Part shown: positions 1 to 56,412 of the stretch, piece by piece
How positions within the stretch are numbered: the first letter of the stretch is position 1
Layout of the letters: each line of letters begins with the position of its first letter
Virus record (IMG/VR): IMGVR_UViG_2718218136_000004
Direction: 5' to 3' (one strand)
Length of the DNA: 56,412 nt
Source: a virus
Taxonomy: Duplodnaviria > Heunggongvirae > Uroviricota > Caudoviricetes
Position numbers and translations under genes: made by a program
The notes under the pieces: generated by a model
The model's input: the letters and a program-made list of their open reading frames with translations, nothing else
What the model was told of the DNA's origin: nothing
Database searches by the model: none

Positions 1-1026
1 TTACTTGGAATATTTTCTTGGAATATTTTCAGGTAACGGGACATCAAGTGTTGGTGAAACTTTAACCTTCCTGTCATAGATTAGCACTTGCCCTTCGGTT
101 TTGTGACCAGAGAAAAGTTGCTTATCCCGGCTGCTTCCTTCATAGTCTGAAATTCCTTTCGCCTTCAGATCATGAAAGGTGAAGTCGGTTAAAATACCTG
201 AAATTTTTCCAGCACGATTTCTTGCATCTACCCACATTTCGTTAAAGCCTTTGTACATATATCGGTTGCCGTATTGATTGCTGATCACATAGGCAGATTT
301 TGGTAACTGTTTTGCTTTTTCGATCGCTGCCTGTAATCGTGGACTCCATGCTTTTATCTGTTTTTTTCCGGTTTTCCCTTGCTGGATGAATATCCCGTCG
401 TTTCCAATCTGTTCCCATTTCAGCGATAACACATCGGAAACCCTCGCTGCACACAGATAGGCAATTTCCATTGCGATAAAAACAGGAAGAGGTGCAACGC
501 TTAATACTGCCTGGTATTCTTTGTCGGTTACATATCGTTCGCGGTTTTTGGCCTTGAATTTACTTACACCTGCACATGGGTTAGCCTTCACGTACCCTCG
601 CTCATACCCCCAACTGTAAACACGGGACATACTGCTTTTTTCATGGTTGGCTTGCGTTTTACTCTGCTCCCCTCTTTTGTCCATGTATCGACGGATGTGT
701 TCTGGTTTTATGGAATCCGCTGGTACCTTACCGAATACGGCAAGCAACTTTTTTTGATGTTGCAGATAATCTTTTTGTGTTCTTGGACTAAGGTCACTGT
801 AATAGGCGCTGGCGAGGAATTTTTCCCACAAGCGACCGAATGTCATTGCACGATCGCGATTATTTACAGTTTCCTCATACTTTTTCCATAAAGCAGCTAA
901 ACCATCCTTGATGGCGGTTAGTGTGACAGATTCTCTGGATGTTGGTTTCCATACATAACTATATTTATTTGGGTATACATTTGGAGGTAATTTTTCGTGT
1001 TCAGGATTTTTCCTTCGTCTTCCCAT
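1..1026 (-). CDS. int: Prophage tyrosine integrase (lambda-family site-specific recombinase)
   Basis: 341-aa ORF, complete (stop TAA at 1-3); terminal position in a lambdoid prophage, adjacent excisionase-like gene; C-terminal region with conserved His/Arg/Tyr-type catalytic context. Confidence 0.85.
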   Translation of the reverse strand: MGRRRKNPEHEKLPPNVYPNKYSYVWKPTSRESVTLTAIKDGLAALWKKYEETVNNRDRAMTFGRLWEKFLASAYYSDLSPRTQKDYLQHQKKLLAVFGKVPADSIKPEHIRRYMDKRGEQSKTQANHEKSSMSRVYSWGYERGYVKANPCAGVSKFKAKNRERYVTDKEYQAVLSVAPLPVFIAMEIAYLCAARVSDVLSLKWEQIGNDGIFIQQGKTGKKQIKAWSPRLQAAIEKAKQLPKSAYVISNQYGNRYMYKGFNEMWVDARNRAGKISGILTDFTFHDLKAKGISDYEGSSRDKQLFSGHKTEGQVLIYDRKVKVSPTLDVPLPENIPRKYSK

Positions 1027-1229
1027 CAGATCGCACCAAAATTCGGCTCTACCTCGCGTGGTGGTAAAGTTTTATTGCAGGTAAATAGATCCCGGCTGAC
1101 AATCGGTTTGCCACTACGATTGGTATAGAACGGAAGCCCGTTTTCCATTAACCATTTTCGCTGGTGGCTTGCATATTTGCAGCCCGTTAATATTAGCAAT
1201 TCATCTTCGGTTAAAAATAAGCTGCTCAT
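1026..1229 (-). CDS. Excisionase-like small protein (DUF4224-like) next to int
   Basis: 67-aa ORF directly upstream of int with 1-nt overlap; sequence MSSLFLTEDELLILTG... resembles DUF4224 proteins typically paired with phage integrases. Confidence 0.5.
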   Translation of the reverse strand: MSSLFLTEDELLILTGCKYASHQRKWLMENGLPFYTNRSGKPIVSRDLFTCNKTLPPREVEPNFGAI

Positions 1230-1287
1230 AGCTATATCTCATAACCGCCGCTAACTATATACGGTTAGCGGCAATTAGGGTTGAACA

Positions 1288-3759
1288 TTAAAAATCAGCC
1301 TGACTCGGGATCAGTTTTTGCCAGATAGCTGAAACGTATTTTGCCTGGTAACGAGCGTCATCAAGTGCATTATGGCGCTCACCTTCGAATGGAATAGCCG
1401 TTCTGGCATCGAAGTCTATGGCTTTCCCCAGCTCAACGATTGTGCGTACATCGCGATCGTTGTAGTAACGCCACGGGCAGGGGATCCCCTGCCGTTCGTA
1501 TGAACGGCGCAAAATCGTGTTGTCGAAGTTGGCTCCATTTCCCCAGACCTGAACAAAAAATTCACCGGAGTTTTCGTCGATAAATTCCCGCAATTGTAAC
1601 AGTGCATCATCTAACGGGATTTCATCGGTCATAATGGCAGATTGCGCTTCGCGTGATTGCTTAAGCCACCATTTAATGGTGTCCCGATCAATGACTCCGC
1701 CAGCAGTTTCCAGATCGATAGTCTTACTAAATTCCGGTCCCATATCTCCGGTTTGCGGATCGAAAAATATTGCACCTATTGAGATGATCGGGGCATCAGG
1801 ATTTTTTCCCATGGTTTCAAGGTCGATCATTAGATGGTCACACGTTCTGCTGGTGGATGTGATTTCTTGATGACCGTTCACCTTAATTGAGTGAGCTGCC
1901 GTCTCGCCAGTTTCATTATCGCTATCGTGATGCCGATTGCCGCCAGTGTTCTCCTTGTGTGGATGTTCAGCGCCCTCCATTTCCTCCGGATCATCTTCCT
2001 GAACTTCAACCTGATACTCTTCATCGAATGTTTCCTGGTATGTTGCGTCGCCCATCACCGCGCCACAATCAGGGCAGTTGCCGCCGCCGGTCTGACCGCA
2101 GGCGGTGCAGACTTTTTCCACTTCCTGTTGCGCCACTGGTTCAGGCTGTTTCGTTTCTGGCTCGTTTTGTAACGCATTTGGGCTGTTTTGTTCCGCTTTT
2201 TGGTAGTTCCGTTCCGATTCATGCTGGTTCTGGTTTACAGAATCGCGGGTCTGGATCCCCTTAACCCATTTCGGATCATTCGGGTCGCTAATCCCTGCAA
2301 CAAATTCTCCGCGAGAGGCAGCAAGCAACTTATCGGCGTCAGGCTGGCTGATATTGGCTGCCTGCATAATTTTGTTTACTTCGTCAGCGGTAACTTTTAC
2401 CGGCCCTGGTTGTGCGGTCGTGTCAGATGCACCAGTATTTTGTTGTGAACCTGAGTATGTACCGTTTTTGCGGGCGAAATATTCTTCTTTCGTGATTTCA
2501 GTAGCCCCGGCAGCCAGTGCCTTATCCAGACCAGAAAGTTTGTTTGCGCGACCGTATTTTTCGCCATCCTTGTCGGTGAAGAGGAAGTAGAACGGCCCCT
2601 CACGCTCTACAGATGGTTCGACTTCCACTTTGCATTCGGTTTTTTCGTTGTCCGGAATTGCCGTTTCCACTGCATCAGTTTCTGGTACTGGCGACGAGAG
2701 AGTATCAGTTGCGCTCTGATTTCTTCCTTCATCTTCAAACACGCCCTTTGTAGTCAGGTATTCAGTAATGTATTTGTTCAGTGCCACAGGGTCTTTGTGA
2801 ATGTCGATCGGACGTTCACGGACAAGGCCAAAAATAGTCCGGCGGTCGTAGCGAAGGGCATCAGGCTGTTTGCGCATTGATGCCGAGATACGCTTCCAGT
2901 CTTCGCGGTCGTTGTCGATAACTTCATTTTTTGCCCAGCGATGGATGCTGCCGTCAATGTTTCCGGCATCCACATCACCAGGCCAGAGAGCGTAGGCCAG
3001 TTCGTCATCCAGTGTTTTCCATGTCTGCTTGTATTCGCGATGAATGGCAGCAATGACCAGGCTGATTTTTCCTGTTGAATTTTCAGTGTGCTGTTGATTG
3101 GCTCTGGCGCGGGCGAGATCAACAACAGACGTGTATTTTCCGGCTTCCTTGCGTTCACCTTCGCGACGTTTTTTCCAGATGCGCATCTCTGCCTGAATTT
3201 CGGGCCATTTGGCACCAGGCTTACATTTATGCTTAACCCACCCGATGGCATGCAGCTTAAGCTCCGGATACATAGCGTTAACTTCTGGCATTTTCATCAA
3301 CGCTTCAACGATATGTCCGTCGAATGTTGCCATGTCTTCCTGCAACAATTCCTGCGCGCTAATCACCATATCAACGGTGATGTTTTCACATGTGTCGAAC
3401 TTAACCATGACAGCGTTCTGTACTTCAGGGGCCAGCTTGTCAAAAGTGACGTTCATCGGATCTGATTCAGTCTCAACCGGGACAAAGGAAGCAGACTCCT
3501 CATCCCAGCGGTTTTCCTGCATATATTCAGCATCCCAGGAATCGAGGGCAGGGCGGGGTATACCGGGTTTATCCTCGCAAACAAGAAATTTATAAGCGCA
3601 GTCCTGAGCAGCCGGATAATGTTCCAGGAATTGCCAGTGAAATTTTGCGCGGGCGCGACGTTCATCACCGGCTTCAATGGCAGTGGCTACAGCGACTGCA
3701 CCTTCTTCCTTTATTGCCTGTTCGTCCGGAATGGCGGCGCAAATAAAGACTTTACTCAT
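1288..3759 (-). CDS. Large prophage exonuclease, C-terminal DEDDh (DnaQ-like) 3'-5' exonuclease domain
   Basis: 823-aa ORF; C-terminal motifs IDLETMG (Exo I-like D-x-E) and HNALDDA (Exo III-like H-x4-D); position matches the exonuclease gene between int/xis and the dicB operon in Qin/Rac-type prophages. Confidence 0.7.
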   Translation of the reverse strand: MSKVFICAAIPDEQAIKEEGAVAVATAIEAGDERRARAKFHWQFLEHYPAAQDCAYKFLVCEDKPGIPRPALDSWDAEYMQENRWDEESASFVPVETESDPMNVTFDKLAPEVQNAVMVKFDTCENITVDMVISAQELLQEDMATFDGHIVEALMKMPEVNAMYPELKLHAIGWVKHKCKPGAKWPEIQAEMRIWKKRREGERKEAGKYTSVVDLARARANQQHTENSTGKISLVIAAIHREYKQTWKTLDDELAYALWPGDVDAGNIDGSIHRWAKNEVIDNDREDWKRISASMRKQPDALRYDRRTIFGLVRERPIDIHKDPVALNKYITEYLTTKGVFEDEGRNQSATDTLSSPVPETDAVETAIPDNEKTECKVEVEPSVEREGPFYFLFTDKDGEKYGRANKLSGLDKALAAGATEITKEEYFARKNGTYSGSQQNTGASDTTAQPGPVKVTADEVNKIMQAANISQPDADKLLAASRGEFVAGISDPNDPKWVKGIQTRDSVNQNQHESERNYQKAEQNSPNALQNEPETKQPEPVAQQEVEKVCTACGQTGGGNCPDCGAVMGDATYQETFDEEYQVEVQEDDPEEMEGAEHPHKENTGGNRHHDSDNETGETAAHSIKVNGHQEITSTSRTCDHLMIDLETMGKNPDAPIISIGAIFFDPQTGDMGPEFSKTIDLETAGGVIDRDTIKWWLKQSREAQSAIMTDEIPLDDALLQLREFIDENSGEFFVQVWGNGANFDNTILRRSYERQGIPCPWRYYNDRDVRTIVELGKAIDFDARTAIPFEGERHNALDDARYQAKYVSAIWQKLIPSQADF

Positions 3760-3851
3760 TTTGTTTTACCTCATTACAGATTTAAGGGTGAACAAATCCC
3801 TGCCATTTCTGGCATATAAGAATGAAATCGGATGTTTATTACGGAACTGTT

Positions 3852-4043
3852 TTAAAGACCTGCCGGGATTTCGTTATTATCCTGGTGAATAACTTTATCG
3901 ACCGGGTAACAGTTACCGGGAATTTTCTGTTCGGTTGCTGCAGTCACACACTCCTGCATTGTCCTGTGAACACTGACTGCAATATCAACTGGCTCTCCGG
4001 AAACAAGAAAAAATGTCAGAACAAGTGCAAATGCTGTATTCAT
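3852..4043 (-). CDS. ydfD: YdfD-like small protein with N-terminal hydrophobic segment (Qin-type lysis/toxic peptide)
   Basis: 63-aa ORF MNTAFALVLTFFLVSGEPVDIAVSVHRTMQEC...; start overlaps dicB stop (ATGA); matches recalled K-12 YdfD. Confidence 0.6.
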   Translation of the reverse strand: MNTAFALVLTFFLVSGEPVDIAVSVHRTMQECVTAATEQKIPGNCYPVDKVIHQDNNEIPAGL

Positions 4044-4228
4044 TGCCAGCATCCTTTTTGTATCGGACGTAAACGGGCCAGCATTGAAAGAATGCATATT
4101 TTATTTAATAACTCCCGTTCGTGTTTTCTCTTGTTAATGGCATCTTCAGTAAATACAGGGTTACTGATAGTGACACCAATTTCAAAACAACCTTCAGACG
4201 TATTAACGTTTGGTAATAACGTTTCCAT
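4040..4228 (-). CDS. dicB: Cell division inhibitor DicB
   Basis: 62-aa ORF METLLPNVNTSEGCFEIGVTISNPVFTEDAINKRK... with GAGGA RBS 7 nt upstream; near-identical to recalled K-12 DicB; lies downstream of dicF as in Qin. Confidence 0.75.
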   Translation of the reverse strand: METLLPNVNTSEGCFEIGVTISNPVFTEDAINKRKHERELLNKICILSMLARLRPIQKGCWQ

Positions 4229-4402
4229 TATCGCGTCCTCAACAATGAATTTTGTGATGCAGTGCCTGGTGCCTCCAGGTGACGTTAACCAGTTAACAAT
4301 TAACGCCGGATACAGAGAATCCACCCATAACACTGTTTTTGGTTTTAACTGTTCCGCGTGCGCTTAGCCGCATTCACCGCATCACAAAATTCACTTTAAA
4401 AA

Positions 4403-4455
4403 GGGCGGCAGAGCAGTCACGGAGTAAAACTGATACCGCCAAACGTCACCAGAAA
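4403..4455 (-). ncRNA. dicF: DicF small regulatory RNA (ftsZ-targeting sRNA of Qin-type prophages)
   Basis: Minus-strand sequence TTTCTGGTGACGTTTGGCGGTATCAGTTTTACTCCGTGACTGCTCTGCCGCCC followed by a T-run matches the recalled 53-nt DicF; located between ydfC-like and dicB as in the K-12 dicB operon. Confidence 0.65.
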
Positions 4456-4796
4456 ATTGATAACAGAGGGCGTTGCAGCGGGGTTGTCACTTAAGCGTAT
4501 GGTCAACCTGACAACCCGGTGTCCTCAACGGGGGAAGGAATAACCCCGCCATACTTACCGCCGCGCCATTTCGCGGATTGCCACAACCGGAAGCGCACGG
4601 TCGACGAAAATTTAACGACAGGCTATCTATGAACCAGCTACCTCGCCGTGCGCTTTCGCGTTATGGTCTGACTTTTCAGGGAAATATCCTTTCAGTAAAC
4701 TGTCAGTGCCGGATGCTCACCCGTGTCCGGCGCACGCACTCCACCTCACCCGTGGAGAACTCCTTAATTACCAACCTTAGCTTCGTTGGTTAGCTA

Positions 4797-5015
4797 TTAA
4801 CGCGGGTATGTAATCATTCTGGCAATGCTTAATGCCGCTGCTTTTTCCAGATTGGTGATATCCTGCTCCAGAGCGGACAGATTTTCAGCCTGCTTAGCCC
4901 TGGCTTCATTAGCCCATTTCAGATCCTGCGCTGCATTAATTTTCTGGCGCATCCACTCATAAAGTTCATCATCGGTATAGTCTGGCGCGATTATGACGGG
5001 TTCTCGTTTCTGCAT
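4797..5015 (-). CDS. ydfC: YdfC-like hypothetical protein (dicB operon)
   Basis: 72-aa ORF MQKREPVIIAPDYTDDELYEWMRQKINAAQDLKW...; operon position matches K-12 ydfC. Confidence 0.55.
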   Translation of the reverse strand: MQKREPVIIAPDYTDDELYEWMRQKINAAQDLKWANEARAKQAENLSALEQDITNLEKAAALSIARMITYPR

Positions 5016-5041
5016 ACTGATTCCTCGCGGTGCTACTTCGC

Positions 5042-5172
5042 TTATCAGCCGTTAGATTTTGCCGAGCTGGAAAGCGCCTGTTTAAACTCACTGAAGCTGA
5101 GAGCTTCTTCGCCTTCGGCAAGGTCTTCGAAGTATTCTTCGTAAGCCTTTTCCATGATTGTGTCGAAATCCA
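5042..5172 (-). CDS. ydfB: YdfB-like small acidic protein
   Basis: 42-aa ORF MDFDTIMEKAYEEYFEDLAEGEEALSFSEFKQALSSSAKSNG read from the minus strand; below the 60-aa cutoff of the ORF track; position between ydfA-like and ydfC-like. Confidence 0.45.
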
Positions 5173-5174
5173 TA

Positions 5175-5330
5175 TCACTCACCTGAGTTTCTTTCCAGCC
5201 AGCGACGGGCACCATTTTCGGTTTTAAACGTTTTGCTTTTGGTATACGTCATCGCGGTGAACGTGCCGTCCTGGTTGGGAAACACGCCGTACACCAGAGA
5301 TTCGTTGTTGCCAAGATCGATAGTATCCAT
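5175..5330 (-). CDS. ydfA: YdfA-like small protein (first gene of leftward dicB-type operon)
   Basis: Internal start MDTIDLGNNESLVYGVFPNQDGTF... (51 aa) with GAGG RBS; the longer 78-aa ORF extension has no RBS support. Confidence 0.5.
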   Translation of the reverse strand: MDTIDLGNNESLVYGVFPNQDGTFTAMTYTKSKTFKTENGARRWLERNSGE

Positions 5331-5514
5331 GCTGACCTCATTTCCCCTTAACGCTGGGGTAGCGGAACAAAAACCTGCTGCATAGTTATTAAAGTTGAAC
5401 CCTGCCGTCATGTTCTTACGCCTCGGGCTGGCTACTTAACCCCTGACCACTGCCTGGTAACTCGAAGTATTGCCCTGCATTCTGTGGGGCGGGGTGGGTT
5501 GGTATGAAAAGAAG

Positions 5515-5555
5515 GATACCCATAGGTATTTAAAAAGTAAATACCCATGGGTAAC
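5515..5555. promoter_or_regulatory. Operator-like palindromes (GATACCCATAGGTAT / ATACCCATGGGTA) downstream of the repressor gene, candidate OL/PL region for the leftward dicB-type operon
   Basis: Two near-palindromic sites sharing the half-site ATACCCA, which is also present in the sites between the repressor and cro-like gene. Confidence 0.4.
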
Positions 5556-5595
5556 TTTTTGCGGTGTCTTAACTGGTGACTAGTTGTTTGGTGAG

Positions 5596-6015
5596 CTATG
5601 ATGCGTTTTGTGCTTTCTTTTTACGGATTTCTTCGTAGATCATATTGTAATACTGTTTTTTCTCTTCAAGAGTTTTTAATAAGTTATCCGCTTCACTTTC
5701 TGGCAGTTCGTCTAAGAGATCTAAAAAAATACGTTGTCGTGGCGTTAGAACCCTTGTTTCATAACTGGAGGCTGTGTTCGTTGATGATGAAACGATACCA
5801 TCCATCCATCCCCGGGGTAACCCAAAGGACTCTTCGATAATCTCCACCATATCATCAGCGATCCGTTTTTTTCCCTTTTTCCCCTCTGGGTACAACATTC
5901 TTGATACATAAGAAGGCTCGCGCCCGATCTTTCTGGCCACGTTAACCGCTTTACCATCGCATTTCTCATCACGAATTTTGATGAGTTGCTGTCGTCTAAA
6001 TTCATATTTGTCCAT
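5596..6015 (-). CDS. Prophage repressor, DicA/RacR-like (N-terminal HTH, no peptidase domain)
   Basis: 139-aa ORF; HTH segment KAVNVARKIGREPSYVSRML; C-terminal LLDELPESEADNLL resembles the DicA C-terminal LPESEQD motif; divergent from a Cro-like gene. Confidence 0.7.
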   Translation of the reverse strand: MDKYEFRRQQLIKIRDEKCDGKAVNVARKIGREPSYVSRMLYPEGKKGKKRIADDMVEIIEESFGLPRGWMDGIVSSSTNTASSYETRVLTPRQRIFLDLLDELPESEADNLLKTLEEKKQYYNMIYEEIRKKKAQNAS

Positions 6016-6039
6016 AGGTAAATAATAGATGCGATTACC

Positions 6040-6090
6040 GCAAGGTAAACAACCTGTGGGTATTGACTTTTGTTTACCTGTGGGTATTCT
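6040..6090. promoter_or_regulatory. Operator/promoter region between divergent repressor and cro-like genes (direct repeats ACCTGTGGGTATT x2 plus inverted GTAAACAA/TTGTTTAC)
   Basis: Repeats at 6051-6064 and 6075-6088 in the 100-bp divergent intergenic region. Confidence 0.5.
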
Positions 6091-6115
6091 TTACTGTGTT
6101 TACTAAGGAGTAGCT

Positions 6116-6397
6116 ATGGAAGAATTAAGAATATTTCTCAATTCTCTTTCGTCAGATGAACAGCGTATGTTTGCATGCGAGTGTGGTACCAGCATCGGTT
6201 ATCTAAGAAAGGCATTGAGTAAAGGTCAAGTGTTAGGGGCATCGTTATGCGTCCTTATTGAGCGAGCCAGTAATGGTGAAGTTACACGTCAGCAACTAAG
6301 GCCTTTTGATTGGATGAATATTTGGCCCGAGCTGGAAGATACCAAAACGTTAACACAACCACTTTCTAGGAGCTTGATTCATGAAAATCAAGCATGA
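6116..6397 (+). CDS. Cro-like HTH regulator, YdaS family
   Basis: 93-aa ORF; CECGTSIGYLRKALSKGQ...ASLCVLIERASNGEVTRQQLRPFDW matches the YdaS/Cro-like family; followed by a YdaT-like gene. Confidence 0.7.
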   Translation: MEELRIFLNSLSSDEQRMFACECGTSIGYLRKALSKGQVLGASLCVLIERASNGEVTRQQLRPFDWMNIWPELEDTKTLTQPLSRSLIHENQA

Positions 6398-6806
6398 ACA
6401 CATCCGCATGGCGATGAATGCCTGGGCGCATCCGGACGGTGAAAAAGTTCCGGCAGCTGAAATAACCAGGGCTTATTTTGAACTGGGTATGACGTTCCCA
6501 GAACTGTATGACGACAGCCATCCGGAAGCCCTGGCTCGCAATACCCAGAAAATTTTCCGCTGGGTAGAGAAAGACACCCCTGATGCAGTTGAAAAAATTC
6601 AGGCGTTGTTACCAGCGATCGAAAAGGCAATGCCACCTTTGCTGGTGGCCAGAATGCGCAGCCACAGTTCAGCTTATTTTCGGGAGCTGGTGGAGACGCG
6701 GGAGCGACTGGTGAGAGACGCTGATGATTTTGTCGCAGTGGCAATCGCCGGTTTCAATCAGATGAACCGTGGTGGCCCGGCAGGAAATGCTGTGGCAGTA
6801 CATTGA
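6381..6806 (+). CDS. YdaT-like protein (CII-like regulator, formerly annotated as toxin YdaT)
   Basis: 141-aa ORF starting MKIKHEHI..., same start and length as recalled Rac YdaT; overlaps the upstream ydaS-like stop. Confidence 0.7.
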   Translation: MKIKHEHIRMAMNAWAHPDGEKVPAAEITRAYFELGMTFPELYDDSHPEALARNTQKIFRWVEKDTPDAVEKIQALLPAIEKAMPPLLVARMRSHSSAYFRELVETRERLVRDADDFVAVAIAGFNQMNRGGPAGNAVAVH

Positions 6807-6877
6807 CTGACAATAGCCATATCGAATCGCTTCCGGCAACTCGTGAGTAAAAAGATTCGGTATCAGAAGAGGTGAGT

Positions 6878-7948
6878 ATGGCTAACGCCTGGCTCAGATT
6901 ATGGCATGACATGCCAAATGACCCTAAGTGGCGAACAATTGCCAGGGTGTCAGGGCAGCCAATTGCAACAGTGATGGCAGTGTATATCCACCTCCTGGTG
7001 AGCGCGTCACGAAATGTCACGCGAGGTCACATTGATGTCACGACAGAAGATTTGGCAAGTGCGCTCGACGTGACAGAAGAGGTAATTGATTCAATTTTGC
7101 AGACGATGCAGGGGCGGGTACTTGATGGTGATTTAATCACTGGATGGGAAAAACGCCAGGTGCTTAAAGAGGACAACGGCAATATTTCGCAAACCGCAAA
7201 ATCTCCTGCAGAGCGCAAGAGGGCGCAGCGAGAGAGGGAAAGAAAGCGGGAACAAAATGGCGATTGTCACGGCGCGTCACGAAATGTCACGCACATGTCA
7301 CGACGAGTCACGACAGATAAAGATACAGATAAAGATACAGATCAAGAAGATCAAAACACTATGGTCCATGGCGTAAAAAACGCCACGAACCAGGCAGGGG
7401 ATGTTCAGACCGTCAATCTTGGTCAGCCAGCAGGCACGACACCGGAAGCCGATTCAGCGTATGCGCTGAAAGCCGATTCGGGCGCTGTGCAGCAGGTGAT
7501 GACCCCAAGGCCGGAGCAATCACACCAACTGCAGCAGCCTGAAGCCGATTCCGCCATTCAGCGGGAAGCCGATCGGGTAGTCCCGGAAAACACCGGGCTG
7601 TCTGTGGGACGAGTGGATTATCCGGATGTGTTCGAACAGGTCTGGCGGGAGTACCCGTTGCGTGCCGGAGCAAACCCGAAGAAATCCGCTTTCAGTGCCT
7701 GGAAGGCCAGATTACGCGAGGGGGTGCCACCAGAGGCCATGCTGGATGGCGTGAGGCGTTACGCAAGATACTTGGCGGCTACCGGGAAAACGGGAACGGA
7801 ATTTGTTCAGCGAGCGACGACGTTTTTTGGACCGGACCGGAATTTTGAGAACCCCTGGTTGCTCCCGGTAAGCGGCACGAACAACCAGCGTTGTGTGAAT
7901 CATATTTCTGAACCGGATAACGAAATTCCGCCGGGCTTCAGGGGGTAA
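6878..7948 (+). CDS. Replication initiation protein, lambda O-like (phage replisome organiser N-terminal domain) with internal ori iterons
   Basis: MANAWLRLWHDMPNDPKWRTIA... N-terminus typical of phage replisome organiser proteins; RBS AGAAGAGG 6 nt before ATG at 6878; GTCACG iteron clusters inside the ORF. Confidence 0.7.
   Translation: MANAWLRLWHDMPNDPKWRTIARVSGQPIATVMAVYIHLLVSASRNVTRGHIDVTTEDLASALDVTEEVIDSILQTMQGRVLDGDLITGWEKRQVLKEDNGNISQTAKSPAERKRAQRERERKREQNGDCHGASRNVTHMSRRVTTDKDTDKDTDQEDQNTMVHGVKNATNQAGDVQTVNLGQPAGTTPEADSAYALKADSGAVQQVMTPRPEQSHQLQQPEADSAIQREADRVVPENTGLSVGRVDYPDVFEQVWREYPLRAGANPKKSAFSAWKARLREGVPPEAMLDGVRRYARYLAATGKTGTEFVQRATTFFGPDRNFENPWLLPVSGTNNQRCVNHISEPDNEIPPGFRG
7008..7360. 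repeat. Candidate prophage origin of replication: two clusters of GTCACG iterons plus an adjacent AT-rich GATAAAGATACAGAT direct repeat, inside the O-like gene
   Basis: GTCACGAAATGTCACGCGAGGTCACATTGATGTCACGAC at 7008-7050 and GTCACGGCGCGTCACGAAATGTCACGCACATGTCACGACGAGTCACGAC at 7268-7318, followed by GATAAAGATACAGATAAAGATACAGAT. Confidence 0.5.
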
Positions 7949-7988
7949 GTGTTAATTTCTGGTCATGAGGTAATTTTCAGGAGGACTT

Positions 7989-8411
7989 GTGGCAAAAGTT
8001 TTTACACAAGAAGAGCGGGAAAAAATTAAAGGGCAGGTTGTTGAACTCGTACGCCGGAGTGGGCGCGAGACGTTACGGCAACTGGAAGCCAAGACAGGTG
8101 CGACAAGATATCTGATGAGCGTTCTTGCCAGAGAGCTGGTTGCCAGTGGCGATGTATACAACTCTGGTTACGGGTTATTCCCGTCTGAACAGGCGCGTAA
8201 GGACTGGCAAAATGCCCGCAAAAAACTCTCAAGGGCAAAGGTGAAGAAACCTGCAGTGGTTGATCCGGACCTTATCTGGTCGTTACCAGACGGCGAAATA
8301 CGCCGCTACGACAGGCGCCTGAATATAATCTGTCGCGAGTGCCGGAAGAGCGAAGCTATGCAGCGTGTACTGGCTTTCTATCAGGGTAATTTTCCGGAGG
8401 TAGCGCAGTGA
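7989..8411 (+). CDS. Hypothetical prophage protein
   Basis: 140-aa ORF with good coding appearance, translationally coupled to the downstream methyltransferase. Confidence 0.45.
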   Translation: MAKVFTQEEREKIKGQVVELVRRSGRETLRQLEAKTGATRYLMSVLARELVASGDVYNSGYGLFPSEQARKDWQNARKKLSRAKVKKPAVVDPDLIWSLPDGEIRRYDRRLNIICRECRKSEAMQRVLAFYQGNFPEVAQ

Positions 8412-8881
8412 GTGCACCGGCAACCATTCTTGATATGTGCTGTGGCAGTCGCATGTTCTGGTTCGATAAGAATGACGACCGGGCGATATTTAGCGATATC
8501 AGAAAGGAAGAGCACACATTGTGTGATGGACGACGCCTGATTATCAGTCCTGATCTGATAGCTGATTTTCGTGCACTACCATTTGCAGACGCATCTTTTT
8601 CGATGGTTATATTCGACCCTCCGCATCTTGAGCGTGTTGGTGATAACGCCTGGATGGGAAAGAAATATGGACGGCTGAATAAAGATACCTGGCGTGATGA
8701 TTTGCGGCAGGGATTTAAAGAAGCCTTTCGTGTGTTGCGTCCATCCGGCGTTCTGATTTTTAAATGGAATGAAACGCAAATACCTGTTCGCCAGATATTG
8801 ATACTGACCGACAGAAAACCTGTTATCGGTCAACGAACAGGAAAAAACGATAAAACCCACTGGATTATTTTTATGAAATAG
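8408..8881 (+). CDS. Orphan DNA methyltransferase (N6-adenine/N4-cytosine class, DPPH motif)
   Basis: 157-aa ORF with VIFDPPH catalytic-type motif and SAM-binding-like LDMCCGS segment; no adjacent restriction endonuclease. Confidence 0.65.
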   Translation: MSAPATILDMCCGSRMFWFDKNDDRAIFSDIRKEEHTLCDGRRLIISPDLIADFRALPFADASFSMVIFDPPHLERVGDNAWMGKKYGRLNKDTWRDDLRQGFKEAFRVLRPSGVLIFKWNETQIPVRQILILTDRKPVIGQRTGKNDKTHWIIFMK

Positions 8882-9025
8882 GCATCCAGTGAGTAGGTTC
8901 GTAAGGTTACAGATACGTATATCTGAATAATTAAATTCAGTTCTGTAAATAAAATTTAATCCTTAACCGGAGGGATTTCTGTACCCTCAAATCATCAGGA
9001 GGCCGCCCGAAAGGGCGGTAGTGAA

Positions 9026-9208
9026 ATGCGAAAGTTCAAAATAATTATTGAAACAGGAATAGCTGGTGGAGATTTTGAGGATGTATTCGAAGTGGACGAT
9101 GACGCAACACCAGATGAAATTCATGACGAAGCAAAAGAAATTTTCTTTAACTACTGCAATTACTCATATCACGAAATAAAAGACGAGGAGGAAGAACAAA
9201 ATGGCTGA
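9026..9208 (+). CDS. Hypothetical small acidic protein (nin-like region)
   Basis: 60-aa ORF. Confidence 0.4.
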   Translation: MRKFKIIIETGIAGGDFEDVFEVDDDATPDEIHDEAKEIFFNYCNYSYHEIKDEEEEQNG

Positions 9209-9377
9209 TTTTGGTTCAACTAAATACAATGTCAGTTTTGAAGAATGGCATGAACTGTTAATGGACTATGCAGAGTTACGTGGTGGAAGTGCTGCTGATG
9301 CTGAAGCCTGGCGTGATGACTACGAAGCAGGAAAAACACCTGTCGAAGCATATTGTGATGAGTGGGGCGATGAATGA
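9201..9377 (+). CDS. Hypothetical small protein
   Basis: 58-aa ORF MADFGSTKYNVSFEEWHELLMDYAELRGG... read from sequence; overlaps neighbours in operon-like fashion. Confidence 0.35.
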   Translation: MADFGSTKYNVSFEEWHELLMDYAELRGGSAADAEAWRDDYEAGKTPVEAYCDEWGDE

Positions 9378-9733
9378 GCGAGATTAATTATCAGGAAGGG
9401 CATGAAACGGTAGGGCAGGCAAAACCAGTTGCATGGCGATATCGCTATGTGAAAAAAAGCGTTACGGACTTTCAGGAGAAGATGTGGGTTGGTGACTGGA
9501 AATATGTACCGACAAAAGAGGATTGCAACGACAGGCCGAACTATGAAATTCAGGCGTTATTCACTGCACCGCCTGCGCCACTGACACCAGAAGGATTGAT
9601 TAAAGCAGTGCGCTTCTATGAACAGGTTAAGCGTGAGAATCCGCCAGTCGAAACCGGAGCATGGAAAGACGCGGTTGACTGGGTGCTCAAAGAGGCTTGC
9701 CAGGCTGTAAACATTGGCATCAAAGGAGACTGA
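9374..9733 (+). CDS. Hypothetical protein
   Basis: 119-aa ORF in a co-directional gene series. Confidence 0.45.
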   Translation: MSEINYQEGHETVGQAKPVAWRYRYVKKSVTDFQEKMWVGDWKYVPTKEDCNDRPNYEIQALFTAPPAPLTPEGLIKAVRFYEQVKRENPPVETGAWKDAVDWVLKEACQAVNIGIKGD

Positions 9734-9734
9734 T

Positions 9735-9944
9735 ATGGCTATTGCCGCAAGTTACACAATGCATCTCTATTGTGACTGCCGCCAGTGTACGGAAGGTGTA
9801 TATCCAGTGCCAGACTTCGGTGAGTATATAGGTACGTCATGGGCTGGCTGTGCAAAAGAGGCGCGCAAGGATGGCTGGCGAATAAGCAAAGACAAAACGC
9901 GTGCTTTTGCACCCGGGCATAAAGTTTTGAGGATTAATAAATGA
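9735..9944 (+). CDS. Hypothetical Cys-rich small protein
   Basis: Start at MAIAASYT with AAAGGAG RBS; CxCxxC-type cysteine pattern. Confidence 0.4.
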   Translation: MAIAASYTMHLYCDCRQCTEGVYPVPDFGEYIGTSWAGCAKEARKDGWRISKDKTRAFAPGHKVLRINK

Positions 9945-10621
9945 CCACTATAACCAAAGAGCGACTGCTGACAATCAAACAGTGGCGCGAAACATACGGA
10001 CCTGGTAGCAACGTTGTACTGCCAGCAGAAGAAGCGGAAGAACTGGCGCGGATTGCGCTGGCCTCGCTTGAGGCAGAGCCAGTTGGTGCATTCCACATTG
10101 CTGAACAGCAAGTTGACGGCACAAGTGACTATCTCAAGGATGGAGAATGGCCTATTGATAATGGGATTATTGAAGTCTACGCCGCTCCGCCAGTACCGGT
10201 AGTACCTGCTGCATTACCTGAGAACGACGATGAGGACGGGCATGACATTGATTATCTTGAGCCATCTGAAGTTTACGCGCTTGGGCGAACAGCTGGCTGG
10301 AACGCCTGCCGCGCCGCCATGCTTCATGGTAAATACGAACAACCACAAAACGCACAACAAAATATTCCGGAAAATATTCCCGGTGGCAACTCTCCGGTAA
10401 CTCCGGATAGTTGGATAAGCTGTAGTGAGCGAATGCCGAACGATAAACAGTATGTTTGGTGTTGGGGTAAGTCTTACGGCTGGACTGAGTGCAATACCTT
10501 CGAAGGGTATTACGATTGGTCGAGAAACAAATGGTGGGCAGTTACTGACGATGGGGAAGAACCGGCATCGAAAGTAACCCACTGGATGCCGATACCAGAA
10601 CCGCCGCAGGAGGCGAAATGA
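9941..10621 (+). CDS. DUF551-domain protein
   Basis: C-terminal WISCSERMP...VTHWMPIPEPP, characteristic of the DUF551 C-terminal domain common in enterobacterial prophages. Confidence 0.65.
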   Translation: MTTITKERLLTIKQWRETYGPGSNVVLPAEEAEELARIALASLEAEPVGAFHIAEQQVDGTSDYLKDGEWPIDNGIIEVYAAPPVPVVPAALPENDDEDGHDIDYLEPSEVYALGRTAGWNACRAAMLHGKYEQPQNAQQNIPENIPGGNSPVTPDSWISCSERMPNDKQYVWCWGKSYGWTECNTFEGYYDWSRNKWWAVTDDGEEPASKVTHWMPIPEPPQEAK

Positions 10622-10878
10622 TGAATGTAAAAGAGAAGGTTTTGCAGGTGATGCGTTCCCGGGCTGCCCTGCAAGATAAAGCTCTCGGCGGGGAATATCC
10701 ATTCAGGATGGCAACCTGGAATCTGCGGTTGGCAATGGAGAAGGAATTTCCTGATGAAGAATGGCGTTCGGCAGATTTGCGCAAAATTCTTATGGAGATG
10801 GCTAAAGACGGAACAGTATCCAAAGATACCCATGCCAGACGGATTGGTCAGGCGGTATGGAGACTGGAGGTGAGATAA
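10618..10878 (+). CDS. Hypothetical protein
   Basis: 86-aa ORF overlapping the upstream stop. Confidence 0.45.
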   Translation: MMNVKEKVLQVMRSRAALQDKALGGEYPFRMATWNLRLAMEKEFPDEEWRSADLRKILMEMAKDGTVSKDTHARRIGQAVWRLEVR

Positions 10879-10961
10879 TGAGCTGGCCTGAAGCATTCAC
10901 AACGGTAGGAATTGCGATGGCGGTGGCGCTGGTGGTGTATTCGATTTGCCGCTGGGGATAA
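10878..10961 (+). CDS. Small hydrophobic peptide (27 aa)
   Basis: MSWPEAFTTVGIAMAVALVVYSICRWG with strong GGAGGTGAG RBS. Confidence 0.35.
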   Translation: MSWPEAFTTVGIAMAVALVVYSICRWG

Positions 10962-11172
10962 AAACGGTTTGCGGGAAAAGGAGAGTTAAGTAGAATTGCA
11001 GCGGGTGCTTGAGGCTATCTGTCTCAGGCATGAACACCAAAAGGCAGATAGAGAAAAGCCCCAGTTAACATTACGCGTCCGGCAAGACGCTTAACATTAA
11101 TCTGAGGCTCAATCTATGAACGGCAAATCTAGGTTAGCCTCTTACGTGCCGAAAGGCAAGGAGAAGCAGGCT

Positions 11173-11328
11173 ATGAAGCAGCAAAAGGCGATGTTAGTCG
11201 CCCTGATCGTCATCTGTATTACCGTCATTGTGACGGCACTGGTAACGAGGAAAGACCTCTGCGAGGTACGAATCCGAACCGGCCAGACGGAGGTCGCTGT
11301 CTTCACAGCTTACGAACCTGAGGAGTAA
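11173..11328 (+). CDS. hokD: Hok/Gef-family type I toxin, HokD (RelF)-like
   Basis: MKQQKAMLVALIVICITVIVTALVTRKDLCEVRIRTGQTEVAVFTAYEPEE is near-identical to recalled K-12 HokD; AAGGAG RBS; upstream in-frame extension to 11116. Confidence 0.8.
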   Translation: MKQQKAMLVALIVICITVIVTALVTRKDLCEVRIRTGQTEVAVFTAYEPEE

Positions 11329-11471
11329 GAGACCTGGCGGGGGAGAAATCCCTCGCCACCTCTGATGTGTCAGGCATCCTCAACGCACCCGCACTTAACC
11401 CGCTTCGGCGTTTTTTCCGTTGATTAACTCTAGTTATTAGAGAACCGAACTTTTATTGATGGGGCAGGGAG

Positions 11472-11864
11472 ATGAAGAAACTTGTTTTAGTCGCAGGTGT
11501 AATGATTGCAACAGTAATGTTGGGAGGGTGTGCAGCAAAGGTCGATCCAGCGTTGAAAGCAGAAGCAATGAAGCCACTAACATGTAATGATGAAAAGCAA
11601 TGTGACTTTTATTGGAAACGAGCGCAATTCTGGTTGGCTAATAATTCCTCATGGAAAATTCAAACGGCGACAGACACGCTAATTTCCACTTATAACCCTT
11701 CACCAAATAGCCCATTCCTCGCTTATCAAGTGAGTAAAATGCCAAATGAAGATGGATCCGCAAGAATTTTCATCAAGCCTTTTTGCGATAATATGTTTGG
11801 CTGTCAACCAAACCCCTATCAGGCAATTGTTTCCTTTAAAAACTTCGTTAAAACTGGGCAGTAA
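11472..11864 (+). CDS. Putative lipoprotein (moron)
   Basis: Signal peptide with lipobox MLGGC; followed by intrinsic terminator. Confidence 0.6.
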   Translation: MKKLVLVAGVMIATVMLGGCAAKVDPALKAEAMKPLTCNDEKQCDFYWKRAQFWLANNSSWKIQTATDTLISTYNPSPNSPFLAYQVSKMPNEDGSARIFIKPFCDNMFGCQPNPYQAIVSFKNFVKTGQ

Positions 11865-11993
11865 TGTATAGCGGGACGGTAAATTATTAGTGAAAACGCT
11901 GTAAACCCTATGGATTGAGTCAGGATTTAATCCGATAATTATTCTATCGTTCCTTTACAAGTCCGGCATATTACCTTCAGTTTGTTTTAGCAT

Positions 11994-12020
11994 ACCCGCT
12001 TCGGCGGGTTTTGTTTTTTT
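11994..12020 (+). terminator. Intrinsic terminator after the lipoprotein gene
   Basis: CCCGC-TTCG-GCGGG stem-loop followed by TTTTGTTTTTTT. Confidence 0.55.
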
Positions 12021-12371
12021 CTGGCATTCTGGTTTACAATACGCACGCCAGCCTGAACAACTGGCACCTGCTGCGCCAGCAGAGACAACCGATGGCGCAC
12101 GATACCAAATTACACAATTCTAATGATTCTGCCGTCTTTGCCAGCAGGCGCGGACGGCGTTTTCACGTATTCAAATCAGACTGGTTCCAGCATCCTCCAT
12201 GCACTGAAGAGCAGGCGGAATGGATAATTCAGTGTTACCGCAGGCGCGGATACGAGGTTAAGAAAGCCCTCAGCCTCGATTATCGTCACTGGATAATCTA
12301 TGTCAGGCTCCCTTATTCCGAACGCCCACCGCGCCCATCCCGCACATACCAGCAACGGATCTGGAGGTAAC

Positions 12372-13427
12372 GTGCGGATATTACTTCGACCTGTTCTGGT
12401 ACCGGAACTTGGGCTGGTGGTCCTTAGGCCGGGCCGTGAATCCATGCAAGTATTTCATAACCCTCGAGTGCTGGTGGAGCCTGAACCGAAAAGCATGCGT
12501 AATCTGCCGTCCGGGGTCGTTCCTGCCGTTCGCCAGCCGCTGGTGGAAGACAAAACATTGCTGCCGTTTTTCAGTAACGCACGGGTGATTCGTGCTGCTG
12601 GTGGTGCTGGTGCATTGTCTGACTGGCTGTTGCGCCATATTAAATCCTGCCAGTGGCCACACGGCGATTATCATCACAGCGAAACCGTCATTCACCGTTA
12701 TGGTACCGGCGCAATGGTGTTGTGCTGGCACTGCGACAACCAGCTGCGTGACCAGACATCCGAATCACTCGAGCAACTTGCTCATCAAAACCTGTCAGCA
12801 TGGATGATTGACGTCATCGGTCACGCAATAAGCGGTACGCAGGAGCGTGAATTATCTCTGGCTGAATTATCCTGGTGGGCGGTCCGCAATCAGGTGGCGG
12901 ACGCGCTACCGGAAGCGGTATTACGTCGTTCGCTGGGGTTGCGTGCGGAAAAAATCCGCTCAATGTACCGTGAAAGCGACATCGTACCGGGAGAGCAGAC
13001 CGCCACCAGCATACTGAAGCAGCGCACAAAAAATCTTGCGCCGCTGCCTCACGCCCACCAGCAAAACCCGCCACAGGAAAAGACGGTGGTCAGCATTGCC
13101 GTTGATCCGGAGTCACCGGCTCAGTATCTCCAGCGCCAGAAACCACAACGGGAAGAGATGCCTGTATACACGCGTTGGGTAAAAACGCAGAAATGCATGA
13201 CGTGCGGTAATCAGGCAGATGATCCGCATCACATCATTGGTCATGGACTGGGAGGGATGGGAACAAAGGCTGATGATTTGTTTGTTATTCCTCTGTGCCG
13301 TAAATGTCATAACGAACTGCACGCCGGGGTAAAAGATTTTGAAGAAAAACACGGCAGCCAGCTGTTGTTGCTGATTCGTTTTTTAATGCACGCGAGAAAT
13401 TCGGGTGTCCTGAAGTGGAAAGCATGA
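12372..13427 (+). CDS. DUF968/NinG-like protein with C-terminal HNH-like zinc-binding motif
   Basis: C-terminal CMTCG...HHIIGHGLGG...CRKCHNELH; probable GTG start at 12372 after a GGAGG RBS. Confidence 0.5.
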   Translation: MRILLRPVLVPELGLVVLRPGRESMQVFHNPRVLVEPEPKSMRNLPSGVVPAVRQPLVEDKTLLPFFSNARVIRAAGGAGALSDWLLRHIKSCQWPHGDYHHSETVIHRYGTGAMVLCWHCDNQLRDQTSESLEQLAHQNLSAWMIDVIGHAISGTQERELSLAELSWWAVRNQVADALPEAVLRRSLGLRAEKIRSMYRESDIVPGEQTATSILKQRTKNLAPLPHAHQQNPPQEKTVVSIAVDPESPAQYLQRQKPQREEMPVYTRWVKTQKCMTCGNQADDPHHIIGHGLGGMGTKADDLFVIPLCRKCHNELHAGVKDFEEKHGSQLLLLIRFLMHARNSGVLKWKA

Positions 13428-13793
13428 ATGACTGAACGCATAGAATTTGTTTTGCCTTACCCGCCGACGGTGAATACCTACTGGCGACGTCATGGCAATA
13501 CGTATTTCATCTCGGAAGCCGGAAAGCGTTATCGCCGTGATGTGGCGCTAATTGTTCGCCAGCAGCGGCTGAAATTAAACCTGTCCGGAAGGCTGGCGAT
13601 AAAGATTATTGCAGAGCCACCGGATAAGCGCCGCCGCGACCTGGACAATATCCTGAAGGCACCACTGGATGCGCTGACGCATGCCGGACTTCTCATAGAC
13701 GACGAGCAGTTTGATGAAATCAATATTGTGCGCGGACTGCCTGTTCCTGGTGGTCGGCTGGGGATAAAAATCACAGAACTGGAGTGCGCATGA
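13428..13793 (+). CDS. rusA: Holliday junction resolvase RusA
   Basis: 121 aa; LPYPPTVNTYWR...RRRDLDNILKAPLDALT...GGRLGIKITELE matches the RusA family. Confidence 0.85.
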   Translation: MTERIEFVLPYPPTVNTYWRRHGNTYFISEAGKRYRRDVALIVRQQRLKLNLSGRLAIKIIAEPPDKRRRDLDNILKAPLDALTHAGLLIDDEQFDEINIVRGLPVPGGRLGIKITELECA

Positions 13794-14479
13794 ATAACCA
13801 GTATTTACAGTTTGTGCGTGAGCAGCTCATTATCGCTACCGCTGATTTGAGTGGGGCAACAAAAGGTCAGCTTGAAGCCTGGCAGGAGAATGCCATGTTT
13901 GATACAGGGCGTTACAGGCGTAAAAAAATCCGGTACCGCGATGAAGTGACTGGAAGAATGATAACGCGGGATAGTCCACCGATACCGGGAAAACAATCAC
14001 TGGCGAAAGGCTCATCAATTGCTCTGGTAAGTCAGGTTGAGTTTTCGACATCATCATGGCGACGGGCAGTTCTGTCTCTTGAAGAACATCATAAAGCCTG
14101 GTTGTTGTGGTGTTACAGCGGGATTATTTGTTGGGAATATCAGATCGCGATAACACAGTGGGCGTGGAATGAATTTAATACTCAATCCGGTACCAGAAAA
14201 ATTGCAGGGAAAACGCAGGAACGCCTGAAAAAATTAATCTGGCTGGCGGCGCAGGCAGTAAAAGCAGAACTTTTTGGTGGGGAAGGTTATGAATACCAGG
14301 AGCTGGCATTACTGGCGGGAGTGACAACTAAAAACTGGTCCAAAACATTTACTCGTCACTGGGTTGCAATGAAACACATTTTTCACCGACTTGATAGTGA
14401 GGCTTTATTGTTTGTAATGAGAACACGTTCAAAACAAAAGGCGGCATTTTCAAAGCAAAGTGTTGCAAAAGTAGATTGA
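13790..14479 (+). CDS. Putative late-gene antiterminator Q-like protein
   Basis: ~230-aa ORF immediately upstream of a promoter-plus-terminator unit and the tRNA/lysis region, the canonical Q position; family assignment by position more than sequence. Confidence 0.45.
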   Translation: MNNQYLQFVREQLIIATADLSGATKGQLEAWQENAMFDTGRYRRKKIRYRDEVTGRMITRDSPPIPGKQSLAKGSSIALVSQVEFSTSSWRRAVLSLEEHHKAWLLWCYSGIICWEYQIAITQWAWNEFNTQSGTRKIAGKTQERLKKLIWLAAQAVKAELFGGEGYEYQELALLAGVTTKNWSKTFTRHWVAMKHIFHRLDSEALLFVMRTRSKQKAAFSKQSVAKVD

Positions 14480-14491
14480 AAGGCATATATT
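14463..14491 (+). promoter_or_regulatory. Candidate late promoter pR' (TTGCAA-17 bp-TATATT)
   Basis: Sigma70-like -35/-10 with 17-bp spacing just after the Q-like gene and ~55 nt upstream of an intrinsic terminator. Confidence 0.4.
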
Positions 14492-14543
14492 TCATGCAAA
14501 TCTGATATTTTGCCGATTTTGTACGTGATGGCAAAAGCAAACA

Positions 14544-14570
14544 AAACCCGCCCACAAGCGGGTTTTTTTG
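14544..14570 (+). terminator. Intrinsic terminator (tR'-like)
   Basis: CCCGC-CCACAA-GCGGG stem-loop followed by TTTTTTT. Confidence 0.6.
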
Positions 14571-14689
14571 TGCCACTTATCTCGGATAGAAATGGTGAAT
14601 GCGCTGGTGGAGGAAGTAAGGGTAATTTTTAACTAGGTGATTCTTGAATGCTTGCAACATTTATTTCGTAACGTTATTATCCTGCGCCC

Positions 14690-14765
14690 GGCCCTTTAGC
14701 TCAGTGGTGAGAGCGAGCGACTCATAATCGCCAGGTCGCTGGTTCAAATCCAGCAAGGGCCACCA
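14690..14765 (+). tRNA. tRNA with CAU anticodon, tRNA-Ile2 (ileX/ileZ-like) or Met
   Basis: 76 nt; 7-bp acceptor stem GGCCCTT/AAGGGCC, D-arm with GG, anticodon loop CTCATAA, T-loop TTCAAAT, 3' CCA. Confidence 0.8.
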
Positions 14766-14766
14766 A

Positions 14767-14843
14767 CCGTCACCAGTTCATCAGGAAAGAGCGTCAACCC
14801 TTTAAGTTGAGTGTGCGAAGTTCGAGTCCCCGGTGGCGGTCCA
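14767..14843 (+). tRNA. tRNA-like sequence, non-canonical (possible pseudo-tRNA)
   Basis: Acceptor stem 7/7 paired (one G-U), D-stem GTTC/GAGC, anticodon stem TCAAC/GTTGA with loop CCTTTAA (C at position 33), T-loop TTCGAGT but T-stem does not pair. Confidence 0.3.
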
Positions 14844-14845
14844 GT

Positions 14846-14921
<76 letters not shown>

Positions 14922-14924
14922 TAT

Positions 14925-14999
<75 letters not shown>

Positions 15000-15202
15000 G
15001 TTAGAGTCTTTCAGTCTGCGATGATGGGAAATCCCGGAGTGACTGAAAGACGTTTAAGTTATGAATGATCGCCTTTTTTTGCAAAATTGCTGTGCAGAAA
15101 TACTAACCTTCGGGCAGGCGATCATTCATAAGCACTCTGCTTTTATTCCGATTAACTGTGGGTGGTTTGTTGGATAGAGTGCTTTCCTTACTGTATATAT
15201 TG

Positions 15203-15230
15203 TTTCGCCCGCTTTTGCGGGCTTTTCTTT
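15203..15230 (+). terminator. Stem-loop plus T-run upstream of the lysis cassette
   Basis: CGCCCGC-TTTT-GCGGGC followed by TTTTCTTTT. Confidence 0.4.
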
Positions 15231-15291
15231 TCAAATCCCTTTCATTTCTCAGTGTAAAACTACGCCATCCGTTATTTGCGGAGGTGAGGCT

Positions 15292-15507
15292 ATGAAATCC
15301 ATGGACAAAATTTCAACGGGCATTGCCTATGGCACCTCCGCAGGCAGTGCTGGCTACTGGTTTTTACAGTGGCTTGATCAGGTCAGTCCGTCACAGTGGG
15401 CTGCGATTGGTGTGCTGGGGAGTCTGGTTCTGGGCTTCCTGACTTATCTGACAAATCTGTACTTCAAAATCAGAGAAGACAAGCGTAAGGCTGCACGGGG
15501 AGAGTAA
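15292..15507 (+). CDS. Class II holin (pinholin), phage 21 S21-like, dual-start motif
   Basis: [63 protein letters not shown]... matches recalled S21; Met1/Met4 dual start; GGAGGTGAGG RBS. Confidence 0.85.
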
Positions 15508-15511
15508 TTCA

Positions 15512-15862
15512 ATGACTCAAAACTATGAACTGATTGTGAAAGGGATCCGCAATTTTGAGAATAAAGTTACGGTAACTTTAGCGTTACGGGACAAAAAACG
15601 CTTTGACGGCGAAATTTTTGACCTGGACATCTCGCTGGACCGTGTTGAAGGTGCCGCGCTGGAGTTTTATGAGGCAGCAGCCAGAAGGAGCATCAGACAG
15701 GTCTTCCTGGATGTTGCTGCCGGGTTATGTGAAGGGGATGAGCAGTCGCCGGAAAAGCGCCCCGTAATTTTAGAGGCGCAGAATGTGTGGATAACCTGCA
15801 AAGGAAAGCTACCAGGAAGAATTACTGGTTCTCTGAAGACTCCTCCGGAATCACAACCTTAA
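15512..15862 (+). CDS. Hypothetical protein inserted between holin and endolysin
   Basis: 116-aa ORF with GGGGAG RBS; no recognised family. Confidence 0.45.
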   Translation: MTQNYELIVKGIRNFENKVTVTLALRDKKRFDGEIFDLDISLDRVEGAALEFYEAAARRSIRQVFLDVAAGLCEGDEQSPEKRPVILEAQNVWITCKGKLPGRITGSLKTPPESQP

Positions 15863-15925
15863 GTCACTGACCGGAACAGATAAACCTGTCCGTGGGCAGA
15901 AACCGATAAATCCTGATAAATATCC

Positions 15926-16459
15926 ATGAACGCAAAAATCAGATACGGCCTGTCGGCTGCCGTTCTGGCACTGATTGCCGTCGGTGCGCCCGCGCCTGAT
16001 ATTCTCGACCAGTTTCTGGATGAAAAAGAAGGTAACCACACAACGGCATACCGCGATGGTTCCGGCATCTGGACCATCTGTCGGGGTGCCACGATGGTGG
16101 ATGGAAAACCCGTTTTTCCCGGTATGAAACTGTCGAAGGAAAAATGCGACCAGGTCAACGCCATTGAGCGTGATAAGGCGCTGGCATGGGTGGAGCGCAA
16201 TATTAAAGTACCACTGACCGAACCACAGAAAGCGGGTATAGCGTCATTCTGTCCCTATAACATTGGCCCCGGTAAGTGTTTCCCGTCGACGTTTTATAAG
16301 CGGCTGAATGCCGGTGATCGTAAGGGCGCATGCGAGGCGATTCGCTGGTGGATAAAAGATGGTGGGCGCGATTGCCGCATACGTTCAAATAACTGCTATG
16401 GACAGGTTATTCGTCGTGACCAGGAAAGCGCATTAGCCTGTTGGGGGATAGATCAGTGA
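15926..16459 (+). CDS. SAR endolysin (signal-anchor-release lysozyme)
   Basis: N-terminal hydrophobic Gly/Ala-rich SAR-like segment [16 protein letters not shown] followed by lysozyme-like E...D...T region; position after pinholin. Confidence 0.75.
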
Positions 16460-16923
16460 GCAGAGTCGCAGCGATTATTTATACTCTGGTTATCTGCACC
16501 ATCGTCTGCCTGTCGTGGGCGGTCAATCATTACCGTGATAACGCCATCGCCTACAAAGAACAGCGTGATAAAAAAGTCAGTGAGCTGAAGCAGGCGACTG
16601 CCACCATCGCTGACATGCAACAGCGTCAGCGTGATGTTGCTGCGCTCGATGCAAAGTACTCGAGAGAATTAGCCAATGCGAAAGCTGAAAATGAAACTCT
16701 GCGCGCTGATGTTGCCGCTGGTCGTAAGCGCCTGCGGGTCAATGCCAGTTGCTCCGCAGCCGTGCGTGAAGCCACCGGACCCACCAGCGTGGATAATGCA
16801 ACCAGCCCCCGACTGGCAGACACCGCTGAACGGGATTATTTCACCCTCAGAGAACGGTTGATGACGATGCAGAAGCAACTGGAAGGGGCACAGCTATACA
16901 TTCGTGAGCAATGTCTCAGATAA
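16456..16923 (+). CDS. Rz: Spanin inner-membrane subunit Rz
   Basis: [38 protein letters not shown]... closely matches lambda Rz; GTG start overlaps endolysin stop. Confidence 0.85.
16676..16861 (+). CDS. Rz1: Spanin outer-membrane lipoprotein Rz1, embedded in Rz in the +1 frame
   Basis: [22 protein letters not shown]...[30 protein letters not shown] matches lambda Rz1. Confidence 0.85.
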
Positions 16924-17101
16924 AAAACGGCCAAGGATAATCCGCTAAAGATTCGCCGGTGGCGAAAGAGAGCCAAGGTGCCAACCTACGCTATTACTTA
17001 TGATAATGCAACAGACGAAGCGGGACATTCAGGTGCATAACAAAGCGTGGCAGGTGAACTGCAAACCTGAAAAGGCGCAAAAATCTGCGCCAGAATGGTA
17101 G

Positions 17102-17587
17102 TTATTTTGTGGTTTTGAAAAGTTTCATGTACTGATTGATAGGTTTTCCTGAGTAAGAATCTGTCCCTGGCTCAGGAGTATCAGATAAAACTTTTGCAGC
17201 TAATTTGTTGGAGGCTTGATTACCAACCCCGACAATAGCCTCTACATAGAATTCATTGAAGGAATTTCTAAATCCGTATTGCATTTCTTCAATGCTGGCG
17301 ATGAGAAGTTGAGTACCGATGCCTTGCGCTTTATATTCATCGGCTACTGCATAGCCAACGCCAAAGCATGGTTTACCTTCAACAAACTCTGCAGGGACAT
17401 ATATAGCAACACCTTTAACATTTTCTCCTTCAAAGAATGCATAAGTAAACCGTGGTGTACCCTCTGCATCATCCAAAAGCACCTTCATATTTGGGTGAAC
17501 TATGCATGGTGAAGGCTTAATCAGACCATTAGAAAAGGCGTATTGAAAACTAATTAATGAGTCTGTTGGATCAACGAGTTCTGGCAT
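17102..17587 (-). CDS. GNAT-family acetyltransferase-like moron
   Basis: 161-aa ORF on the opposite strand in an AT-rich island; segment AVADEYKAQGIGTQLL resembles the GNAT acetyl-CoA binding motif. Confidence 0.55.
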   Translation of the reverse strand: MPELVDPTDSLISFQYAFSNGLIKPSPCIVHPNMKVLLDDAEGTPRFTYAFFEGENVKGVAIYVPAEFVEGKPCFGVGYAVADEYKAQGIGTQLLIASIEEMQYGFRNSFNEFYVEAIVGVGNQASNKLAAKVLSDTPEPGTDSYSGKPINQYMKLFKTTK

Positions 17588-17831
17588 TTTGAGTCCTATG
17601 TATTTTGATATAAGCGATTCAACATACTACTTTCTTACGTTTAATTCTTTAACATTAACGAGCCAGGATACGAAATTTTGAAAAAGAGTAAAGTTTTTAA
17701 TAATTCATTCAAAGCATATCGCATGTGCACATCTAAGAAAGGCTTTCAGCTGTGAGCCTGGGTAAACCGTAAACTTTCGGCGACTCTGCCGTGCGACAGG
17801 TTCACGTCTAACATGTCTAAAAGGAAGAGTT

Positions 17832-18032
17832 ATGAAGTTTCAGGTCGCTAAACTGTATCGTGGTAAACATTTCGCAGGGTATGGGATTGCAGTTGATGGT
17901 GAGTTACTGGAAGGGCAGCTTTCCGCCAGGACAGAGTCACGCGGAGGCGAGCCACCAACAGTCACTGTGACTTTCAGACTGACAGCAGAACATATCGAGA
18001 ATCAGCCCGTCATTCAACTGAACAGGGGGTGA
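17832..18032 (+). CDS. Hypothetical small protein
   Basis: 66-aa ORF with AAGGAAGAG RBS. Confidence 0.4.
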   Translation: MKFQVAKLYRGKHFAGYGIAVDGELLEGQLSARTESRGGEPPTVTVTFRLTAEHIENQPVIQLNRG

Positions 18033-18039
18033 GATATTT

Positions 18040-18390
18040 ATGCCATCACGAATCCCACGCGCCTGCCGTAAGCGTGGATGTGCAGGTACAACCACAGACA
18101 GTTCTGGTTACTGCGATAAACATCGTGGCGAAGGATGGGTACAGCATCAACGCGGACTGAGCCGCCACCAGCGTGGCTATGGCTCGAAATGGGATGCCAT
18201 ACGTGCGCGCATACTGAAGCGTGATAATCATCTGTGTCAGAACTGCCTGCGCAATGGGAGAGCCGTTGAAGCCAGAACTGTGGACCACATCATTCCGAAA
18301 GCTCATGGTGGCACGGATGCAGACAGTAACCTGCAGAGTCTGTGCTGGCCCTGTCATAAAGCAAAAACAGCGCGCGAACGCATCAATTGA
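18040..18390 (+). CDS. HNH endonuclease associated with the packaging module
   Basis: Cys-rich zinc finger plus DHIIPKAHGG...N...LCWPCH HNH motif; directly upstream of terS. Confidence 0.8.
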   Translation: MPSRIPRACRKRGCAGTTTDSSGYCDKHRGEGWVQHQRGLSRHQRGYGSKWDAIRARILKRDNHLCQNCLRNGRAVEARTVDHIIPKAHGGTDADSNLQSLCWPCHKAKTARERIN

Positions 18391-18538
18391 TAACAGTTCC
18401 CATCTGTAGGGGAGGGGCGGGTCAAATCTCTGCAACCCTGGCTGCTCAGTACCGCCGCCTGACCCTTCCTCACATCGCCGCAGGTTCGAAAACTTTTTTT
18501 TGGAAATGTGAACAAACGATTGATAGGTAAGACCGATT

Positions 18539-19021
18539 ATGTCAGGACCTCCGAAAACCCCGCCACGCCTGCATTTGATTCGAGGTAACCCCTCAAAGCG
18601 CCCCGTTAAAGACCACAAAAAAACCGCTAAAAAGGATGAAAAAGGTCTTCCTAAAATTCCGCAGCATTTAGGGGCTCAGGGGAAGTACTGGTTCAGGCGA
18701 ATGGCGGAAGAGCTGAATGCGGAAGGGATCATTTCTCAGCTTGATGCGCGTGCGCTCGAGCTGCTGGTGGAAGCCTACACCGAATATCGGCATCACTGCG
18801 AAACACTCGATGTTGAGGGGTATACCTACCGCACGGAAACGCAGAGCGGTGATGTACTGATTAAGGCGCACCCCGCGGCGGCAATGAAAGCGGATGCCTG
18901 GAAGCGGATCCGGGCAATGCTTGCAGAGTTTGGTATGTCACCGGCAAGCCGGGCTAAAGTAAATATCGCCGGACCGGATGATGTTGATCCGCTGGCGGAG
19001 CTTTTAAAAGCGAGAGACTGA
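18539..19021 (+). CDS. Terminase small subunit (P27 family)
   Basis: 160-aa ORF immediately upstream of and overlapping terL; similar architecture to the insert-encoded TerS. Confidence 0.75.
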   Translation: MSGPPKTPPRLHLIRGNPSKRPVKDHKKTAKKDEKGLPKIPQHLGAQGKYWFRRMAEELNAEGIISQLDARALELLVEAYTEYRHHCETLDVEGYTYRTETQSGDVLIKAHPAAAMKADAWKRIRAMLAEFGMSPASRAKVNIAGPDDVDPLAELLKARD

Positions 19022-20048
19022 TGGCAAAAGTGGCTGACGGGATCCGCTACGCCGAACGTGTTGTTGCAGGAGAAATTGTTGCTGGCGAATTTGTCCGCCT
19101 GGCCTGCCAGCGTTTTCTTGATGATCTGAAGTACGGCGAAGAGCGGGGGATTTATTTCAGTGAACCCCGTGCGCAGCACATCCTGAATTTCTACAAATTT
19201 GTGCCTCATGTAAAAGGGGCGCTGGCAGGCCAGCCCATTGAGTTGATGGACTGGCATGTATTTATCCTCATTAATATTTTTGGTTTTGTCATTCCGCTGG
19301 TCAATGAAGAGACCGGGGAAGTTGTCATGCGCAGCGATGGCAGCGGACGTCCGGTGATGGTGCGCCGGTTCCGGACGGCGTACAACGAAGTCGCCCGTAA
19401 AAACGCAAAATCAACTCTGTCATCGGGTATCGGCCTGTATATGACGGGGGCAGATGGTGAAGGCGGAGCTGAGGTGTATTCAGCCGCAACCACGCGTGAC
19501 CAGGCCAGAATCGTGTTTGAAGACGCCAAAAATATGGTCAGAAAAGCCCGGTCGACACTCGGGCGGTTGTTTGATTTCAACAAGCTGGCGATTTACCAGG
19601 AGCAGAGCGCATCAAAATTTGAACCGCTTTCTTCGGATGCAAACAACCTGGATGGTCTGAACATCCACTGCGCCATTATTGATGAGCTGCATGCACATAA
19701 AACCCGTGACGTGTGGGACGTTCTGGAAACGGCAACCGGTGCCCGTCTGCAGTCCCTTTTATTTGGTATCACCACGGCAGGGTTTAACAAGGAAGGGATT
19801 TGTTACGAGCAGCGTGATTACGCCATCAAGGTATTGCGTGGCTATAACAGCGACGTGGAGGGCGCGGTAAAAGACGACTCCTACTTTGCGATTATTTACA
19901 CCCTCGATGAGGGAGATGATCCGTTTGATGAAACGGTCTGGCAGAAAGCGAATCCTGGCCTGGGCATCTGTAAACGCTGGGATGATCTGCGTCGTCTGGC
20001 GAAAAAAGCGAAAGAACAGGTCTCTGCGCGGGTGAATTTTTTTACCAA
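19021..20048 (+). CDS. Terminase large subunit, 5' portion (ATPase domain), interrupted by insertion at 20042-20048
   Basis: N-terminal 342 codons align with the insert-encoded TerL up to ...ARVNFFTK; ORF then continues in frame into insert sequence and the integrase gene. Confidence 0.85.
20042..20048. repeat. attL crossover core (TTACCAA)
   Basis: Identical 7-bp core at 35490-35496; flanking sequence partially conserved (TT[T/C]TTACCAA). Confidence 0.5.
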
Positions 20049-20178
20049 GAAAGTAACATCACGCCGTAACAACAGTGCGACCTGTCCTGATTTTTTTAGT
20101 AACCAAATGAAAGAAAAAGTTTTTTTTCTTGTTCGTCGTTTTTGTTTTTTCTGGAAGGTTCTGGCTGTTTTCATCATT

Positions 20179-20200
20179 TGTGTATTGCACTGTGTATTGC
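20179..20200. repeat. Tandem TGTGTATTGC repeats near attL, candidate integrase arm-type binding sites
   Basis: TGTGTATTGCACTGTGTATTGC just upstream of int; near-identical GTGTATTGCGCTGTGTATTGC near attR. Confidence 0.45.
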
Positions 20201-20220
20201 AAAAACGGGTTATAAATCAC

Positions 20221-21444
20221 ATGGCGCTAAACAAACTGAGCGATAAAAAACTTCGTTCCCTGCTTGGACGCAGGAGTGAGAGGCAGGAAACCATCGCTGA
20301 TGGTAACGGGCTTTCGGTACGGGTCAGTAAATACGGATGTGTTAGTTTTGTTTTCTTTTACAGACTGGCGGGAAGGGGAACCGCGCCCATCTGGCTGACA
20401 CTTGGAAAATATCCTGATCTGAGTCTCAAATCAGCGAGAGAGATGCGCGATCAGTGTCGAACCTGGCTTGCGGAGGGCAGAGATCCACGGATTCAGATAA
20501 AAATTGAACGGGAAGCCACCTTGCAACCTGTTACCGTTCGTGAGGCACTTGAATACTGGCTTGATAATTATGCAATGGATAAGCGTAGGGGAGCAGAACA
20601 TATCAGGCAGTGCTTTGGTAAACATATTTATCCGGTGATTGGTCATGTACCACTTAGTGATTGCTCTATATCTATGTGGATCAAGTGTTTTGACAAAATA
20701 AAAAAAGTAGCACCTGTACAGGCCGGAGCTTTGTTGCGTATATCAAAACAGGCGCTTAAATTTTGTAGGGTAAGAAAATACGCGATTAGTCATGAAATTG
20801 ATGATCTTGAGGTCTGTGATGTGGGAAAAAAGTCTGCGCGAAGAAGCAGGGTTTTAACAGATGATGAAATCAGAGATTTATGGCGAAGTATTAATACTGA
20901 TTATGACAATCACGAATTATCATATGAAAACCGAATTATTTTACGTTTCCTGGTAGTTTTTGGTTGTCGACTGTCAGAAGTATTACTGTCGTCCTGGGTA
21001 GAGTGGGATTTTGATAAGAAATTATGGCGCGTTCCCGCTGATCATAGCAAAAATGGCAGGGAAATAATCAGACCGATTCCTGATGGCATGTTTAACTGGT
21101 TAGTTACGTTAAAAAAAATAACAGGTAACAAAGAAAATGTGATTGGGTTTGATATGCGTCAGTGTACGGCAAGCGTAACTATCGGTAAGACATGGAAAAG
21201 GATGAAACACTCGGAGAAATGGACGGCGCATGATATGCGAAGAGTGTTTGCCACAAAACTAAGTGATCATGGTTTTGAACATAATGTGGTTGAACAGTTG
21301 CTTGGGCACACATTAGGCGGTGTTGCCGGGGTTTATAACAGAAGCCAGTATATGGACAGAAAAAAAGAAGCTATGAACTGGTGGTACGACTATCTGAATA
21401 AGCAAATTAGTGGTGACAGTAATGATTCAAATAGTTACGCGTGA
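20221..21444 (+). CDS. int: P4-like tyrosine integrase of the satellite
   Basis: MALNKLSDKKLRSLLG... N-terminus typical of P4-family integrases; catalytic context FGCRLSEV, HDMRRVFAT, GVYNRSQY. Confidence 0.85.
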   Translation: MALNKLSDKKLRSLLGRRSERQETIADGNGLSVRVSKYGCVSFVFFYRLAGRGTAPIWLTLGKYPDLSLKSAREMRDQCRTWLAEGRDPRIQIKIEREATLQPVTVREALEYWLDNYAMDKRRGAEHIRQCFGKHIYPVIGHVPLSDCSISMWIKCFDKIKKVAPVQAGALLRISKQALKFCRVRKYAISHEIDDLEVCDVGKKSARRSRVLTDDEIRDLWRSINTDYDNHELSYENRIILRFLVVFGCRLSEVLLSSWVEWDFDKKLWRVPADHSKNGREIIRPIPDGMFNWLVTLKKITGNKENVIGFDMRQCTASVTIGKTWKRMKHSEKWTAHDMRRVFATKLSDHGFEHNVVEQLLGHTLGGVAGVYNRSQYMDRKKEAMNWWYDYLNKQISGDSNDSNSYA

Positions 21445-21475
21445 AGAACTTGAAAATGATGAAACAATCGACAGG

Positions 21476-21643
21476 ATGATTAAGGAAGATGAATGTGCAT
21501 GGTTAACCGCTCTTGGCAGGAGACACAGATCGTTACTTGAAAAGGAAGGAAAATTTCCACGAAAAATATGTATTGGCCCACAAACAAAAGTCTGGCGCTT
21601 ATCTGAGGTGCTGGAATGGGTAAAAGGTGAATGGAAACCCTGA
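21476..21643 (+). CDS. AlpA-family transcriptional regulator
   Basis: WLTALGRRHRSLLEKEGKFPRKICIGPQTKVWRLSEVLEWV fits the AlpA HTH pattern; start uncertain (alternative ATGs at 21410 and 21422). Confidence 0.55.
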   Translation: MIKEDECAWLTALGRRHRSLLEKEGKFPRKICIGPQTKVWRLSEVLEWVKGEWKP

Positions 21644-21666
21644 GTTAAATTAAATGAGATATAATC

Positions 21667-21690
21667 AACCCGTCTTTTGGCGGGTTTTTT
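21667..21690 (+). terminator. Intrinsic terminator after first alpA-like gene
   Basis: ACCCGTC-TTTT-GGCGGGT followed by T-run. Confidence 0.5.
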
Positions 21691-21706
21691 TATAGGTGAT
21701 ATTTTT

Positions 21707-21985
21707 ATGCAAAAATTTATTTATCCTACACCCGAAGAACGCATTCAGATTCTGAAAGATCATGGCGAACCGTATGATCGCCGTATACGCGAACATGAGT
21801 GTGCCAATCGTACCGGGCTTTCAAGAAGCAGACGTTGGGTACTTGAACAGGAGGGAGCATTTCCTGCTCGTGCTCATTTAGGGAAAGTGTCTGTTTCCTG
21901 GTTGCTCTCTGATGTGCTCTGGTGGGTTATGCATCCGCCAGGAGTAAAGGAAGTAAACAGCCCATACAAAAACGCCAATAAGTAA
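21707..21985 (+). CDS. Second AlpA-like regulator
   Basis: CANRTGLSRSRRWVLEQEGAFPARAHLGKVSVSWLLSDVLWWV fits the AlpA-like HTH pattern. Confidence 0.5.
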   Translation: MQKFIYPTPEERIQILKDHGEPYDRRIREHECANRTGLSRSRRWVLEQEGAFPARAHLGKVSVSWLLSDVLWWVMHPPGVKEVNSPYKNANK

Positions 21986-21995
21986 TTACCGACAA

Positions 21996-22024
21996 CCCCG
22001 CACCACGCAATGCGGGGTTTTTTG
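21996..22024 (+). terminator. Intrinsic terminator after second alpA-like gene
   Basis: CCCCGCA-CCACGCAA-TGCGGGG followed by TTTTTTT. Confidence 0.55.
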
Positions 22025-22042
22025 TATGTGAGGTAAAAAGCA

Positions 22043-22621
22043 ATGAATAAAAATATTGCCGTGACGGGCAAGGGTGACGCACGTCATGTGAAAAAATTCT
22101 GTGATATTCGTGATCTGGTCGTTCTGCGCTTTGATGGCGTGGATGTTCGTGTGGTGTATCTAAACGGCGATCCGTGGTTTGTTGCAAAGGATGTTTGTGC
22201 TGCGCTGGAACTGACCAATTCGCGTACGGCGTTGCAGATGCTTGATGATGACGAAAAGGGAGTAAATTTAACTTACACCCCCGGAGGAAATCAGAATATG
22301 AGCATTATCTCCGAGTCAGGTTTCTACAAACTAATAGCCCGCAGCCGCAAAGCAACGACGCCTGGCACATTTGCTCATCGTTTCAGTAACTGGGTATTCA
22401 GAAATGTGATACCGGGTATCAGAAAAACGGGGGCTTATGGTATCCCGTGGGGCGCATTACAGGATTTTTCCCGCCGCAAAGAGCAATACCAGATAAGTGC
22501 CAGCGAGAAGGGGAGGGAGCTACAGGCATGTAAGCGCAAAAAGCGTGAGCTGGAGGAAGAAGAAAAAAGGCTGATACGTGAATACCAGCCTGAGTTTTAC
22601 TTTGGTGAGCGTATTCAGTAA
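22043..22621 (+). CDS. Bro-N domain protein (antirepressor-like)
   Basis: N-terminal VRVVYLNGDPWFVAKDVCAALELTNSRTALQML matches the Bro-N/KilA-N antirepressor domain. Confidence 0.65.
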   Translation: MNKNIAVTGKGDARHVKKFCDIRDLVVLRFDGVDVRVVYLNGDPWFVAKDVCAALELTNSRTALQMLDDDEKGVNLTYTPGGNQNMSIISESGFYKLIARSRKATTPGTFAHRFSNWVFRNVIPGIRKTGAYGIPWGALQDFSRRKEQYQISASEKGRELQACKRKKRELEEEEKRLIREYQPEFYFGERIQ

Positions 22622-23064
22622 CCACACGCGGTGTTGATTATACGGTACATCGTGTTGACCGGGAAGCTACCCACCAGCAAGGCAAAATCTTCTGCTAAAA
22701 AATGACATATGACCAGTCGTCCGGAAAGCATGAAATTTTACAAAAATGGAAAATGAAGATTTTTATTGTGCTGGTGGGTAAAAACAAAAAGCGCCCCGTT
22801 ACCGGAGCGCCCTTGCGAACAATTAACCTACTGCGCAAAAAATGAATCTGTGCGGGGGGATTATATCAACCGTGGTCGAAATGACCATAGTTGCAGGATA
22901 ACAGGCAAAACAAAGGCCACCCGCTACGGTGGCCCCTTGACACAAGCTACACGTTATCCCCAACGCATGAGCATAACCAACAATGCCACATTTACGGCTG
23001 GTGGGCAAATCCTGAGCTGTTCTGTAATTACAGAAACTACGGCATTGTCGCGGTTAGGTTATGA

Positions 23065-23217
23065 TCAACTTTTTTTCAACTCTATATCGCAAGCACGCCG
23101 TAATATATCGCCTTCATTGCTTCCGCAAAGATTCTTTTTCTCGAAGCATGATTTTAAGATAAAGGCGGCGACAATTAGAACAATCGCACAGAGTGCACAA
23201 TTTTTAAGTTTTGGCAT
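23065..23217 (-). CDS. Small hydrophobic peptide (50 aa)
   Basis: [28 protein letters not shown]... with AGGAG RBS 7 nt upstream; downstream of an RHH-like gene on the same strand. Confidence 0.4.
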
Positions 23218-23271
23218 CTTTTACTCCTATGGTTGCCGCCGTGATTCCTCACACCACGGCGCTGGTGATGG

Positions 23272-23451
23272 TTATTCCTGCTCTTTGGCCTTGCGACGCT
23301 GGCGGTATTCAACTTCTCGCTTTAATGCTGCTGTTACAAACTGCCCTGTACTTTCACCAGGCATTTTTACCGCCTCAACATTGTTCATAACTTCATGCGG
23401 AACCCTTGCCGCAACTGTTTGTGATTTTGCGTTTACTGCTTTTGTTGCCAT
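23272..23451 (-). CDS. Ribbon-helix-helix-like small DNA-binding protein
   Basis: 59 aa; ...[17 protein letters not shown]...[16 protein letters not shown] fits an RHH strand-helix-helix pattern; adjacent to palindromic operators. Confidence 0.45.
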
Positions 23452-23501
23452 GTTGTGTACCCCTTACAAAAAACAAATGCAGTATGCAGGAAAAAAAATA
23501 A

Positions 23502-23553
23502 GTGTTCAACACTTGACGTGTTTAACACTAGGGCTTAAATTGGTGTTCAACAC
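23502..23553. promoter_or_regulatory. Satellite operator region: three GTGTT(C/T)AACAC palindromes between divergent operons
   Basis: Palindromes at 23502-23512, 23518-23528, 23543-23553. Confidence 0.45.
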
Positions 23554-23650
23554 CTTGCTGATGCAAGGTGCAGAAACGACGAAACCCGGCAGTGCGCTAA
23601 CACTAACCGGGCTTCTAACCACCAACGATAGAAAGCGTATCGAGGTAGCT

Positions 23651-24190
23651 ATGCTAAATCATACCACACACCCGCAAGGGCGGGACTCGCACAACCTGAA
23701 TAAACCCGATGTAAAAAACCTGTTGATCGCCACTGCCAGCCAGGGCTATGATTTACCCGCACCAGCAAAATCTGGTGCCGGGATTGGCGTCCTGGTATTT
23801 AACGAAGCGCACAACACGCGCCCTGCGTGTTTTTTTGTGCCGGATAGTCACACCTTATCAATGGTGGGCTGTATGGGGGCGGAGCAATCCGCGCCGGGTT
23901 CTTCGTTAACCGGTTACGCCAACCCTGTACAGTCCACCGCCAGCGAAATTGGCGTTTCCTGCGGTGGGTTTATTAAACCTAACGAAGAGGCTGCCAACAT
24001 GGCTACTATCCCTACCCTTGTACATTCCCAAACTGCCTTTATCTGGCGCTTTATCATCTTTGGCGCGTCAGAGTCCCAAATCATCCACGTCACCGCCTGG
24101 ACGGAACGCGAAGCGCGTAACCATTGCCCGTCAGGTTGTGTCGCTGTATTCGCCGCCCGTATTCGTCAGGGGGTGCGCCATGTGCAATAA
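23651..24190 (+). CDS. Hypothetical protein (first gene of satellite rightward operon)
   Basis: GAGG RBS before ATG at 23651; stop overlaps next start; amino-acid composition not strongly protein-like. Confidence 0.3.
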
Positions 24191-24425
24191 CACCCGTCCG
24201 GACGCAGCCGCCGAAGCCATCAAAACGCTGATGCACGCGCTGATTGATATTTCATGCACGGTAGCAACCGCAGAAAAACACATTACCAGAGAGACGGAAT
24301 ATACAGGGGCGATAATCCCGCATTCGCTGGCTTACGCACAGCTTACCGCTGATATGGCGCTGAATGAGGCTAAAGCCATCCTGATTGCTGATTGTGAAAA
24401 TGGCGGGGGCGATTATGCGAAATAA
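24180..24425 (+). CDS. Hypothetical protein
   Basis: 81-aa [28 protein letters not shown]..., start overlaps upstream stop. Confidence 0.4.
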
Positions 24426-24633
24426 ACATGATATTGAAGACCTGGCATTTGAAGCCCTGCACTCTGCGAAAAAAATCAGGGAAGTCGTCAATATGTGGAT
24501 GAACAGCCTTAGCACCGATAAATCCGATAGCAGAGAAGAAATTCTTATTTCTTTGTTGTTAGACCTGGCAAATACACAGGTTTCTCTGACATCTGATATT
24601 GAGCTCGCCGCTAAAAAGCTGCCTCTGGAGTAA
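24412..24633 (+). CDS. Hypothetical protein
   Basis: 73-aa [28 protein letters not shown]..., start overlaps upstream stop. Confidence 0.4.
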   Translation: MMRNKHDIEDLAFEALHSAKKIREVVNMWMNSLSTDKSDSREEILISLLLDLANTQVSLTSDIELAAKKLPLE

Positions 24634-24639
24634 AAAAAC

Positions 24640-24954
24640 ATGAAAAAGAAAAATTCTGGCTTTACTGCCAGCGGTCACGCTCGGCCTGAAATCCGCCCCG
24701 GTGATATTTTCCGGGATAAATACGGCAGCACGATAACGATTAAAACCGTCGATGATTTTCGTGTGACCTATATCCGCGAAGGTTATGCGCATCCCTGCGT
24801 GTCGTCACATATGCGCTTTGACAGGGAGTTCACCCTGGTAAGCAAAGCACCACCAGCAGAATTAAGCGACATCGACAGAATCATGCGCGTTACAGGAATG
24901 GAACGCATTAAGGCAGTACGTGAAATTATTCGTGAACGGGGAAAGGCAAAATGA
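24640..24954 (+). CDS. Hypothetical protein
   Basis: 104-aa ORF overlapping the start of the replication gene. Confidence 0.45.
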   Translation: MKKKNSGFTASGHARPEIRPGDIFRDKYGSTITIKTVDDFRVTYIREGYAHPCVSSHMRFDREFTLVSKAPPAELSDIDRIMRVTGMERIKAVREIIRERGKAK

Positions 24955-27077
24955 AGCGCGCACCAAACTTAAAGCACCAGCCAGCCGACAAAATGACGGA
25001 GGTTATCATCTTTGCGGGTAGTGATGCGTGGAGCCATGCGAAAGAGTGGCAGGAATGGGCAGGTAAGCATATTGCCGCCGACAATGTGCCGCCTGTCGTT
25101 CTGTCAGATGAACACCTGAAAGATATTACCGGTTATCAAATTATTGATGATAGCCGTCAGTGTGTGCGTATTTACCGCGCAGGGCACATCACTGAACGTA
25201 GCCTCACACAGATCGTCACGTTGCTGGCTGTGGCTGGCGTGAAGACCGTATACGAATACGCGGGGATAACTGACACCAGCCCGGCGGATTTATCCGACCA
25301 GTTGCCTCGCCTCAAAGACGAATACGAGCGCGGGGAAAGTCTGGTGTTGCCCTTAAAGAAAAAAATCACAGAAAGCCCGGGTGATGATGAATTAAAGCCC
25401 CGCGTTGAAAGCCGCGCCGATGGTGTTTTCTGGGTAACGCCAAAAGTGGATAAGCAGTCAGGCGAAATTATCCGGCCTGAAACGTGGTTATGCTCCCCGC
25501 TTGAGCTACTGGGAACGGGGACAATCGGCAAAGAGCATTACCGCGTGATGCGCTGGAAAAAGCCAGCAAACCATGAAGTCATCACGATGGCGGTTCCGTG
25601 CGGTGGCATTGGCGACCGTGACGGCTGGCGGCTGCTGAAAGACCACGGACTGAACGTGACAACCAACGGTAAATACAGGGCTATCCTGGCTGACTGGATG
25701 CAGTTAAGCGGAAACCATGAGGAATGGCAGTTAAGCACAACAACGGGCTGGCATTTTGGCGCGTACATCATGCCGGACGGTTCGGTCATTGGTGATTGCG
25801 AAAAGCCAGTCCTGTTTACCGGAAAAACGGCTGCCGTTAATGGTTATTCCGTGGCAGGAACGGCGGAGGGCTGGCGCGACAGTGTGGCGCGACTGGCTGG
25901 TGGTAATCCGTCCATGATGCTGGGTGTGGCGGTATCGCTATCCGCACCATTAATCGGGCTGGTGGGTGCTGACGGCTTCGGGGTACATCTTTTCGAACAG
26001 TCATCGGCAGGTAAGACCACAACGCAGAACATCGCATCAAGTTTATGGGGAGAGCCGGACGCGCAGCGGCTGACCTGGTACGGCACAGCGTTAGGTATCG
26101 CCAACGAAGCAGAGGCACACAATGACGGGCTTTTACCCCTGGATGAAATAGGCCAGGCCGGAAACGCGCGGGAGGTGTCCACGTCAGCCTATACGCTGTT
26201 TAACGGTTCGGGGAAATTACAGGGGGCGAAGGACGGCGGCAACAGGGAGATCAAACACTGGCGCACGGTGGCAATCAGCACCGGAGAAATGGACGTTGAG
26301 ACATTCCTCAAAACGGAGGGGATAAAAGTCAAAGTGGGGCAGCTTGTCCGCCTGCTTAACGTTCCGATGGAAAAAGCCACGCAATTTCACGAATACAGCA
26401 CCGGAAAGGCGCACGCAGACGCGTTAAAGGATGCCTGGACAGAAAATCACGGGGCGGCGGGTCGTGAGTGGGTTAAATGGCTGGCAGAACACCAGCAGGA
26501 GGCAAAGGACACGGTAAGGACATGCCGTGAGCGGTGGCGCAACCTGATACCGGAGAGCTACGGCGAACAGGTTCACCGTGTGGGGGAGCGATTTGCCATA
26601 CTGGAGGCCGCGCTTGTGCTTTCAGGTCATGTTACTGGCTGGGATGAGCAGGAATGCCGCGATGCCATACAGCATAATTTTAATGCCTGGGTGAAGGAGT
26701 TCGGCACGGGTAACAGGGAATTTAAACAGATGGTTGAACAGGCAGAAGCTTTTTTAGCGTCGTTCGGATTCAGCAGATACCTTCCGTGGCCCAATACCGA
26801 CGAGCGTGATTTACCGATTAAAGAACTTGCCGGATACAGAAAGGGGAGTATCAGAAACGAAGATGACGAGTTCCGTTTTTACACGTTCCCGCATGTATTT
26901 GAGGGTGAGATAGCACAGGGATTTAATCCGTCTCACTTTGCCCGCGCGTTGAGTGCTGCCGGAATGCTGGAAGCGGGTAACGATCGCCGTTACAAGAAAA
27001 AGGCGCTCGGCAAAATTGGGGGGAAGCAGCATGTTTTTTACGTGCTGATGTTCCAGCCAGAAAGCGAAGAAGATTAA
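24951..27077 (+). CDS. Satellite replication initiator, primase/helicase-like P-loop NTPase (DUF927-like)
   Basis: 708-aa ORF with Walker A-like SSAGKTTTQN; immediately upstream of an iteron/AT-rich origin and an SSB gene. Confidence 0.6.
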   Translation: MKRAPNLKHQPADKMTEVIIFAGSDAWSHAKEWQEWAGKHIAADNVPPVVLSDEHLKDITGYQIIDDSRQCVRIYRAGHITERSLTQIVTLLAVAGVKTVYEYAGITDTSPADLSDQLPRLKDEYERGESLVLPLKKKITESPGDDELKPRVESRADGVFWVTPKVDKQSGEIIRPETWLCSPLELLGTGTIGKEHYRVMRWKKPANHEVITMAVPCGGIGDRDGWRLLKDHGLNVTTNGKYRAILADWMQLSGNHEEWQLSTTTGWHFGAYIMPDGSVIGDCEKPVLFTGKTAAVNGYSVAGTAEGWRDSVARLAGGNPSMMLGVAVSLSAPLIGLVGADGFGVHLFEQSSAGKTTTQNIASSLWGEPDAQRLTWYGTALGIANEAEAHNDGLLPLDEIGQAGNAREVSTSAYTLFNGSGKLQGAKDGGNREIKHWRTVAISTGEMDVETFLKTEGIKVKVGQLVRLLNVPMEKATQFHEYSTGKAHADALKDAWTENHGAAGREWVKWLAEHQQEAKDTVRTCRERWRNLIPESYGEQVHRVGERFAILEAALVLSGHVTGWDEQECRDAIQHNFNAWVKEFGTGNREFKQMVEQAEAFLASFGFSRYLPWPNTDERDLPIKELAGYRKGSIRNEDDEFRFYTFPHVFEGEIAQGFNPSHFARALSAAGMLEAGNDRRYKKKALGKIGGKQHVFYVLMFQPESEED

Positions 27078-27099
27078 TTTTTTCTCGCGTGTAGGGTGA

Positions 27100-27255
27100 A
27101 AATTTTGCGGGTTATGCGGGTTATTTCTGTGGATAAATCAGTATCCATATGATTATTAAAGGAATGACAGGAAAATCGTAACCCGCAAAATACCCAAAAT
27201 AACCCGCAAAACGGCAGTTATAACCCGCAAAAGTGCGATTATAACCCGCAGAATT
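27100..27255. repeat. Candidate satellite origin of replication: GCGGGTTAT x2, AT-rich spacer, ATAACCCGCAAAA x4
   Basis: Inverted iteron sets flanking an AT-rich segment immediately 3' of the replication gene. Confidence 0.6.
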
Positions 27256-27313
27256 TCACAGTAAGGGTGTAAACAAGCGTAACTATCAACGTTAAAACCG
27301 GAGAACAGACAGC

Positions 27314-27739
27314 ATGACAGCACAGATAGCGGCTTACGGGCGGCTGGTGGCTGACCCGCAGTTAAAGACCACCAGCAAGGGGACACAAATGGCTATGGCG
27401 AGTATGGCGGTTCCCCTGCCGTGCAGCCAGGCAGATGAAGGAACGGCGACGATGTGGTTATCCGTCCTGGCGTTTGGCAGACAGGCCGATGCACTGGCAA
27501 AACACCAGAAAGGCGAACTGGTGAGTGTGGCGGGTAACATGCAGGTAAGCCAGTGGACAGGCCAGAACGGCGAAATGCGGCAGGGCTGGCAGGTCATCGC
27601 AGACAGCGTAATCAGTGCGCGAACGGCGCGACCGGGCGGCAAAAAAGGCCAGCAGGGCCAGGCTACTGACGCACTGAACAGGGCAAAACAACAGACAGGC
27701 CAGCACGATGATCCGTACGGGGACGGGATACCGTTTTAA
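27314..27739 (+). CDS. Single-stranded DNA-binding protein (SSB-like)
   Basis: 141-aa ORF ending ...DDPYGDGIPF, resembling the acidic SSB C-terminal tail (DDDIPF). Confidence 0.6.
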   Translation: MTAQIAAYGRLVADPQLKTTSKGTQMAMASMAVPLPCSQADEGTATMWLSVLAFGRQADALAKHQKGELVSVAGNMQVSQWTGQNGEMRQGWQVIADSVISARTARPGGKKGQQGQATDALNRAKQQTGQHDDPYGDGIPF

Positions 27740-27754
27740 GCAGTGAGGTACAGC

Positions 27755-28051
27755 ATGATTAAAGACAGCAAAGCGGAAGAACTGGAGGCTAAAGGGCTGT
27801 ACCGGAGAGCGGCGGCACGTTGGGCTGATGTTATGTGGCTGGTGAGCACTGACAAGGAGCGCGAACAGGTGGCAAAGCGTCGCGCGGAATGTATCCGTAA
27901 GGCAGCGCGTCAACCAGTCATACCGGATAATTTCGGAATACTGAAAGAGGCCATAAACCGCACACATACCGGGATGGGCTTACAGAAACCTGGCGGTGAG
28001 ATGTTCAGGAACTACCCGAAAAAAAAAGGGATAATTGATAACGGTTGTTAA
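27755..28051 (+). CDS. Hypothetical small protein
   Basis: 98-aa ORF with GTGAGG RBS. Confidence 0.4.
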   Translation: MIKDSKAEELEAKGLYRRAAARWADVMWLVSTDKEREQVAKRRAECIRKAARQPVIPDNFGILKEAINRTHTGMGLQKPGGEMFRNYPKKKGIIDNGC

Positions 28052-28083
28052 CTGTTTCTGGTATCGTGGCAGCAGGAGGAAAC

Positions 28084-28332
28084 ATGCCAGTGACATTTGA
28101 AGAAGTCCAGCAACATAAAAAGCTTCATGATTTTGATGATCTGGAAACCACGACAGTAAAAAAATATCGCCGGCTGCTTTCTTCCGATGCGTTATTTTTT
28201 GTGGATCATCATGATTTTCTGCGTAGCTCACTGACCGGGGAAATTTTCGCAACCAACCGTGAGCAGGTGGAAGCGATGATCGAATATCTGTGGAAAATAA
28301 GACGCAGAATGCGGGATCCAGTGAAACAATAA
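28084..28332 (+). CDS. Hypothetical small protein
   Basis: 82-aa ORF with AGGAGG RBS. Confidence 0.45.
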   Translation: MPVTFEEVQQHKKLHDFDDLETTTVKKYRRLLSSDALFFVDHHDFLRSSLTGEIFATNREQVEAMIEYLWKIRRRMRDPVKQ

Positions 28333-28605
28333 AGCGATAAAGGCCTGGATTTTTTTCAGGTCTTTTTTCAGGTTTTGTAAATTATTTGTTCGTGGTTGTT
28401 CCAGGTTGTTCGGTGATTCTGGCTGATGTTTACATACTGATTTTTATGTATATGTTGGCGTGTGGCACTCAGACGTGAGCCGCCACAATGCCGCCTGACC
28501 CCCTGCGCGATGCCGGGTTGATCTGCGAGATGCCGAGAGTGTCGGGCGGCGCTCCCTCCGTGTTGGTTTCACGTCCTGAATCTTAACCAATACGAGAAAA
28601 CCTTC

Positions 28606-29775
28606 ATGAAGAAATTAATCGAACTCCGCCAGCAAAAAACCGCCCTGAAAAACCAGATGCGATCCCTGCTGGAAAAAGCCGACAGTGAAAACCGCAGCCT
28701 GAACGATGACGAGGGCAAACAGTTTGATGAACTGCGTGCAAAAGCCGATTCCCTCGACACAGAAATTTCCCGCCTCGAGTCTGTGGCTGATGAAGAACGC
28801 AGCAAGCCAGGAACGGGCATCCAGAAATTATCATCTGATGAATTGCGTAACTATATCGTAACCGGAGATGTGCGATCACTGTCCACCAGCACTGACAGCG
28901 GCAGGGATGGCGGATATACCGTAATTCCTGAGCTTGATCGCGAAGTCATGCGCCAGCTACAGGATGACAGTGTTATGCGCGTGATCGCGACCGTGAAGAC
29001 CGCAAAATCAAATGAGTTTCAGAAACTGGTTTCCACTGGCGGCGCAACTGTAGGAAGAGGCACAGAAGGCAGCGCGCGCAGCGAAACCAACACCCCGAAA
29101 ATTGAACGCGTAACCATCAAGCTGAATCCGATCTACGCCTACCCGAAAACCACGCAGGAAATCCTGGATTTTTCAGAGGTGGATATTCTGGGCTGGTTAT
29201 CCTCCGAAATTGCCGACACGTTCGCCAGCACCGAAGAGGATGATTTTGTTAATGGCGACGGTAACGGCAAGCCGAAAGGATTCATGGCTTACACCCGTGC
29301 GGCGACCAGTGACAAAACCCGCGCTTTTGGCACCATTGAAAAAATGGTAGCGGCAAGTGGAACCGCCATTACAGCGGACGAACTGATCGACATTCTCTAC
29401 AAGCTGAAAGCGAAATACCGCAAAAATGCCGTCTGGGTGATGAACTCGGGCACGGCAGGGACACTACAGAAGCTGAAAAATGAGAACGGCGATTATATCT
29501 GGCGCGACAGCCTTAAAGAAGGTGCGCCGGATATGTTGCTTGGTCGTCCTGTTTACTGCCTGGAGTCCATGCCGGACATCGGCGCAGGAAAAGCACCGCT
29601 AGCGGTTGGCGATTTCAGTCGTGGTTATTTCATCGTTGATCATGTAACAGGGATTCGCACCCGACCGGACAACATTACTGAACCCGGATTCTACAAGGTC
29701 CACACGGATAAATATCTGGGCGGTGGTGTGGTGGATTCAAACGCCATCAAAATTCTGGAAATGAAAGCTGGCTAG
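28606..29775 (+). CDS. Satellite major capsid protein (HK97 fold) with N-terminal coiled-coil delta domain
   Basis: 389 aa; C-terminal region co-linear with the prophage capsid protein (38304-39509). Confidence 0.8.
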   Translation: MKKLIELRQQKTALKNQMRSLLEKADSENRSLNDDEGKQFDELRAKADSLDTEISRLESVADEERSKPGTGIQKLSSDELRNYIVTGDVRSLSTSTDSGRDGGYTVIPELDREVMRQLQDDSVMRVIATVKTAKSNEFQKLVSTGGATVGRGTEGSARSETNTPKIERVTIKLNPIYAYPKTTQEILDFSEVDILGWLSSEIADTFASTEEDDFVNGDGNGKPKGFMAYTRAATSDKTRAFGTIEKMVAASGTAITADELIDILYKLKAKYRKNAVWVMNSGTAGTLQKLKNENGDYIWRDSLKEGAPDMLLGRPVYCLESMPDIGAGKAPLAVGDFSRGYFIVDHVTGIRTRPDNITEPGFYKVHTDKYLGGGVVDSNAIKILEMKAG

Positions 29776-29787
29776 TCATGAGTAAGG

Positions 29788-29810
29788 AGGAGGCTGCGGC
29801 CTCCTTTTTC
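29788..29810 (+). terminator. Stem-loop with T-run after satellite capsid gene
   Basis: AGGAGGC-TGCG-GCCTCCT followed by TTTTT. Confidence 0.4.
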
Positions 29811-29829
29811 AGCTTTATGGAGTACACCG

Positions 29830-30390
29830 ATGAAAAACACCGATTTTGAAATCCGCACATCTGAACTGACCGCCAGCGATAAAAAACTGGTGGGTTATGC
29901 CGTTCGCTGGAACAGCCTTTCAGAAATTATCTGGGACGAATTCCGCGAACAGTTCACGCCGGGGGCTTTTGCTGACTATCTGGCGGCGGGTAATGATGTG
30001 CGCTGCCTGTATGAGCATGACTATACCCAACTGCTGGGGCGCACCAAATCCGGCACTCTGGTACTGACTGAGGATAACACCGGGTTACGTTTTGAGCTGA
30101 CACCGCCGGATACCCAGCTTGGAAAAGATGTGCTTACGCTGGTGGAGCGTGGCGACATTACAGGAATGAGCTTTGGTTTTCGCGCATTATGCGAGGAGTG
30201 GAGTATCGCGCAAAAACCGTATTTGCGTACCGTAACTGCCGCAGAACTCCGTGAAATCACGATAACGTCGATGCCTGCTTATCCCGAATCCGGCGTGGAG
30301 ATTGCCCACCGTTCGTTGTTTGCACAGCACCCTGAATTACGCCCGGCAGGAAATAATCGTCATCGCTGGGCTGAACTGGCGGGGTTGTGA
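29830..30390 (+). CDS. Satellite prohead protease (HK97 family)
   Basis: 186-aa ORF similar in N-terminus to the prophage protease; between capsid and portal genes. Confidence 0.75.
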   Translation: MKNTDFEIRTSELTASDKKLVGYAVRWNSLSEIIWDEFREQFTPGAFADYLAAGNDVRCLYEHDYTQLLGRTKSGTLVLTEDNTGLRFELTPPDTQLGKDVLTLVERGDITGMSFGFRALCEEWSIAQKPYLRTVTAAELREITITSMPAYPESGVEIAHRSLFAQHPELRPAGNNRHRWAELAGL

Positions 30391-30391
30391 T

Positions 30392-31615
30392 ATGTGGTGG
30401 CCTTTTAGTCGTAAAAAAAGCGAGCTGCGTAACCTGTCCATTGATGATTTTCTGGCGCTGTCCGGCGTACCGAATACCGGAGCCGGAGAATATGTTTCTG
30501 CCGGGACGGCTGAATCATTGCCTGCTGTGATGAACGCGGTTTCTGTCATCGCTGAGGCGGTGGCCACGATGCCGTGTTATCTGTATCTGGTACGTAATGA
30601 CAAGGGCAGGGAGGCGCGGGAATGGTTGGACAGTCACCCGGTCGATATTCTGCTGAATGAGCAGCCTAATTCGTGCCAGACACCTTACCAGTTTAAACGC
30701 ACAATGATGCGTCACTGCCTGCTGAACGGTAACGCCTATGCGGTTATTGAGTGGGGGCGGGACGGTCAGCCAAAATCACTTCATCCTTATGCGCCGGGGT
30801 GTGTTGTACCGGAACGCACAGGCGCACACAAATACCGCTATACCATCACCGAACCCTATACAGGAACGGTGCGCACGTATTTACAGGAAGAAGTTCTGCA
30901 TCTCCGCTATGCCTCGGATGATGGCTTTCTGGGGCGCTCCCCTGTCACGATTTGCCGTGAGGCACTTGGGCTTGGCCTTGCTCAACAGCGCCACGGAGCC
31001 AGCATTATGAAAGATGGCATGATGGCGGCAGGGATTATCACGTCAGGCGAATGGCTGGACGGCGTGAAAGGTAAACAGGCATTGGATGCTCTGGAACGCT
31101 ACAAGGGGGCGAAAAATGCCGGAAAAACGCCAATCCTTGAAGGGGGCATGGATTACAAGCAACTGGGAATGAGTAACCAGGATGCGGAATGGCTGGCCTC
31201 CCGTCGCTTCTCCATTGAAGACATTGCCCGTATGTTCAACGTATCGCCTATTTTTCTGCAGGAATACAGCAATAGCACCTACAGCAATTTCAGCGAGGCA
31301 AGCCGCGCGTTTCTGACCATGACAATGCGCCCATGGCTGGCGAACTTCGAACAGCAAATCAAGGCTGCTTTGCTGGTGGCTTCTCCCGTACCTGGTACCC
31401 GTTATCTGGTTGAGTTTGATTCAGCCGATTTACTGCGCGCCACACCTACCGAACGTTACGCCACGTATGAGAAAGGAATTAAGAACGGGATCATGAATCC
31501 GAACGAAGCCCGTGAGCGTGAGGGAATGCCGCCGCGTGAAGGTGGCGACGAGTTCAGCCAGGCATGGAAGCAGGAAGTGACAATCAGCAAGAACAGTAAG
31601 GGCGGTGACGAATGA
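30392..31615 (+). CDS. Satellite portal protein (HK97 family)
   Basis: ATG at 30392 after protease stop; segments homologous to the prophage portal (36420-37661). Confidence 0.8.
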   Translation: MWWPFSRKKSELRNLSIDDFLALSGVPNTGAGEYVSAGTAESLPAVMNAVSVIAEAVATMPCYLYLVRNDKGREAREWLDSHPVDILLNEQPNSCQTPYQFKRTMMRHCLLNGNAYAVIEWGRDGQPKSLHPYAPGCVVPERTGAHKYRYTITEPYTGTVRTYLQEEVLHLRYASDDGFLGRSPVTICREALGLGLAQQRHGASIMKDGMMAAGIITSGEWLDGVKGKQALDALERYKGAKNAGKTPILEGGMDYKQLGMSNQDAEWLASRRFSIEDIARMFNVSPIFLQEYSNSTYSNFSEASRAFLTMTMRPWLANFEQQIKAALLVASPVPGTRYLVEFDSADLLRATPTERYATYEKGIKNGIMNPNEAREREGMPPREGGDEFSQAWKQEVTISKNSKGGDE

Positions 31616-31950
31616 TAGCCGGAAATATGCGGGACCGGGTGACGATTATGACATTTACCACACAGCGCCTGCCGTCAGGTGCGATCCAGCAGATATGGAC
31701 GGAAGGGGAAACCATCTGGGCAGAGGTCAAGGGGATCAGCGGACGGGAATTACTGACCGCAGGCGCAGAAACCGCACCTGCAACGATTCGGGTATGGGTT
31801 CGCTATCGTGGCGACATATCCGCCGCCAGTCGCCTGAAAGTGCTTACCGGCGCTTTTGCCGGGAGCACGCTTAATATCATCGGGATCCCCTTACCTGATG
31901 CGAAAAGAACCCGGCTGGAAATTCTGGCAAAGGTGGGTACAGAAAAATGA
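31612..31950 (+). CDS. Satellite head-tail adaptor / head closure protein
   Basis: 112 aa, about 60% identical by eye to the prophage homologue at 40074-40412 (shared TIWAEVKGISGRE, RLEIL). Confidence 0.7.
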   Translation: MIAGNMRDRVTIMTFTTQRLPSGAIQQIWTEGETIWAEVKGISGRELLTAGAETAPATIRVWVRYRGDISAASRLKVLTGAFAGSTLNIIGIPLPDAKRTRLEILAKVGTEK

Positions 31951-32243
31951 CAGCAGAAAAAATAACCCTGGAAGAGGCCAAACTTCACTGCCGCATAGAT
32001 GGTAACACAGAAGACACACTGATTCAGGCATACATAAGCGCGGCGCTGGAGGTATGCCAGAAGCATATTGGCAGGCGTTTTGATGACGGCCTGGAATTTA
32101 CCCCTGCAATAAAAATTGGTTGCCTGATGTACATCTCGCAACTGTACGAGTACCGGACAACGCTTGGCGATACCGATACAAAAGAAATTCCCCTGACGAT
32201 TTCCGCGCTCTGGTCGGTTTATCGTGATGTGGGGGTGTACTGA
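31947..32243 (+). CDS. Satellite head-tail connector (gp6-like)
   Basis: 98-aa ORF; related to the prophage protein at 39760-40065 (shared CRID...N...E pattern). Confidence 0.6.
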   Translation: MTAEKITLEEAKLHCRIDGNTEDTLIQAYISAALEVCQKHIGRRFDDGLEFTPAIKIGCLMYISQLYEYRTTLGDTDTKEIPLTISALWSVYRDVGVY

Positions 32244-32683
32244 TGCCATGGCAACCATTAAGGCGATGCACTGAGCCGGGCTGTAATAAGCGCGTGAAGT
32301 CCGGCAAGTGTGAAGAGCACAGGCGGGCTGCATGGCGTGCAGAGGATGCCAGACGGGGACACCGCCGCGCACGTGGGTATTCCCGACTGTGGGACAAATA
32401 CCGCGCCATGTACCTGAAAAAAAATCCGTTATGCGTGCGTTGTCTGGCTAAGGGTATTTATACGCCAGCTCTTGTGGTGGATCACATCATTCCCATCAAT
32501 GGCGGCGGTGATGTTCTCTTCTGGCCTGAGTGGAACCACCAGGCATTGTGCCAGACGTGCCACAACCGTAAGACGACACGGGAAGATCCAGCCACGAAAG
32601 CGAACCGTAAGGCGGGCATGTATCGCGAGCAGGAAGAACGGGCGGCACATCGTAACGACTGGATGTATGGCGATGATGACTGA
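32243..32683 (+). CDS. Satellite HNH endonuclease
   Basis: Cys-rich N-terminus and VVDHIIPINGGGD...ALCQTCHNRKT HNH motif; upstream of terS. Confidence 0.8.
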   Translation: MPWQPLRRCTEPGCNKRVKSGKCEEHRRAAWRAEDARRGHRRARGYSRLWDKYRAMYLKKNPLCVRCLAKGIYTPALVVDHIIPINGGGDVLFWPEWNHQALCQTCHNRKTTREDPATKANRKAGMYREQEERAAHRNDWMYGDDD

Positions 32684-32971
32684 ACAGGAGCAAAACAGGC
32701 TGATACGTGGACTGATAAGGCAGCGTGACTTATGGAAGACACAGGAGACAGGGCACAAAGCCAACAGGACAGAGCGCACAGAACGCACCACAGCGAAGCG
32801 ATTAACCGACCGTGACCGCGAGGTCATGGAATGTTTTCGCAATCGCTGGTGAGGCCGTCAGAGGGGGTGGGGGAGGTTTTCAGGACGAAACCGCCCCTGC
32901 CGGACACCGACCGCCTCCTCAAATTTTTGTGCACGGGAATTTTTTTGAAAATAATTGGGCGAAAAAAGAAC

Positions 32972-33328
32972 ATGGCAAGACCACCAAAAGCCCCCGCTTA
33001 CCTGGATGAAATCGCGGTCAGGCAGTGGAAGGAAAAATCGCGCCAGCTTTCCGGGCGGGAAGACCTTACCCCCGCCGACTGGAGCAATCTGGAACTGTAT
33101 TGTGTTAACTACTCCATATACCGCAAAGCCGTCGAAGACCTTGCGACGCGCGGGTTCAGCATTGTTAACAGTCAGGGCAGCGAGAGCAGAAACCCCGCCC
33201 TGAGCGCAAAGGCTGACGCGGAAAGAATAATGATCAAAATGGCTTCTTTGCTGGGTTTTGACCCGGTAAGCCGCCGCAGAAATCCACCGGAAACAGAGGA
33301 AGAGGACGAGCTTGACCGCCTGGCATGA
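32972..33328 (+). CDS. Satellite terminase small subunit (P27 family)
   Basis: Start at MARPPKAPAYLDE... (ATG 32972); upstream of and overlapping terL. Confidence 0.65.
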   Translation: MARPPKAPAYLDEIAVRQWKEKSRQLSGREDLTPADWSNLELYCVNYSIYRKAVEDLATRGFSIVNSQGSESRNPALSAKADAERIMIKMASLLGFDPVSRRRNPPETEEEDELDRLA

Positions 33329-34973
33329 GTACGCAGAAGGCGTAAAAAACGGCAAAATTACGGCCTGTAAACGACTGAAACAGGCCGTTAAACGGTATTT
33401 TTATGACCTTGAAAACCCCCTTTACACGTTCGAACCGGAGGTCGTGGAGCGGTTTATTGCCTTTTCCAGGGTGTGTCCGCACGTAAAAGGCGCAATGCGT
33501 GGTAGCCCCATTGAGCTGGAGCCGTGGCAGCAGTTCGCCTTTGCGTGCATCCTGGGCTTTAAGGTTAAGGCCACCGGACGGCGCAAATACACCAGCGCAT
33601 TCATTGAAGTACCGCGAAAAAATGCCAAATCCACGGTCGCCGCTATCCTGGCTAACTGGTTTCTGGTTATGGAAAACGGGCAGCAGGATATTTACACCGC
33701 CGCCGTGAGTCGTGATCAGGCGCGGATCGTGTTTGATGATGCGCGTCAGATGTGCCTTTTATCCCGACCGTTACGAAAGCGGGTAAATATTCAGGCACAC
33801 AAGGTGATACACCCGAAAACCAACAGCCTGTTAAAGCCACTGGCAGCAAAAGCGGCAACCATTGAAGGTACAAACCCGAGTCTTGCCATTGTAGATGAAT
33901 ATCACCTGCACCCTGACAACGGGGTTTATTCCGCGCTTGAACTGGGAATGGGGGCGCGTCCGGAGGGGTTATTATTTGCCATCACCACATCGGGGAGCAA
34001 CGTTGTTTCAGCCTGTAAACAACACTACGACTATTGCTGCCAGATACTGGATGGTGAAGAGGTGAACGAATCCATGTTCGTACTGATTTACGAGCTGGAT
34101 GATGAAAGCGAGGTTGACGATCCGGCGATGTGGATAAAGGCGAATCCCAATATCGATGTTTCCGTCGATCGTGAAAAACTGGCCTCAACCATCCAGAAAG
34201 CGCGGGGTATTCCGTCGCAGTGGGTGGAAATGCTCACCAAGCGATTCAATATCTGGTGTCAGGGGGCTACGCCGTGGATGGGTAACGGTGCATGGGCGGA
34301 GTGCGCCGGAACGTTCGCGGAGGCGGATTTATACGGGCAGGAGTGCTACGTGGGGCTGGACTTATCATCAACCAGCGATATTTCTAGCGTGTGCTATGCC
34401 TTTCCGGTCGGTAAAAAGATTATGCTGGTTTCCCGTCACTATCTGCCGGAATTTCAGTTACAGAACCCCGCCAATAAAAACCGCGCCATTTATCGCCAGT
34501 GGGTAAAGGCGGGCTGGATACGCACAACACCGGGTGACTGCATTGATTATGACCGTATCCGTGATGACATCATGGTGGATGCAGAGAATTTCAGTATCAG
34601 GCTGGTGGGCTTCGATACATGGAACGCCACTCACCTGAGAACACAGCTACAGGGGGCGGGATTTGAGGTGGAGCCGTTCCCGCAAACGTACCTTCGTTTC
34701 AGTCCGGCGGCGAAATCGTTCGAAGTTTTTGTTAACCGGAAGGTGATTGTGCATCGTGGTGATCCGGTGCTGGCCTGGTCAATGAGTAATGTTGTGATGC
34801 AGAGTGACGCGAACGCCAATATCAAGCCGAACAAGAAAAAATCATCCAACAAGATAGACCCGAGCGTTGCGGCGCTGATGGCGTTTGGCACATTCCAGGC
34901 AGAGCATGAGGAATTTGCATTCGATATGAGCGACAGCCACAAAGAGCGGCTTGCGACGTTTGATGGTGTGTAA
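33312..34973 (+). CDS. Satellite terminase large subunit, intact
   Basis: 553-aa ORF co-linear with both fragments of the split prophage terL (ATPase and nuclease domains). Confidence 0.85.
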   Translation: MTAWHEYAEGVKNGKITACKRLKQAVKRYFYDLENPLYTFEPEVVERFIAFSRVCPHVKGAMRGSPIELEPWQQFAFACILGFKVKATGRRKYTSAFIEVPRKNAKSTVAAILANWFLVMENGQQDIYTAAVSRDQARIVFDDARQMCLLSRPLRKRVNIQAHKVIHPKTNSLLKPLAAKAATIEGTNPSLAIVDEYHLHPDNGVYSALELGMGARPEGLLFAITTSGSNVVSACKQHYDYCCQILDGEEVNESMFVLIYELDDESEVDDPAMWIKANPNIDVSVDREKLASTIQKARGIPSQWVEMLTKRFNIWCQGATPWMGNGAWAECAGTFAEADLYGQECYVGLDLSSTSDISSVCYAFPVGKKIMLVSRHYLPEFQLQNPANKNRAIYRQWVKAGWIRTTPGDCIDYDRIRDDIMVDAENFSIRLVGFDTWNATHLRTQLQGAGFEVEPFPQTYLRFSPAAKSFEVFVNRKVIVHRGDPVLAWSMSNVVMQSDANANIKPNKKKSSNKIDPSVAALMAFGTFQAEHEEFAFDMSDSHKERLATFDGV

Positions 34974-35049
34974 CGGAATGGATGAGAGAGGACAATGCTC
35001 ATTTAATGGAATAAATTTTCAGTATTATCGGCACCCACTTTCAGGGATG

Positions 35050-35210
35050 TTTTTGCGGGTTATTTGAGTGGTGTTTGCGGGTTATTTTGAATGTCTTGCG
35101 GGTTACATTCTGGCTGATATTTAGATACGTTGTTTTTTAACGTATTGATATTAAAGAGTAAAAAATACTTAGCACGCGAAGATAACCCGCTAACCCGCAT
35201 AACCCGCACT
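35050..35210. repeat. Second iteron cluster near the satellite right end: TTGCGGGTTA(T/C) x3, AT-rich spacer with palindrome, ATAACCCGC x3
   Basis: Same motif and inverted architecture as the cluster at 27100-27255. Confidence 0.5.
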
Positions 35211-35393
35211 GTTTTGTATATATATACGAAAAATTGCATTCAGGGGGGGATCGAAATTTCTACTGCCTCTTATCTCTTTGAGTGCTCACCTCGTCAGATT
35301 GTTACACACAAGAAATAAAAAATGCTTCGCGATGGTAGGTCGAATCACTGTATCAAAAAACGGTGTGTATCAGCATTAAAACAATACAGATAC

Positions 35394-35414
35394 GTGTATT
35401 GCGCTGTGTATTGC
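35394..35414. repeat. GTGTATTGC repeats near attR, candidate integrase arm-type sites
   Basis: GTGTATTGCGCTGTGTATTGC; further GTGTAT / CAATAC copies at 35361-35390. Confidence 0.45.
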
Positions 35415-35489
35415 TCGATGATTTATAAAGACTGTTTTTTCATGTTAACTGATTGATATACAGGTGATTTTAAAAAACTTGAAATATTC

Positions 35490-35496
35490 TTACCAA
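35490..35496. repeat. attR crossover core (TTACCAA)
   Basis: Direct repeat of 20042-20048. Confidence 0.5.
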
Positions 35497-36226
35497 ACAC
35501 ATGAATGTGTGGGTAACAGCAGAGTCTGCCTGGATGGACATGATTAAGTGGGAGAAGTGCGAATACATTGCCCCGCGACATGAGCTGAAAACGTATCCCA
35601 TGTGGGTCGGCGTTGACCTTGCTCATAAGATTGATATCTGTGCGGCGGCAAAACTCTGGCGAACGGATAACGGGCATGTTCATGCCGATTTTAAATTCTG
35701 GCTCCCGGAAGGACGGCTGGAACGATGCTCGCGGCAGCAGGCAGAACTTTACCGGAAGTGGGCGGAGATGGATAAGCTGATTCTGACGGATGGTGATGTT
35801 ATCGATCATGCTCAGATAAAAAGTGACTTACTGGAATGGATTGGTGGTGAAAACCTCAGGGAACTGGGATTTGACCCGTGGAGCGCGATGCAGTTCAGCC
35901 TGGCACTGGCTGAAGAAGGGATACCGCTGGTGGAGGTTCCGCAGACGGTTCGCAATCTGTCAGAGGCCATGAAGGAAACGGAATCACTGGTCTATGCCGG
36001 ACGTTTCCATCACAGCAATCATCCGGTCATGAACTGGATGATGTCTAACGTTACGGTAAAACCGGACAAAAACGACAATATCTTCCCGAATAAATCCACG
36101 CTGGAAGCCAAAATCGACGGCCCTGTTGCGATGTTTACAGCAATGAGCCGGATGCTGGTCAATGGTGGTGAACCGGAGCCGGATCTGTCTGAACATCTGG
36201 TCAGCGTGGGCATCCGCTCGCTTTAA
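35490..36226 (+). CDS. Terminase large subunit, 3' portion (nuclease domain), continuation of the gene interrupted at 20048
   Basis: Translation ...[14 protein letters not shown]... is co-linear with the insert TerL segment ...TKRFNIWCQGATPW...; downstream motifs also conserved. Confidence 0.85.
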
Positions 36227-36237
36227 CCGAGGTCATT

Positions 36238-36420
36238 ATGTTTCTGATAATTCTCGCGCCACTGGTGGGCGTGCTGGGTGCGCTTTTGCTGGCGTATGGT
36301 GCCTGGCTGATTTATCCCCCGGCGGGTTTTGTTGTTGCCGGGGCGCTGTGCCTGTTCTGGTCGTGGCTGGTGGCGCGATATCTCGACCGTACACAGCCGT
36401 CTGTCGGCGGAGGTAAATAG
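36238..36420 (+). CDS. Small membrane protein
   Basis: 60-aa hydrophobic ORF between terL and portal. Confidence 0.4.
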
Positions 36421-37661
36421 TGTTCTTTTCGGGATTATTTCAACGAAAAAGTGACGCGCCGGTGACCACGCCAGCAGAGCTGGCGGATGCTATCGGGCTG
36501 TCATACGACACCTATACCGGAAAGCAGATCAGCAGCCAGCGGGCCATGCGACTGACGGCGGTTTTTTCCTGCGTCAGGGTGCTGGCAGAGTCGGTCGGGA
36601 TGTTGCCCTGCAATCTGTATCACCTGAACGGCAGCCTGAAACAGAGAGCCACCGGCGAACGTCTGCATAAGCTGATCTCCACGCATCCCAATGGATATAT
36701 GACGCCGCAGGAGTTCTGGGAGCTGGTGGTCACCTGTCTGTGCCTGAGGGGAAACTTTTACGCCTACAAAGTGAAAGCATTTGGCGAAGTGGCTGAACTG
36801 CTGCCCGTCGATCCTGGCTGTGTGGTACCGAAGCTTAACAGTAGCTGGGAGCCGGTCTATCAGGTCACATTCCCGGACGGCTCCACGGATGTACTGAGCC
36901 AGGAGGATATCTGGCATGTGCGCACGCTGACGCTGGACGGACTGGTGGGGCTGAATCCCATCGCCTATGCCCGCGAGGCAATATCGCTGGCGGCAGCGAC
37001 CGAAGAGCACGGGGCCAGACTGTTCAGCAATGGTGCGGTGACGTCCGGTGTGTTGCGTACAGAGCAGACGCTGTCAGATCAGGCTTACGAGCGCCTGAAG
37101 AAAGATTTTGAGGAGCGTCACACCGGGCTTGGCAATGCTCACCGCCCGATGATCCTTGAGATGGGGCTGGACTGGAAGTCGATGGCGCTGAACGCCGAGG
37201 ACAGCCAGTTCCTGGAAACCCGCAAGTTTCAGCTTGAAGAAATCTGTCGTCTGTTTCGGGTGCCGTTGCACATGGTGCAGAACACCGATCGCGCCACCTT
37301 CAACAATATCGAAGAGCTGGGGCTGGGATTTATCAACTATTCACTGGTGCCGTATCTGACCCGCATTGAGCAGCGGATCAACACCGGACTGGTACGAAAA
37401 AGTAAGCAGGGCGTTTATTACGCCAAATTTAACGCCGGGGCGTTACTGCGCGGGGATATGAAGTCCCGTTTTGAAGCCTACGCCACCGGGATCAACTGGG
37501 GAATTTACTCTCCTAATGACTGCCGCGACCTGGAAGATATGAATCCGCGTCCCGGTGGTGATGTCTATCTCACCCCGATGAACATGACCACGAAACCCTC
37601 CGATGGCAGTAAAGCCGGTAAGCAGAAGGATAACGCCAATGCAGACGAAACAACGTCTTGA
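36420..37661 (+). CDS. Portal protein (HK97 family)
   Basis: 413-aa ORF, GTG start after GGCGGAGG RBS; downstream of terL. Confidence 0.85.
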   Translation: MFFSGLFQRKSDAPVTTPAELADAIGLSYDTYTGKQISSQRAMRLTAVFSCVRVLAESVGMLPCNLYHLNGSLKQRATGERLHKLISTHPNGYMTPQEFWELVVTCLCLRGNFYAYKVKAFGEVAELLPVDPGCVVPKLNSSWEPVYQVTFPDGSTDVLSQEDIWHVRTLTLDGLVGLNPIAYAREAISLAAATEEHGARLFSNGAVTSGVLRTEQTLSDQAYERLKKDFEERHTGLGNAHRPMILEMGLDWKSMALNAEDSQFLETRKFQLEEICRLFRVPLHMVQNTDRATFNNIEELGLGFINYSLVPYLTRIEQRINTGLVRKSKQGVYYAKFNAGALLRGDMKSRFEAYATGINWGIYSPNDCRDLEDMNPRPGGDVYLTPMNMTTKPSDGSKAGKQKDNANADETTS

Positions 37662-38289
37662 TGTACCGCTGAGTCTGAAATCTGTCAGTGACTCCGGTGA
37701 GTTTGAAGGGTATGGCTCCGTCTTTGGTGTAAAGGACAGCCACGATGATGTGGTGATGTCCGGGGCATTTGCTGCTTCCCTGCGGGCGTGGAGTGACAGA
37801 AAAGCGTTACCTGCGCTGCTCTGGCAGCACCGCATGGATGAACCCATCGGTGTTTACACCGAAATGAAGGAAGACGATGTCGGGCTTTACGTCAGGGGAC
37901 GGTTGCTTATTGATGATGATCCCCTCGCAAAACGCGCACATGCACACATGAAGGCCGGTTCGTTAACCGGCCTTTCTATTGGGTACGTCCTGAAAGACTG
38001 GGAATACGACCGGAGCAAAGAAGCCTTTCTGCTGAAAGAAATCGACCTCTGGGAAGTCAGCCTGGTGACGTTCCCGTCTAACGACGAGGCGCGGATCAGC
38101 GACGTCAAGAACGCACTGGCCCGCGGGGAAATCCCCGAACAGAAAAAAATCGAAAGAGTCCTGCGTGATGTCGGACTCTCCCGTACCCAGGCCAAAGCAT
38201 TCATGGCCGGGGGCTATGGCGCACTGTCCCTGCGCGACGCTGAGGATGTGGGCTCTGCACTGAATGCACTGAAAAATCTGAACTTCTAA
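37639..38289 (+). CDS. Prohead protease (HK97 family)
   Basis: Start MQTKQRL...; GYGSVFGVKDSHDDVV... similar to the satellite protease. Confidence 0.8.
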   Translation: MQTKQRLDVPLSLKSVSDSGEFEGYGSVFGVKDSHDDVVMSGAFAASLRAWSDRKALPALLWQHRMDEPIGVYTEMKEDDVGLYVRGRLLIDDDPLAKRAHAHMKAGSLTGLSIGYVLKDWEYDRSKEAFLLKEIDLWEVSLVTFPSNDEARISDVKNALARGEIPEQKKIERVLRDVGLSRTQAKAFMAGGYGALSLRDAEDVGSALNALKNLNF

Positions 38290-38303
38290 TCAGGAGAAAT
38301 ACG

Positions 38304-39509
38304 ATGGCGGTTGATATTAAAGATGTCGAACAGGTCGCGCAGGAGCTGCAGCAGAAGTTTGACGACTTCAAAGCAAAGAACGACAAGCGCGTTGAGGCGA
38401 TTGAGCAGGAAAAAGGCAAACTTGCCGGGCAGGTGGAAACCCTGAACGGAAAACTCAGCGAGCTGGAAAATCTCAAAAGCGATCTTGAAAAAGAGCTGCT
38501 TGAGCTGAAACGTCCGGCAGGTGGTGCGCAAAATAAACTGGCCACCGAGCATAAAGAAGCGTTTGTGGGCTTCCTGCGTAAAGGCCGTGAAGATGGTCTG
38601 CGCGATCTGGAGCGTAAGGCATTACAGGTGGGCACCGATGAAGACGGCGGCTATGCCGTGCCGGAAGAACTGGATCGCAACATTCTCAATCTGCTGAAAG
38701 ATGAAGTGGTGATGCGCCAGGAAGCCACGGTGATCACCGTTGGCGGTTCCGACTACAAAAAACTGGTGAATCTGGGCGGCACGGCTTCCGGATGGGTTGG
38801 CGAGACTGACGCGCGCTCCCAGACTGCCACCTCAAAACTGGGACTGATTGAACCTTTCATGGGGGAAATCTACGGTAACCCGCAGGCCACCCAGAAAATG
38901 CTGGATGATGCTTTCTTCAACGTGGAGGCCTGGATCAACAGCGAGCTGGCAACCGAATTTGCCGAACAGGAAGAAATTGCCTTTACCACCGGCGATGGTA
39001 CCAAGAAGCCGAAAGGGTTCCTGGCGTATGAGTCCACTGATGAAACCGACAAGGTCCGGGCGTTCGGCAAACTTCAGCATATTGTATCCGGCGAAGCGAC
39101 GGCAGTGACCGCAGATGCCATTATCAAACTGATTTACACGCTGCGTAAGGCACACCGCACTGGCGCGAAGTTCATGATGAACAACAACAGCCTGTTTGCC
39201 ATCCGTCTGCTTAAAGACAGCGAGGGTAACTATCTGTGGCGTCCGGGGCTGGAACTGGGGCAGCCGTCCTCTCTGGCGGGTTACGGTATCGCTGAAAACG
39301 AACAGATGCCGGATATCGCCGCTGATGCGAAAGCCATTGCATTTGGTAACTTCAAACGGGGTTACACCATCGTTGACCGTATCGGCACCCGCATTCTGCG
39401 TGACCCGTACACCAATAAACCGTTTGTCGGTTTTTATACCACCAAGCGCACCGGCGGGATGCTGGTCGATTCGCAGGCCATCAAACTGCTGAAGATTGCA
39501 GCAGCGTAA
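38304..39509 (+). CDS. Major capsid protein (HK97 fold) with N-terminal coiled-coil
   Basis: 401-aa ORF; followed by a stem-loop; homologous to the satellite capsid protein. Confidence 0.85.
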   Translation: MAVDIKDVEQVAQELQQKFDDFKAKNDKRVEAIEQEKGKLAGQVETLNGKLSELENLKSDLEKELLELKRPAGGAQNKLATEHKEAFVGFLRKGREDGLRDLERKALQVGTDEDGGYAVPEELDRNILNLLKDEVVMRQEATVITVGGSDYKKLVNLGGTASGWVGETDARSQTATSKLGLIEPFMGEIYGNPQATQKMLDDAFFNVEAWINSELATEFAEQEEIAFTTGDGTKKPKGFLAYESTDETDKVRAFGKLQHIVSGEATAVTADAIIKLIYTLRKAHRTGAKFMMNNNSLFAIRLLKDSEGNYLWRPGLELGQPSSLAGYGIAENEQMPDIAADAKAIAFGNFKRGYTIVDRIGTRILRDPYTNKPFVGFYTTKRTGGMLVDSQAIKLLKIAAA

Positions 39510-39559
39510 TCATTCAGGGGGCGCAGAAGTGCGCCCCTGTTCTGACAGGTGAAAGAATC

Positions 39560-39748
39560 ATGATCCTGAAACAAGATCTGAAATGGTCACCGGACGGTAT
39601 GCGTGTTGAGATTATTCGGGCCGGTGAGTATGAAGATAAAGAATTACCCGAACGGGTACGCGAAATTGCCACTGCAGCTGGGATTGTCTCTGATAAGAGA
39701 ACACCTGTTGCGCGGGGGGCTGATAAGTCTAAAAAACAGCATTCATAG
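39560..39748 (+). CDS. Hypothetical small head-module protein
   Basis: 62-aa ORF. Confidence 0.4.
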   Translation: MILKQDLKWSPDGMRVEIIRAGEYEDKELPERVREIATAAGIVSDKRTPVARGADKSKKQHS

Positions 39749-39759
39749 AGGTTGCCCAA

Positions 39760-40065
39760 ATGATGCCCACTCTGGAAGAGCTTCGTGTTCAGTGCCGGAT
39801 TGATGATGACAATGAACAGGAGAATTCTCTTCTTATGATGTATCTGGCTGCTGCCAGGGAAGAGGCTGAAAAGTTTTTAAACCGGACGCTTTACGATGAA
39901 ACTGTTTCTGAGCAGGATACGACCGGGCTTGTAATAACACCTCTGATAAAACTGCGTCTTATGCAACTGGTTGGCTACTGGTACGAGAACAGGGAAATGC
40001 AGGATGCAGTGCCTGATTTTTTCTATACCGGACTGCGGATGTATCGATTTCATCCCGGAACATAG
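39760..40065 (+). CDS. Head-tail connector (gp6-like)
   Basis: 101-aa ORF in canonical position. Confidence 0.6.
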   Translation: MMPTLEELRVQCRIDDDNEQENSLLMMYLAAAREEAEKFLNRTLYDETVSEQDTTGLVITPLIKLRLMQLVGYWYENREMQDAVPDFFYTGLRMYRFHPGT

Positions 40066-40073
40066 GAGGATTC

Positions 40074-40412
40074 ATGCAGGCAGGAAGATTACGTGATCGT
40101 GTGGTTATTCTGAATGCCACCACCGTTCGGTCTCCGTCAGGGCACCCTGTGGAAACAATGACGGAGGGGGCAACCATATGGGCAGAAGTTAAGGGGATCA
40201 GTGGCAGGGAGAGAATATCCGGAGGCGCAGAAACTGCTCAGGCTACAGTGAGGGTCTGGATGAGATTCCGGCGAGATGTAACAGCAACTTCATGTCTGAA
40301 AGTGCTGACTGGTGCATTCAAAGGCGCGATTCTGAGTATAGACGGTCCGCCGATACCGGATGCTCGTGCCACACGGCTTGAGATACTCTGTTCTCAGAAG
40401 GGGAATGTGTGA
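40074..40412 (+). CDS. Head closure / head-tail adaptor protein
   Basis: 112-aa ORF; close homologue of the satellite protein at 31612-31950. Confidence 0.7.
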   Translation: MQAGRLRDRVVILNATTVRSPSGHPVETMTEGATIWAEVKGISGRERISGGAETAQATVRVWMRFRRDVTATSCLKVLTGAFKGAILSIDGPPIPDARATRLEILCSQKGNV

Positions 40413-40858
40413 TGGATTTCAGTCTTGATTTTTCAGGTCTGGCGGATATTGCACGGGATCTGGAGACGCTCAGCAGGGCAGAAAACAATAAGGTACTGCG
40501 CGATGCCACCCGTGCCGGTGCTGAAGTTATGCGGGATGCAGTTGTTGAACGTGCGCCGGAGCGAACCGGGAAACTGAAGAAAAATGTGGTTGTTCTCACT
40601 CAGCGTTCAAAGCGTCGGGGGGAAATTATCTCGGGTGTCCACATTCGTGGACGGAACCTGCGGACCGGAAACAGTGATAACAGCATGAAAGCCAGTGATC
40701 CCCGAAATGCGTTTTACTGGCGCTTTGTGGAGCTGGGAACGATAAACATGCCCGCGCATCCGTTCATTCGCCCGGCTTTCGATACGACAGAGGAACTGGC
40801 AGCACAGATTGCCATACAGCGAATGAATCAGGCTATTGATGAGGTCTTAAGTAAATGA
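40409..40858 (+). CDS. Tail component, HK97 gp10-family
   Basis: 149-aa ORF with ...NMPAHPFIRPAF... context. Confidence 0.55.
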   Translation: MMDFSLDFSGLADIARDLETLSRAENNKVLRDATRAGAEVMRDAVVERAPERTGKLKKNVVVLTQRSKRRGEIISGVHIRGRNLRTGNSDNSMKASDPRNAFYWRFVELGTINMPAHPFIRPAFDTTEELAAQIAIQRMNQAIDEVLSK

Positions 40859-41199
40859 GAGAGACCACACTGTATTCCCTGCTGTCTCAACTGGCCGGAG
40901 GACAGGTTTATCCTTATGTGGTCCCGCTGACGGAGGGAAAGCCTGCGGTATCTCCGCCATGGCTGGTATTTTCTGTGGTGTCTGACACTGCGTCTGATGT
41001 GCTTGATGGTCAGGCTGAATCCAGAATTACCGTGCAGATCGATGTCTGGGCAACAGTACCTGATGACGCAGATGATATCCGTGAGCAGGCGCTTGATGCG
41101 GTAAGGCAACTTGCACCCTCCGTTATTTCTAAAACTCAGGGTTATGATCCTGATTCCCGTCTGAGCAGAGCCACGCTTGAATTTCAGGTAATAGCCTGA
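40855..41199 (+). CDS. Tail terminator-like protein
   Basis: 114-aa ORF immediately before the major tail gene. Confidence 0.5.
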   Translation: MRETTLYSLLSQLAGGQVYPYVVPLTEGKPAVSPPWLVFSVVSDTASDVLDGQAESRITVQIDVWATVPDDADDIREQALDAVRQLAPSVISKTQGYDPDSRLSRATLEFQVIA

Positions 41200-41217
41200 G
41201 GTCGTTAATGATTTTAC

Positions 41218-41242
41218 CCACCCGCCGCTGGCGGGTTTTTTA
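41218..41242 (+). terminator. Stem-loop plus T-run before major tail gene (possible attenuator)
   Basis: CCCGCC-GCT-GGCGGG followed by TTTTTT. Confidence 0.4.
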
Positions 41243-41258
41243 TTTTCAGGAGACGAGT

Positions 41259-41963
41259 ATGTCCTCTAATTTTGAGCGTTCGCAACTGACGAAAATTATG
41301 ATTTCGTCTGCACCGGTAACAGCAGAAACCCTGGATTCTGCCAGCTATCTTGGTCTGAGCTGTACAATCAAAGAGGTGCAGTTTACCGCAGGACAAAAGC
41401 AGGATATTGATGTCACCACGCTGTGTTCTGTTGAGCAGGAAAATATTAACGGTCTTGGTGCCGCGTCAGAGATTTCCATGTCAGGCAACTTTTACCTCAA
41501 TGCTGCCCAGAACGCGTTGCGCAGTGCCTATGACAATGACACCACGTATGGCTTTAAAGTTATTTTTCCGTCAGGAAACGGATTTACCTTTATGGCAGAG
41601 GTGCGTCAGCATACCTGGTCTGCAGGAACCAATGGTGTTGTGGCTGCAACGTTTTCCCTGCGCCTGAAAGGTAAACCTGTGCTGACGACAGAGCCGCTGA
41701 AAGTGAAGGTCGATTTAAACAGCACGCTGCAGGTTTCTGCCGGAGCGAAACTCGAAATGGTGGTTGAGGCTGCCGGTGGTGTGCCGCCTTATTCTTATGT
41801 CTGGAAGAAAGGTAGTTCTCCTGTTTCCGGACAGACGGCGGCAACATTCAGTAAGGCATCAGCAGCATCAGGTGATGCCGGTGCGTATACCTGCGAGATT
41901 TCTGATTCAGCAAGCCCTGTTAACAAGGTGACCTCCACTTCCTGCACTGTTACCGTCAGTTAA
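41259..41963 (+). CDS. V: Major tail protein with C-terminal Ig-like domain (lambda V-like)
   Basis: Start MSSNFERSQL after AGGAG RBS; C-terminal Ig-like region ...GGVPPYSYVWKKGSSPV...GAYTCEI... Confidence 0.8.
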   Translation: MSSNFERSQLTKIMISSAPVTAETLDSASYLGLSCTIKEVQFTAGQKQDIDVTTLCSVEQENINGLGAASEISMSGNFYLNAAQNALRSAYDNDTTYGFKVIFPSGNGFTFMAEVRQHTWSAGTNGVVAATFSLRLKGKPVLTTEPLKVKVDLNSTLQVSAGAKLEMVVEAAGGVPPYSYVWKKGSSPVSGQTAATFSKASAASGDAGAYTCEISDSASPVNKVTSTSCTVTVS

Positions 41964-41977
41964 TGAGGATAGATGTG

Positions 41978-42349
41978 ATGACTAAAAATATCCGCAATCT
42001 GGCACTGGCAACGATGTCGGGGTTTCGCCATAAAACTGTTGATGTGCCTGAATGGGAGGGAGCAACGGTTGTATTACGGGAACCTTCTGCAGAAGCCTGG
42101 TTGCGCTGGCAGGAGATCGTTAAAGCAAAAGATGATGAGACACCGTTATCCGTTGCGGAGCGCGCCCGCCGAAATCTGGAGGCAGATGTTGAACTGTTCA
42201 TTGATGTTCTGTGTGATACCGGACTGCAACCTGTATTTTCAGAGGATGATCGTGAACAGGTGATTGCCGTGTATGGTCCGGTGCATGCGCGGCTTCTTCG
42301 GCAGTCTCTGGAACTGATCAGTGATGCCGGCGAGGTTAAAAAAAAGTAG
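41978..42349 (+). CDS. G: Tail assembly chaperone (lambda G-like)
   Basis: ORF ending in slippery AAAAAAG followed by a -1 frame ORF, the lambda G/GT arrangement. Confidence 0.7.
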   Translation: MTKNIRNLALATMSGFRHKTVDVPEWEGATVVLREPSAEAWLRWQEIVKAKDDETPLSVAERARRNLEADVELFIDVLCDTGLQPVFSEDDREQVIAVYGPVHARLLRQSLELISDAGEVKKK

Positions 42350-42651
42350 CGCTTCCGGGGATGCGTTTTCTGATGATGCTGGCGCTCAGGATGGGGCGCA
42401 CATTGTCAGAGTTACGCCGGGAAATGTCAGCATCAGAAATCATGATGTGGGCAGAATTTGACAGGTTCAGTCCGCTGGGGGACGAACGGGCTGATATCCG
42501 GGCTGCCCAGATTGTTTCAGCTGTTTACGGTGCGCAGGGGGTCAAAGTGCCACTGAATGATGCGCTTCTTCAGTGGGAGAAGGAGCAGACAGAAGGCGTA
42601 TCAGATCCATTTGCCGGACTGGAAAACGCGCTTTTAATAGTGTCTCAGTGA
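42340..42651 (+). CDS. T: Tail assembly chaperone frameshift extension (lambda T-like), expressed as G-T fusion by -1 frameshift at A_AAA_AAG (42340-42346)
   Basis: -1 frame open from 42340 to 42651; T-frame stop TAA at 42337-42339 lies just before the slippery heptamer. Confidence 0.6.
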   Translation, partial: KKVALPGMRFLMMLALRMGRTLSELRREMSASEIMMWAEFDRFSPLGDERADIRAAQIVSAVYGAQGVKVPLNDALLQWEKEQTEGVSDPFAGLENALLIVSQ

Positions 42652-42691
42652 GTCAACATAACCGCTTCGGCGGTTTTTTTTCGTCCGGAGA

Positions 42692-45600
42692 ATGAGTGTG
42701 GCGACATTACGTGAACTGATTATTAAAATCTCGGCAAATTCCCGGTCATTCCAGTCAGAGATCTCCCGGGCTTCGCGTATGGGGCAGGATTACTACCGTA
42801 CCATGCAGAACGGAGGCCGGCAGTCCGCTGCTGCATCCCGTGAAATGCGGCGTGCACTGGCAGAAGTGACGGATCAGATAAATACAGCTAAATCTTCGGC
42901 ACTGAATATGGCGGGGGCATTTGCCGGAGCTTTTGCTACCGGTCATCTTATTTCTCTCGCCGATGAGTGGAATTCAGTAAATGCCCGTCTGAAGCAGGCT
43001 TCACAGTCCAGTGATGATTTTCAGGTATCACAACGTGAATTAATGGCAATCAGCCAGAGAACGGGAACGGCGTTTTCTGATAACGCCAGCCTTTTTGCCC
43101 GCTCTGCAGCTTCCATGCGGGAGTATGGCTACAGTTCTGAGGAGGTACTGAAAGTCACCGAGGCGATCTCCACGGGCCTGAAATTATCCGGTGCCAGTAC
43201 AGCAGAAGCCAGTTCGGTGATCACGCAGTTCAGTCAGGCACTGGCGCAGGGAGTGCTGCGCGGTGAAGAATTTAACTCTGTGAATGAGAACGGCGATCGT
43301 GTTATTCGTGCGCTGGCTGCGGGAATGGGTGTTGCCCGTAAGGATCTGAAGGCCATGGCGGATAACGGAAAACTGACCGCCGATAAGGTTGTTCCTGCAC
43401 TGATTAGTCAGCTTGGGGCGTTGCGTGATGAATATGCAGCAATGCCTGATACTGTTTCATCCTCTGCAACCAAAGTTGAAAACGCCTTTATGGCCTGGGT
43501 TGGTGGTGCGAACGAGGCAAGCGGAGTGACAAAGACACTCACCGGGGTGTTGAATGGTGTTGCAGACAATATTGATACCGTGGCTGCTGCAGCTGGCGCA
43601 CTGGTTGCCGTCGGGGTAGCCCGATATTTTGGCAATATGGCGTCGTCTGCTGGATCTGCAACTGCCGGATTAATTACTGCAGCCAGAAACGAAGTGGCTC
43701 TTGCTGAAGCGCAACTTCGGGGGACACAGATAGCAACCGCCAGGGCGCGTGCGGCGGTTTATCGTGCGCAACAGGCGGTTGTTGCTGCTCGCGGTACCGA
43801 AAGGCAGGCCGCAGCAGAAGCGAAGCTGACAGCTGCCCAGGCGTCACTTACCCGTAATATTGCGGCCAGAACAGCTGCACAGACAACGCTGAATACTGTC
43901 ACGTCAGTGGGGAGTCGTCTGTTAAGTGGTGCGCTGGGGTTGGTTGGTGGTGTGCCGGGACTCGTCATGCTGGGGGCGACGGCCTGGTACACGATGTATC
44001 AGAATCAGGAGCAGGCCAGAGAATCTGCACGCCAGTATGCCGCAACAATCGACGAAATTCGCCAGAAAACGTCGGCAATGTCGCTTCCTGAAGCGTCAGA
44101 TAATGAGGAAAAGACGCGGCAGGCACTTGATGAGCAAAACAGGTTAATTGACGAGCAGAAAAGTAAGATTAAATCCTTACAGGAAAAAATTGCTGGCTAT
44201 CAGTATGTGCTGGCAAACCCGGGCTGGACAACCGATAACGGTTTTATGATTAACCACATGACGTCGGTAAAAACTGTCACAGAAGGGCTTGCAGAAGCAA
44301 CAAATCAACTGGCAGTTGAACAGTCCCGTCTCACACAAATGCAGGGCAAAGCGCAATCCATTCAGGATGTGCTTGCCGGGCTGGAGGAGCGACGGGTGGC
44401 GTTGATCCGTCAACAGGCCGCGGAACAAAACAAAGCGTATCAGTCCCTGTTGATCATGAATGGGCAGCATACCGAGTTTAATCGCCTTCTCGGGCTCGGT
44501 AATGAATTACTTCTGCAGCGACAGGGGCTGGTGAATGTACCGTTACGGCTACCACAGGCAACCCTGGATGATAAACAGCAGACCGCACTGAATAACAGCG
44601 AGCGCGAACTGGCTCTGTCCCGCCTGAAGGGGGAAGCCCGTGAGCGTGCCCGCCTGGGTTATGCTGCGGATGATCTCGGCTTTGTGGGAGAGGCGTATCA
44701 GACAGCCAGACAGAATTATATCAATAACTCACTGGATGCCTGGCGAAATAACCAGGCAAATAAACCCAAAGCGTATAAAAAGACCGAAGCGGAAAAAACA
44801 GAAGATATTTATAAACGGCTGATTAAACAGCAAAAAGAACAAATAGCACTGGCAGGGCAGAATACTGAACTGGCTAAGATGAAATATCAGGTCAGTCAGG
44901 GCGAATTATCAACCCTGTCAGAAGCGCAGAAAAAAACGCTTTTGCAGAATGCAGCACTCATCGACCAGAAAAAGATTCGTGAGCAGCTTGCTGCGTATGA
45001 GAGCAGTCTGGCGGACAGTAATGCCAGTGCCCGGGCATCTGACGAAGCGCAGTTGCTGGGATATGGTGAAGGCTCACGGATGCGTGAACGACTCCAGGAA
45101 ATGTGGAGTATCCGGCAGGCGTTTGAGCAGAAAAATAACGAGCTGCTGAGACAGTATCAGGCCGGAGAAATTGAAGAAGCCCTGTGGAAACAGGAGAAAG
45201 AACTGAATAAAAAATATCTGGAAGAGCGTCTCAGCGATCAGCAGGATTATTATGCAAAGGCCGATGCTTTACGTAATAACTGGAATGCAGGACTCCAGGA
45301 GGGGCTGACCAACTGGGCAGACAGTGCCACCGATTATGCTTCGCAGGCGGCAGATGCTGTCGTTTCCACTATGGACGGACTGGTATCAAATATTTCCGAT
45401 GCACTGGCCGGAAATGTTGTGGACTGGAGAAACTGGGGGAGTTCAATTCTCCAGGAAGTTTCAAAAATTCTGATGAATGCGGCCATTGTTAACGGACTGA
45501 AGTCACTCTCCGGTGCCGGAGGGTGGCTTGGTACGGTCGGCGGATGGATTTCGGGGGCGGTGGCAAACGCAAAAGGTGGTGTTTACACATCGGCAAATCT

Positions 45601-45925
45601 GAGTGCTTACAGTAACACTATTGTGGATACACCGACGTATTTTGCTTTTGCGAAAGGTGCCGGGCTGATGGGCGAGGCCGGGCCTGAAGCTATCATGCCA
45701 CTGACACGGGCAGCGGACGGCTCTCTTGGGGTCAGAGCCATTGGCAATGTGAATAGTGGCGGGGGGTTTGTTTATTCTCCCGTGTATCACATCAGCATTC
45801 AGAATCAAGGGAGCAATGGCGAGATAGATGCGCGCTCAGCCAGGGGACTGGTGGATCTGATCGACAGCAGGGTTGTGTCAATTATGCAGTCATCGCGTCG
45901 GGATGGAGGATTGTACAGTGCCTGA
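42692..45925 (+). CDS. H: Tail tape measure protein (lambda H-like)
   Basis: 1077-aa ORF, Ala/Gln-rich coiled-coil-like, in canonical position. Confidence 0.85.
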   Translation: MSVATLRELIIKISANSRSFQSEISRASRMGQDYYRTMQNGGRQSAAASREMRRALAEVTDQINTAKSSALNMAGAFAGAFATGHLISLADEWNSVNARLKQASQSSDDFQVSQRELMAISQRTGTAFSDNASLFARSAASMREYGYSSEEVLKVTEAISTGLKLSGASTAEASSVITQFSQALAQGVLRGEEFNSVNENGDRVIRALAAGMGVARKDLKAMADNGKLTADKVVPALISQLGALRDEYAAMPDTVSSSATKVENAFMAWVGGANEASGVTKTLTGVLNGVADNIDTVAAAAGALVAVGVARYFGNMASSAGSATAGLITAARNEVALAEAQLRGTQIATARARAAVYRAQQAVVAARGTERQAAAEAKLTAAQASLTRNIAARTAAQTTLNTVTSVGSRLLSGALGLVGGVPGLVMLGATAWYTMYQNQEQARESARQYAATIDEIRQKTSAMSLPEASDNEEKTRQALDEQNRLIDEQKSKIKSLQEKIAGYQYVLANPGWTTDNGFMINHMTSVKTVTEGLAEATNQLAVEQSRLTQMQGKAQSIQDVLAGLEERRVALIRQQAAEQNKAYQSLLIMNGQHTEFNRLLGLGNELLLQRQGLVNVPLRLPQATLDDKQQTALNNSERELALSRLKGEARERARLGYAADDLGFVGEAYQTARQNYINNSLDAWRNNQANKPKAYKKTEAEKTEDIYKRLIKQQKEQIALAGQNTELAKMKYQVSQGELSTLSEAQKKTLLQNAALIDQKKIREQLAAYESSLADSNASARASDEAQLLGYGEGSRMRERLQEMWSIRQAFEQKNNELLRQYQAGEIEEALWKQEKELNKKYLEERLSDQQDYYAKADALRNNWNAGLQEGLTNWADSATDYASQAADAVVSTMDGLVSNISDALAGNVVDWRNWGSSILQEVSKILMNAAIVNGLKSLSGAGGWLGTVGGWISGAVANAKGGVYTSANLSAYSNTIVDTPTYFAFAKGAGLMGEAGPEAIMPLTRAADGSLGVRAIGNVNSGGGFVYSPVYHISIQNQGSNGEIDARSARGLVDLIDSRVVSIMQSSRRDGGLYSA

Positions 45926-46259
45926 GCCTGAAGTTTTTAACTGGATCCCCCGTGAGGGGATGGAGACGACACGAAAGCCATCAGTTATTACGGTAAAGTT
46001 TGGTGACGGATATGAACAGCGACGGGCTGGTGGTCTGAATGCGGATCTGAAAACGTTTAAACCGGTATTTCGTGTCACAGATGAATATTCCCGTGCCGCG
46101 CTGGACAGTTTTTTATCCCGTCATGCCGGGATTCGTGCTTTTTTGTGGCGTCCGCCAAAACACAACAGGACTGTCCGGGTTGTCTGCAGGGAGTGGAGCA
46201 TTTCGGATAATGCCATGTATACCGATTTTAACTGTACCTTTGAAGAGGTCACTCACTGA
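45918..46259 (+). CDS. M: Minor tail protein M
   Basis: VKFGDGYEQRRAGGLNADLKTF... matches lambda M; GTG start after GGAGGA RBS. Confidence 0.8.
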   Translation: MPEPEVFNWIPREGMETTRKPSVITVKFGDGYEQRRAGGLNADLKTFKPVFRVTDEYSRAALDSFLSRHAGIRAFLWRPPKHNRTVRVVCREWSISDNAMYTDFNCTFEEVTH

Positions 46260-46957
46260 TGCAGGATATACAGCAGGAAACACTCAATGAGTGCACTAAA
46301 ACGGAGCAATCCGCGCTGATCGTGCTCTGGGAAATTGATCTGACAGAGGTCGGCGGAGATCGTTATTTCTTCTGTAATGAGCAGAACGAAAAAGGTGAAC
46401 CAGTCACCTGGCAGGGGCGGCAGTATCAGGCCTATCCCATTCAGGGGAGTGGATTTGAGATGAACGGCAAAGGAGCCAGTGCAAGGCCAACGCTGAAAGT
46501 CTCTAATCTGCACGGCATGGTCACCGGGATGGCGGAAGACCTGCAGAGTCTGGTCGGCGGAACGGTGGTCAGGCGTAAGGTTTACGCCCGTTTTCTGGAT
46601 GCGGTGAACTTCGTCAACGGAAACAGTGACGCCGATCCGGAGCAGGAGGTAATCAGCCGCTGGCGCATTGAGCAGTGCAGCGAACTGAGCGCGGTCAGTG
46701 CCTCCTTTGTACTGTCCACGCCGACGGAAACGGACGGCGCTGTTTTTCCGGGCCGCATCATGCTGGCTAATACCTGCACCTGGACCTATCGCGGTGATGA
46801 GTGCGGTTATCACGGTCCGGCGGTCGCGGATGAATATGATCAGCCGACGTCCGATATCACGAAGGATAAATGCAGCAAATGCCTGAGTGGCTGTAAGTTT
46901 CGCAATAACGTCGGCAACTTTGGCGGCTTCCTTTCCATTAACAAACTTTCGCAGTAA
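46259..46957 (+). CDS. L: Minor tail protein L
   Basis: MQDIQQETLNECTKTEQSALIVLWEIDLTEVGG... near-identical to lambda L. Confidence 0.9.
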   Translation: MQDIQQETLNECTKTEQSALIVLWEIDLTEVGGDRYFFCNEQNEKGEPVTWQGRQYQAYPIQGSGFEMNGKGASARPTLKVSNLHGMVTGMAEDLQSLVGGTVVRRKVYARFLDAVNFVNGNSDADPEQEVISRWRIEQCSELSAVSASFVLSTPTETDGAVFPGRIMLANTCTWTYRGDECGYHGPAVADEYDQPTSDITKDKCSKCLSGCKFRNNVGNFGGFLSINKLSQ

Positions 46958-46962
46958 ATCCC

Positions 46963-47706
46963 ATGACAGAGACAGAATCAGCGATTCTGGCGCACGCCCG
47001 GCGATGTGCGCCAGCGGAGTCGTGCGGCTTCGTGGTGAGAACGCCGGAAGGGGAAAGATATTTTCCCTGCGTGAATATCTCCGGTGAGCCGGAGGCGTAT
47101 TTCCGGATGGCTCCGGAGGACTGGCTGCGGGCAGAAATGCAGGGTGAGATTGTGGCGCTGGTCCACAGTCACCCCGGTGCTCTGCCCTGGCTGAGTGAGG
47201 CTGACCGGCGGCTGCAGGTGCAGAGTGATTTGCCGTGGTGGCTGGTCTGCCGGGGGGCGATTCACAAGTTCCGCTGTGTGCCGCATCTTACCGGGCGGCG
47301 CTTTGAGCACGGGGTGACGGACTGTTACACGCTGTTCCGGGATGCTTACCATCTGGCGGGAATTGAGATGCCGGATTTTCATCGTGAGGATGACTGGTGG
47401 CGTCACGGTCAGAATCTCTATCTGGATAATATGGAGGCAACGGGGCTGTATCAGGTGCCGTTGTCAGCGGCGCAGCCGGGCGATGTGCTGCTGTGCTGTT
47501 TTGGTTCATCGGTGCCGAATCATGCCGCTATTTACTGCGGCGACGGCGAGCTGCTGCACCATATTCCTGGACAACTGAGCAAACGAGAGAGGTATACCGA
47601 CAAATGGCAGCGACGCACACACTCCCTCTGGCATCACCGGGCATGGCACGCATCTGCCTTTACGGGGATTTGCAACGATTTGGCCGCCGCATCGACCTTC
47701 GTGTGA
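46963..47706 (+). CDS. K: Tail assembly protein K
   Basis: MTETESAILAHARRCAPAESCGFVV... near-identical to lambda K. Confidence 0.9.
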   Translation: MTETESAILAHARRCAPAESCGFVVRTPEGERYFPCVNISGEPEAYFRMAPEDWLRAEMQGEIVALVHSHPGALPWLSEADRRLQVQSDLPWWLVCRGAIHKFRCVPHLTGRRFEHGVTDCYTLFRDAYHLAGIEMPDFHREDDWWRHGQNLYLDNMEATGLYQVPLSAAQPGDVLLCCFGSSVPNHAAIYCGDGELLHHIPGQLSKRERYTDKWQRRTHSLWHHRAWHASAFTGICNDLAAASTFV

Positions 47707-48245
47707 AAACAGGGGCCGAAGCCATCCGGGCGCTGGCCATGCAGATCCCGGCGTTTCGTCAGAAACTGAGCGATGGCTGGTATCAGGTGCGCATTGCCGG
47801 GCGTGATGCAGGCGAAAACGAATTATCAGCCCGTCTTAATGAGCCGCTGAAAAATGGTGCCGTGATCCATATCGTGCCGCGTCTGGCAGGAGCCAAAAGT
47901 GGCGGTGTGTTTCAGGCTGTGCTGGGGGCGGCTGTTATGGCGGTTGCTATATGGATGCCGGGGGTAGGAATTATGGCGAGTAATCTGCTGTTTTCTCTCG
48001 GTGCCAGTATGACGCTTGGCGGTGTTGCACAGATGCTGGCCCCTAAACCCAAAACCCCCCGCACACAGACAACGGATAACGGCAAACAGAACACCTATTT
48101 TTCTTCACTGGATAATATGGTTGCCCAGGGCAATGTTCTGCCCGTTCTGTACGGTGAAATGCGCGTGGGATCACGTGTGGTATCTCAGGAGATCAGCACA
48201 GCAGATGAAGGTGATGGTGGTCAGGTTGTGGTGATTGGTCGCTGA
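47604..48245 (+). CDS. I: Tail assembly protein I
   Basis: Start MAATHTLPLASPGMARICLYGDLQRFG... matches lambda I; overlaps K. Confidence 0.85.
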   Translation: MAATHTLPLASPGMARICLYGDLQRFGRRIDLRVKTGAEAIRALAMQIPAFRQKLSDGWYQVRIAGRDAGENELSARLNEPLKNGAVIHIVPRLAGAKSGGVFQAVLGAAVMAVAIWMPGVGIMASNLLFSLGASMTLGGVAQMLAPKPKTPRTQTTDNGKQNTYFSSLDNMVAQGNVLPVLYGEMRVGSRVVSQEISTADEGDGGQVVVIGR

Positions 48246-48305
48246 TGAAAAACGTTTTATGTGAAACCGCCTCCGGGCGGTTTTATCGTTTATGGAGCAT
48301 GACGA

Positions 48306-51300
48306 ATGGGTAAAGGCAGCAGTAAGGGGCATACCCCGCGCGAAGCGAAGGACAACCTGAAATCCACGCAGCTGCTGAGTGTGATTGATGCCATCAGCGA
48401 AGGGCCGATTGAAGGTCCGGTGGATGGATTAAAAAGCGTGCTGCTGAACAGTACGCCAGTGCTGGACAGTGAGGGGAATACCAACATCTCCGGCGTCACG
48501 GTGGTGTTCCGGGCCGGTGAGCAGGAGCAGACACCGCCGGAGGGATTTGAATCCTCCGGCTCCGAGACGGTGCTGGGTACGGAAGTGAAATACGACACGC
48601 CGATCACCCGGACCATCACGTCGGCAAACATTGACCGACTGCGTTTTACCTTCGGCGTGCAGGCACTGGTGGAAACCACCTCAAAGGGGGACAGGAATCC
48701 GTCGGAAGTCCGCCTGCTGGTTCAGATACAGCGTAATGGTGGCTGGGTGACGGAAAAAGACATCACCATTAAGGGCAAAACCACCTCGCAGTATCTGGCC
48801 TCGGTGGTGGTGGGTAACCTGCCGCCGCGCCCGTTCAATATACGGATGCGCAGGATGACGCCGGACAGCACCACAGACCAGCTGCAGAACAAAACGCTCT
48901 GGTCGTCATACACCGAAATCATCGATGTGAAACAGTGCTACCCGAACACGGCACTGGTCGGCGTGCAGGTGGACTCGGAGCAGTTCGGCAGCCAGCAGGT
49001 GAGCCGTAATTATCATCTGCGCGGGCGTATTCTGCAGGTGCCGTCGAATTATAACCCGCAGACGCGGCAATACAGCGGTATCTGGGACGGAACGTTTAAA
49101 CCGGCATACAGCAACAACATGGCCTGGTGTCTGTGGGATATGCTGACCCATCCGCGCTACGGCATGGGGAAACGTCTTGGTGCGGCGGATGTGGATAAAT
49201 GGGCGCTGTATGTCATCGGCCAGTACTGCGACCAGTCAGTGCCGGACGGCTTTGGCGGCACGGAGCCGCGCATCACCTGTAATGCGTACCTGACCACACA
49301 GCGCAAGGCGTGGGATGTGCTCAGTGATTTCTGCTCGGCGATGCGCTGTATGCCGGTATGGAACGGGCAGACGCTGACGTTCGTGCAGGACCGGCCATCA
49401 GATAAGGTGTGGACCTATAACCGCAGTAATGTGGTGATGCCGGATGATGGTGCGCCGTTCCGCTACAGCTTCAGCGCCCTGAAGGACCGCCATAATGCCG
49501 TTGAGGTGAACTGGATTGACCCGAATAACGGCTGGGAGACGGCGACAGAGCTTGTGGAGGATACGCAGGCCATTGCCCGTTACGGTCGTAACGTCACGAA
49601 AATGGATGCCTTTGGCTGTACCAGCCGGGGGCAGGCACACCGAGCCGGGCTGTGGCTGATTAAAACGGAGCTGCTGGAAACGCAGACCGTGGACTTCAGC
49701 GTGGGTGCTGAAGGGCTTCGCCATGTGCCGGGCGATGTCATTGAAATCTGCGATGATGACTATGCCGGTATCAGCACCGGTGGTCGCGTGCTGGCGGTGA
49801 ACAGCCAGACCCGGACGCTGACGCTCGACCGTGAAATCACGCTGCCATCCTCCGGCACCACGCTGATAAGCCTGGTTGACGGAAATGGCAATCCGGTCAG
49901 CGTGGAGGTTCAGTCCGTCACCGACGGCGTGAAGGTGAAAGTGAGCCGGGTTCCTGACGGCGTTGCTGAATACAGCGTGTGGGGGCTGAAGTTGCCGACG
50001 TTGCGCCAGCGCCTGTTCCGCTGTGTGAGTATCCGTGAGAACGATGACGGCACGTATGCCATCACTGCCGTGCAGCATGTACCGGAAAAAGAGGCCATCG
50101 TGGATAACGGGGCGCACTTTGACGGCGACCAGAGCGGCACGGTGAATGGTGTCACGCCGCCAGCGGTGCAGCACCTGACCGCCGAAGTCACCGCAGACAG
50201 CGGGGAATATCAGGTGCTGGCGCGCTGGGACACGCCGAAGGTGGTGAAGGGCGTGAGCTTCCTGCTCCGTCTGACCGTAACAGCGGATGACGGCAGTGAG
50301 CGGCTGGTCAGCACGGCCCGGACGACGGAAACCACATACCGCTTCACGCAACTGGCGCTGGGGAACTACAGGCTGACTGTCCGGGCTGTAAATGCGTGGG
50401 GACAGCAGGGCGAGCCGGCATCGGTATCGTTCCGGATTGCCGCACCGGCAGCGCCGTCTCGGATTGAGCTGACACCGGGCTATTTTCAGATAACCGCCAC
50501 GCCGCATCTTGCGGTTTATGATCCGACGGTACAATTTGAGTTCTGGTTCTCGGAAACGCGGATTACCGATATCAGGCAGGTTGAAACCACAGCCCGCTAC
50601 CTTGGCACGGGGCTGTACTGGATAGCCGCCAGTATCAATATCAAACCGGGCCATGATTATTACTTTTATATCCGCAGTGTGAACACCGTTGGCAAATCGG
50701 CATTCGTGGAGGCCGTCGGTCGGGCGAGCGATGATGCGGAAGGTTACCTGGATTTTTTCAAAGGCAAGATAACCGAATCCCATCTTGGTAAAGAGCTGCT
50801 GGAAAAAGTCGACCTGACGGAGGATAACGCCAGCAAACTGGAGCAGTTTTCGAAAGAGTGGAAGGATGCCAACGATAAATGGAATGCCATGTGGGCTGTC
50901 AAAATTGAGCAGACCAAAGACGGCAAACATTATGTCGCGGGTATTGGCCTCAGTATGGAGGACACGGAGGAAGGCAAACTGAGCCAGTTTCTGGTTGCCG
51001 CTAACCGTATCGCGTTTATTGACCCGGCAAACGGGAATGAAACGCCGATGTTTGTGGCGCAGGGCAATCAGATATTCATGAACGACGTGTTCCTGAAACG
51101 CCTGACGGCCCCCACCATTACCAGTGGTGGAAATCCACCGGCATTTTCCCTGACACCGGATGGGCGGCTGACGGCGAAAAATGCCGATATCAGCGGTAAC
51201 GTGAATGCGAACTCCGGGACGCTCAACAACGTCACGATTAACGAGAACTGTCGGGTTCTGGGAAAACTGTCCGCGAACCAGATTGAAGGCGATCTCGTTA

Positions 51301-51701
51301 AAACAGTGGGCAAAGCTTTCCCCCGGGACTCCCGTGCACCGGAACGGTGGCCATCAGGGACCATTACCGTCAGGGTTTATGACGATCAGCCGTTTGACCG
51401 GCAGATTGTTATTCCGGCGGTGGCATTCAGCGGCGCTAAACATGAGAGAGAGCATACTGATATTTACTCCTCATGCCGTCTGATAGTGCGGAAAAACGGT
51501 GCTGAAATTTATAACCGTACCGCGCTGGATAATACGCTGATTTACAGTGGCGTTATTGATATGCCTGCCGGTCACGGTCACATGACGCTGGAGTTTTCGG
51601 TGTCAGCATGGCTGGTAAATGACTGGTATCCCACAGCAAGTATCAGCGATTTGCTGGTTGTGGTGATGAAGAAAGCCACCGCAGGCATCAGTATCAGCTG
51701 A
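48306..51701 (+). CDS. J: Tail tip / host specificity protein J
   Basis: 1131 aa; N-terminus [37 protein letters not shown]... matches lambda J. Confidence 0.9.
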
Positions 51702-51720
51702 ATTTTATAACCCATATACG

Positions 51721-51745
51721 GGCGCCAGAAATGGCGCCTTTTTTA
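51721..51745 (+). terminator. Intrinsic terminator after J
   Basis: GGCGCC-AGAAAT-GGCGCC followed by TTTTTT. Confidence 0.6.
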
Positions 51746-51768
51746 TTGCAGAAAAGCGAGAGGTAATT

Positions 51769-52368
51769 ATGCGTAAAGTTTGTGCAGCCATTTTGTCCGC
51801 AGCCATCTGTCTGTCCGTATCCGGTGCGCCTGCATGGGCGTCTGAACATCAGTCCACACTGAGCGCAGGGTATCTTCATGCCCGTACGAACGCTCCCGGC
51901 AGCGATAATCTGAACGGGATTAACGTGAAATACCGTTATGAGTTTACGGACACGCTGGGGCTGATTACGTCCTTCAGTTATGCCAATGCTGAGGATGAGC
52001 AAAAAACGCACTACAGCGATACCCGCTGGCATGAAGATTCCGAGCGTAATCGCTGGTTCAGCGTGATGGCGGGGCCGTCTGTACGCGTGAATGAATGGTT
52101 CAGCGCGTATGCGATGGCGGGTGTGGCTTACAGCCGTGTGTCGACTTTCTCCGGGGATTATCTCCGCGTAACTGACAACAAGGGGAAAAAGCACGATGTG
52201 CTGACCGGAAGTGATGACGGTCGCCACAGCAACACGTCTCTGGCGTGGGGAGCTGGCGTGCAGTTTAACCCGACCGAATCCGTGGCCATTGATGTCGCTT
52301 ATGAAGGCTCCGGCAGTGGTGACTGGCGCACTGACGGGTTCATCGTGGGTGTTGGTTATAAATTCTGA
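51769..52368 (+). CDS. lom: Outer membrane protein Lom (Ail/Lom family)
   Basis: Signal peptide and beta-barrel-like sequence matching lambda Lom; flanked by terminators. Confidence 0.85.
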   Translation: MRKVCAAILSAAICLSVSGAPAWASEHQSTLSAGYLHARTNAPGSDNLNGINVKYRYEFTDTLGLITSFSYANAEDEQKTHYSDTRWHEDSERNRWFSVMAGPSVRVNEWFSAYAMAGVAYSRVSTFSGDYLRVTDNKGKKHDVLTGSDDGRHSNTSLAWGAGVQFNPTESVAIDVAYEGSGSGDWRTDGFIVGVGYKF

Positions 52369-52394
52369 TTAGCCAGGTAACACAGTGTTATGAC

Positions 52395-52421
52395 AGCCCG
52401 CCGGTTCAGGCGGGCTTTTTT
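52395..52421 (+). terminator. Intrinsic terminator after lom
   Basis: AGCCCGCC-GGTTCAG-GCGGGCT followed by TTTTTT. Confidence 0.6.
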
Positions 52422-52432
52422 GTGGGGTGAAT

Positions 52433-55400
52433 ATGGCAGTAAAAATTTCAGGTGTACTGAAAGACGGCACAGGAAAACCGGTACAGAACTGCACAATCCA
52501 GCTGAAAGCAAAACGTAACAGTACCACGGTGGTGGTGAACACGCTGGCATCTGAAAATCCGGATGAAGCCGGGCGTTACAGTATGGACGTTGAGTACGGT
52601 CAGTACAGCGTTATTCTGTTGGTGGAAGGATTCCCGCCGTCACATGCCGGGACCATCACAGTGTATGAAGATTCCCGACCCGGTACGCTGAATGATTTTC
52701 TCGGTGCCATGACGGAGGATGATGCCCGTCCGGAGGCACTGCGCCGTTTTGAGCTGATGGTGGAAGAGGTGGCGCGTAACGCGTCCGTGGTGGCACAGAA
52801 CACGGCAGCCGCGAAGAAGTCAGCCAGTGATGCCAGCACATCAGCCCGTGAGGCGGCAACCCATGCGACTGATGCTGCAGGCTCAGCACGCGCAGCCAGC
52901 ACGTCAGCCGGACAGGCCGCGTCGTCGGCTCAGTCAGCGACTTCCAGCGCAGGAACGGCATCAGCAAAAGCCTCTGAGGCATCAAAAAGTGCTGCCGCTG
53001 CAGAGTCCTCAAAAAGCGCGGCGGCCACCAGTGCCGGTGCGGCGAAAACGTCAGAAACGAATGCGGCAGCGTCACAACAATCAGCAGCCACTTCTGCATC
53101 CACCGCGACCACGAAAGCGTCAGAAGCAGCCACTTCAGCACGGGATGCGGCGGCCTCAAAAGAGGCGGCAAAATCATCAGAAACGAACGCATCATCAAGC
53201 GCCAGTAGTGCCGCTTCCTCGGCAACGGCGGCAGGAAATTCCGCGAAGGCGGCAAAGACGTCTGAGACAAACGCTAAGTTCTCTGAAACGGCAGCGGAAC
53301 AGAGTGCCTCAGCTGCGGCAGGCTCAAAAACAGCGGCTGCATCATCTGCCAGTGCCGCGTCAACAAGTGCCGGGCAGGCCTCAGCCAGTGCCACCGCCGC
53401 CGGAAAATCGGCAGAAAGCGCCGCATCGTCTGCTTCAACAGCCACAACGAAGGCTGGCGAAGCCACTGAACAGGCCAGCGCAGCAGCGAGGTCTGCTTCC
53501 GCAGCGAAGACATCCGAGACGAACGCGAAAGCGTCGGAAACCAGCGCAGAATCCTCAAAAACGGCTGCCGCATCGTCCGCCAGTTCGGCGGCGTCATCGG
53601 CATCATCGGCGTCTGCTTCAAAAGATGAGGCGACCAGACAAGCGTCCGCAGCGAAGGGCAGCGCCACGACAGCATCCACGAAGGCGACAGAGGCAGCTGG
53701 CAGTGCGACGGCGGCAGCACAGAGCAAAAGTACGGCGGAATCTGCAGCAACGCGCGCCGAGACAGCGGCAAAACGGGCAGAGGATATTGCATCCGCCGTG
53801 GCGCTTGAGGATGCGAGCACGACGAAAAAGGGGATAGTACAGCTCAGCAGCGCGACCAACAGCACGTCTGAAACGCTGGCGGCAACGCCAAAGGCAGTAA
53901 AAGCAGCCTATGACAATGCAGAGAAACGTCTGCAGAAAGACCAGAACGGCGCTGATATACCCGATAAGGGACGCTTCCTGAACAACATTAACGCGGTCAG
54001 TAAAACAGACTTTGCTGATAAGCGTGGTATGCGTTATGTGCGGGTTAACGCTCCTGCAGGTGCAACATCTGGAAAATATTATCCTGTTGTTGTTATGCGT
54101 TCTGCTGGCTCAGTAAGCGAACTGGCATCAAGGGTCATTATCACCACGGCAACGCGAACCGCAGGCGATCCGATGAATAACTGCGAGTTTAACGGATTTG
54201 TTATGCCTGGTGGCTGGACTGACAGGGGGCGTTATGCTTATGGAATGTTCTGGCAATATCAAAACAATGAACGAGCCATCCACTCAATAATGATGAGTAA
54301 TAAGGGCGATGATTTGCGCTCTGTGTTCTATGTTGATGGCGCTGCTTTCCCTGTTTTTGCGTTTATCGAAGATGGCCTGTCAATATCCGCACCTGGTGCT
54401 GATCTCGTTGTTGATGATACGACCTATAAGTTTGGGGCAACAAATCCGGCGACTGAATGTATCGCGGCGGACGTTATCCTTGATTTTAAGAGTGGGCGTG
54501 GTTTTTATGAGTCCCATTCGTTAATCGTTAACGATAACTTGTCGTGCAAAAAACTTTTTGCCACAGACGAAATTGTAGCGCGTGGTGGTAATCAGATTCG
54601 AATGATAGGTGGGGAGTATGGTGCATTATGGCGTAATGATGGCGCTAAAACTTACCTGCTGCTTACCAATCAAGGTGATGTTTATGGTGGCTGGAATACA
54701 TTAAGACCGTTTGCTATTGATAACGCAACCGGCGAACTGGTTATTGGAACCAAACTGTCCGCAAGTCTGAACGGTAATGCATTAACAGCAACAAAGCTGC
54801 AAACGCCAAGACTGGTTTCTGGTGTTGAGTTTGATGGTTCCAAAGATATTACTTTAACCGCCGCGCATGTGGCTGCTTTTGCCAGAAGGGCAACGGATAC
54901 ATATGCCGATGCGGATGGTGGCGTTCCCTGGAATGCCGAATCAGGCACTTATAATGTCACCCGCTCTGGCGACAGCTATATTCTGGTTAACTTCTATACC
55001 GGAGTCGGAAGTTGCCGGACCCTGCAGATGAAGGCGCATTACAGAAATGGTGGTCTGTTCTACCGTTCTTCAAGAGATGGCTATGGTTTTGAGGAAGACT
55101 GGGCAGAAGTTTATACCTCGAAAAATCTTCCACCAGAAAGCTACCCAGTCGGCGCACCAATCCCGTGGCCATCAGATACCGTTCCGTCTGGTTATGCCCT
55201 GATGCAGGGGCAGACTTTTGACAAATCTGCCTACCCGAAACTTGCAGCCGCTTATCCGTCAGGCGTGATCCCTGATATGCGTGGCTGGACGATTAAGGGC
55301 AAACCTGCCAGTGGTCGGGCCGTATTGTCTCAGGAACAGGACGGCATTAAATCGCATACCCACAGCGCCAGCGCATCCAGTACGGATTTGGGGACGAAAA

Positions 55401-55831
55401 CCACATCGTCGTTTGATTACGGAACCAAATCCACGAATAACACTGGTGCGCATACCCATAGTTTAAGTGGCAGCACGAATGCAGCTGGTAATCACAGCCA
55501 TAGAGATGGCCGTCGATTTAACCCCAGTGTTTTTAAAGATACTTATCAATATGGTTATACAAGCTCAGGTCAAAATACCTGGGGTGTACAAGGCTCAGTA
55601 GGTATGTCTACGGGGGCGTTAGCTAATACCAGTACAGATGGTAATCATAGCCACTCACTGTCCGGCACAGCAGCATCTGCAGGTGCACACGCACATACTG
55701 TCGGTATTGGTGCACACACGCACTCCGTTGCGATTGGTTCACATGGACACACCATCACCGTTAACGCTGCTGGTAACGCGGAAAACACCGTCAAAAACAT
55801 CGCATTTAACTATATTGTGAGGCTTGCATAA
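52433..55831 (+). CDS. stf: Side tail fibre protein with long Ala/Ser-rich repeat region
   Basis: N-terminus [26 protein letters not shown] matches lambda Stf; internal repeats (SAAAS.. / AKTSETNA..). Confidence 0.8.
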
Positions 55832-56412
55832 TGGCATTCAGAATGAGTGAACAACCACGGACCATAAAAATTTATAATCTGCTGGCCGGAACTAATGAAT
55901 TTATTGGTGAAGGTGACGCATATATTCCGCCTCATACCGGTCTGCCTGCAGACAGTACCGATATTGCACCGCCAGATATTCCGGCTGGCTTTGTGGCTGT
56001 TTTCAACAGTGATGAGGCATCGTGGAATCTCGTTGAAGATCATCGGGGTAAAACGGTTTATGACGTGGCATCAGGGGACGCGTTATTTATTTCTGAACTC
56101 GGTCCGTTACCGGAAAATGTTACCTGGTTGTCGCCGGAAGGGGAATATCAGAAGTGGAACGGTACAGCCTGGGTGAAAGATGCAGAAGCAGAAAAACTGT
56201 TCCGGATCCGGGAGGCGGAAGAAACAAAAAACAGCCTGATGCAGGCAGCGAATGAGCATATTGCGCCACTTCAGGATGCTGTAGATCTGGAAATCGCAAC
56301 GGAGGAAGAAAACTCGTTGCTGGAAGCCTGGAAAAAGTATCGGGTGTTGCTGAACCGTGTTAATACAACAACTGCACCGGATATTGAATGGCCAGTAGCA
56401 CCTATAGGGTAA
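55831..56412 (+). CDS. tfa: Tail fibre assembly protein
   Basis: [39 protein letters not shown]... matches lambda Tfa; stop TAA at 56410-56412. Confidence 0.85.

Follow-up and report, generated by a model that had tools for sequence, protein, structure and literature searches.

A YlcI/YnfO-family ribbon-helix-helix-like protein and its class-specific operators as a candidate replication switch of a satellite embedded in an Escherichia coli prophage

The window, i.e. the whole stretch of 56,412 nucleotides that was analysed, is a lambdoid Escherichia coli prophage with Q, tRNAs, lysis genes and terS (PGAP and Pfam); a locus in E. coli APEC17 is identical to it, and the PGAP annotation was taken from there. 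The terL gene of the prophage is interrupted, which leaves an N-terminal part (19021 to about 20080) and a C-terminal nuclease part (35501-36226), and an element of about 15 kb sits between the two halves, with its integrase fused in frame to the terL stump and a 21-nt repeat at 20180-20200 and 35394-35414 as the candidate att core. The left side of the element carries int, two AlpA genes and a Bro-N gene; to the right of the region described here follow an Icd-like gene, a DUF4222 gene and a DUF927 primase-helicase gene, and the other genes encode SSB, PerC, capsid, protease, portal, connector, HNH and TerS proteins as well as a TerL of its own. An earlier note, made from the letters alone, had taken the element for a satellite, and this gene content together with the insertion in the prophage terL bears it out. 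The hallmarks of a capsid-forming, helper-embedded Gram-negative PICI were all found, the shared orientation with the prophage late gene included. Judged by its genes, we conclude that the element is a capsid-forming PICI embedded in the helper late gene terL, a configuration that has been described (PMC10111431).

Between the Bro-N gene and the replication genes lies a short region with the following features:

22900-23064, minus strand: conserved untranslated 3' region of the leftward unit, with an intrinsic terminator (22937-22912) at its end
23065-23217, minus strand: 50-aa ORF with an ATG start and the ribosome-binding site AGGAG (23224-23228) 6 nt upstream
23252-23267, minus strand: hairpin in the gap that separates the two small genes, its stem seen on the plus strand and not followed by a T-run; it is kept in variants as well as in EcCICFT073
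23272-23451, minus strand: 59-aa YlcI/YnfO-family ribbon-helix-helix (RHH)-like ORF, candidate satellite repressor, with an ATG start and AAGGGG 8 nt upstream
23306-23563, no strand: immunity cassette exchanged as a unit, i.e. the DNA-binding part of the gene with P_L, the operators and P_R
23481-23509, minus strand: proposed leftward promoter P_L, TTGAAC (23509-23504), 17 nt, CATACT (23486-23481), from direct reading
23502-23512, no strand: candidate operator O1 GTGTTCAACAC, exact, abutting the P_R -35 and invariant in seven same-class loci
23513-23541, plus strand: rightward promoter P_R, TTGACG, 17 nt, TAAATT, sigma-70-like, with 9/12 matches in a consensus scan
23518-23528, no strand: candidate operator O2 GTGTTTAACAC, exact, in the first part of the P_R spacer
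23543-23553, no strand: candidate operator O3 GTGTTCAACAC, exact, beginning 2 nt past the P_R -10 and lying over the expected start site
23554-23650, plus strand: leader of the rightward transcript, with hairpins at its 5' end (23551-23570) and at 23585-23611
23723-23752, plus strand: internal promoter-like site from the consensus scan, ending 7 nt before the isrK 5' end
23759-23835, plus strand: isrK / c4-a1b1 target element with a terminator (Rfam isrK, 80 bits)
23857-23944, plus strand: C4-type antisense RNA (Rfam RF01695, 75.3 bits against a gathering score of 45)
23949-24190, plus strand: downstream C4 targets and the Icd-like ORF (ATG 23999), the first gene of the replication operon, from complementarity and the PGAP annotation of the identical locus
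24640-27077, plus strand: DUF4222 gene and DUF927 primase-helicase gene (Pfam, E 9e-19 and 6e-46)

Both leftward ORFs are present as previously described, with good ribosome-binding sites and fewer than 60 aa each. A 474-aa ORF on the plus strand (22766-24190) was rejected as a gene: it is antisense to both small genes and spans the promoter region and the two RNA genes, and PGAP labels parts of it as pseudogenes.

The earlier note had asked for profile searches with both small proteins; the 50-aa peptide matched no family, and the 59-aa protein matched the NCBIfam family YlcI_YnfO_N (NF041551) with 59.7 bits against a cut-off of 30 (E = 2e-16), its residues 9-50 aligning with positions 1-42 of the profile. 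PGAP names the identical protein YlcI/YnfO family, and a match to PHROG 949 (no known function) was also found. Homologues occur exclusively in Enterobacterales, and the family is small, with 79 clusters at 50% identity among 1.84 billion representatives. Among 50,697 phage genomes, tblastn with the protein gave no match and neither did megablast with the region; thus, the module is not a common phage feature.

The description of the 59-aa protein as RHH-like held up. Alignments show the RHH pattern, i.e. a short strand with R-V-P at its end, a first helix, a G-E-S turn, a second helix and a basic tail, and a strand-helix-G-x-S/T turn-helix topology as well as likeness to solved RHH structures were recorded for the protein. 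Moreover, distant family members match PSK_trans_fac (2.9e-4), RHH_1 (4.5e-4), HicB_lk_antitox and TacA1, all below threshold. The protein itself had no Pfam RHH match and passed no curated RHH sequence model. In the AF2 monomer (pLDDT 80) the two helices are predicted with high confidence and the N-terminal segment is a low-confidence helix instead of a strand; Foldseek returned no match, and hhalign against the sequence of Arc was weak (E = 0.004-0.008), although the register was the expected one. Searches of PDB sequences, made with the protein as well as with the family profile, yielded chance matches alone (DNA polymerase beta, designed cages), which were discarded. In total, we accept the 59-aa protein as RHH-like.

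Three palindromes had been placed at 23502-23553, between the leftward unit and the rightward operon that reaches the DUF4222 and DUF927 replication genes, and all three are exact. The sites are 11-bp palindromes of the form GTG-N5-CAC, here GTGTT(C/T)AACAC in each case. With at most one mismatch, a single further match was found in the 56-kb window, at 52532, and the observed count was not attained in any of 100 dinucleotide shuffles; with two mismatches allowed, there was no excess over chance in the window. The palindromes overlap the -35, spacer and +1 of P_R and the -35 of P_L. The TTGAC -35 and TAnnnT -10 of P_R are kept across the related loci described below. P_L has 8/12 consensus matches, which is under the threshold of the scan; its -35 (TTGAAC, 23504-23509) falls inside O1, its CATACT lies about 23 nt ahead of the 59-aa ATG, and a (T/C)ATACT box at the same position is kept in nearly all related loci, usually followed by another operator copy. 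Further downstream, the leader (23554-23650) is 86-91% conserved compared to EcCICFT073 and the Edwardsiella element, and its hairpins show compensatory changes in strain 405. A SymR match in the leader (32.8 bits against a threshold of 61) was taken as chance.

The rightward leader also contains an RNA layer. The 5' part of isrK scores 44.5 bits with the c4-a1b1 model, just under the gathering score of 46.7. Two places are complementary to the C4 loop UCUUCGUUAA and the linker ACGCCAA, each by exact matches of 7-9 nt: one upstream (23799-23807 and 23784-23790) and one downstream (23980-23988 and 23949-23955) that ends 11 nt ahead of the ATG of the Icd-like gene. In this way, the complete set of a C4 system was found, i.e. 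a model match over the gathering score and complementary targets in pairs, both upstream and over the ribosome-binding site downstream. Since the internal promoter-like site ends so close to its 5' end, isrK RNA may form even when P_R is shut. A comparison with EcCICFT073 identifies the isrK-C4 block (about 23705-24126) as inserted into an Icd-like reading frame. The two Rfam RNAs and the existing PGAP name YlcI/YnfO had both been missed in the earlier reading of this DNA; matches to C4 and isrK in Gram-negative PICIs have been reported (PMC10111431).

From this layout and from the comparisons that follow, we consider it quite likely that the region is an immunity switch of the satellite, in which the RHH protein would repress the replication promoter and probably also its own gene.

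A scan for related loci with one genome per species gave 31 loci. The comparison of sites draws on about 30 loci, from Edwardsiella, Pectobacterium, Kosakonia, Serratia, Xenorhabdus, Proteus, Klebsiella and E. coli. Synteny is kept: int/alpA, a ylcI-like gene pointing back to them, and then the promoter and pri/rep pointing away, so that most of the 31 loci have a primase or replication gene on the divergent side and int, with or without alpA, on the other. The module is also present, in the TGGCC class, in EcCICFT073, the prototype PICI, and in some PICIs (L029, L033) a DUF3950-type subfamily takes the same position. The loci have 2-4 sites of the GTG-N5-CAC type at matching positions upstream of the ylcI-like ATG. 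Within the 130 nt ahead of the gene, sites lie at about -100 and at about -77 from the ATG, the latter beside GTCAA, the reverse of TTGAC, and a third lies right after a TATACT box at about -32 or, in the clade of the window, at -61. The site at -77, the position of O2, is found in nearly all related loci, and that at -100, the position of O3, is also conserved. Rfam scans of 17 related loci found C4 or isrK in none of them. Altogether, the comparison argues that what these satellites have in general is the protein switch, and that the RNA layer is an extra of this one.

This layout bears on a different reading in which the RHH protein controls the leftward unit alone, i.e. itself and its cargo, and P_R is under AlpA, the C4 RNA or a host factor. 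Most related loci do have an operator copy directly past the leftward -10, AlpA is the sole regulator experimentally demonstrated so far (PMC6092414), and the C4 cassette would already be able to silence the operon. However, the best-conserved sites, at -77 and -100, are the P_R spacer and start site in essentially every locus, and in EcCICFT073 and the Edwardsiella element the RHH module occurs without C4 or isrK, so that no other recognisable silencer is present there. We therefore regard control of the leftward unit alone as unlikely, and repression of P_R by the RHH protein as the better reading.

The operator centre differs between loci, and all copies within one locus shift together. Moreover, the centre co-varies with residues 12 and 14 in the strand of the RHH-like protein in eight classes. 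Every strand class goes with a single operator, and the pairs include:

QT[VLI]AAR, with operator GTGTTGAACAC (centre TTGAA)
Q[SA]LK[SA]R, with operator GTGTGGCCCAC (centre TGGCC)
KKLEAR, with operator GTGTCAGCCAC (centre TCAGC)
QK[LV]Q[AT]R, with operator GTGGACTCCAC
(QKLQAR, common to the lines above and below, with operator centre GA(C/A/T)TC)
QK[LI]QAR, with operator (C/G)TGGA(T/A)TCCA(G/C)
KRFDVR, with operator GTGTCGGACAC (centre TCGGA)
QKMSAR, with operator CTGGCACCCAG

Mean site identity is 0.86 within a locus and 0.55 between strand classes, and the best chance match in shuffles was 0.63. In the class of the window (seven loci, 93-100% identity), the operators vary solely at the central base and the spacer that they leave uncovered varies freely. 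Because gene and operators are adjacent, co-variation between loci is partly linkage, and the concerted identity of the copies within each locus is the stronger argument for recognition of these sites by the protein.

A natural exchange separates the cassette from its neighbours. In strain OkiPb01701, both flanks, which hold the AlpA and Bro-N genes as well as the 50-aa ORF, match the window at 97-99% identity, and the counterpart of 23306-23563 is unrelated to it and belongs to the TGGCC class in protein and operators alike. The element of Edwardsiella hoshinae shares only 23278-23707 with the window. These two cases argue that the DNA-binding part and the operators move as one cassette, as phage immunity regions likewise do. 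Of 5426 complete E. coli genomes, 486 have a cassette of the window type.

The exchange speaks against the palindromes being bound by AlpA, Bro-N, a helper or a host factor, or serving as replication or recombination sites, with the 59-aa protein unrelated to them: AlpA-family and Bro-N proteins do bind DNA, but the operators track the RHH allele and not AlpA or Bro-N, since the AlpA/Bro-N region of OkiPb01701 is 97% identical and yet its operators are of the other class that matches its RHH allele; in addition, the sites are placed on promoter elements, further copies of the palindrome were found nowhere else in the satellite, and the PICI origins that have been mapped are found among replication genes (Primase, SSB, DUF5906) and not here (PMC10111431, PMC6092414). 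This reading is very improbable. The earlier note's regulatory switch thus stands as regards the palindromes on promoter elements and the co-variation of operators and strand over about 30 loci, and is not supported as regards a functional pairing with the peptide.

This pairing had been proposed as a repressor with an exclusion or toxic membrane peptide or as an antitoxin and its toxin. The 50-aa ORF is found in 19 of 5426 E. coli genomes, as opposed to 486 for the repressor-operator cassette, and in none of the 31 loci of other genera. The slot behind the repressor gene is variable: in EcCICFT073 it is taken by a basic protein of 57 aa that is unrelated to the peptide, and in Xenorhabdus elements it is empty. 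By these comparisons we conclude that the 50-aa ORF is accessory cargo and not the repressor's partner.

The encoded peptide has an N-terminal hydrophobic helix, Cys24 and then a charged tail with Cys31 and Cys43. It belongs to just two protein clusters among 5.8 billion sequences and had no match in Pfam, NCBIfam, PHROG or PADLOC, toxin families included. The AF2 model is weak (pLDDT 64), with helices at 3-26 and 36-48, and a membrane helix is predicted. AGGAG and the open frame are retained in four haplotypes, one with an in-frame 3-nt deletion, and the three cysteines are invariant among haplotypes; in one haplotype with an N-terminal DNA only 65% identical, a basic start, a hydrophobic stretch and the canonical lipobox L-I-S-C are still encoded. 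Compared to the lipobox [LVI][ASTVI][GAS]C, L-I-S-C (L036/L037) fits, the window allele reads L-K-S-C with Lys at -2 as a misfit, and L035 has L-L-T-C; n- and h-regions are present in all alleles. A dN/dS of 1.2-2.0 in every comparison gave no sign of purifying selection, substitutions were not enriched at third positions in the frame of either strand, one allele is without a stop codon, and the ORF is less conserved than its flanks. We call it a probable gene because the frame is kept and because of the ribosome-binding site, the hydrophobic stretch and the cysteines; dN/dS gives no proof of coding. On these features, the ORF probably encodes a real small membrane peptide or lipoprotein. Being co-transcribed with the repressor, the peptide would be expressed in the silent state, and a role in exclusion or host conversion is no more than a reasonable guess.

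The gene order, i.e. an RHH gene followed by a small ORF, and the palindromes in the promoter resemble type II toxin-antitoxin modules, and with its predicted membrane helix the 50-aa peptide could be a hydrophobic membrane toxin with the RHH protein as its autoregulating antitoxin. However, the partner is not conserved in E. coli or in the 31 loci of other genera and is replaced in EcCICFT073, as described above; the 59-aa protein stops about 10 residues past helix B and thus has no toxin-binding tail; the two genes are 54 nt apart, each with its own ribosome-binding site; two of the three operators are on the divergent promoter and not on the module's own; and the peptide has no match to a toxin family. 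Neither the conserved toxin nor the C-terminal binding region of the antitoxin that define a type II module were found. Small hydrophobic toxins are normally under antisense RNA control; no Rfam antisense RNA matched at the peptide and no similarity to the Hok, Ldr, Ibs or TisB families was found, which argues against a type I toxin. The chance that the two small genes are a toxin-antitoxin module is slight, and we return to the RHH protein as a repressor with the peptide as cargo.

The last 109 nt of the 3' region of the leftward unit are present in 556 E. coli genomes, EcCICFT073 included, and the folding stability of the region is unexceptional (z = -1.1). At E <= 1, no Rfam family was found on 23065-23270, and two chance-level matches (E 0.14 and 0.59) at 22783-22839 were the only ones in the leftward unit.

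For the immunity switch, we propose the following mechanism. The 59-aa RHH repressor would be made from the weak P_L, together with the co-transcribed 50-aa cargo, and a repressor dimer would bind the three 11-bp GTG-N5-CAC palindromes. With O2 in the P_R spacer and O3 on the start site, occupied operators would block transcription from P_R and thereby of the Icd-like gene, DUF4222, the DUF927 primase-helicase and further downstream genes, and O1 on the repressor's own -35 would give negative autoregulation. Residues 12 and 14 of the strand would read the variable centre of the palindrome and conserved residues the conserved GTG/CAC ends, and both together would define the immunity classes. 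What the analysis shows is the anatomy of the sequence, the family of the protein, its fold similarity, the conservation, the co-variation and the exchange of the cassette, and from these we infer binding, repression, autoregulation and the recognition code. As a second layer, the P1-type C4 RNA may damp transcripts that escape P_R and block Icd translation as a back-up.

How the switch is released is speculation. On the plus strand, a scan from the Bro-N gene to P_R found no strong terminator, only two weak 5-bp stems at 23252 and 23396. On this basis, AlpA-dependent transcription from the left could pass int-alpA-bro, enter the convergent repressor gene and proceed from there into the replication operon, and in the embedded copy helper late transcription entering via the terL-int fusion could serve instead. 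Such convergent transcription would lower the repressor level and bypass P_R. The idea of a non-contiguous operon for phi80 (PMC11364771) resembles this release by read-through. In published work, AlpA was necessary and sufficient for the start of the EcCICFT073 cycle, so that the repressor may be one of several controls.

The proposed switch shares parts with several known systems. The immI region of P22 contains the Mnt repressor, O_mnt, and P_ant with Arc, and the antisense RNA sar lies in the same region. As in P22, the satellite has a gene for a small RHH-like repressor candidate divergent from the promoter that it would shut off, with operators overlapping both promoters; it likewise resembles a second immunity region beside other controls, with an antisense RNA nearby. 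In contrast to P22, the satellite has three 11-bp sites instead of one 17-bp operator and an operon with Icd-like and replication genes instead of an antirepressor, and the 59-aa protein lacks the tetramerisation tail of Mnt and, apart from the RHH pattern, shows no detectable homology to either Mnt or Arc (hhalign E = 0.004).

A C4-family RNA, paired targets and an Icd-like gene are shared with immI of P1/P7 (c4, icd, ant) and with P4 (CI RNA, seqA/seqC). However, the P1 promoter is under the C1 repressor and P4 is controlled by RNA alone, whereas the satellite promoter appears to have an RHH protein and operators; moreover, many related satellites have the RHH module without a C4 RNA, unlike P1/P7 and P4. 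The position between integration and replication genes, divergent from the replication operon, is that of Stl/Rpr of Gram-positive PICIs (SaPIs) (PMC6092414). Stl is a larger helix-turn-helix protein that is inactivated by helper-phage proteins, whereas the satellite protein is a 59-aa RHH-like protein without an obvious partner-binding domain, and induction of Gram-negative PICIs needs AlpA, unlike Stl-type control. By analogy, the switch is thus closest to P22 Mnt/O_mnt/P_ant in logic, to P1/P7 immI and P4 CI in its RNA parts, and to Stl/Rpr in position; at the level of sequence comparison, no homology of the 59-aa protein to Mnt, Arc or Stl is detectable. Its relatives in the NCBIfam family are K-12 YlcI (DLP12), YnfO (Qin) and DUF3950. 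K-12 ylcI is divergent from nohD, beside the cos of a defective lambdoid prophage and not in a satellite switch, and the literature searched reports no function for it.

In the literature searched, no functional study was found on YlcI, YnfO, DUF3950 or ribbon-helix-helix proteins with PICIs, and no repressor has been named for Gram-negative PICIs. A global repressor in these elements was described as unclear and the contrast with the Gram-positive elements as a mystery (PMC6092414), in the later papers searched, on embedded, capsid-forming and Enterobacter PICIs, discussion of control is limited to AlpA and the C4/isrK RNAs (PMC10111431), and the YlcI/YnfO gene in capsid-forming PICIs was given merely as a "prophage-associated protein" (PMC13612085). 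We found no prior paper linking this family to PICI control, and what is new here is a candidate repressor role for it.

A wider reading, which we offer tentatively and hold to be possible rather than probable, is that Gram-negative PICIs, among them EcCICFT073 and the capsid-forming ones, have in the YlcI/YnfO RHH protein their missing master repressor, with a simple two-residue strand code that would define interchangeable immunity classes. Such a repressor would be overcome by convergent, terminator-resistant transcription antisense through its gene and on into the replication operon, and not by a helper antirepressor as in SaPIs, and this transcription would depend on AlpA in free-standing elements and on helper Q in embedded ones.

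Small RHH repressors on divergent promoters are of a well-known kind, and the value of the present finding lies in an open question made testable and not in a new principle. A conserved small gene with class-specific operators on the replication promoter is a concrete and cheaply testable repressor candidate. If it acts as proposed, satellites could be sorted into immunity classes by their sequence, and the natural pairs of protein and operator could be reused as orthogonal repressors.

The satellite insertion site falls within the terL gene of the prophage, in the segment for the nuclease domain, and the parts of this terL lie in the 19021-21444 region and at 35501-36226. The integrase continues in frame from the terL stump, giving a single 807-aa ORF (19021-21444). 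Moreover, a 21-nt direct repeat is present at both satellite ends (20180-20200 and 35394-35414) and is likely the att core. A second, full-length terL (33312-34973), which is only 33% identical to the prophage terL, belongs to the satellite itself.

On the minus strand, three features lie behind the 50-aa ORF of the leftward unit:
22900-23064, minus: non-coding stretch behind the 50-aa ORF, with a strong terminator at its end (22937-22912)
22887-22860, minus: promoter-like site rated good (TGGTCA-16-TATAAT with an upstream TG)
22814-22787, minus: 12-bp terminator hairpin, about 40 nt past the promoter-like site

The non-coding stretch is more conserved than the 50-aa ORF, and its final 109 nt are present in 556 of the 5426 E. 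coli genomes, EcCICFT073 among them, and are unannotated in all; unusual folding was not predicted for the stretch. The promoter-like site and the terminator hairpin together would give a small RNA of ~70 nt from 22787-22887 (minus), flanked by the Bro-N gene on one side and the leftward unit on the other. This candidate did not match any Rfam family.

The leader of the proposed rightward promoter P_R contains two hairpins:
23551-23570, plus: hairpin that begins within the operator palindrome O3
23585-23611, plus: hairpin for which E. coli strain 405 shows compensatory changes, also retained by satellites without C4

Rfam or ARAGORN gave further hits in the window, all within its prophage portion:
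4403-4454: DicF
11003-11178: sok-like antitoxin RNA
14690-14999: genes for three tRNAs (Met/Ile, Thr and Gly), located downstream of Q
56174-56372: IS009

The family namesake, ylcI of E. coli K-12 MG1655 (locus L044, 580251-580834), lies in the prophage DLP12 divergent from nohD and directly adjoining the cos site, a setting that differs from the satellite switch of the window. K-12 ylcI is a member of the NFSAWV (DUF3950) subfamily, which in some PICIs (loci L029 and L033) is also found at the switch position.

A 474-aa open frame (22766-24190, plus) runs antisense across both small genes and also spans the promoter region and both RNA genes. In several genomes, PGAP labels segments of this frame as Icd-like or Ash pseudogenes, some of which overlap the ylcI-like gene; substitution patterns did not support the frame as coding.

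By comparison with EcCICFT073, the isrK-C4 block (23705-24126) looks like an insertion into an Icd-like reading frame, and the 179-aa ORF (23651-24190) results from this apparent insertion. Pfam Phage_ASH and PHROG 29966 match the 179-aa ORF across its RNA-encoding part and, therefore, the 'Ash' protein family may largely represent translated C4-type RNA genes.

Follow-up and report, generated by a model that had tools for sequence, protein, structure and literature searches.

The four small open reading frames (ORFs) that precede the replication gene of a satellite element at positions 23651-24954 of the window (the whole 56,412-nt stretch of DNA analyzed here) probably constitute, together with the sequences immediately upstream, a P4-type operon for RNA-based immunity and control of replication in a capsid-forming, helper-embedded PICI. 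The first of these ORFs contains two RNA genes, one for an isrK/seqA-like RNA and one for a C4/CI-like antisense RNA, followed by an Icd/Kil-like coding region, and the other three encode conserved small proteins.

The element and its insertion site

The PGAP annotation used was that of the E. coli strain 181.1 record NZ_CP059907.1, which is identical to the window. The genes of the element are arranged in the order int, two AlpA-type HTH genes, a BRO-N gene and a divergent YlcI/YnfO gene; then ORF1 to ORF4, followed by the genes for DUF927, SSB and PerC; and finally capsid, protease, portal, head-completion, HNH, TerS and TerL genes. The terL gene of a lambdoid prophage is split by the element, its N-terminal part being located at 19021-20067 and its C-terminal part at 35486-36229, and the att core TTACCAA is present at both element ends (20042-48 and 35490-96). 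Since its own capsid and packaging genes are all enclosed by the two terL halves, the element is classed as a capsid-forming, helper-embedded PICI, with the prophage terL as its insertion site. An int-alpA-primase set, capsid and packaging genes of its own and insertion in a prophage late gene thus occur together.

This organization resembles that of the helper-embedded PICIs and cf-PICIs (Tommasini 2023; Alqurainy et al. 2023), with respect to the int-alpA / Bro / replication / late-gene layout, the insertion in a prophage Terminase_1 gene, and the possession of capsid, protease, portal and TerS/TerL genes. The PICI class, including its Terminase_1 insertion site, has already been described by Tommasini, Mageeney and Williams 2023 (PMC10111431), and the occurrence of C4 and isrK Rfam matches in PICIs, within the "Bro zone", has been noted in the same work (PMC10111431). 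Both the module and its presence in PICIs are already in the literature. Unlike the present analysis, the two 2023 studies took Phage_ASH as a protein domain, and they did not dissect the RNA targets, the nested ORFs, the in-frame cassette loss or the YlcI operators. Some of the details are unreported, namely the in-frame loss of the RNA cassette, the covariation of YlcI with its candidate operators and the evolution of the Ash segment as RNA rather than as protein.

Organization of the four ORFs

The protein-coding features of the operon are as follows.

23651-24190, plus strand: ORF1, an eta-like composite ORF of 179 codons (ATG 23651, TAA 24188-24190)
23999-24190, plus strand: nested Icd/Kil-like ORF of 63 aa, in frame with ORF1 (NF033153, 59.7 bits versus a cutoff of 25)
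24180-24425, plus strand: ORF2, 81 aa, whose ATG at 24180 overlaps the end of ORF1
24415-24633, plus strand: ORF3, 72 aa, whose ATG at 24415 overlaps the end of ORF2
24640-24954, plus strand: ORF4, 104 aa, a DUF4222 protein whose TGA overlaps the primase ATG at 24951
24951-27077, plus strand: DUF927 primase/helicase gene, 708 aa (PF06048, E 5.8e-46)

The four abutting ORFs are all encoded on the plus strand, as described in the first-pass annotation, which had nevertheless placed the start of ORF3 at 24412. This triplet is ATT, which is not a start codon, and the correct start is therefore ATG 24415, the position at which PGAP likewise begins the gene. The proposal that the ORFs form a single overlapping operon leading into the replication gene is borne out by the stop/start overlaps, which extend through to the primase ATG at 24951, where the primase start and the ORF4 stop share ATGA. 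The stop of the nested Icd/Kil-like ORF overlaps the start of ORF2. The location had been likened to that in P4-like elements, and it indeed corresponds to the P4 left operon, the site of the helper derepressor epsilon. ORF1 occupies only the 3' end (179 codons) of an open frame of 474 codons (22766-24190), and the PGAP version of the gene is a 246-aa "Icd-like" CDS (23450-24190).

None of the four ORFs had been recognized in the first-pass annotation, which suggested profile and structure-prediction searches. The profile searches left ORF2 without a Pfam match and ORF3 with only weak PHROG matches, but the other two ORFs were identified. ORF1 is the equivalent of P4 eta/kil (Pfam Phage_ASH and NCBIfam Icd-like) and contains the isrK and C4 RNA genes, while ORF4 belongs to the DUF4222 family.

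RNA genes and pairing sites within ORF1

The RNA features encoded within ORF1 are listed below; the pairing sites were identified by complementarity.

23723-23752, plus strand: internal promoter-like site TTGATC-18-TATGAT, in the position of P4 PLE
23759-23835, plus strand: isrK/seqA-like RNA (Rfam RF01394, 80 bits versus GA 50)
23784-90 and 23799-807, plus strand: upstream C4 targets in isrK, TTGGCGT and TTAACGAAG, respectively
23857-23944, plus strand: C4/CI-like antisense RNA (Rfam RF01695, 75.3 bits versus GA 45)
23899-909 and 23916-22, plus strand: C4 specificity elements, the hairpin-2 loop TTCTTCGTTAA and the joining segment ACGCCAA, respectively
23949-55 and 23980-89, plus strand: downstream (seqC-like) C4 targets, TTGGCGT and TAACGAAGAG, respectively

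The Rfam c4-a1b1 target model was also matched, with a score (44.5 bits) slightly below its GA of 46.7. The -10 hexamer of the internal promoter-like site ends 6 nt ahead of isrK model position 1, and the site is kept in the relative L015. A terminator scan located an intrinsic terminator in isrK (23813-31, followed by a T run), and the C4 RNA has a CCA-like 3' end, CACCGCCA. In an RNAalifold analysis of 26 diverse copies, the C4 fold comprised 27 consensus pairs, 10 of which showed compensatory changes.

The C4 loop TTCTTCGTTAA forms 9 Watson-Crick base pairs with each of its two targets, TTAACGAAG and TAACGAAGAG, and the joining segment forms 7 with each TTGGCGT target. Duplexes of this length at both targets were obtained in none of 5000 shuffles. 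The TAACGAAGAG target overlaps the Shine-Dalgarno sequence of the kil-like ORF (ATG 23999). A match between the loop and a site adjoining the first ATG was found in 14 of 14 hand-checked loci, which include satellites, Stx phages, a P1-like phage and APSE-7, and in these loci the joining segment likewise co-varies with its targets. Among 94 unique loci, taken from our own locus set and from an IMG/VR pattern scan, the loop is hypervariable (37 distinct sequences), and in all 94 it matches the site beside the first ATG. The constituents of a C4 immunity module, i.e., an RNA gene with the family fold, an upstream target RNA, paired two-element sites and a coupled Icd/Kil-like leader, are all found in the window.

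Composite nature of ORF1

The match to Pfam Phage_ASH (PF10554) covers aa 36-126 of ORF1 and coincides with both RNA genes. When this segment was compared with those of three relatives, the differences at codon positions 1/2/3 were 23/23/24, 14/18/21 and 36/34/30, versus 3/4/10, 10/9/21 and 8/5/19 in the kil part. Since it displays no codon-position bias, the middle of ORF1 behaves as RNA, and the odd amino-acid composition of the ORF can be attributed to a central peptide that would be a by-product of reading through the RNA genes. The earlier suspicion that ORF1 may not be real on account of this composition thus holds for its central ~100 codons, which are the DNA of the two RNA genes. It does not extend to the start and the first 18 codons, which are conserved, or to the last 63 codons, which are Icd/Kil-like and show a third-position excess. 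The 5' part of the nested kil-like ORF is C-rich and G-poor (GC skew -0.35).

The start of ORF1 consists of a Shine-Dalgarno sequence, GAGG (23643-46), followed by ATG 23651. In most close relatives of the satellite the RNA cassette is wholly absent, so that the RNA layer is dispensable; these relatives have no Rfam match at the gathering score, and in three of them (L003, L005 and L012) no RNA match was detected even at E 0.01. In relatives that lack the cassette, the Shine-Dalgarno sequence, the ATG and the first 18 codons are as in ORF1 and are fused directly to ...YIWRF, and the same N-terminus (M(L/R) plus 16 residues) is common to the 65-68-aa Icd-like genes of the relatives. A different in-frame fusion, in which MVAVNH is joined to IPHLVHTQTAF, is found in L007, such that two different in-frame deletions of the cassette are represented among the relatives. 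As judged from these comparisons, the RNA cassette sits in frame within the leader gene. The start of ORF1 is probably a genuine translation start, because the Icd-like genes of the cassette-less relatives use the same Shine-Dalgarno sequence, ATG and first codons. As in P4 eta/kil, a longer in-frame ORF begins upstream of the internal promoter-like site (ATG 23651 versus 23723-23752) and remains open to 24190.

It is unlikely that only the 63-codon kil-like ORF is translated and that the longer ORF1, from 23651, is an accidental frame over structured RNA with no role. The lack of codon-position bias in the Ash segment would be compatible with such an accident, as would the pseudogene status given by PGAP to the "ash" portion in both of the closest relatives and the many loci whose frame across the RNAs either is closed or does not match that of the first ORF. 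Among 16 Icd-type loci, the frame of the ORF is open upstream in 4, the +1 frame is open in 10 and neither is open in 2; most of the antirepressor-type loci lack an open frame. Weighing against it, the same Shine-Dalgarno sequence, ATG and 18 codons provide the sole possible start of the Icd-like gene in the cassette-less relatives, and the reading frame has been kept through two independent deletions. The long frame is, moreover, open in the window, L014, L015 and P4, and P4 eta, which has identical geometry, is presented as a translated, immunity-insensitive read-through product in the account of P4 given in PMC10111431 (citing Forti 1999). In-frame read-through is not universally required, since 10 of the 16 Icd-type loci are out of frame with kil and the frame of the P1-like phage is closed. 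The reading preferred here is that the start codon and the Icd/Kil domain of ORF1 would be functional.

That ORF1 is a conventional "Ash family" regulatory protein with incidental Rfam matches is scarcely credible, for although the ORF gives matches to Pfam PF10554 and to several "transcriptional regulator" families of PHROG, the matched segment is exactly that of the two RNA genes, contains compensatory base-pair changes in place of a codon-position bias, has stops in every frame in some loci (e.g., L009 and L020), and is equivalent to the P4 segment that yields the immunity RNA CI (PMC10111431; PMC4825925).

The candidate upstream promoter and the YlcI/YnfO gene

Three types of feature were identified upstream of ORF1.

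23272-23451, minus strand: divergent YlcI/YnfO-family gene, 59 aa (NF041551, 59.7 bits versus a cutoff of 30)
23502-12, 23518-28 and 23543-53, unstranded: three exact palindromes, GTGTTYAACAC, which bracket the upstream promoter
23513-23541, plus strand: upstream promoter-like site TTGACG-17-TAAATT, in the position of P4 PLL

No further exact copy of GTGTTYAACAC is present in the 56 kb, in which a single match with one mismatch occurs at 52532, and the observed count was reached in none of 100 shuffles. The promoter-like site is kept in relatives in which the Icd-like gene directly follows. Other YlcI alleles are accompanied by different repeats, GTGGCTGACAC or GTGTGTTTCA, at the same offsets, and across the relatives a change of operator type goes with a change in the N-terminal segment of YlcI. 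The YlcI/YnfO protein is a candidate repressor of the upstream promoter and probably binds DNA, although family/profile and PDB sequence searches revealed no match to a DNA-binding family. The literature searched assigns no function to either YlcI/YnfO or DUF4222.

A weak match to SymR on the minus strand between the palindromes and ORF1 (23578-23650; 32.8 bits) falls under the GA of 61 and is considered to be due to chance.

ORF2, ORF3 and DUF4222

ORF2, ORF3 and DUF4222 are real, conserved small proteins. The ORF2 family includes 175 homologue clusters, almost all from E. coli, in none of which a Pfam domain was detected. Its differences at codon positions 1/2/3 (8/12/26 and 12/11/37) reveal a third-position excess. 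The structure prediction that had been proposed for these ORFs gave, for ORF2, an AF2 model of a two-helix hairpin (helices 9-37 and 39-73, pLDDT 80), and a fold search of this hairpin against viral models returned nothing better than E 0.8. ORF3 differs little from its close relative and has a small family, with 9 representatives at E<=1e-3 among 1.84 billion; in related loci, 6 of its 7 members are located immediately upstream of DUF4222. ORF4 was assigned to DUF4222 (PF13973) with 67.2 bits versus a gathering score of 27, and PF13973 is present in all 157 of its homologue clusters. It forms an SH3/Tudor/KOW-like barrel followed by two C-terminal helices, and its codon-position differences (4/4/13) again show a third-position excess. 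PDB sequence searches with ORF2, ORF3, ORF4 and YlcI yielded nothing meaningful.

In the relatives, DUF4222 precedes and overlaps replication genes of three types, encoding DUF927, a RepA-family helicase and a DNA primase family, respectively. On the basis of position and fold class, we take ORF2, ORF3 and DUF4222 to be accessory factors of the replication module, whose expression would require an open switch. By position, DUF4222 corresponds to P4 Cnr, without being homologous to it, and ORF2 corresponds to P4 epsilon. A relationship of DUF4222/ORF4 to Cnr (DUF5375) was considered and rejected, the hhalign probability being 0.04%.

It is quite unlikely that ORF2 to ORF4 are instead helper-interaction genes, e.g., an epsilon-like derepressor, as might be suggested by their position, which is that of P4 epsilon, orf151 and cnr. 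One short motif, IPH..Y...D..LNE.KA, aligns between ORF2 and epsilon, but ORF2 was rejected as a distant epsilon: the 23-residue motif attained a probability of 8.8% (hhalign, single sequence), which fell to just 1.6% in the profile-profile comparison, and no member of the ORF2 family matched the Pfam epsilon model, Derepression (PF25738). Furthermore, the DUF4222 and ORF3 families accompany the replication gene whatever its initiator class.

The suggestion of the first-pass annotation that the position may carry variable anti-phage cargo is very improbable. Defense hotspots are known in satellites (PMC9122126), and the relatives carry from 1 to 4 small ORFs between icd and DUF4222. Against this, PADLOC-DB 2.0 gave no match at E<=0.01 for ORF1 to ORF4 and their neighbors, the proteins are of 72-104 aa and lack enzymatic or sensor domains, and the same three conserved families occupy fixed positions in related satellites and are translationally coupled to the primase.

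Proposed mechanism

The analysis demonstrates the RNA families, the pairing with its covariation, the nesting of the ORFs, the coding signatures and the coupling by overlap; for the RNA immunity and replication-control operon favored here, promoter activity, RNA processing and termination are extrapolated from matches to consensus sequences and from the P4 and P1 systems. The short isrK/seqA-like RNA would be produced from a constitutive promoter within ORF1 (23723-23752), and read-through from this promoter would generate a precursor, to be processed to the stable C4/CI-like antisense RNA (23857-23944). The two single-stranded C4 elements would then pair with the nascent transcript, at both the isrK sites and the downstream sites, and the distal downstream pairing would cover the Shine-Dalgarno sequence of the 63-codon Icd/Kil-like ORF (ATG 23999). 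In the presence of C4, kil would remain untranslated, and Rho would probably terminate the C-rich RNA. The CCA-like 3' end of C4 and the C-rich, G-poor leader are indirect signs of RNase P processing of the precursor and of Rho-dependent premature termination. Termination of the untranslated RNA would keep ORF2, ORF3, DUF4222 and the primase off, all of them being coupled by stop/start overlaps, and this state would constitute the immunity of the satellite.

The switch could be opened by two routes. In the first, transcription would start at the operator-flanked promoter (23513-23541), which is probably repressed by YlcI/YnfO, and ribosomes entering at ATG 23651 would traverse the RNA cassette, rendering the transcript insensitive to C4, as with P4 eta. 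In the second, isrK would titrate C4.

Comparison with P4, P1/P7 and Gifsy-1

In P4 (NC_001609), isrK is located at 8615-8692 and C4 at 8420-8507. The old P4 "cI ORF" corresponds to Phage_ASH plus Icd-like, its frame extended upstream is eta, and it is followed by epsilon, orf151, orf106/cnr and alpha. P4 Kil (MATTLTPSHPEF..., 65 aa) is similar in N-terminus and size to the 63-aa protein of the window. According to the treatment of P4 in PMC10111431 (citing Forti 1999), a constitutive promoter is situated inside eta; its transcript is terminated via CI/seqA interactions and processed to CI; Kil is translated upon read-through; and translation of full-length Eta, which occurs solely from the upstream promoter, prevents termination.

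The window shares with P4 an isrK/seqA-like RNA and a C4/CI RNA in identical order, the presence of targets on either side of the antisense RNA, a Kil/Icd ORF of ~63-65 codons nested in the frame of a longer one whose start precedes the internal promoter, and small overlapping ORFs followed by a primase gene. In contrast, ORF2, ORF3 and ORF4 are not homologous to epsilon, orf151 and cnr, and the primase belongs to the DUF927 type. Candidate YlcI/YnfO operators lie on either side of the upstream promoter, whereas the upstream promoter of P4 follows vis/orf88, and the isrK-C4 spacing is 21 nt, compared to ~107 nt in P4. The element itself is a capsid-forming PICI, unlike P4, a P2-dependent sid/psu/delta satellite.

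The resemblance to the immI region of P1/P7 (c4-icd-ant) extends to the two specificity elements of the C4 RNA, to the duplication of their targets, with the distal one covering the ribosome-binding site of icd, and to the coupling of downstream genes to an Icd-like leader ORF (the locus compared was L010). The output of P1/P7 immI is an antirepressor, whereas here it is a replication operon, and the long frame across the RNAs is uninterrupted in the window but not in the P1-like phage. As in the isrK-orf45-anrP region of Gifsy-1 from Salmonella (PMC4825925), isrK has its own terminator, and read-through reaches a short leader ORF that is coupled to the gene after it. The same paper describes IsrK as structurally homologous to seqA and demonstrates the coupling through the leader ORF in Gifsy-1 (PMC4825925). 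In the window, however, the leader is Icd-like and the output is the primase, versus the AnrP/AntQ cascade of Gifsy-1.

Implications for PICI regulation and annotation

Explicit target sites point to a P4-style antisense-RNA lock that would hold the primase of a capsid-forming PICI embedded in the terminase gene of its helper. Experiments on this arrangement can make use of the loop-target pairs, both start codons and the YlcI operators, and ORF2, ORF3 and DUF4222 are flagged as conserved satellite genes that would be gated by the switch. The analysis also corrects a widespread annotation error, in that "Ash family protein" and over-long "Icd-like" CDSs overlie an RNA immunity gene.

We propose more tentatively that the replication operons of E. 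coli PICIs may be controlled by a modular two-layer switch, which as such is undescribed, with a YlcI/YnfO repressor layer, an optional isrK/C4 cassette and DUF4222 as adaptor. The first layer would consist of a YlcI/YnfO-family repressor acting at allele-specific operators on the operon promoter. Gram-negative PICIs are reported as AlpA-induced, and the proposal, if true, would supply a repressor for elements hitherto thought to be controlled by AlpA only. The second layer would be an optional P4-type cassette inside the icd-like leader, the precise in-frame loss of which leaves the operon working. DUF4222, with its Tudor/KOW-like fold and its position before three unrelated initiator classes, could then serve as a general adaptor of satellite replication to the host transcription/replication machinery.

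A scan of genome contigs with the 63-aa Kil protein recovered two loci only; homologues of the isrK-C4 segment were present in 2,587 of 5,426 complete E. coli genomes.

Putative repressor alleles and the flanking minus strand

Upstream of the cassette-bearing operon, the divergent YlcI/YnfO gene and the repeats beside it (23272-23553 in the window) were compared with those of related loci (L004-L007, L013 and L015). Three YlcI/YnfO alleles were found, each accompanied by a distinct repeat sequence, with equal offsets from the promoter. This pairing of alleles and repeats suggests an allele-specific repressor-operator pair governing the PICI replication operon.

The following minus-strand features lie beyond this gene:
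23065-23217 (-), 50-residue hydrophobic ORF, directly downstream of the YlcI/YnfO gene
22937-22912 (-), second terminator
within 22787-22887 (-), strong promoter-like site, TGGTCA-16-TATAAT plus an extended TG (10 of 12 matches)
22814-22787 (-), intrinsic terminator, ∼40 nt after the promoter-like site

The 50-residue ORF, for which Pfam, NCBIfam, PHROGs and PADLOC returned no match, may share a transcript with ylcI and encode a small membrane peptide or a toxin. The promoter-like site and terminator at 22787-22887 would together yield a predicted sRNA-like transcript of ∼65–70 nt, which matched no Rfam family.

Distribution, loss and tandem occurrence of the isrK/C4 cassette

Homologues of the isrK-C4 segment were detected in 2,587 of 5,426 complete E. 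coli genomes, where its annotation is variable or absent. Annotations as “Ash family protein” (Pfam PF10554) fall on the DNA of the isrK/C4 RNAs, and the 246-residue “Icd-like” CDS predicted by PGAP (23450-24190) is over-extended. Most of the related satellites (L003-L007, L012 and L013, compared with window positions 23705-24037) lack the cassette, and among them the eta-type start is joined to the Icd domain by two different in-frame deletions. No second copy of the cassette was found among the Rfam matches in the window.

A lambdoid prophage of E. coli R8 (L016) carries two tandem isrK-C4 modules (2503-2691 and 3159-3347), which differ in their loop and target specificities. Each module precedes a separate gene, and a Rha-type regulator is encoded by at least one of the two.

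Satellite insertion and surrounding prophage

The prophage terL gene is interrupted at about codon 341 by the satellite of ∼15.4 kb; the terminase gene is likewise truncated, to the left of int, in the related loci L012 and L013. An 807-residue ORF joins the N-terminal part of TerL in frame to the satellite integrase, a fusion that is accidental.

20042-20048 and 35490-35496, att cores at the satellite ends
19021-21444, terL/integrase fusion ORF
4403-4454 (-), 11003-11178, 14690-14996 and 56174-56372, further Rfam matches in the surrounding prophage: DicF, sok (adjoining hokD), three tRNAs and IS009

Follow-up and report, generated by a model that had tools for sequence, protein, structure and literature searches.

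A candidate Rep-dependent replication origin of a capsid-forming PICI, with a mirror-image partner module 8 kb away

In SaPIs, Rep is a self-loading helicase that is itself the initiator (PMC9371898, which summarises Ubeda 2007 and 2012), and the same article describes a C-terminal winged-helix domain that binds the iterons and determines specificity and an ori located immediately 3' of rep, with 6–12 iterons, an AT-rich centre, at least two iterons in opposite orientation on each side, and ATP-independent melting (PMC9371898). The layout of opposed iteron sets around an AT-rich region 3' of rep has also been published for Gram-negative PICIs, one of which, EcCICFT073, has a pri-rep-ori segment that drives plasmid maintenance (PMC6092414). 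In the EcCICFT073 sequence examined here, the 288-bp rep-ssb intergenic region contains TGTCTACC iterons, with a tandem pair on the left, an inverted tandem pair on the right, an AT-rich spacer past the first pair, and spaced internal copies. In the satellite P4, ori and crr are reportedly two clusters of one short iteron that lie kilobases apart; the alpha protein recognises the two through its C-terminal domain, and both are required in cis. This protein combines a Toprim primase with an SF3 (D5-like) helicase, and crr is a pair of direct 120-bp repeats. Capsid-forming PICIs are induced in a helper-dependent manner and join their own small capsids to helper tails (bioRxiv 10.1101/2022.09.08.507074); neither this preprint nor a 2025 follow-up preprint mentions the ori. 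The helper-embedded configuration (HE-PICI) has been published as well, and one such element, 11capE, hardly replicated, if at all, once it had excised and was copied mostly passively (PMC10111431).

Here we analyse the corresponding locus of a satellite found in a 56,412-nucleotide stretch of viral DNA (Caudoviricetes; IMG/VR record IMGVR_UViG_2718218136_000004), referred to as the window. The satellite (Table 1) is inserted within terL of an HK97-like prophage, in the same orientation as terL, and has the HE-PICI configuration: terL is split at TTACCAA, ORF 19021-21444 consists of the TerL N-terminus (the first ~345 codons) fused in frame to the integrase, and ORF 35501-36226 encodes the TerL nuclease C-terminus (Pfam). 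To judge from the junctions, excision would restore an intact terL in a sequence context identical to that of phage vB_EcoM-606R7. All genes run in one direction, in the order integrase, two AlpA, Bro-N, Ash, DUF4222, rep, SSB, and PerC, followed by major capsid, prohead protease, portal, head completion, connector, HNH, TerS, and TerL (Pfam), and no tail genes were detected in the satellite by Pfam scans. E. coli APEC17 carries an identical locus, whose RefSeq annotation likewise shows a unidirectional element and the interrupted terL. EcCIEDL933, the prototype of the lineage, has the same gene order, with 54–93% protein identity over the ssb-to-terL genes. With ~15 kb and a unidirectional int-alpA-rep segment followed by the capsid-to-TerL set, the element is, by its gene set, a capsid-forming PICI related to EcCIEDL933. 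The two consecutive AlpA-family genes that follow the integrase lie at 21410-21643 and 21677-21985. Inside the Ash/Bro zone, Rfam places two P4-type immunity RNA elements above gathering score on the plus strand, isrK at 23759-23835 (80 bits) and a C4 antisense RNA at 23857-23944 (75 bits). Each att junction has, on the side towards the satellite (20179-20201 and 35394-35414), a doubled TGTGTATTGC motif, 12 bp from start to start, which is a candidate arm site for the integrase or AlpA and is probably the "doubled DNA motif" of HE-PICIs (PMC10111431).

Table 1. Features of the satellite and its putative origin modules in the window, and position of module B in related loci where it is separated from module A
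Feature	Position	Strand	Basis or description
Whole satellite, capsid-forming PICI, 15,448 bp	20042-35496	+	junction alignment with intact terL of vB_EcoM-606R7
attL	20042-20048		7-bp core TTACCAA
attR	35490-35496		7-bp core TTACCAA
rep, 708-aa DUF927 protein	24951-27077	+	Pfam DUF927, E 5.8e-46
Left iterons of module A, TAACCCGCA twice in tandem, 9-bp spacing	27106-27123	-	sequence read, exact 9-mer count
Module A spacer, presumed melting region, 55 bp, 31% GC	27124-27178		duplex-stability ranking, GC content
Right iterons of module A, one degenerate and four exact copies of TAACCCGCA	27179-27250	+	sequence read
ssb, the satellite's own, first gene past module A	27314-27739	+	Pfam SSB, E 1.2e-15
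Module B spaced iteron set, exact TAACCCGCA at 35054, 35076, and 35097, spacing 22 and 21 bp	35054-35105	-
Module B spacer, 77 bp, 30% GC	35106-35182		stability ranking, GC content
Module B tandem set, TAACCCGC-TAACCCGCA-TAACCCGCA, 8/9-bp spacing	35183-35208	+
Module B of L003	+10.9 kb from Rep stop
Module B of L004	+2.3 kb from Rep stop
Module B of L018	+7.2 kb from Rep stop
Module B of L026	+6.2 kb from Rep stop
Module B of L028	+4.8 kb from Rep stop
Module B of L036	+8.8 kb from Rep stop
Module B of L037	+5.9 kb from Rep stop
Module B of L058	+9.0 kb from Rep stop
Module B of L071	+0.57 kb from Rep stop

The original prediction, made from the sequence of the window, placed a satellite origin of the usual PICI/SaPI layout immediately 3' of the replication gene, with inverted iteron sets flanking an AT-rich spacer. 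These elements are all present: the array starts 28 bp past the rep stop codon (27075-27077) and contains six exact copies of the 9-mer TAACCCGCA within 27106-27250, two on the minus strand to the left of the spacer and four on the plus strand to its right, so that both sets are directed away from the spacer. The left end, 27105-27124, reads TTGCGGGTTATGCGGGTTAT, in which the reverse complement of TAACCCGCA, TGCGGGTTA, is repeated in tandem (27106 and 27115). On the right, the exact copies start at 27179, 27200, 27221, and 27242 (i.e., at a spacing of exactly 21 bp), with a degenerate fifth copy, ATACCCAAA, at 27190; the consensus ATAACCCGCA(A/G)AA proposed for these direct repeats holds, the one exception being the first copy, which has a G in place of the A before it. 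Counting both strands of the whole window, TAACCCGCA occurs 14 times, against 0.53 ± 0.67 expected from 100 dinucleotide-preserving shuffles of the window, none of which reached 14, and 11 of the 14 copies fall in two clusters, six in the array just described (module A) and five in a second one (module B, below). The remaining three, at 38876 (+), 49052 (+), and 54039 (-), are isolated in the late region of the helper prophage and may reflect chance, oligonucleotide bias, or stray Rep sites.

The 40-mer at 27121-27160 (25% GC), which takes in the core of the module A spacer, ranks as the fourth least stable duplex stretch in the 15.4-kb element. Also in the spacer are a palindrome, TGGATA-N6-TATCCA (27130-27147), and, at 27128-27136 on the minus strand, a perfect match to the consensus of the DnaA box, TTATCCACA. 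A DnaA-box scan of 80 related loci (see below) found a relaxed box at the same offset in EcCIEDL933 and in L003 and none in the other 77; we therefore reject the DnaA box as a family-wide feature. The three loci (of 80) that have one all belong to the E. coli TAACCCGCA lineage, to which any involvement of host DnaA may be restricted. No Rfam family was found in either module at the gathering threshold.

The adjacent gene had been called primase/helicase-like, and the helicase part of this description stands. Searched with hmmsearch against the PDB, the Rep profile matches SaPIbov1 Rep (8tch, E 4.6e-16) and Cch, the SCCmec helicase (5dgk, E 1.3e-4), and the same two structures are the top Foldseek matches, for which the query was a poor full-length AlphaFold2 model. 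A Walker A motif (SSAGKTT) is located near residue 351 and a Walker B motif (LLPLDE) near residue 394. The primase part does not hold up: by Pfam, Rep contains DUF927 only, with no Toprim, Zn-ribbon, D5_N, or Pox_D5 domain, which also sets it apart from initiators of the P4 alpha type. In DUF927 homologues of ~920 aa, an N-terminal primase (Zn_Ribbon_Prim and Toprim_3) occupies the place of the module formed by residues 1-160 of Rep, a segment that is held in common with the Pri-Rep protein of EcCICFT073 (40% identity, E 4e-26). This segment (24951-25430) has no Pfam match and is modelled as an alternating beta-alpha structure with a pLDDT of 82–92. From these comparisons, Rep is a helicase-initiator of the SaPIbov1 Rep type rather than a primase/helicase.

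The last ~105 residues of Rep form a putative iteron-recognition helix-turn-helix domain. They match the Pfam family HTH_56 ("Cch helix turn helix") with E 5e-4 and 20.4 bits, against a curated cutoff of 26.2, and HTH_56 is the only Pfam family matched by the C-terminal domains of the homologues (8 of 40 members, best E 1.8e-5). AlphaFold2 gave a pLDDT of 54 for full-length Rep and of 57 for residues 481-708 (41 sequences), with the last 100 residues below 50, and because of these low values the modelling does not confirm a winged-helix fold for the domain.

Covariation provides a further link between this domain and the iterons. The Rep protein of an E. albertii locus (L004) is 97–100% identical to that of the window over most of residues 1-600 (83–93% in a few 30-residue blocks) and 30–53% identical over the last ~105 residues, and its iteron, in modules A and B alike, is TGGGACAAG as opposed to TAACCCGCA in the window. 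Conversely, a Budvicia Rep (L062) is 55% identical to the window Rep in its core and 80% identical in its C-terminal domain, and the iteron, TAACCCGT, is near-identical. The two proteins are, by these identities, natural domain swaps of Rep, and in an alignment of C-terminal domains the variable segment (KKALGKIGGKQHVFYVL in the window) groups by iteron class. Iteron sequence thus appears to track the last ~105 Rep residues strongly, and not the integrase or the terminase. It should be noted that in L004 the joint variation of A, B, and the C-terminal domain could partly represent one 2.4-kb recombination block.

To place the array in its family, we retrieved 80 loci from many Enterobacterales genera with a profile of 16 homologues and searched for iterons by counting 7-mers in the 450 bp past each Rep stop codon. 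Module A is found at near-constant offsets from the Rep stop in 72 of the 80 loci (the other eight have no clear iteron or an unclear layout), in accordance with the predicted origin layout, and follows a fixed grammar: two or three tandem copies at +25 to +45, a spacer of ~50 bp, and three or four copies on the opposite strand at about +95 to +155, with 11/21-bp spacing. In 43 of the 80 loci it is followed directly by an inverted module B, which ends in a tandem set at about +255 to +340, and the contiguous pair spans about 300 bp in most relatives. A further 19–22 related loci have module A only, within the flank available, and module B is for this reason not demonstrably required. At least 13 different iteron cores are used across the loci (TAACCCGCA, TGGGACAAG, TAACCCAC, TGAACCACG, TGAACCAAC, TAACCCGT, TGAACCGAC, GAGACAAC, TGGTACAAC, (T)ACCCGAC, AAACCGAC, TGACACACT, and GGGATAAG among them), and modules A and B of one locus always use the same core.

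In the window, the second TAACCCGCA cluster (35054-35208), with five exact copies and one single-mismatch copy, is located 7.98 kb downstream, 80 bp past terL and 280 bp before attR, and it is a mirror image of module A (Table 1). Only one 40-mer in the element is less stable than the core of its spacer (35133-35172, 17% GC); the spacers of both modules thus rank among the four least stable 40-mers, and that of B is the less stable of the two. Directly outside the tandem iterons, at 35217-35226, lies TATATATATA, which is missing from module A and is kept in the B modules of EcCIEDL933 and L003. Together with a longer spacer and a third, degenerate tandem copy, this flanking sequence is common to the B modules of the window, EcCIEDL933, and L003, which from these features are orthologous to each other, and this argues that module B of the window is the displaced partner of module A, not a fresh duplicate. 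The stretch originally singled out as the origin candidate would therefore be module A of the origin and only half of the whole, the mirror partner being module B.

The distance between the two modules is what distinguishes the window from most relatives. In EcCIEDL933 (L002), A and B are contiguous (12009-12324), whereas in the window the 8 kb between them hold ssb, perC, and all of the capsid/packaging operon. Ten loci with four iteron types, the window included, are split in this manner (Table 1); one of these satellites, L003, carries different cargo, does not form capsids, and has no packaging genes. Among IMG/VR contigs of the TAACCCGCA type with both tandem sets, nine are contiguous (~298 bp) and seven are split (7.8–10.7 kb), and the orientation is A(+)...B(-) in all 16. 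We considered whether the modules are diametrically opposed on the excised circle, as the two arcs measure 7.95 and 7.50 kb here, but the offsets of +2.3 kb in L004 and +0.57 kb in L071 show that such an opposition is not general. We found no description of a split A/B arrangement in the PICI literature searched, and it is this physical separation of the two modules that we have not found described; nor did that search turn up a replication, binding, or melting experiment on this element or on EcCIEDL933.

Taken together, position and layout make it likely that 27105-27254 is one module, module A, of a Rep-dependent replication origin of the capsid-forming PICI, and by its layout and its initiator such an origin is of the known PICI/SaPI kind. 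The sequence-level predictions that follow from this assignment, namely position, grammar, a low-stability spacer, and covariation with the Rep C-terminus, are all borne out. As in SaPI origins, module A lies 3' of rep, has at least two opposed iterons per side, and has a cognate helicase of the SaPI Rep type, and SaPIbov1, SaPI1, and SaPI5 are alike in their homologous initiator, the ori 3' of rep, the opposed iterons, and the AT-rich centre. The differences are that SaPI iterons are 5–6 bp long as compared with 9 bp here, that the present family has a fixed grammar of tandem 9-bp-spaced and 21-bp-spaced sets, that its origin is a mirror-image pair of units (8 kb apart in the window element), and that the host is Gram-negative and no separate or fused primase is recognisable. 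EcCICFT073 is alike in ori position, in overall design, in the ~160-residue N-terminus of its initiator, and in the order DUF4222-rep-ori-ssb-perC, and differs in its helicase, which is of the D5_N/DUF5906/Pox_D5 family, in its iteron, and in that its halves are contiguous. Since EcCICFT073 has the two-module mirror design despite a helicase of another family, this design appears to be general for Gram-negative PICI origins.

By homology with SaPIs, we envisage that after induction Rep would bind the 9-bp iterons through its C-terminal helix-turn-helix and assemble on both sides of the AT-rich spacer; as 21 bp corresponds to two helical turns, the spaced iterons would lie on one face of the helix. 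Rep would then melt the spacer and load itself as a hexameric helicase, and the SSB encoded just downstream would coat the single strands. Priming and synthesis would be carried out by host or helper enzymes, priming being left to them because Rep is without a primase domain. Module B has the same iterons, and the same Rep would bind it. These steps, from binding and melting to the loading of the helicase, are inferred, as is any part played by module B.

How the two modules relate to each other is less clear than the assignment of module A. One reading, somewhat less likely than not, is that the family origin is intrinsically bipartite, consisting of two mirror-image Rep-loading modules whose halves have been parted by 2–11 kb of cargo in the window and in many relatives, and that the halves may act either as two opposed origins or by long-range Rep-mediated pairing in the manner of P4 ori/crr. 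The P4 system is alike in having two distant clusters of the same iteron, in being a small satellite with one initiator-helicase, and in the isrK/C4 RNAs; it differs in that the window Rep is a DUF927 protein (SaPI Rep/Cch-like) without a primase and in that crr is not a mirror of ori. Iteron plasmids and P1 (incC/incA) are alike in their iterons, AT-rich region, DnaA box in the spacer (as at 27128-27136), and second distant cluster, and differ in that their Rep is a winged-helix-only protein that recruits DnaB, while here the initiator is itself the helicase.

A somewhat less probable reading is that module A is the complete origin and that module B is an auxiliary Rep-binding locus and not a second site of initiation, either serving copy control or handcuffing like P1 incA or acting as a cis enhancer like P4 crr. 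Module A alone answers to the SaPI definition of at least two opposed iterons on each side of an AT-rich region (PMC9371898), the loci in which only A is present in the available sequence are consistent with its sufficiency, and B is found anywhere from +0.2 to +11 kb. On the other hand, B has the internal design of A, its spacer is very AT-rich and of even lower stability, and the contiguity of A and B in 43 of the 80 loci resembles one composite origin.

It is improbable that only module A matters and that B has no function, being what remains of another satellite after recombination or a tandem insertion. Satellites are mosaic, with the rep module in common and different cargo, and L022 and L082 have additional modules that probably belong to neighbouring elements, as such a history would produce. 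However, in all ten split loci, covering four iteron types, B carries the iteron of the resident Rep with its copies intact, the seven split and nine contiguous IMG/VR cases are all A(+)...B(-), and the B-specific flanks are conserved. Still less probable is that the iterons are mainly Rep operators, those of A controlling the ssb-perC-capsid operon and those of B controlling int across attP, with replication occurring elsewhere or being helper-dependent. Module A is indeed flanked by rep and ssb, with a weak -35/-10 match (27164-27191) overlapping its first direct iteron; a published helper-embedded PICI was, moreover, replicated mostly passively (PMC10111431), and in view of this 11capE result the autonomous replication of embedded satellites may be modest. 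But promoter and terminator scans around A and B gave nothing above shuffle expectation, the layout and position equal those of the experimentally defined origins of SaPIs and EcCICFT073, Rep is a homologue of helicases and not a repressor, and the low-stability spacers are conserved. It is barely credible that the repeats serve packaging, as a cos/pac site, or are arm sites of the integrase, as the location of B between terL and attR might suggest: in the capsid-forming PICIs EcCIEDL933 and L005, B is beside A, ~6.5 kb upstream of terS/terL, the modules occur in satellites without packaging genes (L003), the distinct doubled TGTGTATTGC flanks both att sites, and the iteron tracks the Rep C-terminus. 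The presence of the modules in elements with and without packaging genes, together with the negative scans, thus disfavours the remnant, operator, packaging, and arm-site explanations alike.

If the origin is indeed bipartite, with halves that work together over kilobases, it would be the first ori/crr-like long-range architecture in a PICI with a self-loading helicase of the SaPI Rep/Cch type, and it would offer a natural system for studying how a single hexamer comes to be loaded by one module in a defined orientation. The analysis also provides the capsid-forming PICI lineage with a concrete candidate origin and cognate initiator, the prototype EcCIEDL933 having the same iteron and Rep. The apparent specificity code, which pairs the 9-bp iteron with the final ~105 Rep residues and comes with clean natural domain swaps and at least 13 natural variants, could be of use in studies of incompatibility and in engineering. 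A two-module origin that is usually contiguous can, as seen here, be parted by cargo, which bears on module exchange among these mosaic satellites and on helicase loading.

Outside the satellite, the helper prophage contains repeats of its own: (A/G)(T/C)GTCACG copies at 10-11-bp spacing form two clusters, at ~7006-7045 and ~7266-7312, within ORF 6872-7948, which encodes a 358-aa prophage protein with no Pfam match and lies upstream of a DUF977 gene. By their appearance, these clusters may be an iteron origin that the helper prophage carries inside a gene, in the style of lambda O/ori.

Follow-up and report, generated by a model that had tools for sequence, protein, structure and literature searches.

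Capsid-forming PICIs (cf-PICIs) supply the capsids themselves, tails being all that they take (10.1101/2022.09.08.507074). Swapping their adaptor and connector genes alters the phage tails that are used, so that specificity for the tail resides in these two genes (He et al., bioRxiv 10.1101/2025.02.11.637232). Other PICIs have been described as embedded in their helpers, among them those of site group A:Terminase_1:246, whose att identity is 'ttaccaa' (PMC10111431 supplement); E. coli 042 has a catalogued member of this group, and a terminase-integrase fusion ORF was noted there too (PMC10111431). As regards names, what papers on cf-PICIs call the 'adaptor' is the head-closure protein (Hc1), and what they call the 'connector' is the gp6-like protein (Ad1). 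The Hc1 head-closure class belongs to the neck Type 1 nomenclature, which reportedly goes back to Lopes et al. in 2014.

The window, that is, the whole stretch of 56,412 nucleotides analysed here, contains a helper-embedded, 15.4-kb cf-PICI seated inside the terL gene of a lambdoid prophage. One locus therefore joins two published ideas: a satellite lodged in one of the late genes of its likely helper, and a satellite that makes its own head and needs just a tail. In what follows, the head and neck proteins of the satellite are set against those of the prophage (the helper), with emphasis on the two neck genes at 31612-32243.

The element and its host prophage

The TTACCAA cores at either end delimit an element of 15,448 bp, within the 10-18 kb or so typical of cf-PICIs, with the integrase at its left end (Table 1). 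Both junctions are confirmed by the empty site of strain 165, in which terL is intact, and ~1000 E. coli genomes match solely from window position 35483 on, that is, with an unoccupied terL. The junctions also agree with published attL and attR alignments, for instance '...gggtgaatttttTTACCAAgaaagtaacatcacgccg...' and '...cttgaaatattcTTACCAAacacatgaatgtgtggg...' (PMC10111431), and we infer from the identical att site and flanks that the element belongs to group A:Terminase_1:246. The tie to the terL site put forward in an earlier note on this DNA is thus borne out, helper terL being split by the element. The integrase is in frame with the N-terminal fragment of helper terL, so that 19021-21444 forms a single 807-aa ORF.

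The late genes follow the order MCP-protease-portal-closure-gp6-like-HNH-terS-terL across 28606-34973, which is repeated in loci L008-L017, L019 and L045. The integrase, AlpA-like, primase and late-zone genes all lie on the + strand, co-oriented with helper terS and terL. In the near-identical locus L001, the annotation shows no tail or lysis gene within the element, and queries with the helper gp10-like, gp17-like and tail-tube proteins match the helper only, with no copies in the satellite. This full cf-PICI gene set without tail or lysis genes supports the claim that the element would make its own capsid and dock on helper tails. Its own closure gene may be needed for docking, but this is weakened by the commoner closure-less satellites considered below.

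On the prophage side, the gp10-like, gp17-like and tail-tube proteins are present in one copy per locus, the first being HK97-gp10-like and the second a gp17-like tail completion protein (PF04883, PF11367, together with tail-tube matches). By analogy with SPP1, docking of the satellite neck would presumably involve the gp17-like protein, the gp10-like protein or both. The helper head module is swapped wholesale in other helper variants, and nucleotide homology to the window helper is absent in L002 and L003 across 36172-40062 and in L005 across 39499-40062. With three other helper variants, homology restarts at window position 40063, 11 nt upstream of the closure start codon; the proteins of these same variants are 29% (portal), 26% (MCP) and 48% (Ad) identical to those of the window helper, as against 91-92% for Hc, 99-100% for the gp10-like and 97-100% for the gp17-like protein. 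Among all terL-occupied prophages examined, these last three range over 91-100%, 99-100% and 97-100%, respectively, with portals as low as 29%. Judging from these alignments, the closure gene travels with the tail module in these phages, and the boundary between head and tail falls between the gp6-like and closure genes.

Table 1. Positions in the window of satellite and helper features, with the basis of each assignment.
Feature	Position	Strand	Basis and details
Helper HNH, TerS and TerL N-fragment	18040..20048	+	HNH 18040-18390, TerS 18539-19021, TerL N-fragment 19021-20048; annotation of near-identical locus L001
attL core TTACCAA (helper terL N-fragment/satellite junction)	20042..20048	+	Alignment with uninterrupted terL, strain 165
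Satellite tyrosine integrase, 407 aa	20221..21444	+	PF00589, PF13356
Satellite regulatory ('Bro') zone: AlpA-like, Bro-N, Ash-family, isrK and C4 RNAs, DUF4222	21677..24954	+	Pfam (PF05930, AlpA-type regulator, at 21677-21985; PF02498, PF10554, PF13973); Rfam (isrK RNA 23759-23835, C4 RNA 23857-23944)
Satellite replication zone: DUF927 primase/helicase, SSB, PerC	24951..28051	+	Pfam; DUF927 24951-27077, SSB 27314-27739; iteron-like repeats of families D1 and D2 at 27103-27253
Satellite capsid genes	28606..31615	+	MCP 28606-29775, protease 29830-30390, portal 30392-31615; PF05065, PF04586, PF04860; 19-37% identical to helper counterparts
Exchangeable neck cassette: portal 3' end, closure gene, most of gp6-like gene	31574..32200	+	blastn; right limit ~32200 estimated
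Satellite head-closure/stopper Hc1, 112 aa	31612..31950	+	PF05521, 63% to helper, AlphaFold2 and Foldseek
Satellite gp6-like head-tail protein Ad1, 98 aa	31947..32243	+	PF05135, E=7.8e-12
Satellite packaging genes	32243..34973	+	HNH 32243-32683, TerS 32831-33328, TerL 33312-34973; PF01844, PF05119, PF03354 and PF20441; 27-42% identical to helper counterparts
attR core TTACCAA (satellite/helper terL C-fragment junction)	35490..35496	+	Alignment with uninterrupted terL, strain 165
Helper TerL C-terminal fragment	35497..36226	+	PF20441, profile positions 64-283
Helper head module: portal, protease, MCP, gp6-like Ad (39760-40065)	36420..40065	+	Pfam
Helper head-closure Hc1, first gene of conserved tail-side block	40074..40412	+	PF05521, E=5.8e-21
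Helper tail-side neck and tube	40409..41963	+	Ne (gp10-like) 40409-40858, Tc (gp17-like) 40855-41199, tail tube 41208-41963

The satellite closure protein and its phage counterpart

Both closure ORFs are present in the window and encode 112 aa apiece, and both products match PF05521 (Phage_HCP), the satellite one at E=1.7e-18 with 67.5 bits against a gathering cutoff of 25. The AlphaFold2 model of the satellite protein (pLDDT 82.8) is aligned by Foldseek, with probability 1.00, to 2KZ4 at a TM score of 0.89 (54% identity) and to the SPP1 gp16 chain in the gp6/gp15/gp16 connector complex 7Z4W at 0.81, other phage neck structures being likewise matched. A PDB profile match of the closure protein to 2KZ4 has E=2.5e-43, and the satellite protein is 58.9% identical to HK97 gp7. 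The product of 31612-31950 is a head-closure or stopper protein, with a predicted gp16-like beta-barrel of the HK97 gp7/SPP1 gp16 fold. The adjacent Ad1 scores 45.9 bits against PF05135 (gathering cutoff 21.2) and is 35% identical to helper Ad, 81-85% to other cf-PICI Ad proteins and 58.6% to the Ad2 allele found in satellites that lack a closure gene.

BLASTP aligns the satellite and prophage closure proteins without gaps and with 67 identities in 106 positions (63%, E=4e-46), which corresponds to 59.8% over the full 112 aa. All remaining satellite/helper head and packaging pairs lie at 19-42%: HNH 41.5%, MCP 37.0%, gp6-like 34.7%, portal 31.9%, terL 33.4% for the N fragment and 29.0% for the C fragment, terS 26.9% and protease 19.1%. 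By our own arithmetic, these non-closure pairs have a mean of 31.7 and an SD of 6.8, which places the closure pair ~4.6 SD higher. The earlier note had claimed that the satellite adaptor strongly resembles that of the helper, and had proposed pairwise identities as the check; once run, the check finds the closure protein to be an outlier rather than no closer than the other head proteins. The identical runs quoted at the time, WAEVKGISGRE and RLEIL, are indeed present, but they are invariant across the whole protein family, in which 18 sequences share 34 invariant columns. Similarly, the gp6-like connectors, said to be related as well, are homologous (35% over 75 aa, E=7e-12, for 31947-32243 against 39760-40065), but this pair is no nearer than the rest of the head module.

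Neck cassette exchange and the meaning of the match

When the window is compared by blastn with the sister satellites L002 and L004-L007, homology is lost at 31574-32039 between flanks that are 87-98% identical, the sister satellites having 121 bp where the window has 466 bp; the Ad1 and Ad2 alleles differ up to about residue 85. The closure gene is absent from sister satellites at the same terL site, even though their helpers encode the same closure, gp10-like and gp17-like proteins. ETEC1749 is one strain with such a closure-less satellite; APEC17 and 181.1 have closure-positive composites that are near-identical to the window. In tblastn searches with both closure proteins, closure-less satellites yielded neither a remnant nor a concealed copy of the gene, the helper copy being the only match. 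The hypothetical genes nearby were discarded as candidates, their occurrence being uncorrelated with whether a satellite has the closure gene. The idea that Ad2 stands nearer to helper Ad was likewise rejected: Ad2, like Ad1, aligns clearly with satellite Ad proteins and distantly with those of helpers, and its identity to every other Ad protein of cf-PICIs falls within 52-62%. Among E. coli genomes, 143 carry closure-less satellites and 16 the window-type cassette; the former being about nine times commoner, an own closure protein is evidently dispensable for persistence.

A precedent is offered by lambda gpFII, a small head-completion protein that is added last, is needed for tail joining and can be supplied in trans to filled heads. 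The likeness is one of functional analogy only, and would apply to closure-less satellites borrowing the protein of the helper. It is plausible, if somewhat less likely than not, that in functional terms the closure ring counts as part of the tail side, in which case most E. coli cf-PICIs of this lineage would steal the helper's closure protein along with the tail, and the window element would be a minority form in which the first tail-side part has been internalised, perhaps setting or widening its tail range independently of the helper. If closure-less cf-PICIs are functional, they would have a further dependency on the helper.

For the locus itself, the reading that we consider probable is that 31612-32243 is a cf-PICI neck cassette, and that the phage-likeness of its closure protein reflects a family-level compatibility class, fitting phage-encoded partners, rather than tuning to the resident prophage. 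On the strength of homology, the satellite would build and fill a small capsid of its own from the MCP, protease, portal, HNH, TerS and TerL that it encodes, and its gp6-like protein would bind the portal. The closure protein would then be the last head-side ring, which plugs the channel and presents the docking surface for a pre-assembled phage tail. By analogy with SPP1, the incoming tail would arrive capped by gp10-like and gp17-like proteins, neither of which is satellite-encoded. The closure protein would be phage-like because it must fit these phage-encoded partners, from a family common to many enterobacterial HK97-like siphophages; the most phage-like head protein of the satellite is also the one expected from its modelled fold to touch the tail. 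Compatibility is not guaranteed by 63% identity, since adaptors 50% identical to each other had different tail ranges (He et al., 10.1101/2025.02.11.637232).

A narrower reading, that of the earlier note, has the closure protein adapted specifically to the tail of the prophage that hosts the satellite, a helper-specific dependency alongside the terL site. The closure pair is a clear outlier among satellite/helper pairs, the element is physically bound to this prophage lineage, and the tail-side neck proteins are nearly invariant in the terL-occupied prophages examined. Against 36 phage homologues, however, the satellite closure protein is 46-69% identical (median 58.9%, maximum 68.8%), and the resident prophage, at 59.8% full-length, stands at the median; a Klebsiella michiganensis prophage provides the top value, several others also exceed the resident helper, and closest of all are the closure proteins of other cf-PICIs (70-74%), the residues shared with the helper being mostly family-invariant. 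Moreover, the same neck cassette (99% nt, identical Ad accession) recurs in cf-PICIs that lie outside prophages, at the ordinary chromosomal sites roxA/phoQ and rcnR/thiM, and same-site satellites dispense with the closure gene next to helper Hc, gp10-like and gp17-like accessions equal to those of L001. Tuning to this one prophage is thus improbable, and the tail interface is disfavoured as a helper-specific dependency. The same applies to cos, which had been suggested as a further dependency: the HNH-terS intergenic regions (32601-32900 against 18331-18600) are dissimilar, giving only chance matches of 7-8 nt in blastn-short, and HNH, TerS and TerL are all encoded by the satellite itself, which leaves a shared cos site or a cos dependency unsupported. 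Overall, the helper-specific reading is only partly supported. Just as unlikely is that a small, constrained beta-barrel evolves slowly everywhere, which would leave the match silent on tails. The 34 invariant columns would agree with this, as would the inter-phage median of 63%, but the family includes members of just 41-50% identity, and between cf-PICIs the closure protein (70-74%) is among the least conserved head proteins, compared with 86-88% for portal, 82% for terL and 81-85% for Ad. In the L049 cf-PICI, it has been replaced outright (41.5% identity, while the portal remains at 85%). A protein that diverges this fast among cf-PICIs, and can be replaced, does not owe its closeness to phages to slow evolution, and this explanation was rejected. 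A closure protein better conserved than the portal is also seen between unrelated phages of the group: across 22 phage loci, median pairwise identity is 63% for Hc, 69% for the gp10-like protein, 49% for the gp17-like protein, 44% for Ad and 34% for the portal, and Hc identity correlates with that of the gp17-like (rho 0.61) and gp10-like (0.47) proteins more than with Ad (0.28) or portal (0.15), values inflated by several close E. coli loci and to which gene adjacency contributes too. Closure divergence follows the gp17-like and gp10-like proteins, not the portal, and the gene is inherited with the tail block.

The match might instead reflect a younger age and not a stronger constraint, either the closure gene or the neck cassette in its entirety having been acquired by cf-PICIs in a recombination with an HK97-like phage, long after the remainder of the head module had diverged. 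We regard such a later capture as possible but doubtful; it is compatible with docking. In a neighbour-joining tree the cf-PICI closure clade nests within the phage radiation, and it is 72-77% identical to the phage protein of L018, against ~32-36% between satellite and phage portals. Cassette exchange is real, as seen in L049 and in Ad1 and Ad2 satellites with 97-98% identical flanks; the satellite order, closure before gp6-like, is the reverse of that in phages, and Tommasini et al. propose that PICIs capture helper late genes (PMC10111431). Conversely, no near-identical phage donor was found, the top phage protein match being 69%; the two window closure genes are substantially diverged in DNA, with no long identical run; a 112-aa neighbour-joining tree without bootstrap leaves the rooting unsettled; and cf-PICI closure proteins form a single clade save that of L049, which is consistent with long residence. 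That the two copies in this composite island stem from a recent duplication, or have recently undergone gene conversion, is very improbable, although they are homologous genes 8.5 kb apart in the same orientation. In the DNA alignment of the two genes, differences are scattered throughout and the 3' ends are unlike, and the lack of a long identical run together with the substantial divergence refutes recent conversion; in addition, strains that differ by 8-9% in the helper allele are 99-100% identical in that of the satellite.

Comparison with described satellites and phage necks

Among phages, the satellite closure protein shares Pfam family and fold with the SPP1 gp16/HK97 gp7/Hc1 class; it differs from the phage members in being satellite-encoded and in having its gene upstream, not downstream, of the gp6-like gene. 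The comparison singles out a phage-like head protein that is inherited with the tail in phages, and this provides a simple sequence rule for predicting tail use by cf-PICIs, namely to look among candidate phages for a closure/gp10-like/gp17-like block that their closure protein matches.

The helper-embedded PICIs of A:Terminase_1:246 (Tommasini, Mageeney & Williams 2023, NAR Genom Bioinform, PMC10111431) have the same att, flanks, terL target and late-operon co-orientation as the window element, and a common four-zone layout with isrK and C4 RNAs in the Bro zone. That study makes no mention of cf-PICIs or head-tail proteins, and its induction work used another site group (capsid E gene). In the original definition of cf-PICIs, att sites are never prophage-occupied (10.1101/2022.09.08.507074), whereas the window element lies inside prophage terL; given the published helper-embedded PICIs (PMC10111431), this criterion is not universal.

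Known cf-PICIs such as EcCIEDL933, EcCIGN02175 and KpCIDSM30104 (Alqurainy et al. 2022/2023; He et al. 2025) are, by their published description, likewise devoid of tail and lysis genes. Head proteins of published cf-PICIs are <40% identical to phage counterparts (10.1101/2022.09.08.507074), and the window element is alike except for its closure protein; the cf-PICI papers do not appear to single out the adaptor as the sole phage-like head protein. The observation thus illustrates the known tail-docking biology of cf-PICIs, and fits published satellite biology while overturning nothing. In the cf-PICIs of He et al., finally, the packaging modules are almost identical apart from adaptor and connector, which vary and can be exchanged, just as in the window element.

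A satellite inside the helper terminase gene

The window carries an Escherichia coli lambdoid prophage, annotated here from its near-identical counterpart in strain APEC17 (99.6% identity). The prophage runs from an integrase at its left end through Q, tRNAs, lysis genes and HNH-TerS-TerL to an HK97-type head and a lambda-type tail. Its terL is split into two fragments by an element of 15,448 bp, and alignment with the uninterrupted terL of strain 165 places the att core TTACCAA at 20042-20048 and 35490-35496. Of 5426 complete E. coli genomes, about 1000 have a terL of this type, which is occupied in 33 of them. The terL site, proposed in the earlier note as one of the helper dependencies of the satellite, is real; Tommasini et al. 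(2023, PMC10111431) have already catalogued it as the helper-embedded phage-inducible chromosomal island (PICI) site group A:Terminase_1:246, whose att identity is 'ttaccaa'. That catalogue includes E. coli 042, where a terminase-integrase fusion ORF is noted and treated as an annotation issue (PMC10111431). In the window, the helper terL N-terminal fragment is in frame with the satellite integrase, with no stop, forming one 807-aa ORF (19021-21444); since this frame is uninterrupted, helper translation and late transcription could continue into int.

Besides its integrase, the satellite has AlpA-like, Bro-N and Ash-family genes together with isrK and C4 RNAs, and further genes encode DUF4222, a DUF927 primase, SSB and PerC. 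The late genes follow the order MCP, prohead protease, portal, head-closure, gp6-like, HNH, TerS and TerL, and the annotation of the APEC17 locus shows no tail or lysis genes in the satellite. By gene content and order the element is a capsid-forming PICI (cf-PICI), and by location a helper-embedded PICI, both being published categories. The placing of isrK beside C4 in the Ash/Bro zone is the P4-type immunity RNA arrangement known from Gram-negative PICIs. This zone (22700-24200) is apparently unlike its counterpart at 19620-21100 of the APEC17 locus, whose element is otherwise 99.6% identical: a long ORF with an Ash domain (22766-24190) is found in the window, and YlcI/YnfO plus truncated ash and icd in APEC17. 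These ORF and annotation offsets suggest a second exchangeable region here, in the regulatory zone. Repeats of TAACCCGCAAAA / TTTTGCGGGTTA at 27103-27253, directly downstream of the primase gene, are probably replication-origin iterons, and the motif reappears at 35042-35080 and 35181-35207, ahead of attR towards the satellite's right end.

Coordinates of features in the window and, where stated, in related terL-site loci (L002, L004-L007)
Feature	Position	Strand	Remark
DicF RNA	4403-4454	-	helper prophage
sok antitoxin RNA	11003-11178	+	helper prophage; adjoins hokD
Three tRNA genes (Met/Ile2-type CAT, Thr, Gly)	14690-14999	+	helper prophage; downstream of Q
Helper terL N-terminal fragment	19021-20048		
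Satellite tyrosine integrase	20221-21444		
isrK RNA	23759-23835		Rfam, 80 bits
C4 antisense RNA	23857-23944		Rfam, 75 bits
Satellite MCP	28606-29775		
Satellite head-closure protein	31612-31950		PF05521
Satellite gp6-like protein	31947-32243		PF05135
Helper terL C-terminal fragment	35497-36226		
Homology restart in three helper variants	40063		between 39760-40065 (gp6-like) and 40074-40412 (closure)
IS009 RNA	56174-56372	+	helper prophage; right edge
Portal-to-Ad2 junction, no closure gene	L002 24497-26003; L004 3038-4544		equivalents in L005, L006, L007

Extent and specificity of the closure-protein match

In the cf-PICI literature, 'adaptor' denotes the gene after portal and 'connector' the one that follows it (10.1101/2025.02.11.637232); in phage-annotation neck nomenclature, PF05521 is the head-closure protein Hc1 (HK97 gp7, SPP1 gp16 'stopper') and PF05135 the adaptor Ad1 (HK97 gp6, SPP1 gp15). 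An AlphaFold2 model of the satellite closure protein (pLDDT 82.8) superposes on the NMR structure 2KZ4 with a TM of 0.89 and on gp16 in the SPP1 gp6/gp15/gp16 connector 7Z4W with a TM of 0.81, other phage neck structures standing lower in the same match list. By analogy with SPP1, the protein would form the last head-side ring, the docking surface for the tail.

The close match that the earlier note had seen between the satellite and helper closure proteins is borne out by pairwise identities: the two PF05521 proteins share 63% over 106 aa (E=4e-46) and 59.8% over their full length, against 19-42% for every other pair (HNH 41.5, MCP 37.0, gp6-like 34.7, the two terL comparisons 33.4 and 29.0, portal 31.9, terS 26.9, protease 19.1), which by our own arithmetic puts the closure pair about 4.6 SD above the rest. 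The outcome that the earlier note had named as refuting, an adaptor identity no higher than that of the other head proteins, is thus not what the pairs show. The gp6-like connectors, also said to be related, are indeed homologous, but at 34.7% they are not especially close. Recent gene conversion between the closure genes is excluded, because their DNA is substantially diverged and lacks any long identical run.

The match is, on these comparisons, not specific to the resident helper. Across 18 sequences the family has 34 invariant columns, which cover the identical runs quoted in the earlier note. A single scan of species-representative genomes yielded 38 loci, typed by neighbouring genes: 27 phage loci (order Ad-Hc-gp10-gp17-tube), 10 cf-PICI loci (portal-Hc-Ad-HNH) and one 284-bp cf-PICI fragment. 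The satellite protein shows 46-69% identity (median 58.9%) to the 36 distinct closure proteins of phages in the combined set of loci, with 59.8% for the resident prophage and 68.8% for a Klebsiella michiganensis prophage; the best matches in the phage collection are Klebsiella prophages (64-69%), HK97 gp7 standing at 58.9%. Its nearest relatives are the closure proteins of other cf-PICIs (70-74%), of which the three with examined flanks lie at the chromosomal fis/dusB site. Moreover, cf-PICIs that have other integrases and sit at ordinary chromosomal positions, roxA/phoQ in LH50-c and rcnR/thiM in SM107, carry the same Hc+Ad cassette, at 99% nt identity and with the Ad accession unchanged. A helper-specific tail interface is thus not upheld. 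Nor is the suggested cos dependency supported, since no relationship was found between the HNH-terS intergenic regions of satellite and helper, and the satellite owns HNH, TerS and TerL genes, their products 27-42% identical to those of the helper.

The closure gene and the phage tail block

Among 22 phage loci, median pairwise identity is 34% for portal, 44% for Ad, 63% for Hc, 69% and 49% for the tail-side neck proteins gp10-like and gp17-like, and 52% for tube, and Hc identity correlates best with that of gp17-like (rho 0.61) and gp10-like (0.47); its correlation with portal (0.15) and Ad (0.28) is much lower. What is seen between satellite and helper is therefore the usual picture for any two phages of this group whose heads are unrelated. 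In three helper variants at the terL site, nucleotide homology to the window helper is lost within the head genes, from 36172 (L002, L003) or 39499 (L005), and restored in all three at exactly the same position, 11 nt ahead of the start codon of the closure gene, which marks the junction of the gp6-like and closure genes as a recurrent boundary of head/tail recombination. L002 and L003 share with the window helper only 29% in portal, 26% in MCP and 48% in Ad, against 91-92% in Hc, 99-100% in gp10-like and 97-100% in gp17-like. By this conservation and the homology restart, the closure gene is inherited with the tail module.

Intrinsically slow evolution cannot account for the closeness to phages, because closure is among the least conserved head proteins of cf-PICIs (70-74%, versus portal 86-88%, TerL 82% and Ad 81-85%) and has been replaced in a Citrobacter amalonaticus cf-PICI (L049, 5001-5604). 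There, closure is only 41.5% identical to that of the window satellite, with portal at 85% and TerL at 80%, and clusters with Providencia and Serratia phage types; the neck cassette has clearly been replaced. The data are compatible with a closure protein constrained to fit phage tail-side partners, and also with one that was exchanged with phages at a later date than the other parts of the module. In a neighbour-joining tree without bootstrap, the cf-PICI closure clade falls inside the phage radiation.

Closure-less satellites and published cf-PICIs

The flanks of sister satellites at this terL site are 87-98% identical to those of the window satellite, and five of these satellites (L002, L004-L007) carry 121 bp in place of 31574-32039, so lacking the closure gene, together with another gp6-like allele, Ad2 (58.6% identical to Ad1). 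The closure-less junction is the commoner form among complete E. coli genomes, with 143 against 16 for the window-type cassette. ETEC1749 has a closure-less satellite and the same helper closure, gp10-like and gp17-like accessions as APEC17, whose satellite does carry the gene. On the simplest reading, closure-less satellites would presumably use the helper's closure protein, which is plausible because in the phages a single closure allele already functions alongside Ad types that share only 48% identity. In strain 10 (L003), an IS66-family element (34407-36743) interrupts the helper tail tube gene; this helper is probably tail-defective, though the satellite there is closure-positive.

Overall, the earlier observation is confirmed and its interpretation partly supported. 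The additions are modest: closure is the sole satellite head protein within the phage family, in the phages it belongs to the tail block, whose boundary is sharp and recurrent, and closure-less cf-PICIs are common. Published experiments had shown tail specificity to be set by the adaptor and connector, and the two genes are swapped between otherwise identical cf-PICIs (10.1101/2025.02.11.637232).

Follow-up and report, generated by a model that had tools for sequence, protein, structure and literature searches.

Satellites that sit in an essential late gene of their helper hold the reproduction of another mobile element hostage until they leave. When that gene encodes the large terminase subunit (terL) and the satellite carries a terL gene of its own, the question arises whether the satellite's copy has been selected to escape the satellite's own integrase. 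We addressed this question in a 56,412-nt stretch of Caudoviricetes DNA (IMG/VR virus record IMGVR_UViG_2718218136_000004; hereafter the window). Our best explanation, in which we have considerable confidence, is that the window contains a 15.4-kb helper-embedded capsid-forming PICI (cf-PICI) in the terL gene of an HK97-like prophage, and that the one-base mismatch to the integration site in the satellite's own terL was inherited. Embedding of this hostage type, including the exact terL site, is already known, having been published in 2023, and the difference in the satellite's own terL would be of importance only as a sign of selection for self-avoidance.

The satellite is 15,448 bp long (20049-35496) and splits the prophage terL at the 7-bp core TTACCAA. 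The core is the only exact sequence common to both junctions, occurring on the plus strand at attL (20042-20048) and at attR (35490-35496). The N-terminal part of the helper terL (19021-20048, plus strand) comprises 342 codons plus 2 bases, and reads in frame from 19021 to ...ARVNFFTK before foreign sequence begins at 20049, while the C-terminal part (35497-36226, plus strand) restarts at 35497. In silico removal of 20049-35496 yields an intact terL of 1,758 nt encoding 585 amino acids, which bears out the placement, in an earlier note on this DNA, of a satellite with its own terL inside the helper terL. The same note had correctly rebuilt the helper site TTTTTTACCAAACACATGAATG, encoding FFTKHMN, which has no single-string occurrence in the window and is composed of TTTTTTACCAA (20038-20048) and TTACCAAACACATG (35490-35503, continuing to 35507). 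The rebuilt 127-nt site was matched in 919 of 5,426 complete Escherichia coli genomes, and all of the matches listed are 100% identical and annotated as 'terminase large subunit'. In E. coli 042, the RefSeq label for the N-terminal part is 'terminase large subunit, incomplete', and in related genomes the C-terminal part is labelled 'terminase TerL endonuclease subunit, missing N-terminus'. Precise excision of the element would restore the attB site that we reconstructed at the sequence level. An in-frame TGA stop codon (35480-35482) lies immediately upstream of the attR core, so attP provides no replacement N-terminus for the disrupted late gene (split at 20048/35497).

We also observed that the N-terminal part of the helper terL reads in frame and stop-free through the attP arm into the integrase gene (19021-21444), forming an 807-aa ORF, as it does in E. 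coli 042 (locus L091). In two other loci (L092 and L093), a run of T residues at ~20120 has one T fewer, and the reading frame closes after 397 codons. This lack of conservation led us to reject a regulated terL-integrase fusion protein, and the fusion is probably accidental. Read-through from the late operon into int is plausible, as has been proposed for helper-embedded PICIs (HE-PICIs; PMC10111431).

The gene content of the insert is that of a PICI with its own head and packaging genes, and its main genes are all on the plus strand, as is terL. The tyrosine integrase gene (20221-21444; Pfam Phage_integrase and Arm-DNA-bind_3) is followed by two genes for AlpA-family regulators/excisionases (21410-21643 and 21677-21985; Pfam Phage_AlpA, E = 1.9e-9 and 7.2e-10), a gene for a Bro-N domain protein (22043-22621; Pfam Bro-N, E = 7.2e-20) that marks the 'Bro zone', and a primase/replicase gene (24951-27077; Pfam DUF927, E = 5.8e-46). 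Within the Bro zone, isrK (23759-23835, plus strand; Rfam RF01394, 80 bits) and C4 (23857-23944, plus strand; RF01695, 75.3 bits) RNAs, both above the gathering score, adjoin each other as a P4-type immunity RNA pair. A program-called 474-aa ORF that overlaps them (22766-24190) is probably not a gene. With int, alpA and the primase gene in one direction, the late zone then encodes a major capsid protein (28606-29775; Pfam Phage_capsid), a prohead protease (29830-30390; Peptidase_S78), a portal protein (30392-31615; Phage_portal), head closure (31612-31950) and head-tail connector (31947-32243) proteins, so annotated by their equivalents in a related element in O157 (L002), an HNH endonuclease (32243-32683; Pfam HNH), a small terminase subunit (within 32831-33328; annotated in relatives as 'terminase small subunit P27 family'), and the 553-aa TerL of the satellite (33312-34973; Pfam TerL_ATPase and TerL_nuclease). 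No tail-family ORFs were seen among the scanned ORFs within 20049-35496, and no lysis genes were seen among the scanned satellite ORFs.

The satellite sits in an HK97-like lambdoid prophage, with genes for an HNH endonuclease (18040-18390, plus strand; Pfam HNH, E = 1.9e-16) and a small terminase subunit (18539-19021, plus strand; Pfam Terminase_4, E = 2.3e-25) upstream of terL, portal, protease and major capsid genes downstream (36420-39509, plus strand; Pfam Phage_portal, Peptidase_S78, Phage_capsid), a tape measure gene and a gene for a J-like tip protein. The head-closure proteins of satellite and helper (31612-31950 and 40074-40412) are 63% identical, which fits a satellite head that would need to dock onto a helper tail and is the one hint that the satellite may build small capsids itself and borrow nothing but tails from the helper. 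The connectors are 35% identical, and the remaining head and packaging proteins only 27-42%.

The element is one more copy of an HE-PICI already catalogued, from which it differs in nothing essential. Tommasini, Mageeney and Williams (NAR Genom Bioinform, 2023; PMC10111431) described 491 HE-PICIs, distributed over 14 sites in the late genes of prophages, and their supplementary tables include 15-kb E. coli elements named Eco....15.A_Terminase_1_246 with the att identity 'ttaccaa'. Elements of this group (e.g., Eco1645.15.A_Terminase_1_246) share with the window the attL and attR text, the 'ttaccaa' block, the size of ~15 kb, the host species, the orientation along the late genes, the succession of integration, Bro, replication and late zones, and the doubled arm motif TGTATTGC. 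The HE-PICI-specific motif tgTGTATTGCantgTGTATTGCa occurs twice in attP, and its published distances from the attP centre are 81 +/- 2 bp on the upstream side and 132 +/- 2 bp on the downstream side (PMC10111431). In the window, the left-arm copy TGTATTGCgcTGTATTGC (35395-35414, plus strand) ends 79 nt from the core centre and the right-arm copy TGTATTGCacTGTATTGC (20181-20200, plus strand) starts 136 nt from it, close to the published distances, whose reference points are unspecified. Disruption of a prophage late gene with no replacement sequence in attP, and co-orientation with it, are likewise found in both. The integrase may belong to the HE-PICI clade and its A_Terminase_1_246 sub-clade, as is indirectly suggested by the agreement of attL and attR with the published alignments and by the location of 35/35 E. 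coli copies of the integrase gene and its attP arm at this site.

Judged by its gene content, which includes its own HNH, TerS, TerL, portal, protease, major capsid and head-tail connector genes, the element also appears to be a cf-PICI. Such elements were reportedly described by Alqurainy et al. in Cell Host Microbe in 2023. The O157 island (L002) shows the same order of int, alpA, primase, SSB, capsid, protease, portal, head closure, connector, HNH, terS and terL. Classical cf-PICIs differ from the element in the window in that they occupy chromosomal sites, have integrases that share only ~42% identity with the one here and carry no doubled arm motif, whereas the present element sits in a helper terL. 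They have also been treated in more recent work (10.1101/2025.02.11.637232) and in SatelliteFinder (PMC10085698). The element resembles satellite P4 in its tyrosine integrase with an arm-binding domain, its AlpA-type regulator and its isrK/C4-type immunity RNAs; unlike P4, it encodes a complete set of its own head and packaging genes, and its primase is of the DUF927 type.

The att-equivalent block of the satellite terL reads ATGCTCACCAAGCGATTCAATATC (34230-34253, plus strand, exact and in frame) and encodes MLTKRFNI, where the helper encodes FFTKHMNV. Rebuilt helper TerL and satellite TerL share 32% amino acid identity by BLASTP (E = 3e-87), and since NFFTKHMNVW of the helper lies opposite EMLTKRFNIW of the satellite without a gap, as it also does in a MAFFT alignment, the two positions are homologous. 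The core-equivalent in the satellite is TCACCAA (34234-34240), with one mismatch to TTACCAA. The core begins at the second base of a codon in both genes; core bases 2 and 5 are therefore codon third positions, and the other five are set by (F/L)-T-K. To this extent the earlier note's account of the two blocks, including their sequences, their homology and the non-identity of the nucleotide core, was correct.

Its further claim was that the satellite terL has diverged at this site, which would keep the element from targeting its own terminase gene. Read as divergence brought about by selection, we regard this claim as improbable, and the comparison of the two terL genes already speaks against it. 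In the codon alignment they share 33% amino acid and 45.7% nucleotide identity and are distant paralogs. The other satellite head and packaging genes are equally distant from those of the helper (27-42% at the protein level), which makes the entire module an old paralog. When we tested for local divergence with a sliding window over the codon-aligned pair, the 22-nt att-equivalent window had 12/22 matches, where the average over the gene was 10.1 (sd 2.9), and 78% of windows were as similar or less similar. The 7-nt core had 6/7 matches, a level reached by only 7.7% of 7-nt windows. Local excess divergence was thus rejected; the att-equivalent site belongs to the best-conserved stretches of the gene pair.

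Relatives of the satellite terL point the same way. L001, a chromosomal cf-PICI between allE and allC, and L002, which lies between roxA and phoQ in O157, were both examined in full and have the same gene order as the satellite in the window, with integrases only 42.6% and 42.3% identical to its integrase. The same 24-nt block is carried exactly by L001 and by another relative, L003, and is also identical in HE-PICIs whose own core is TCACGAA; more distant relatives carry ATGATGACAAAG. That the block is identical in chromosomal relatives whose integrases are unrelated and whose integration sites differ is at odds with selection against self-targeting, and the identity with L001 and L003 points to TCACCAA preceding the terL-targeting integrase.

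We surveyed the wider terL lineage in 80 species representatives from Enterobacterales and Pasteurellales (69-92% protein identity). The peptide EMLTKRFN(I/V)W was invariant in 80/80, and variation in the core-equivalent was confined to the two wobble bases (TAACCAA in 24, TGACCAA in 19, TCACCAA in 10, TTACCAA in 4 and others in 23). As 76/80 members lack the exact core anyway, a mismatch to TTACCAA is the default expectation. The doubled arm motif was absent from L001, L002 and the 80 species loci (L011-L090). On these sequence comparisons, the satellite's TCACCAA would be older than, or independent of, the terL-targeting integrase.

Two observations favour selected divergence. A perfect core is found in the own terL of 0/5 terL-embedded satellites inspected, and the attP and attB cores are always pair-identical, from which it seems that core identity matters and that a perfect internal copy would be risky. 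The first of these gives almost no independent evidence on core avoidance, since the inspected HE-PICIs are ~99% identical across the att-equivalent part of their own terL. We also considered whether the satellite avoids the core 7-mer and rejected this, as there is no depletion: besides the attR copy, one further TTACCAA is present (minus strand, 20615), near the 1.25 expected on that strand, and the counts on the two strands are 2 and 3 for TCACGAA and 1 and 2 for TCACCAA. We therefore return to inheritance of the mismatch as the preferred reading, because the two genes are distant paralogs, the block resembles its helper counterpart more closely than the gene does on average, relatives share the same 24 nt, and the peptide is invariant with variation at wobble bases only. 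One silent base, inherited in a distant paralog, adds little to what is known of these elements.

Under the preferred reading, the tyrosine integrase has inserted the satellite at the Phe-Thr-Lys codons of the helper terL, in the orientation of the late genes, with TTACCAA as the crossover core. The conserved (F/L)-T-K residues of the TerL motif dictate core bases 1, 3, 4, 6 and 7, and bases 2 and 5 are codon third positions. The satellite terL is a member of a widespread cf-PICI terL lineage that writes Leu-Thr-Lys as CTC ACC AAG, and hence TCACCAA, a lineage state and not a product of selection against self-targeting. A one-base difference in the overlap and the dissimilar flanks may together be enough to keep the integrase from recombining attP with the satellite terL. 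Recombination between attP and the satellite's own terL, were it to occur, would remove ~1.26 kb from the excised circle, with the predicted junctions GGAAATGCTCACCAA joined to GAAAGTAAC and AATATTCTTACCAA joined to GCGATTCAAT. For the capsid-gene element 11capE, 'extensive sequence differences' at the att-equivalent region of the satellite capsid gene were said to be such as 'would likely prevent self-integration' (PMC10111431), whereas the satellite terL in the window differs from the core by a single wobble base; that paper does not discuss the own-terL site for the A_Terminase_1_246 group. The resemblance of attP itself, which reads ATT CTT ACC AAG (I-L-T-K), to a relic of a satellite-type terL was rejected as chance, with a similarity beyond the core of 4/12 and 4/12 and a stop just upstream.

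How far a single mismatch might matter can be judged from the core alleles. Tyrosine recombinases such as lambda Int require homology in the overlap. In the A_Terminase_1_246 group, the attP and attB cores are identical in every pair, either as TTACCAA or as TCACGAA, and this covariation makes it plausible that a single core mismatch would hinder self-recombination. The TCACGAA form is seen at both attL and attR in the published alignments of Eal51 and Eco11232 (PMC10111431), and we found it as a pair in E. coli 2014C-3075 (attL, L092 1381-1400; attR, L007 2444-2480) and in other genomes. Both differences between the two cores are silent in the helper terL (TTT to TTC and ACC to ACG), and since the cores are also pair-matched, the attP core follows the helper allele, in keeping with such a homology requirement. 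Satellites with TCACGAA retain TCACCAA in their own terL, again with one mismatch. The requirement for overlap homology in such recombinases has been stated in general terms, and in the published off-target event Eco2384, near yeaN, only 'GAA' is common with attP (PMC10111431), so the integrase can sometimes use poorly matching sites. TTACCAA and TCACCAA, lying in similar flanks, form a clean natural test pair for the overlap-homology need of this integrase.

It is conceivable, though doubtful in our view, that the two silent core positions are a battleground on which helpers would escape by synonymous terL changes and satellites would follow with matching attP cores, their own terL being kept one silent step off every core in use. 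In the window and in its relatives, a single step indeed separates the own-terL core TCACCAA from each of the two known attP cores. Intact sites in IMG/VR, at least 120 in number, carry TTACCAA (91), TCACGAA (14), TCACAAA (10), TCACCAA (2), TAACAAA (2) and TTACTAA (1), and no occupied copies of the last four helper alleles were seen. We rejected diversifying selection on the two wobble bases of the helper terL core, as these are not outliers: their minor-allele fractions are 0.23 and 0.22 in 117 IMG/VR segments with an intact site, and ~16 other third positions in the surrounding 330 nt equal or exceed them.

A reading opposite to selected avoidance is that the own-terL block serves as a usable secondary site, with occasional insertion into satellite-type terL genes and satellites nested in satellites, which would produce the junction GGAAATGCTCACCAA joined to GAAAGTAACATC. 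This seems very unlikely, even though the block matches attB at 7/12, 6/7 and 6/12 positions over flank, core and flank, with attP itself agreeing with attB at fewer flank positions (5/12 and 3/12), and even though off-target events, and HE-PICIs nested inside PICIs at the protease site, have been published (PMC10111431). The attL junction was found in 35 complete E. coli genomes and the attR arrangement in 34, including strains 042 and UMNF18; strains 181.1 and APEC17 match the window at 100% identity over 20009-20700, the region of the attL junction. In all 35 complete genomes the integrase gene and attP arm are joined to a helper-type terL, and in none of them do they occur elsewhere or in a satellite-type terL. 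This is so despite the recurrence of satellite-type terL, at 88-98% DNA identity over the aligned 3' part, in many E. coli genomes and in other contexts, as judged from a spread sample drawn from the 1,483 genomes that matched. The view that there is no satellite, and that misassembly or a pair of adjacent degraded prophages accounts for the interrupted terL and for the presence of two complete HNH, terS, terL, portal, protease and capsid gene sets in one window, is almost certainly wrong, given that a 7-bp direct repeat bounds the insert, that its removal restores a gene uninterrupted in hundreds of genomes, that the same junctions occur in 34-35 independently assembled complete genomes, and that excision after induction was experimentally shown for 11capE, the founding capsid-gene member (PMC10111431).

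Several further features were observed. In one embedded satellite, that of E. coli tcmA_3 (L009, 2440-2480), attR reads TCACGAA followed by GCACATGAATGTATGG, where others have ACACATGAATGTGTGG; this is a different helper terL allele with the same integrase type, and the satellite there carries an extra small gene 3' of its terL, like the chromosomal relatives. In the window, GCGGGTTA(T)/TAACCCGC repeats form two clusters. One (27102-27253) lies directly 3' of the primase gene with three copies at 21-nt spacing, which are likely ori iterons, and the other (35042-35215) lies between the satellite terL stop codon and attR, where a second ori, a cos site or a regulator site are candidates. The early region of the helper encodes, on the minus strand (1288-3759), an 823-aa protein whose N-terminal 640 residues have no Pfam match and whose C-terminus carries an Rv2179c-like 3'-5' exoribonuclease domain (E = 1.5e-67).
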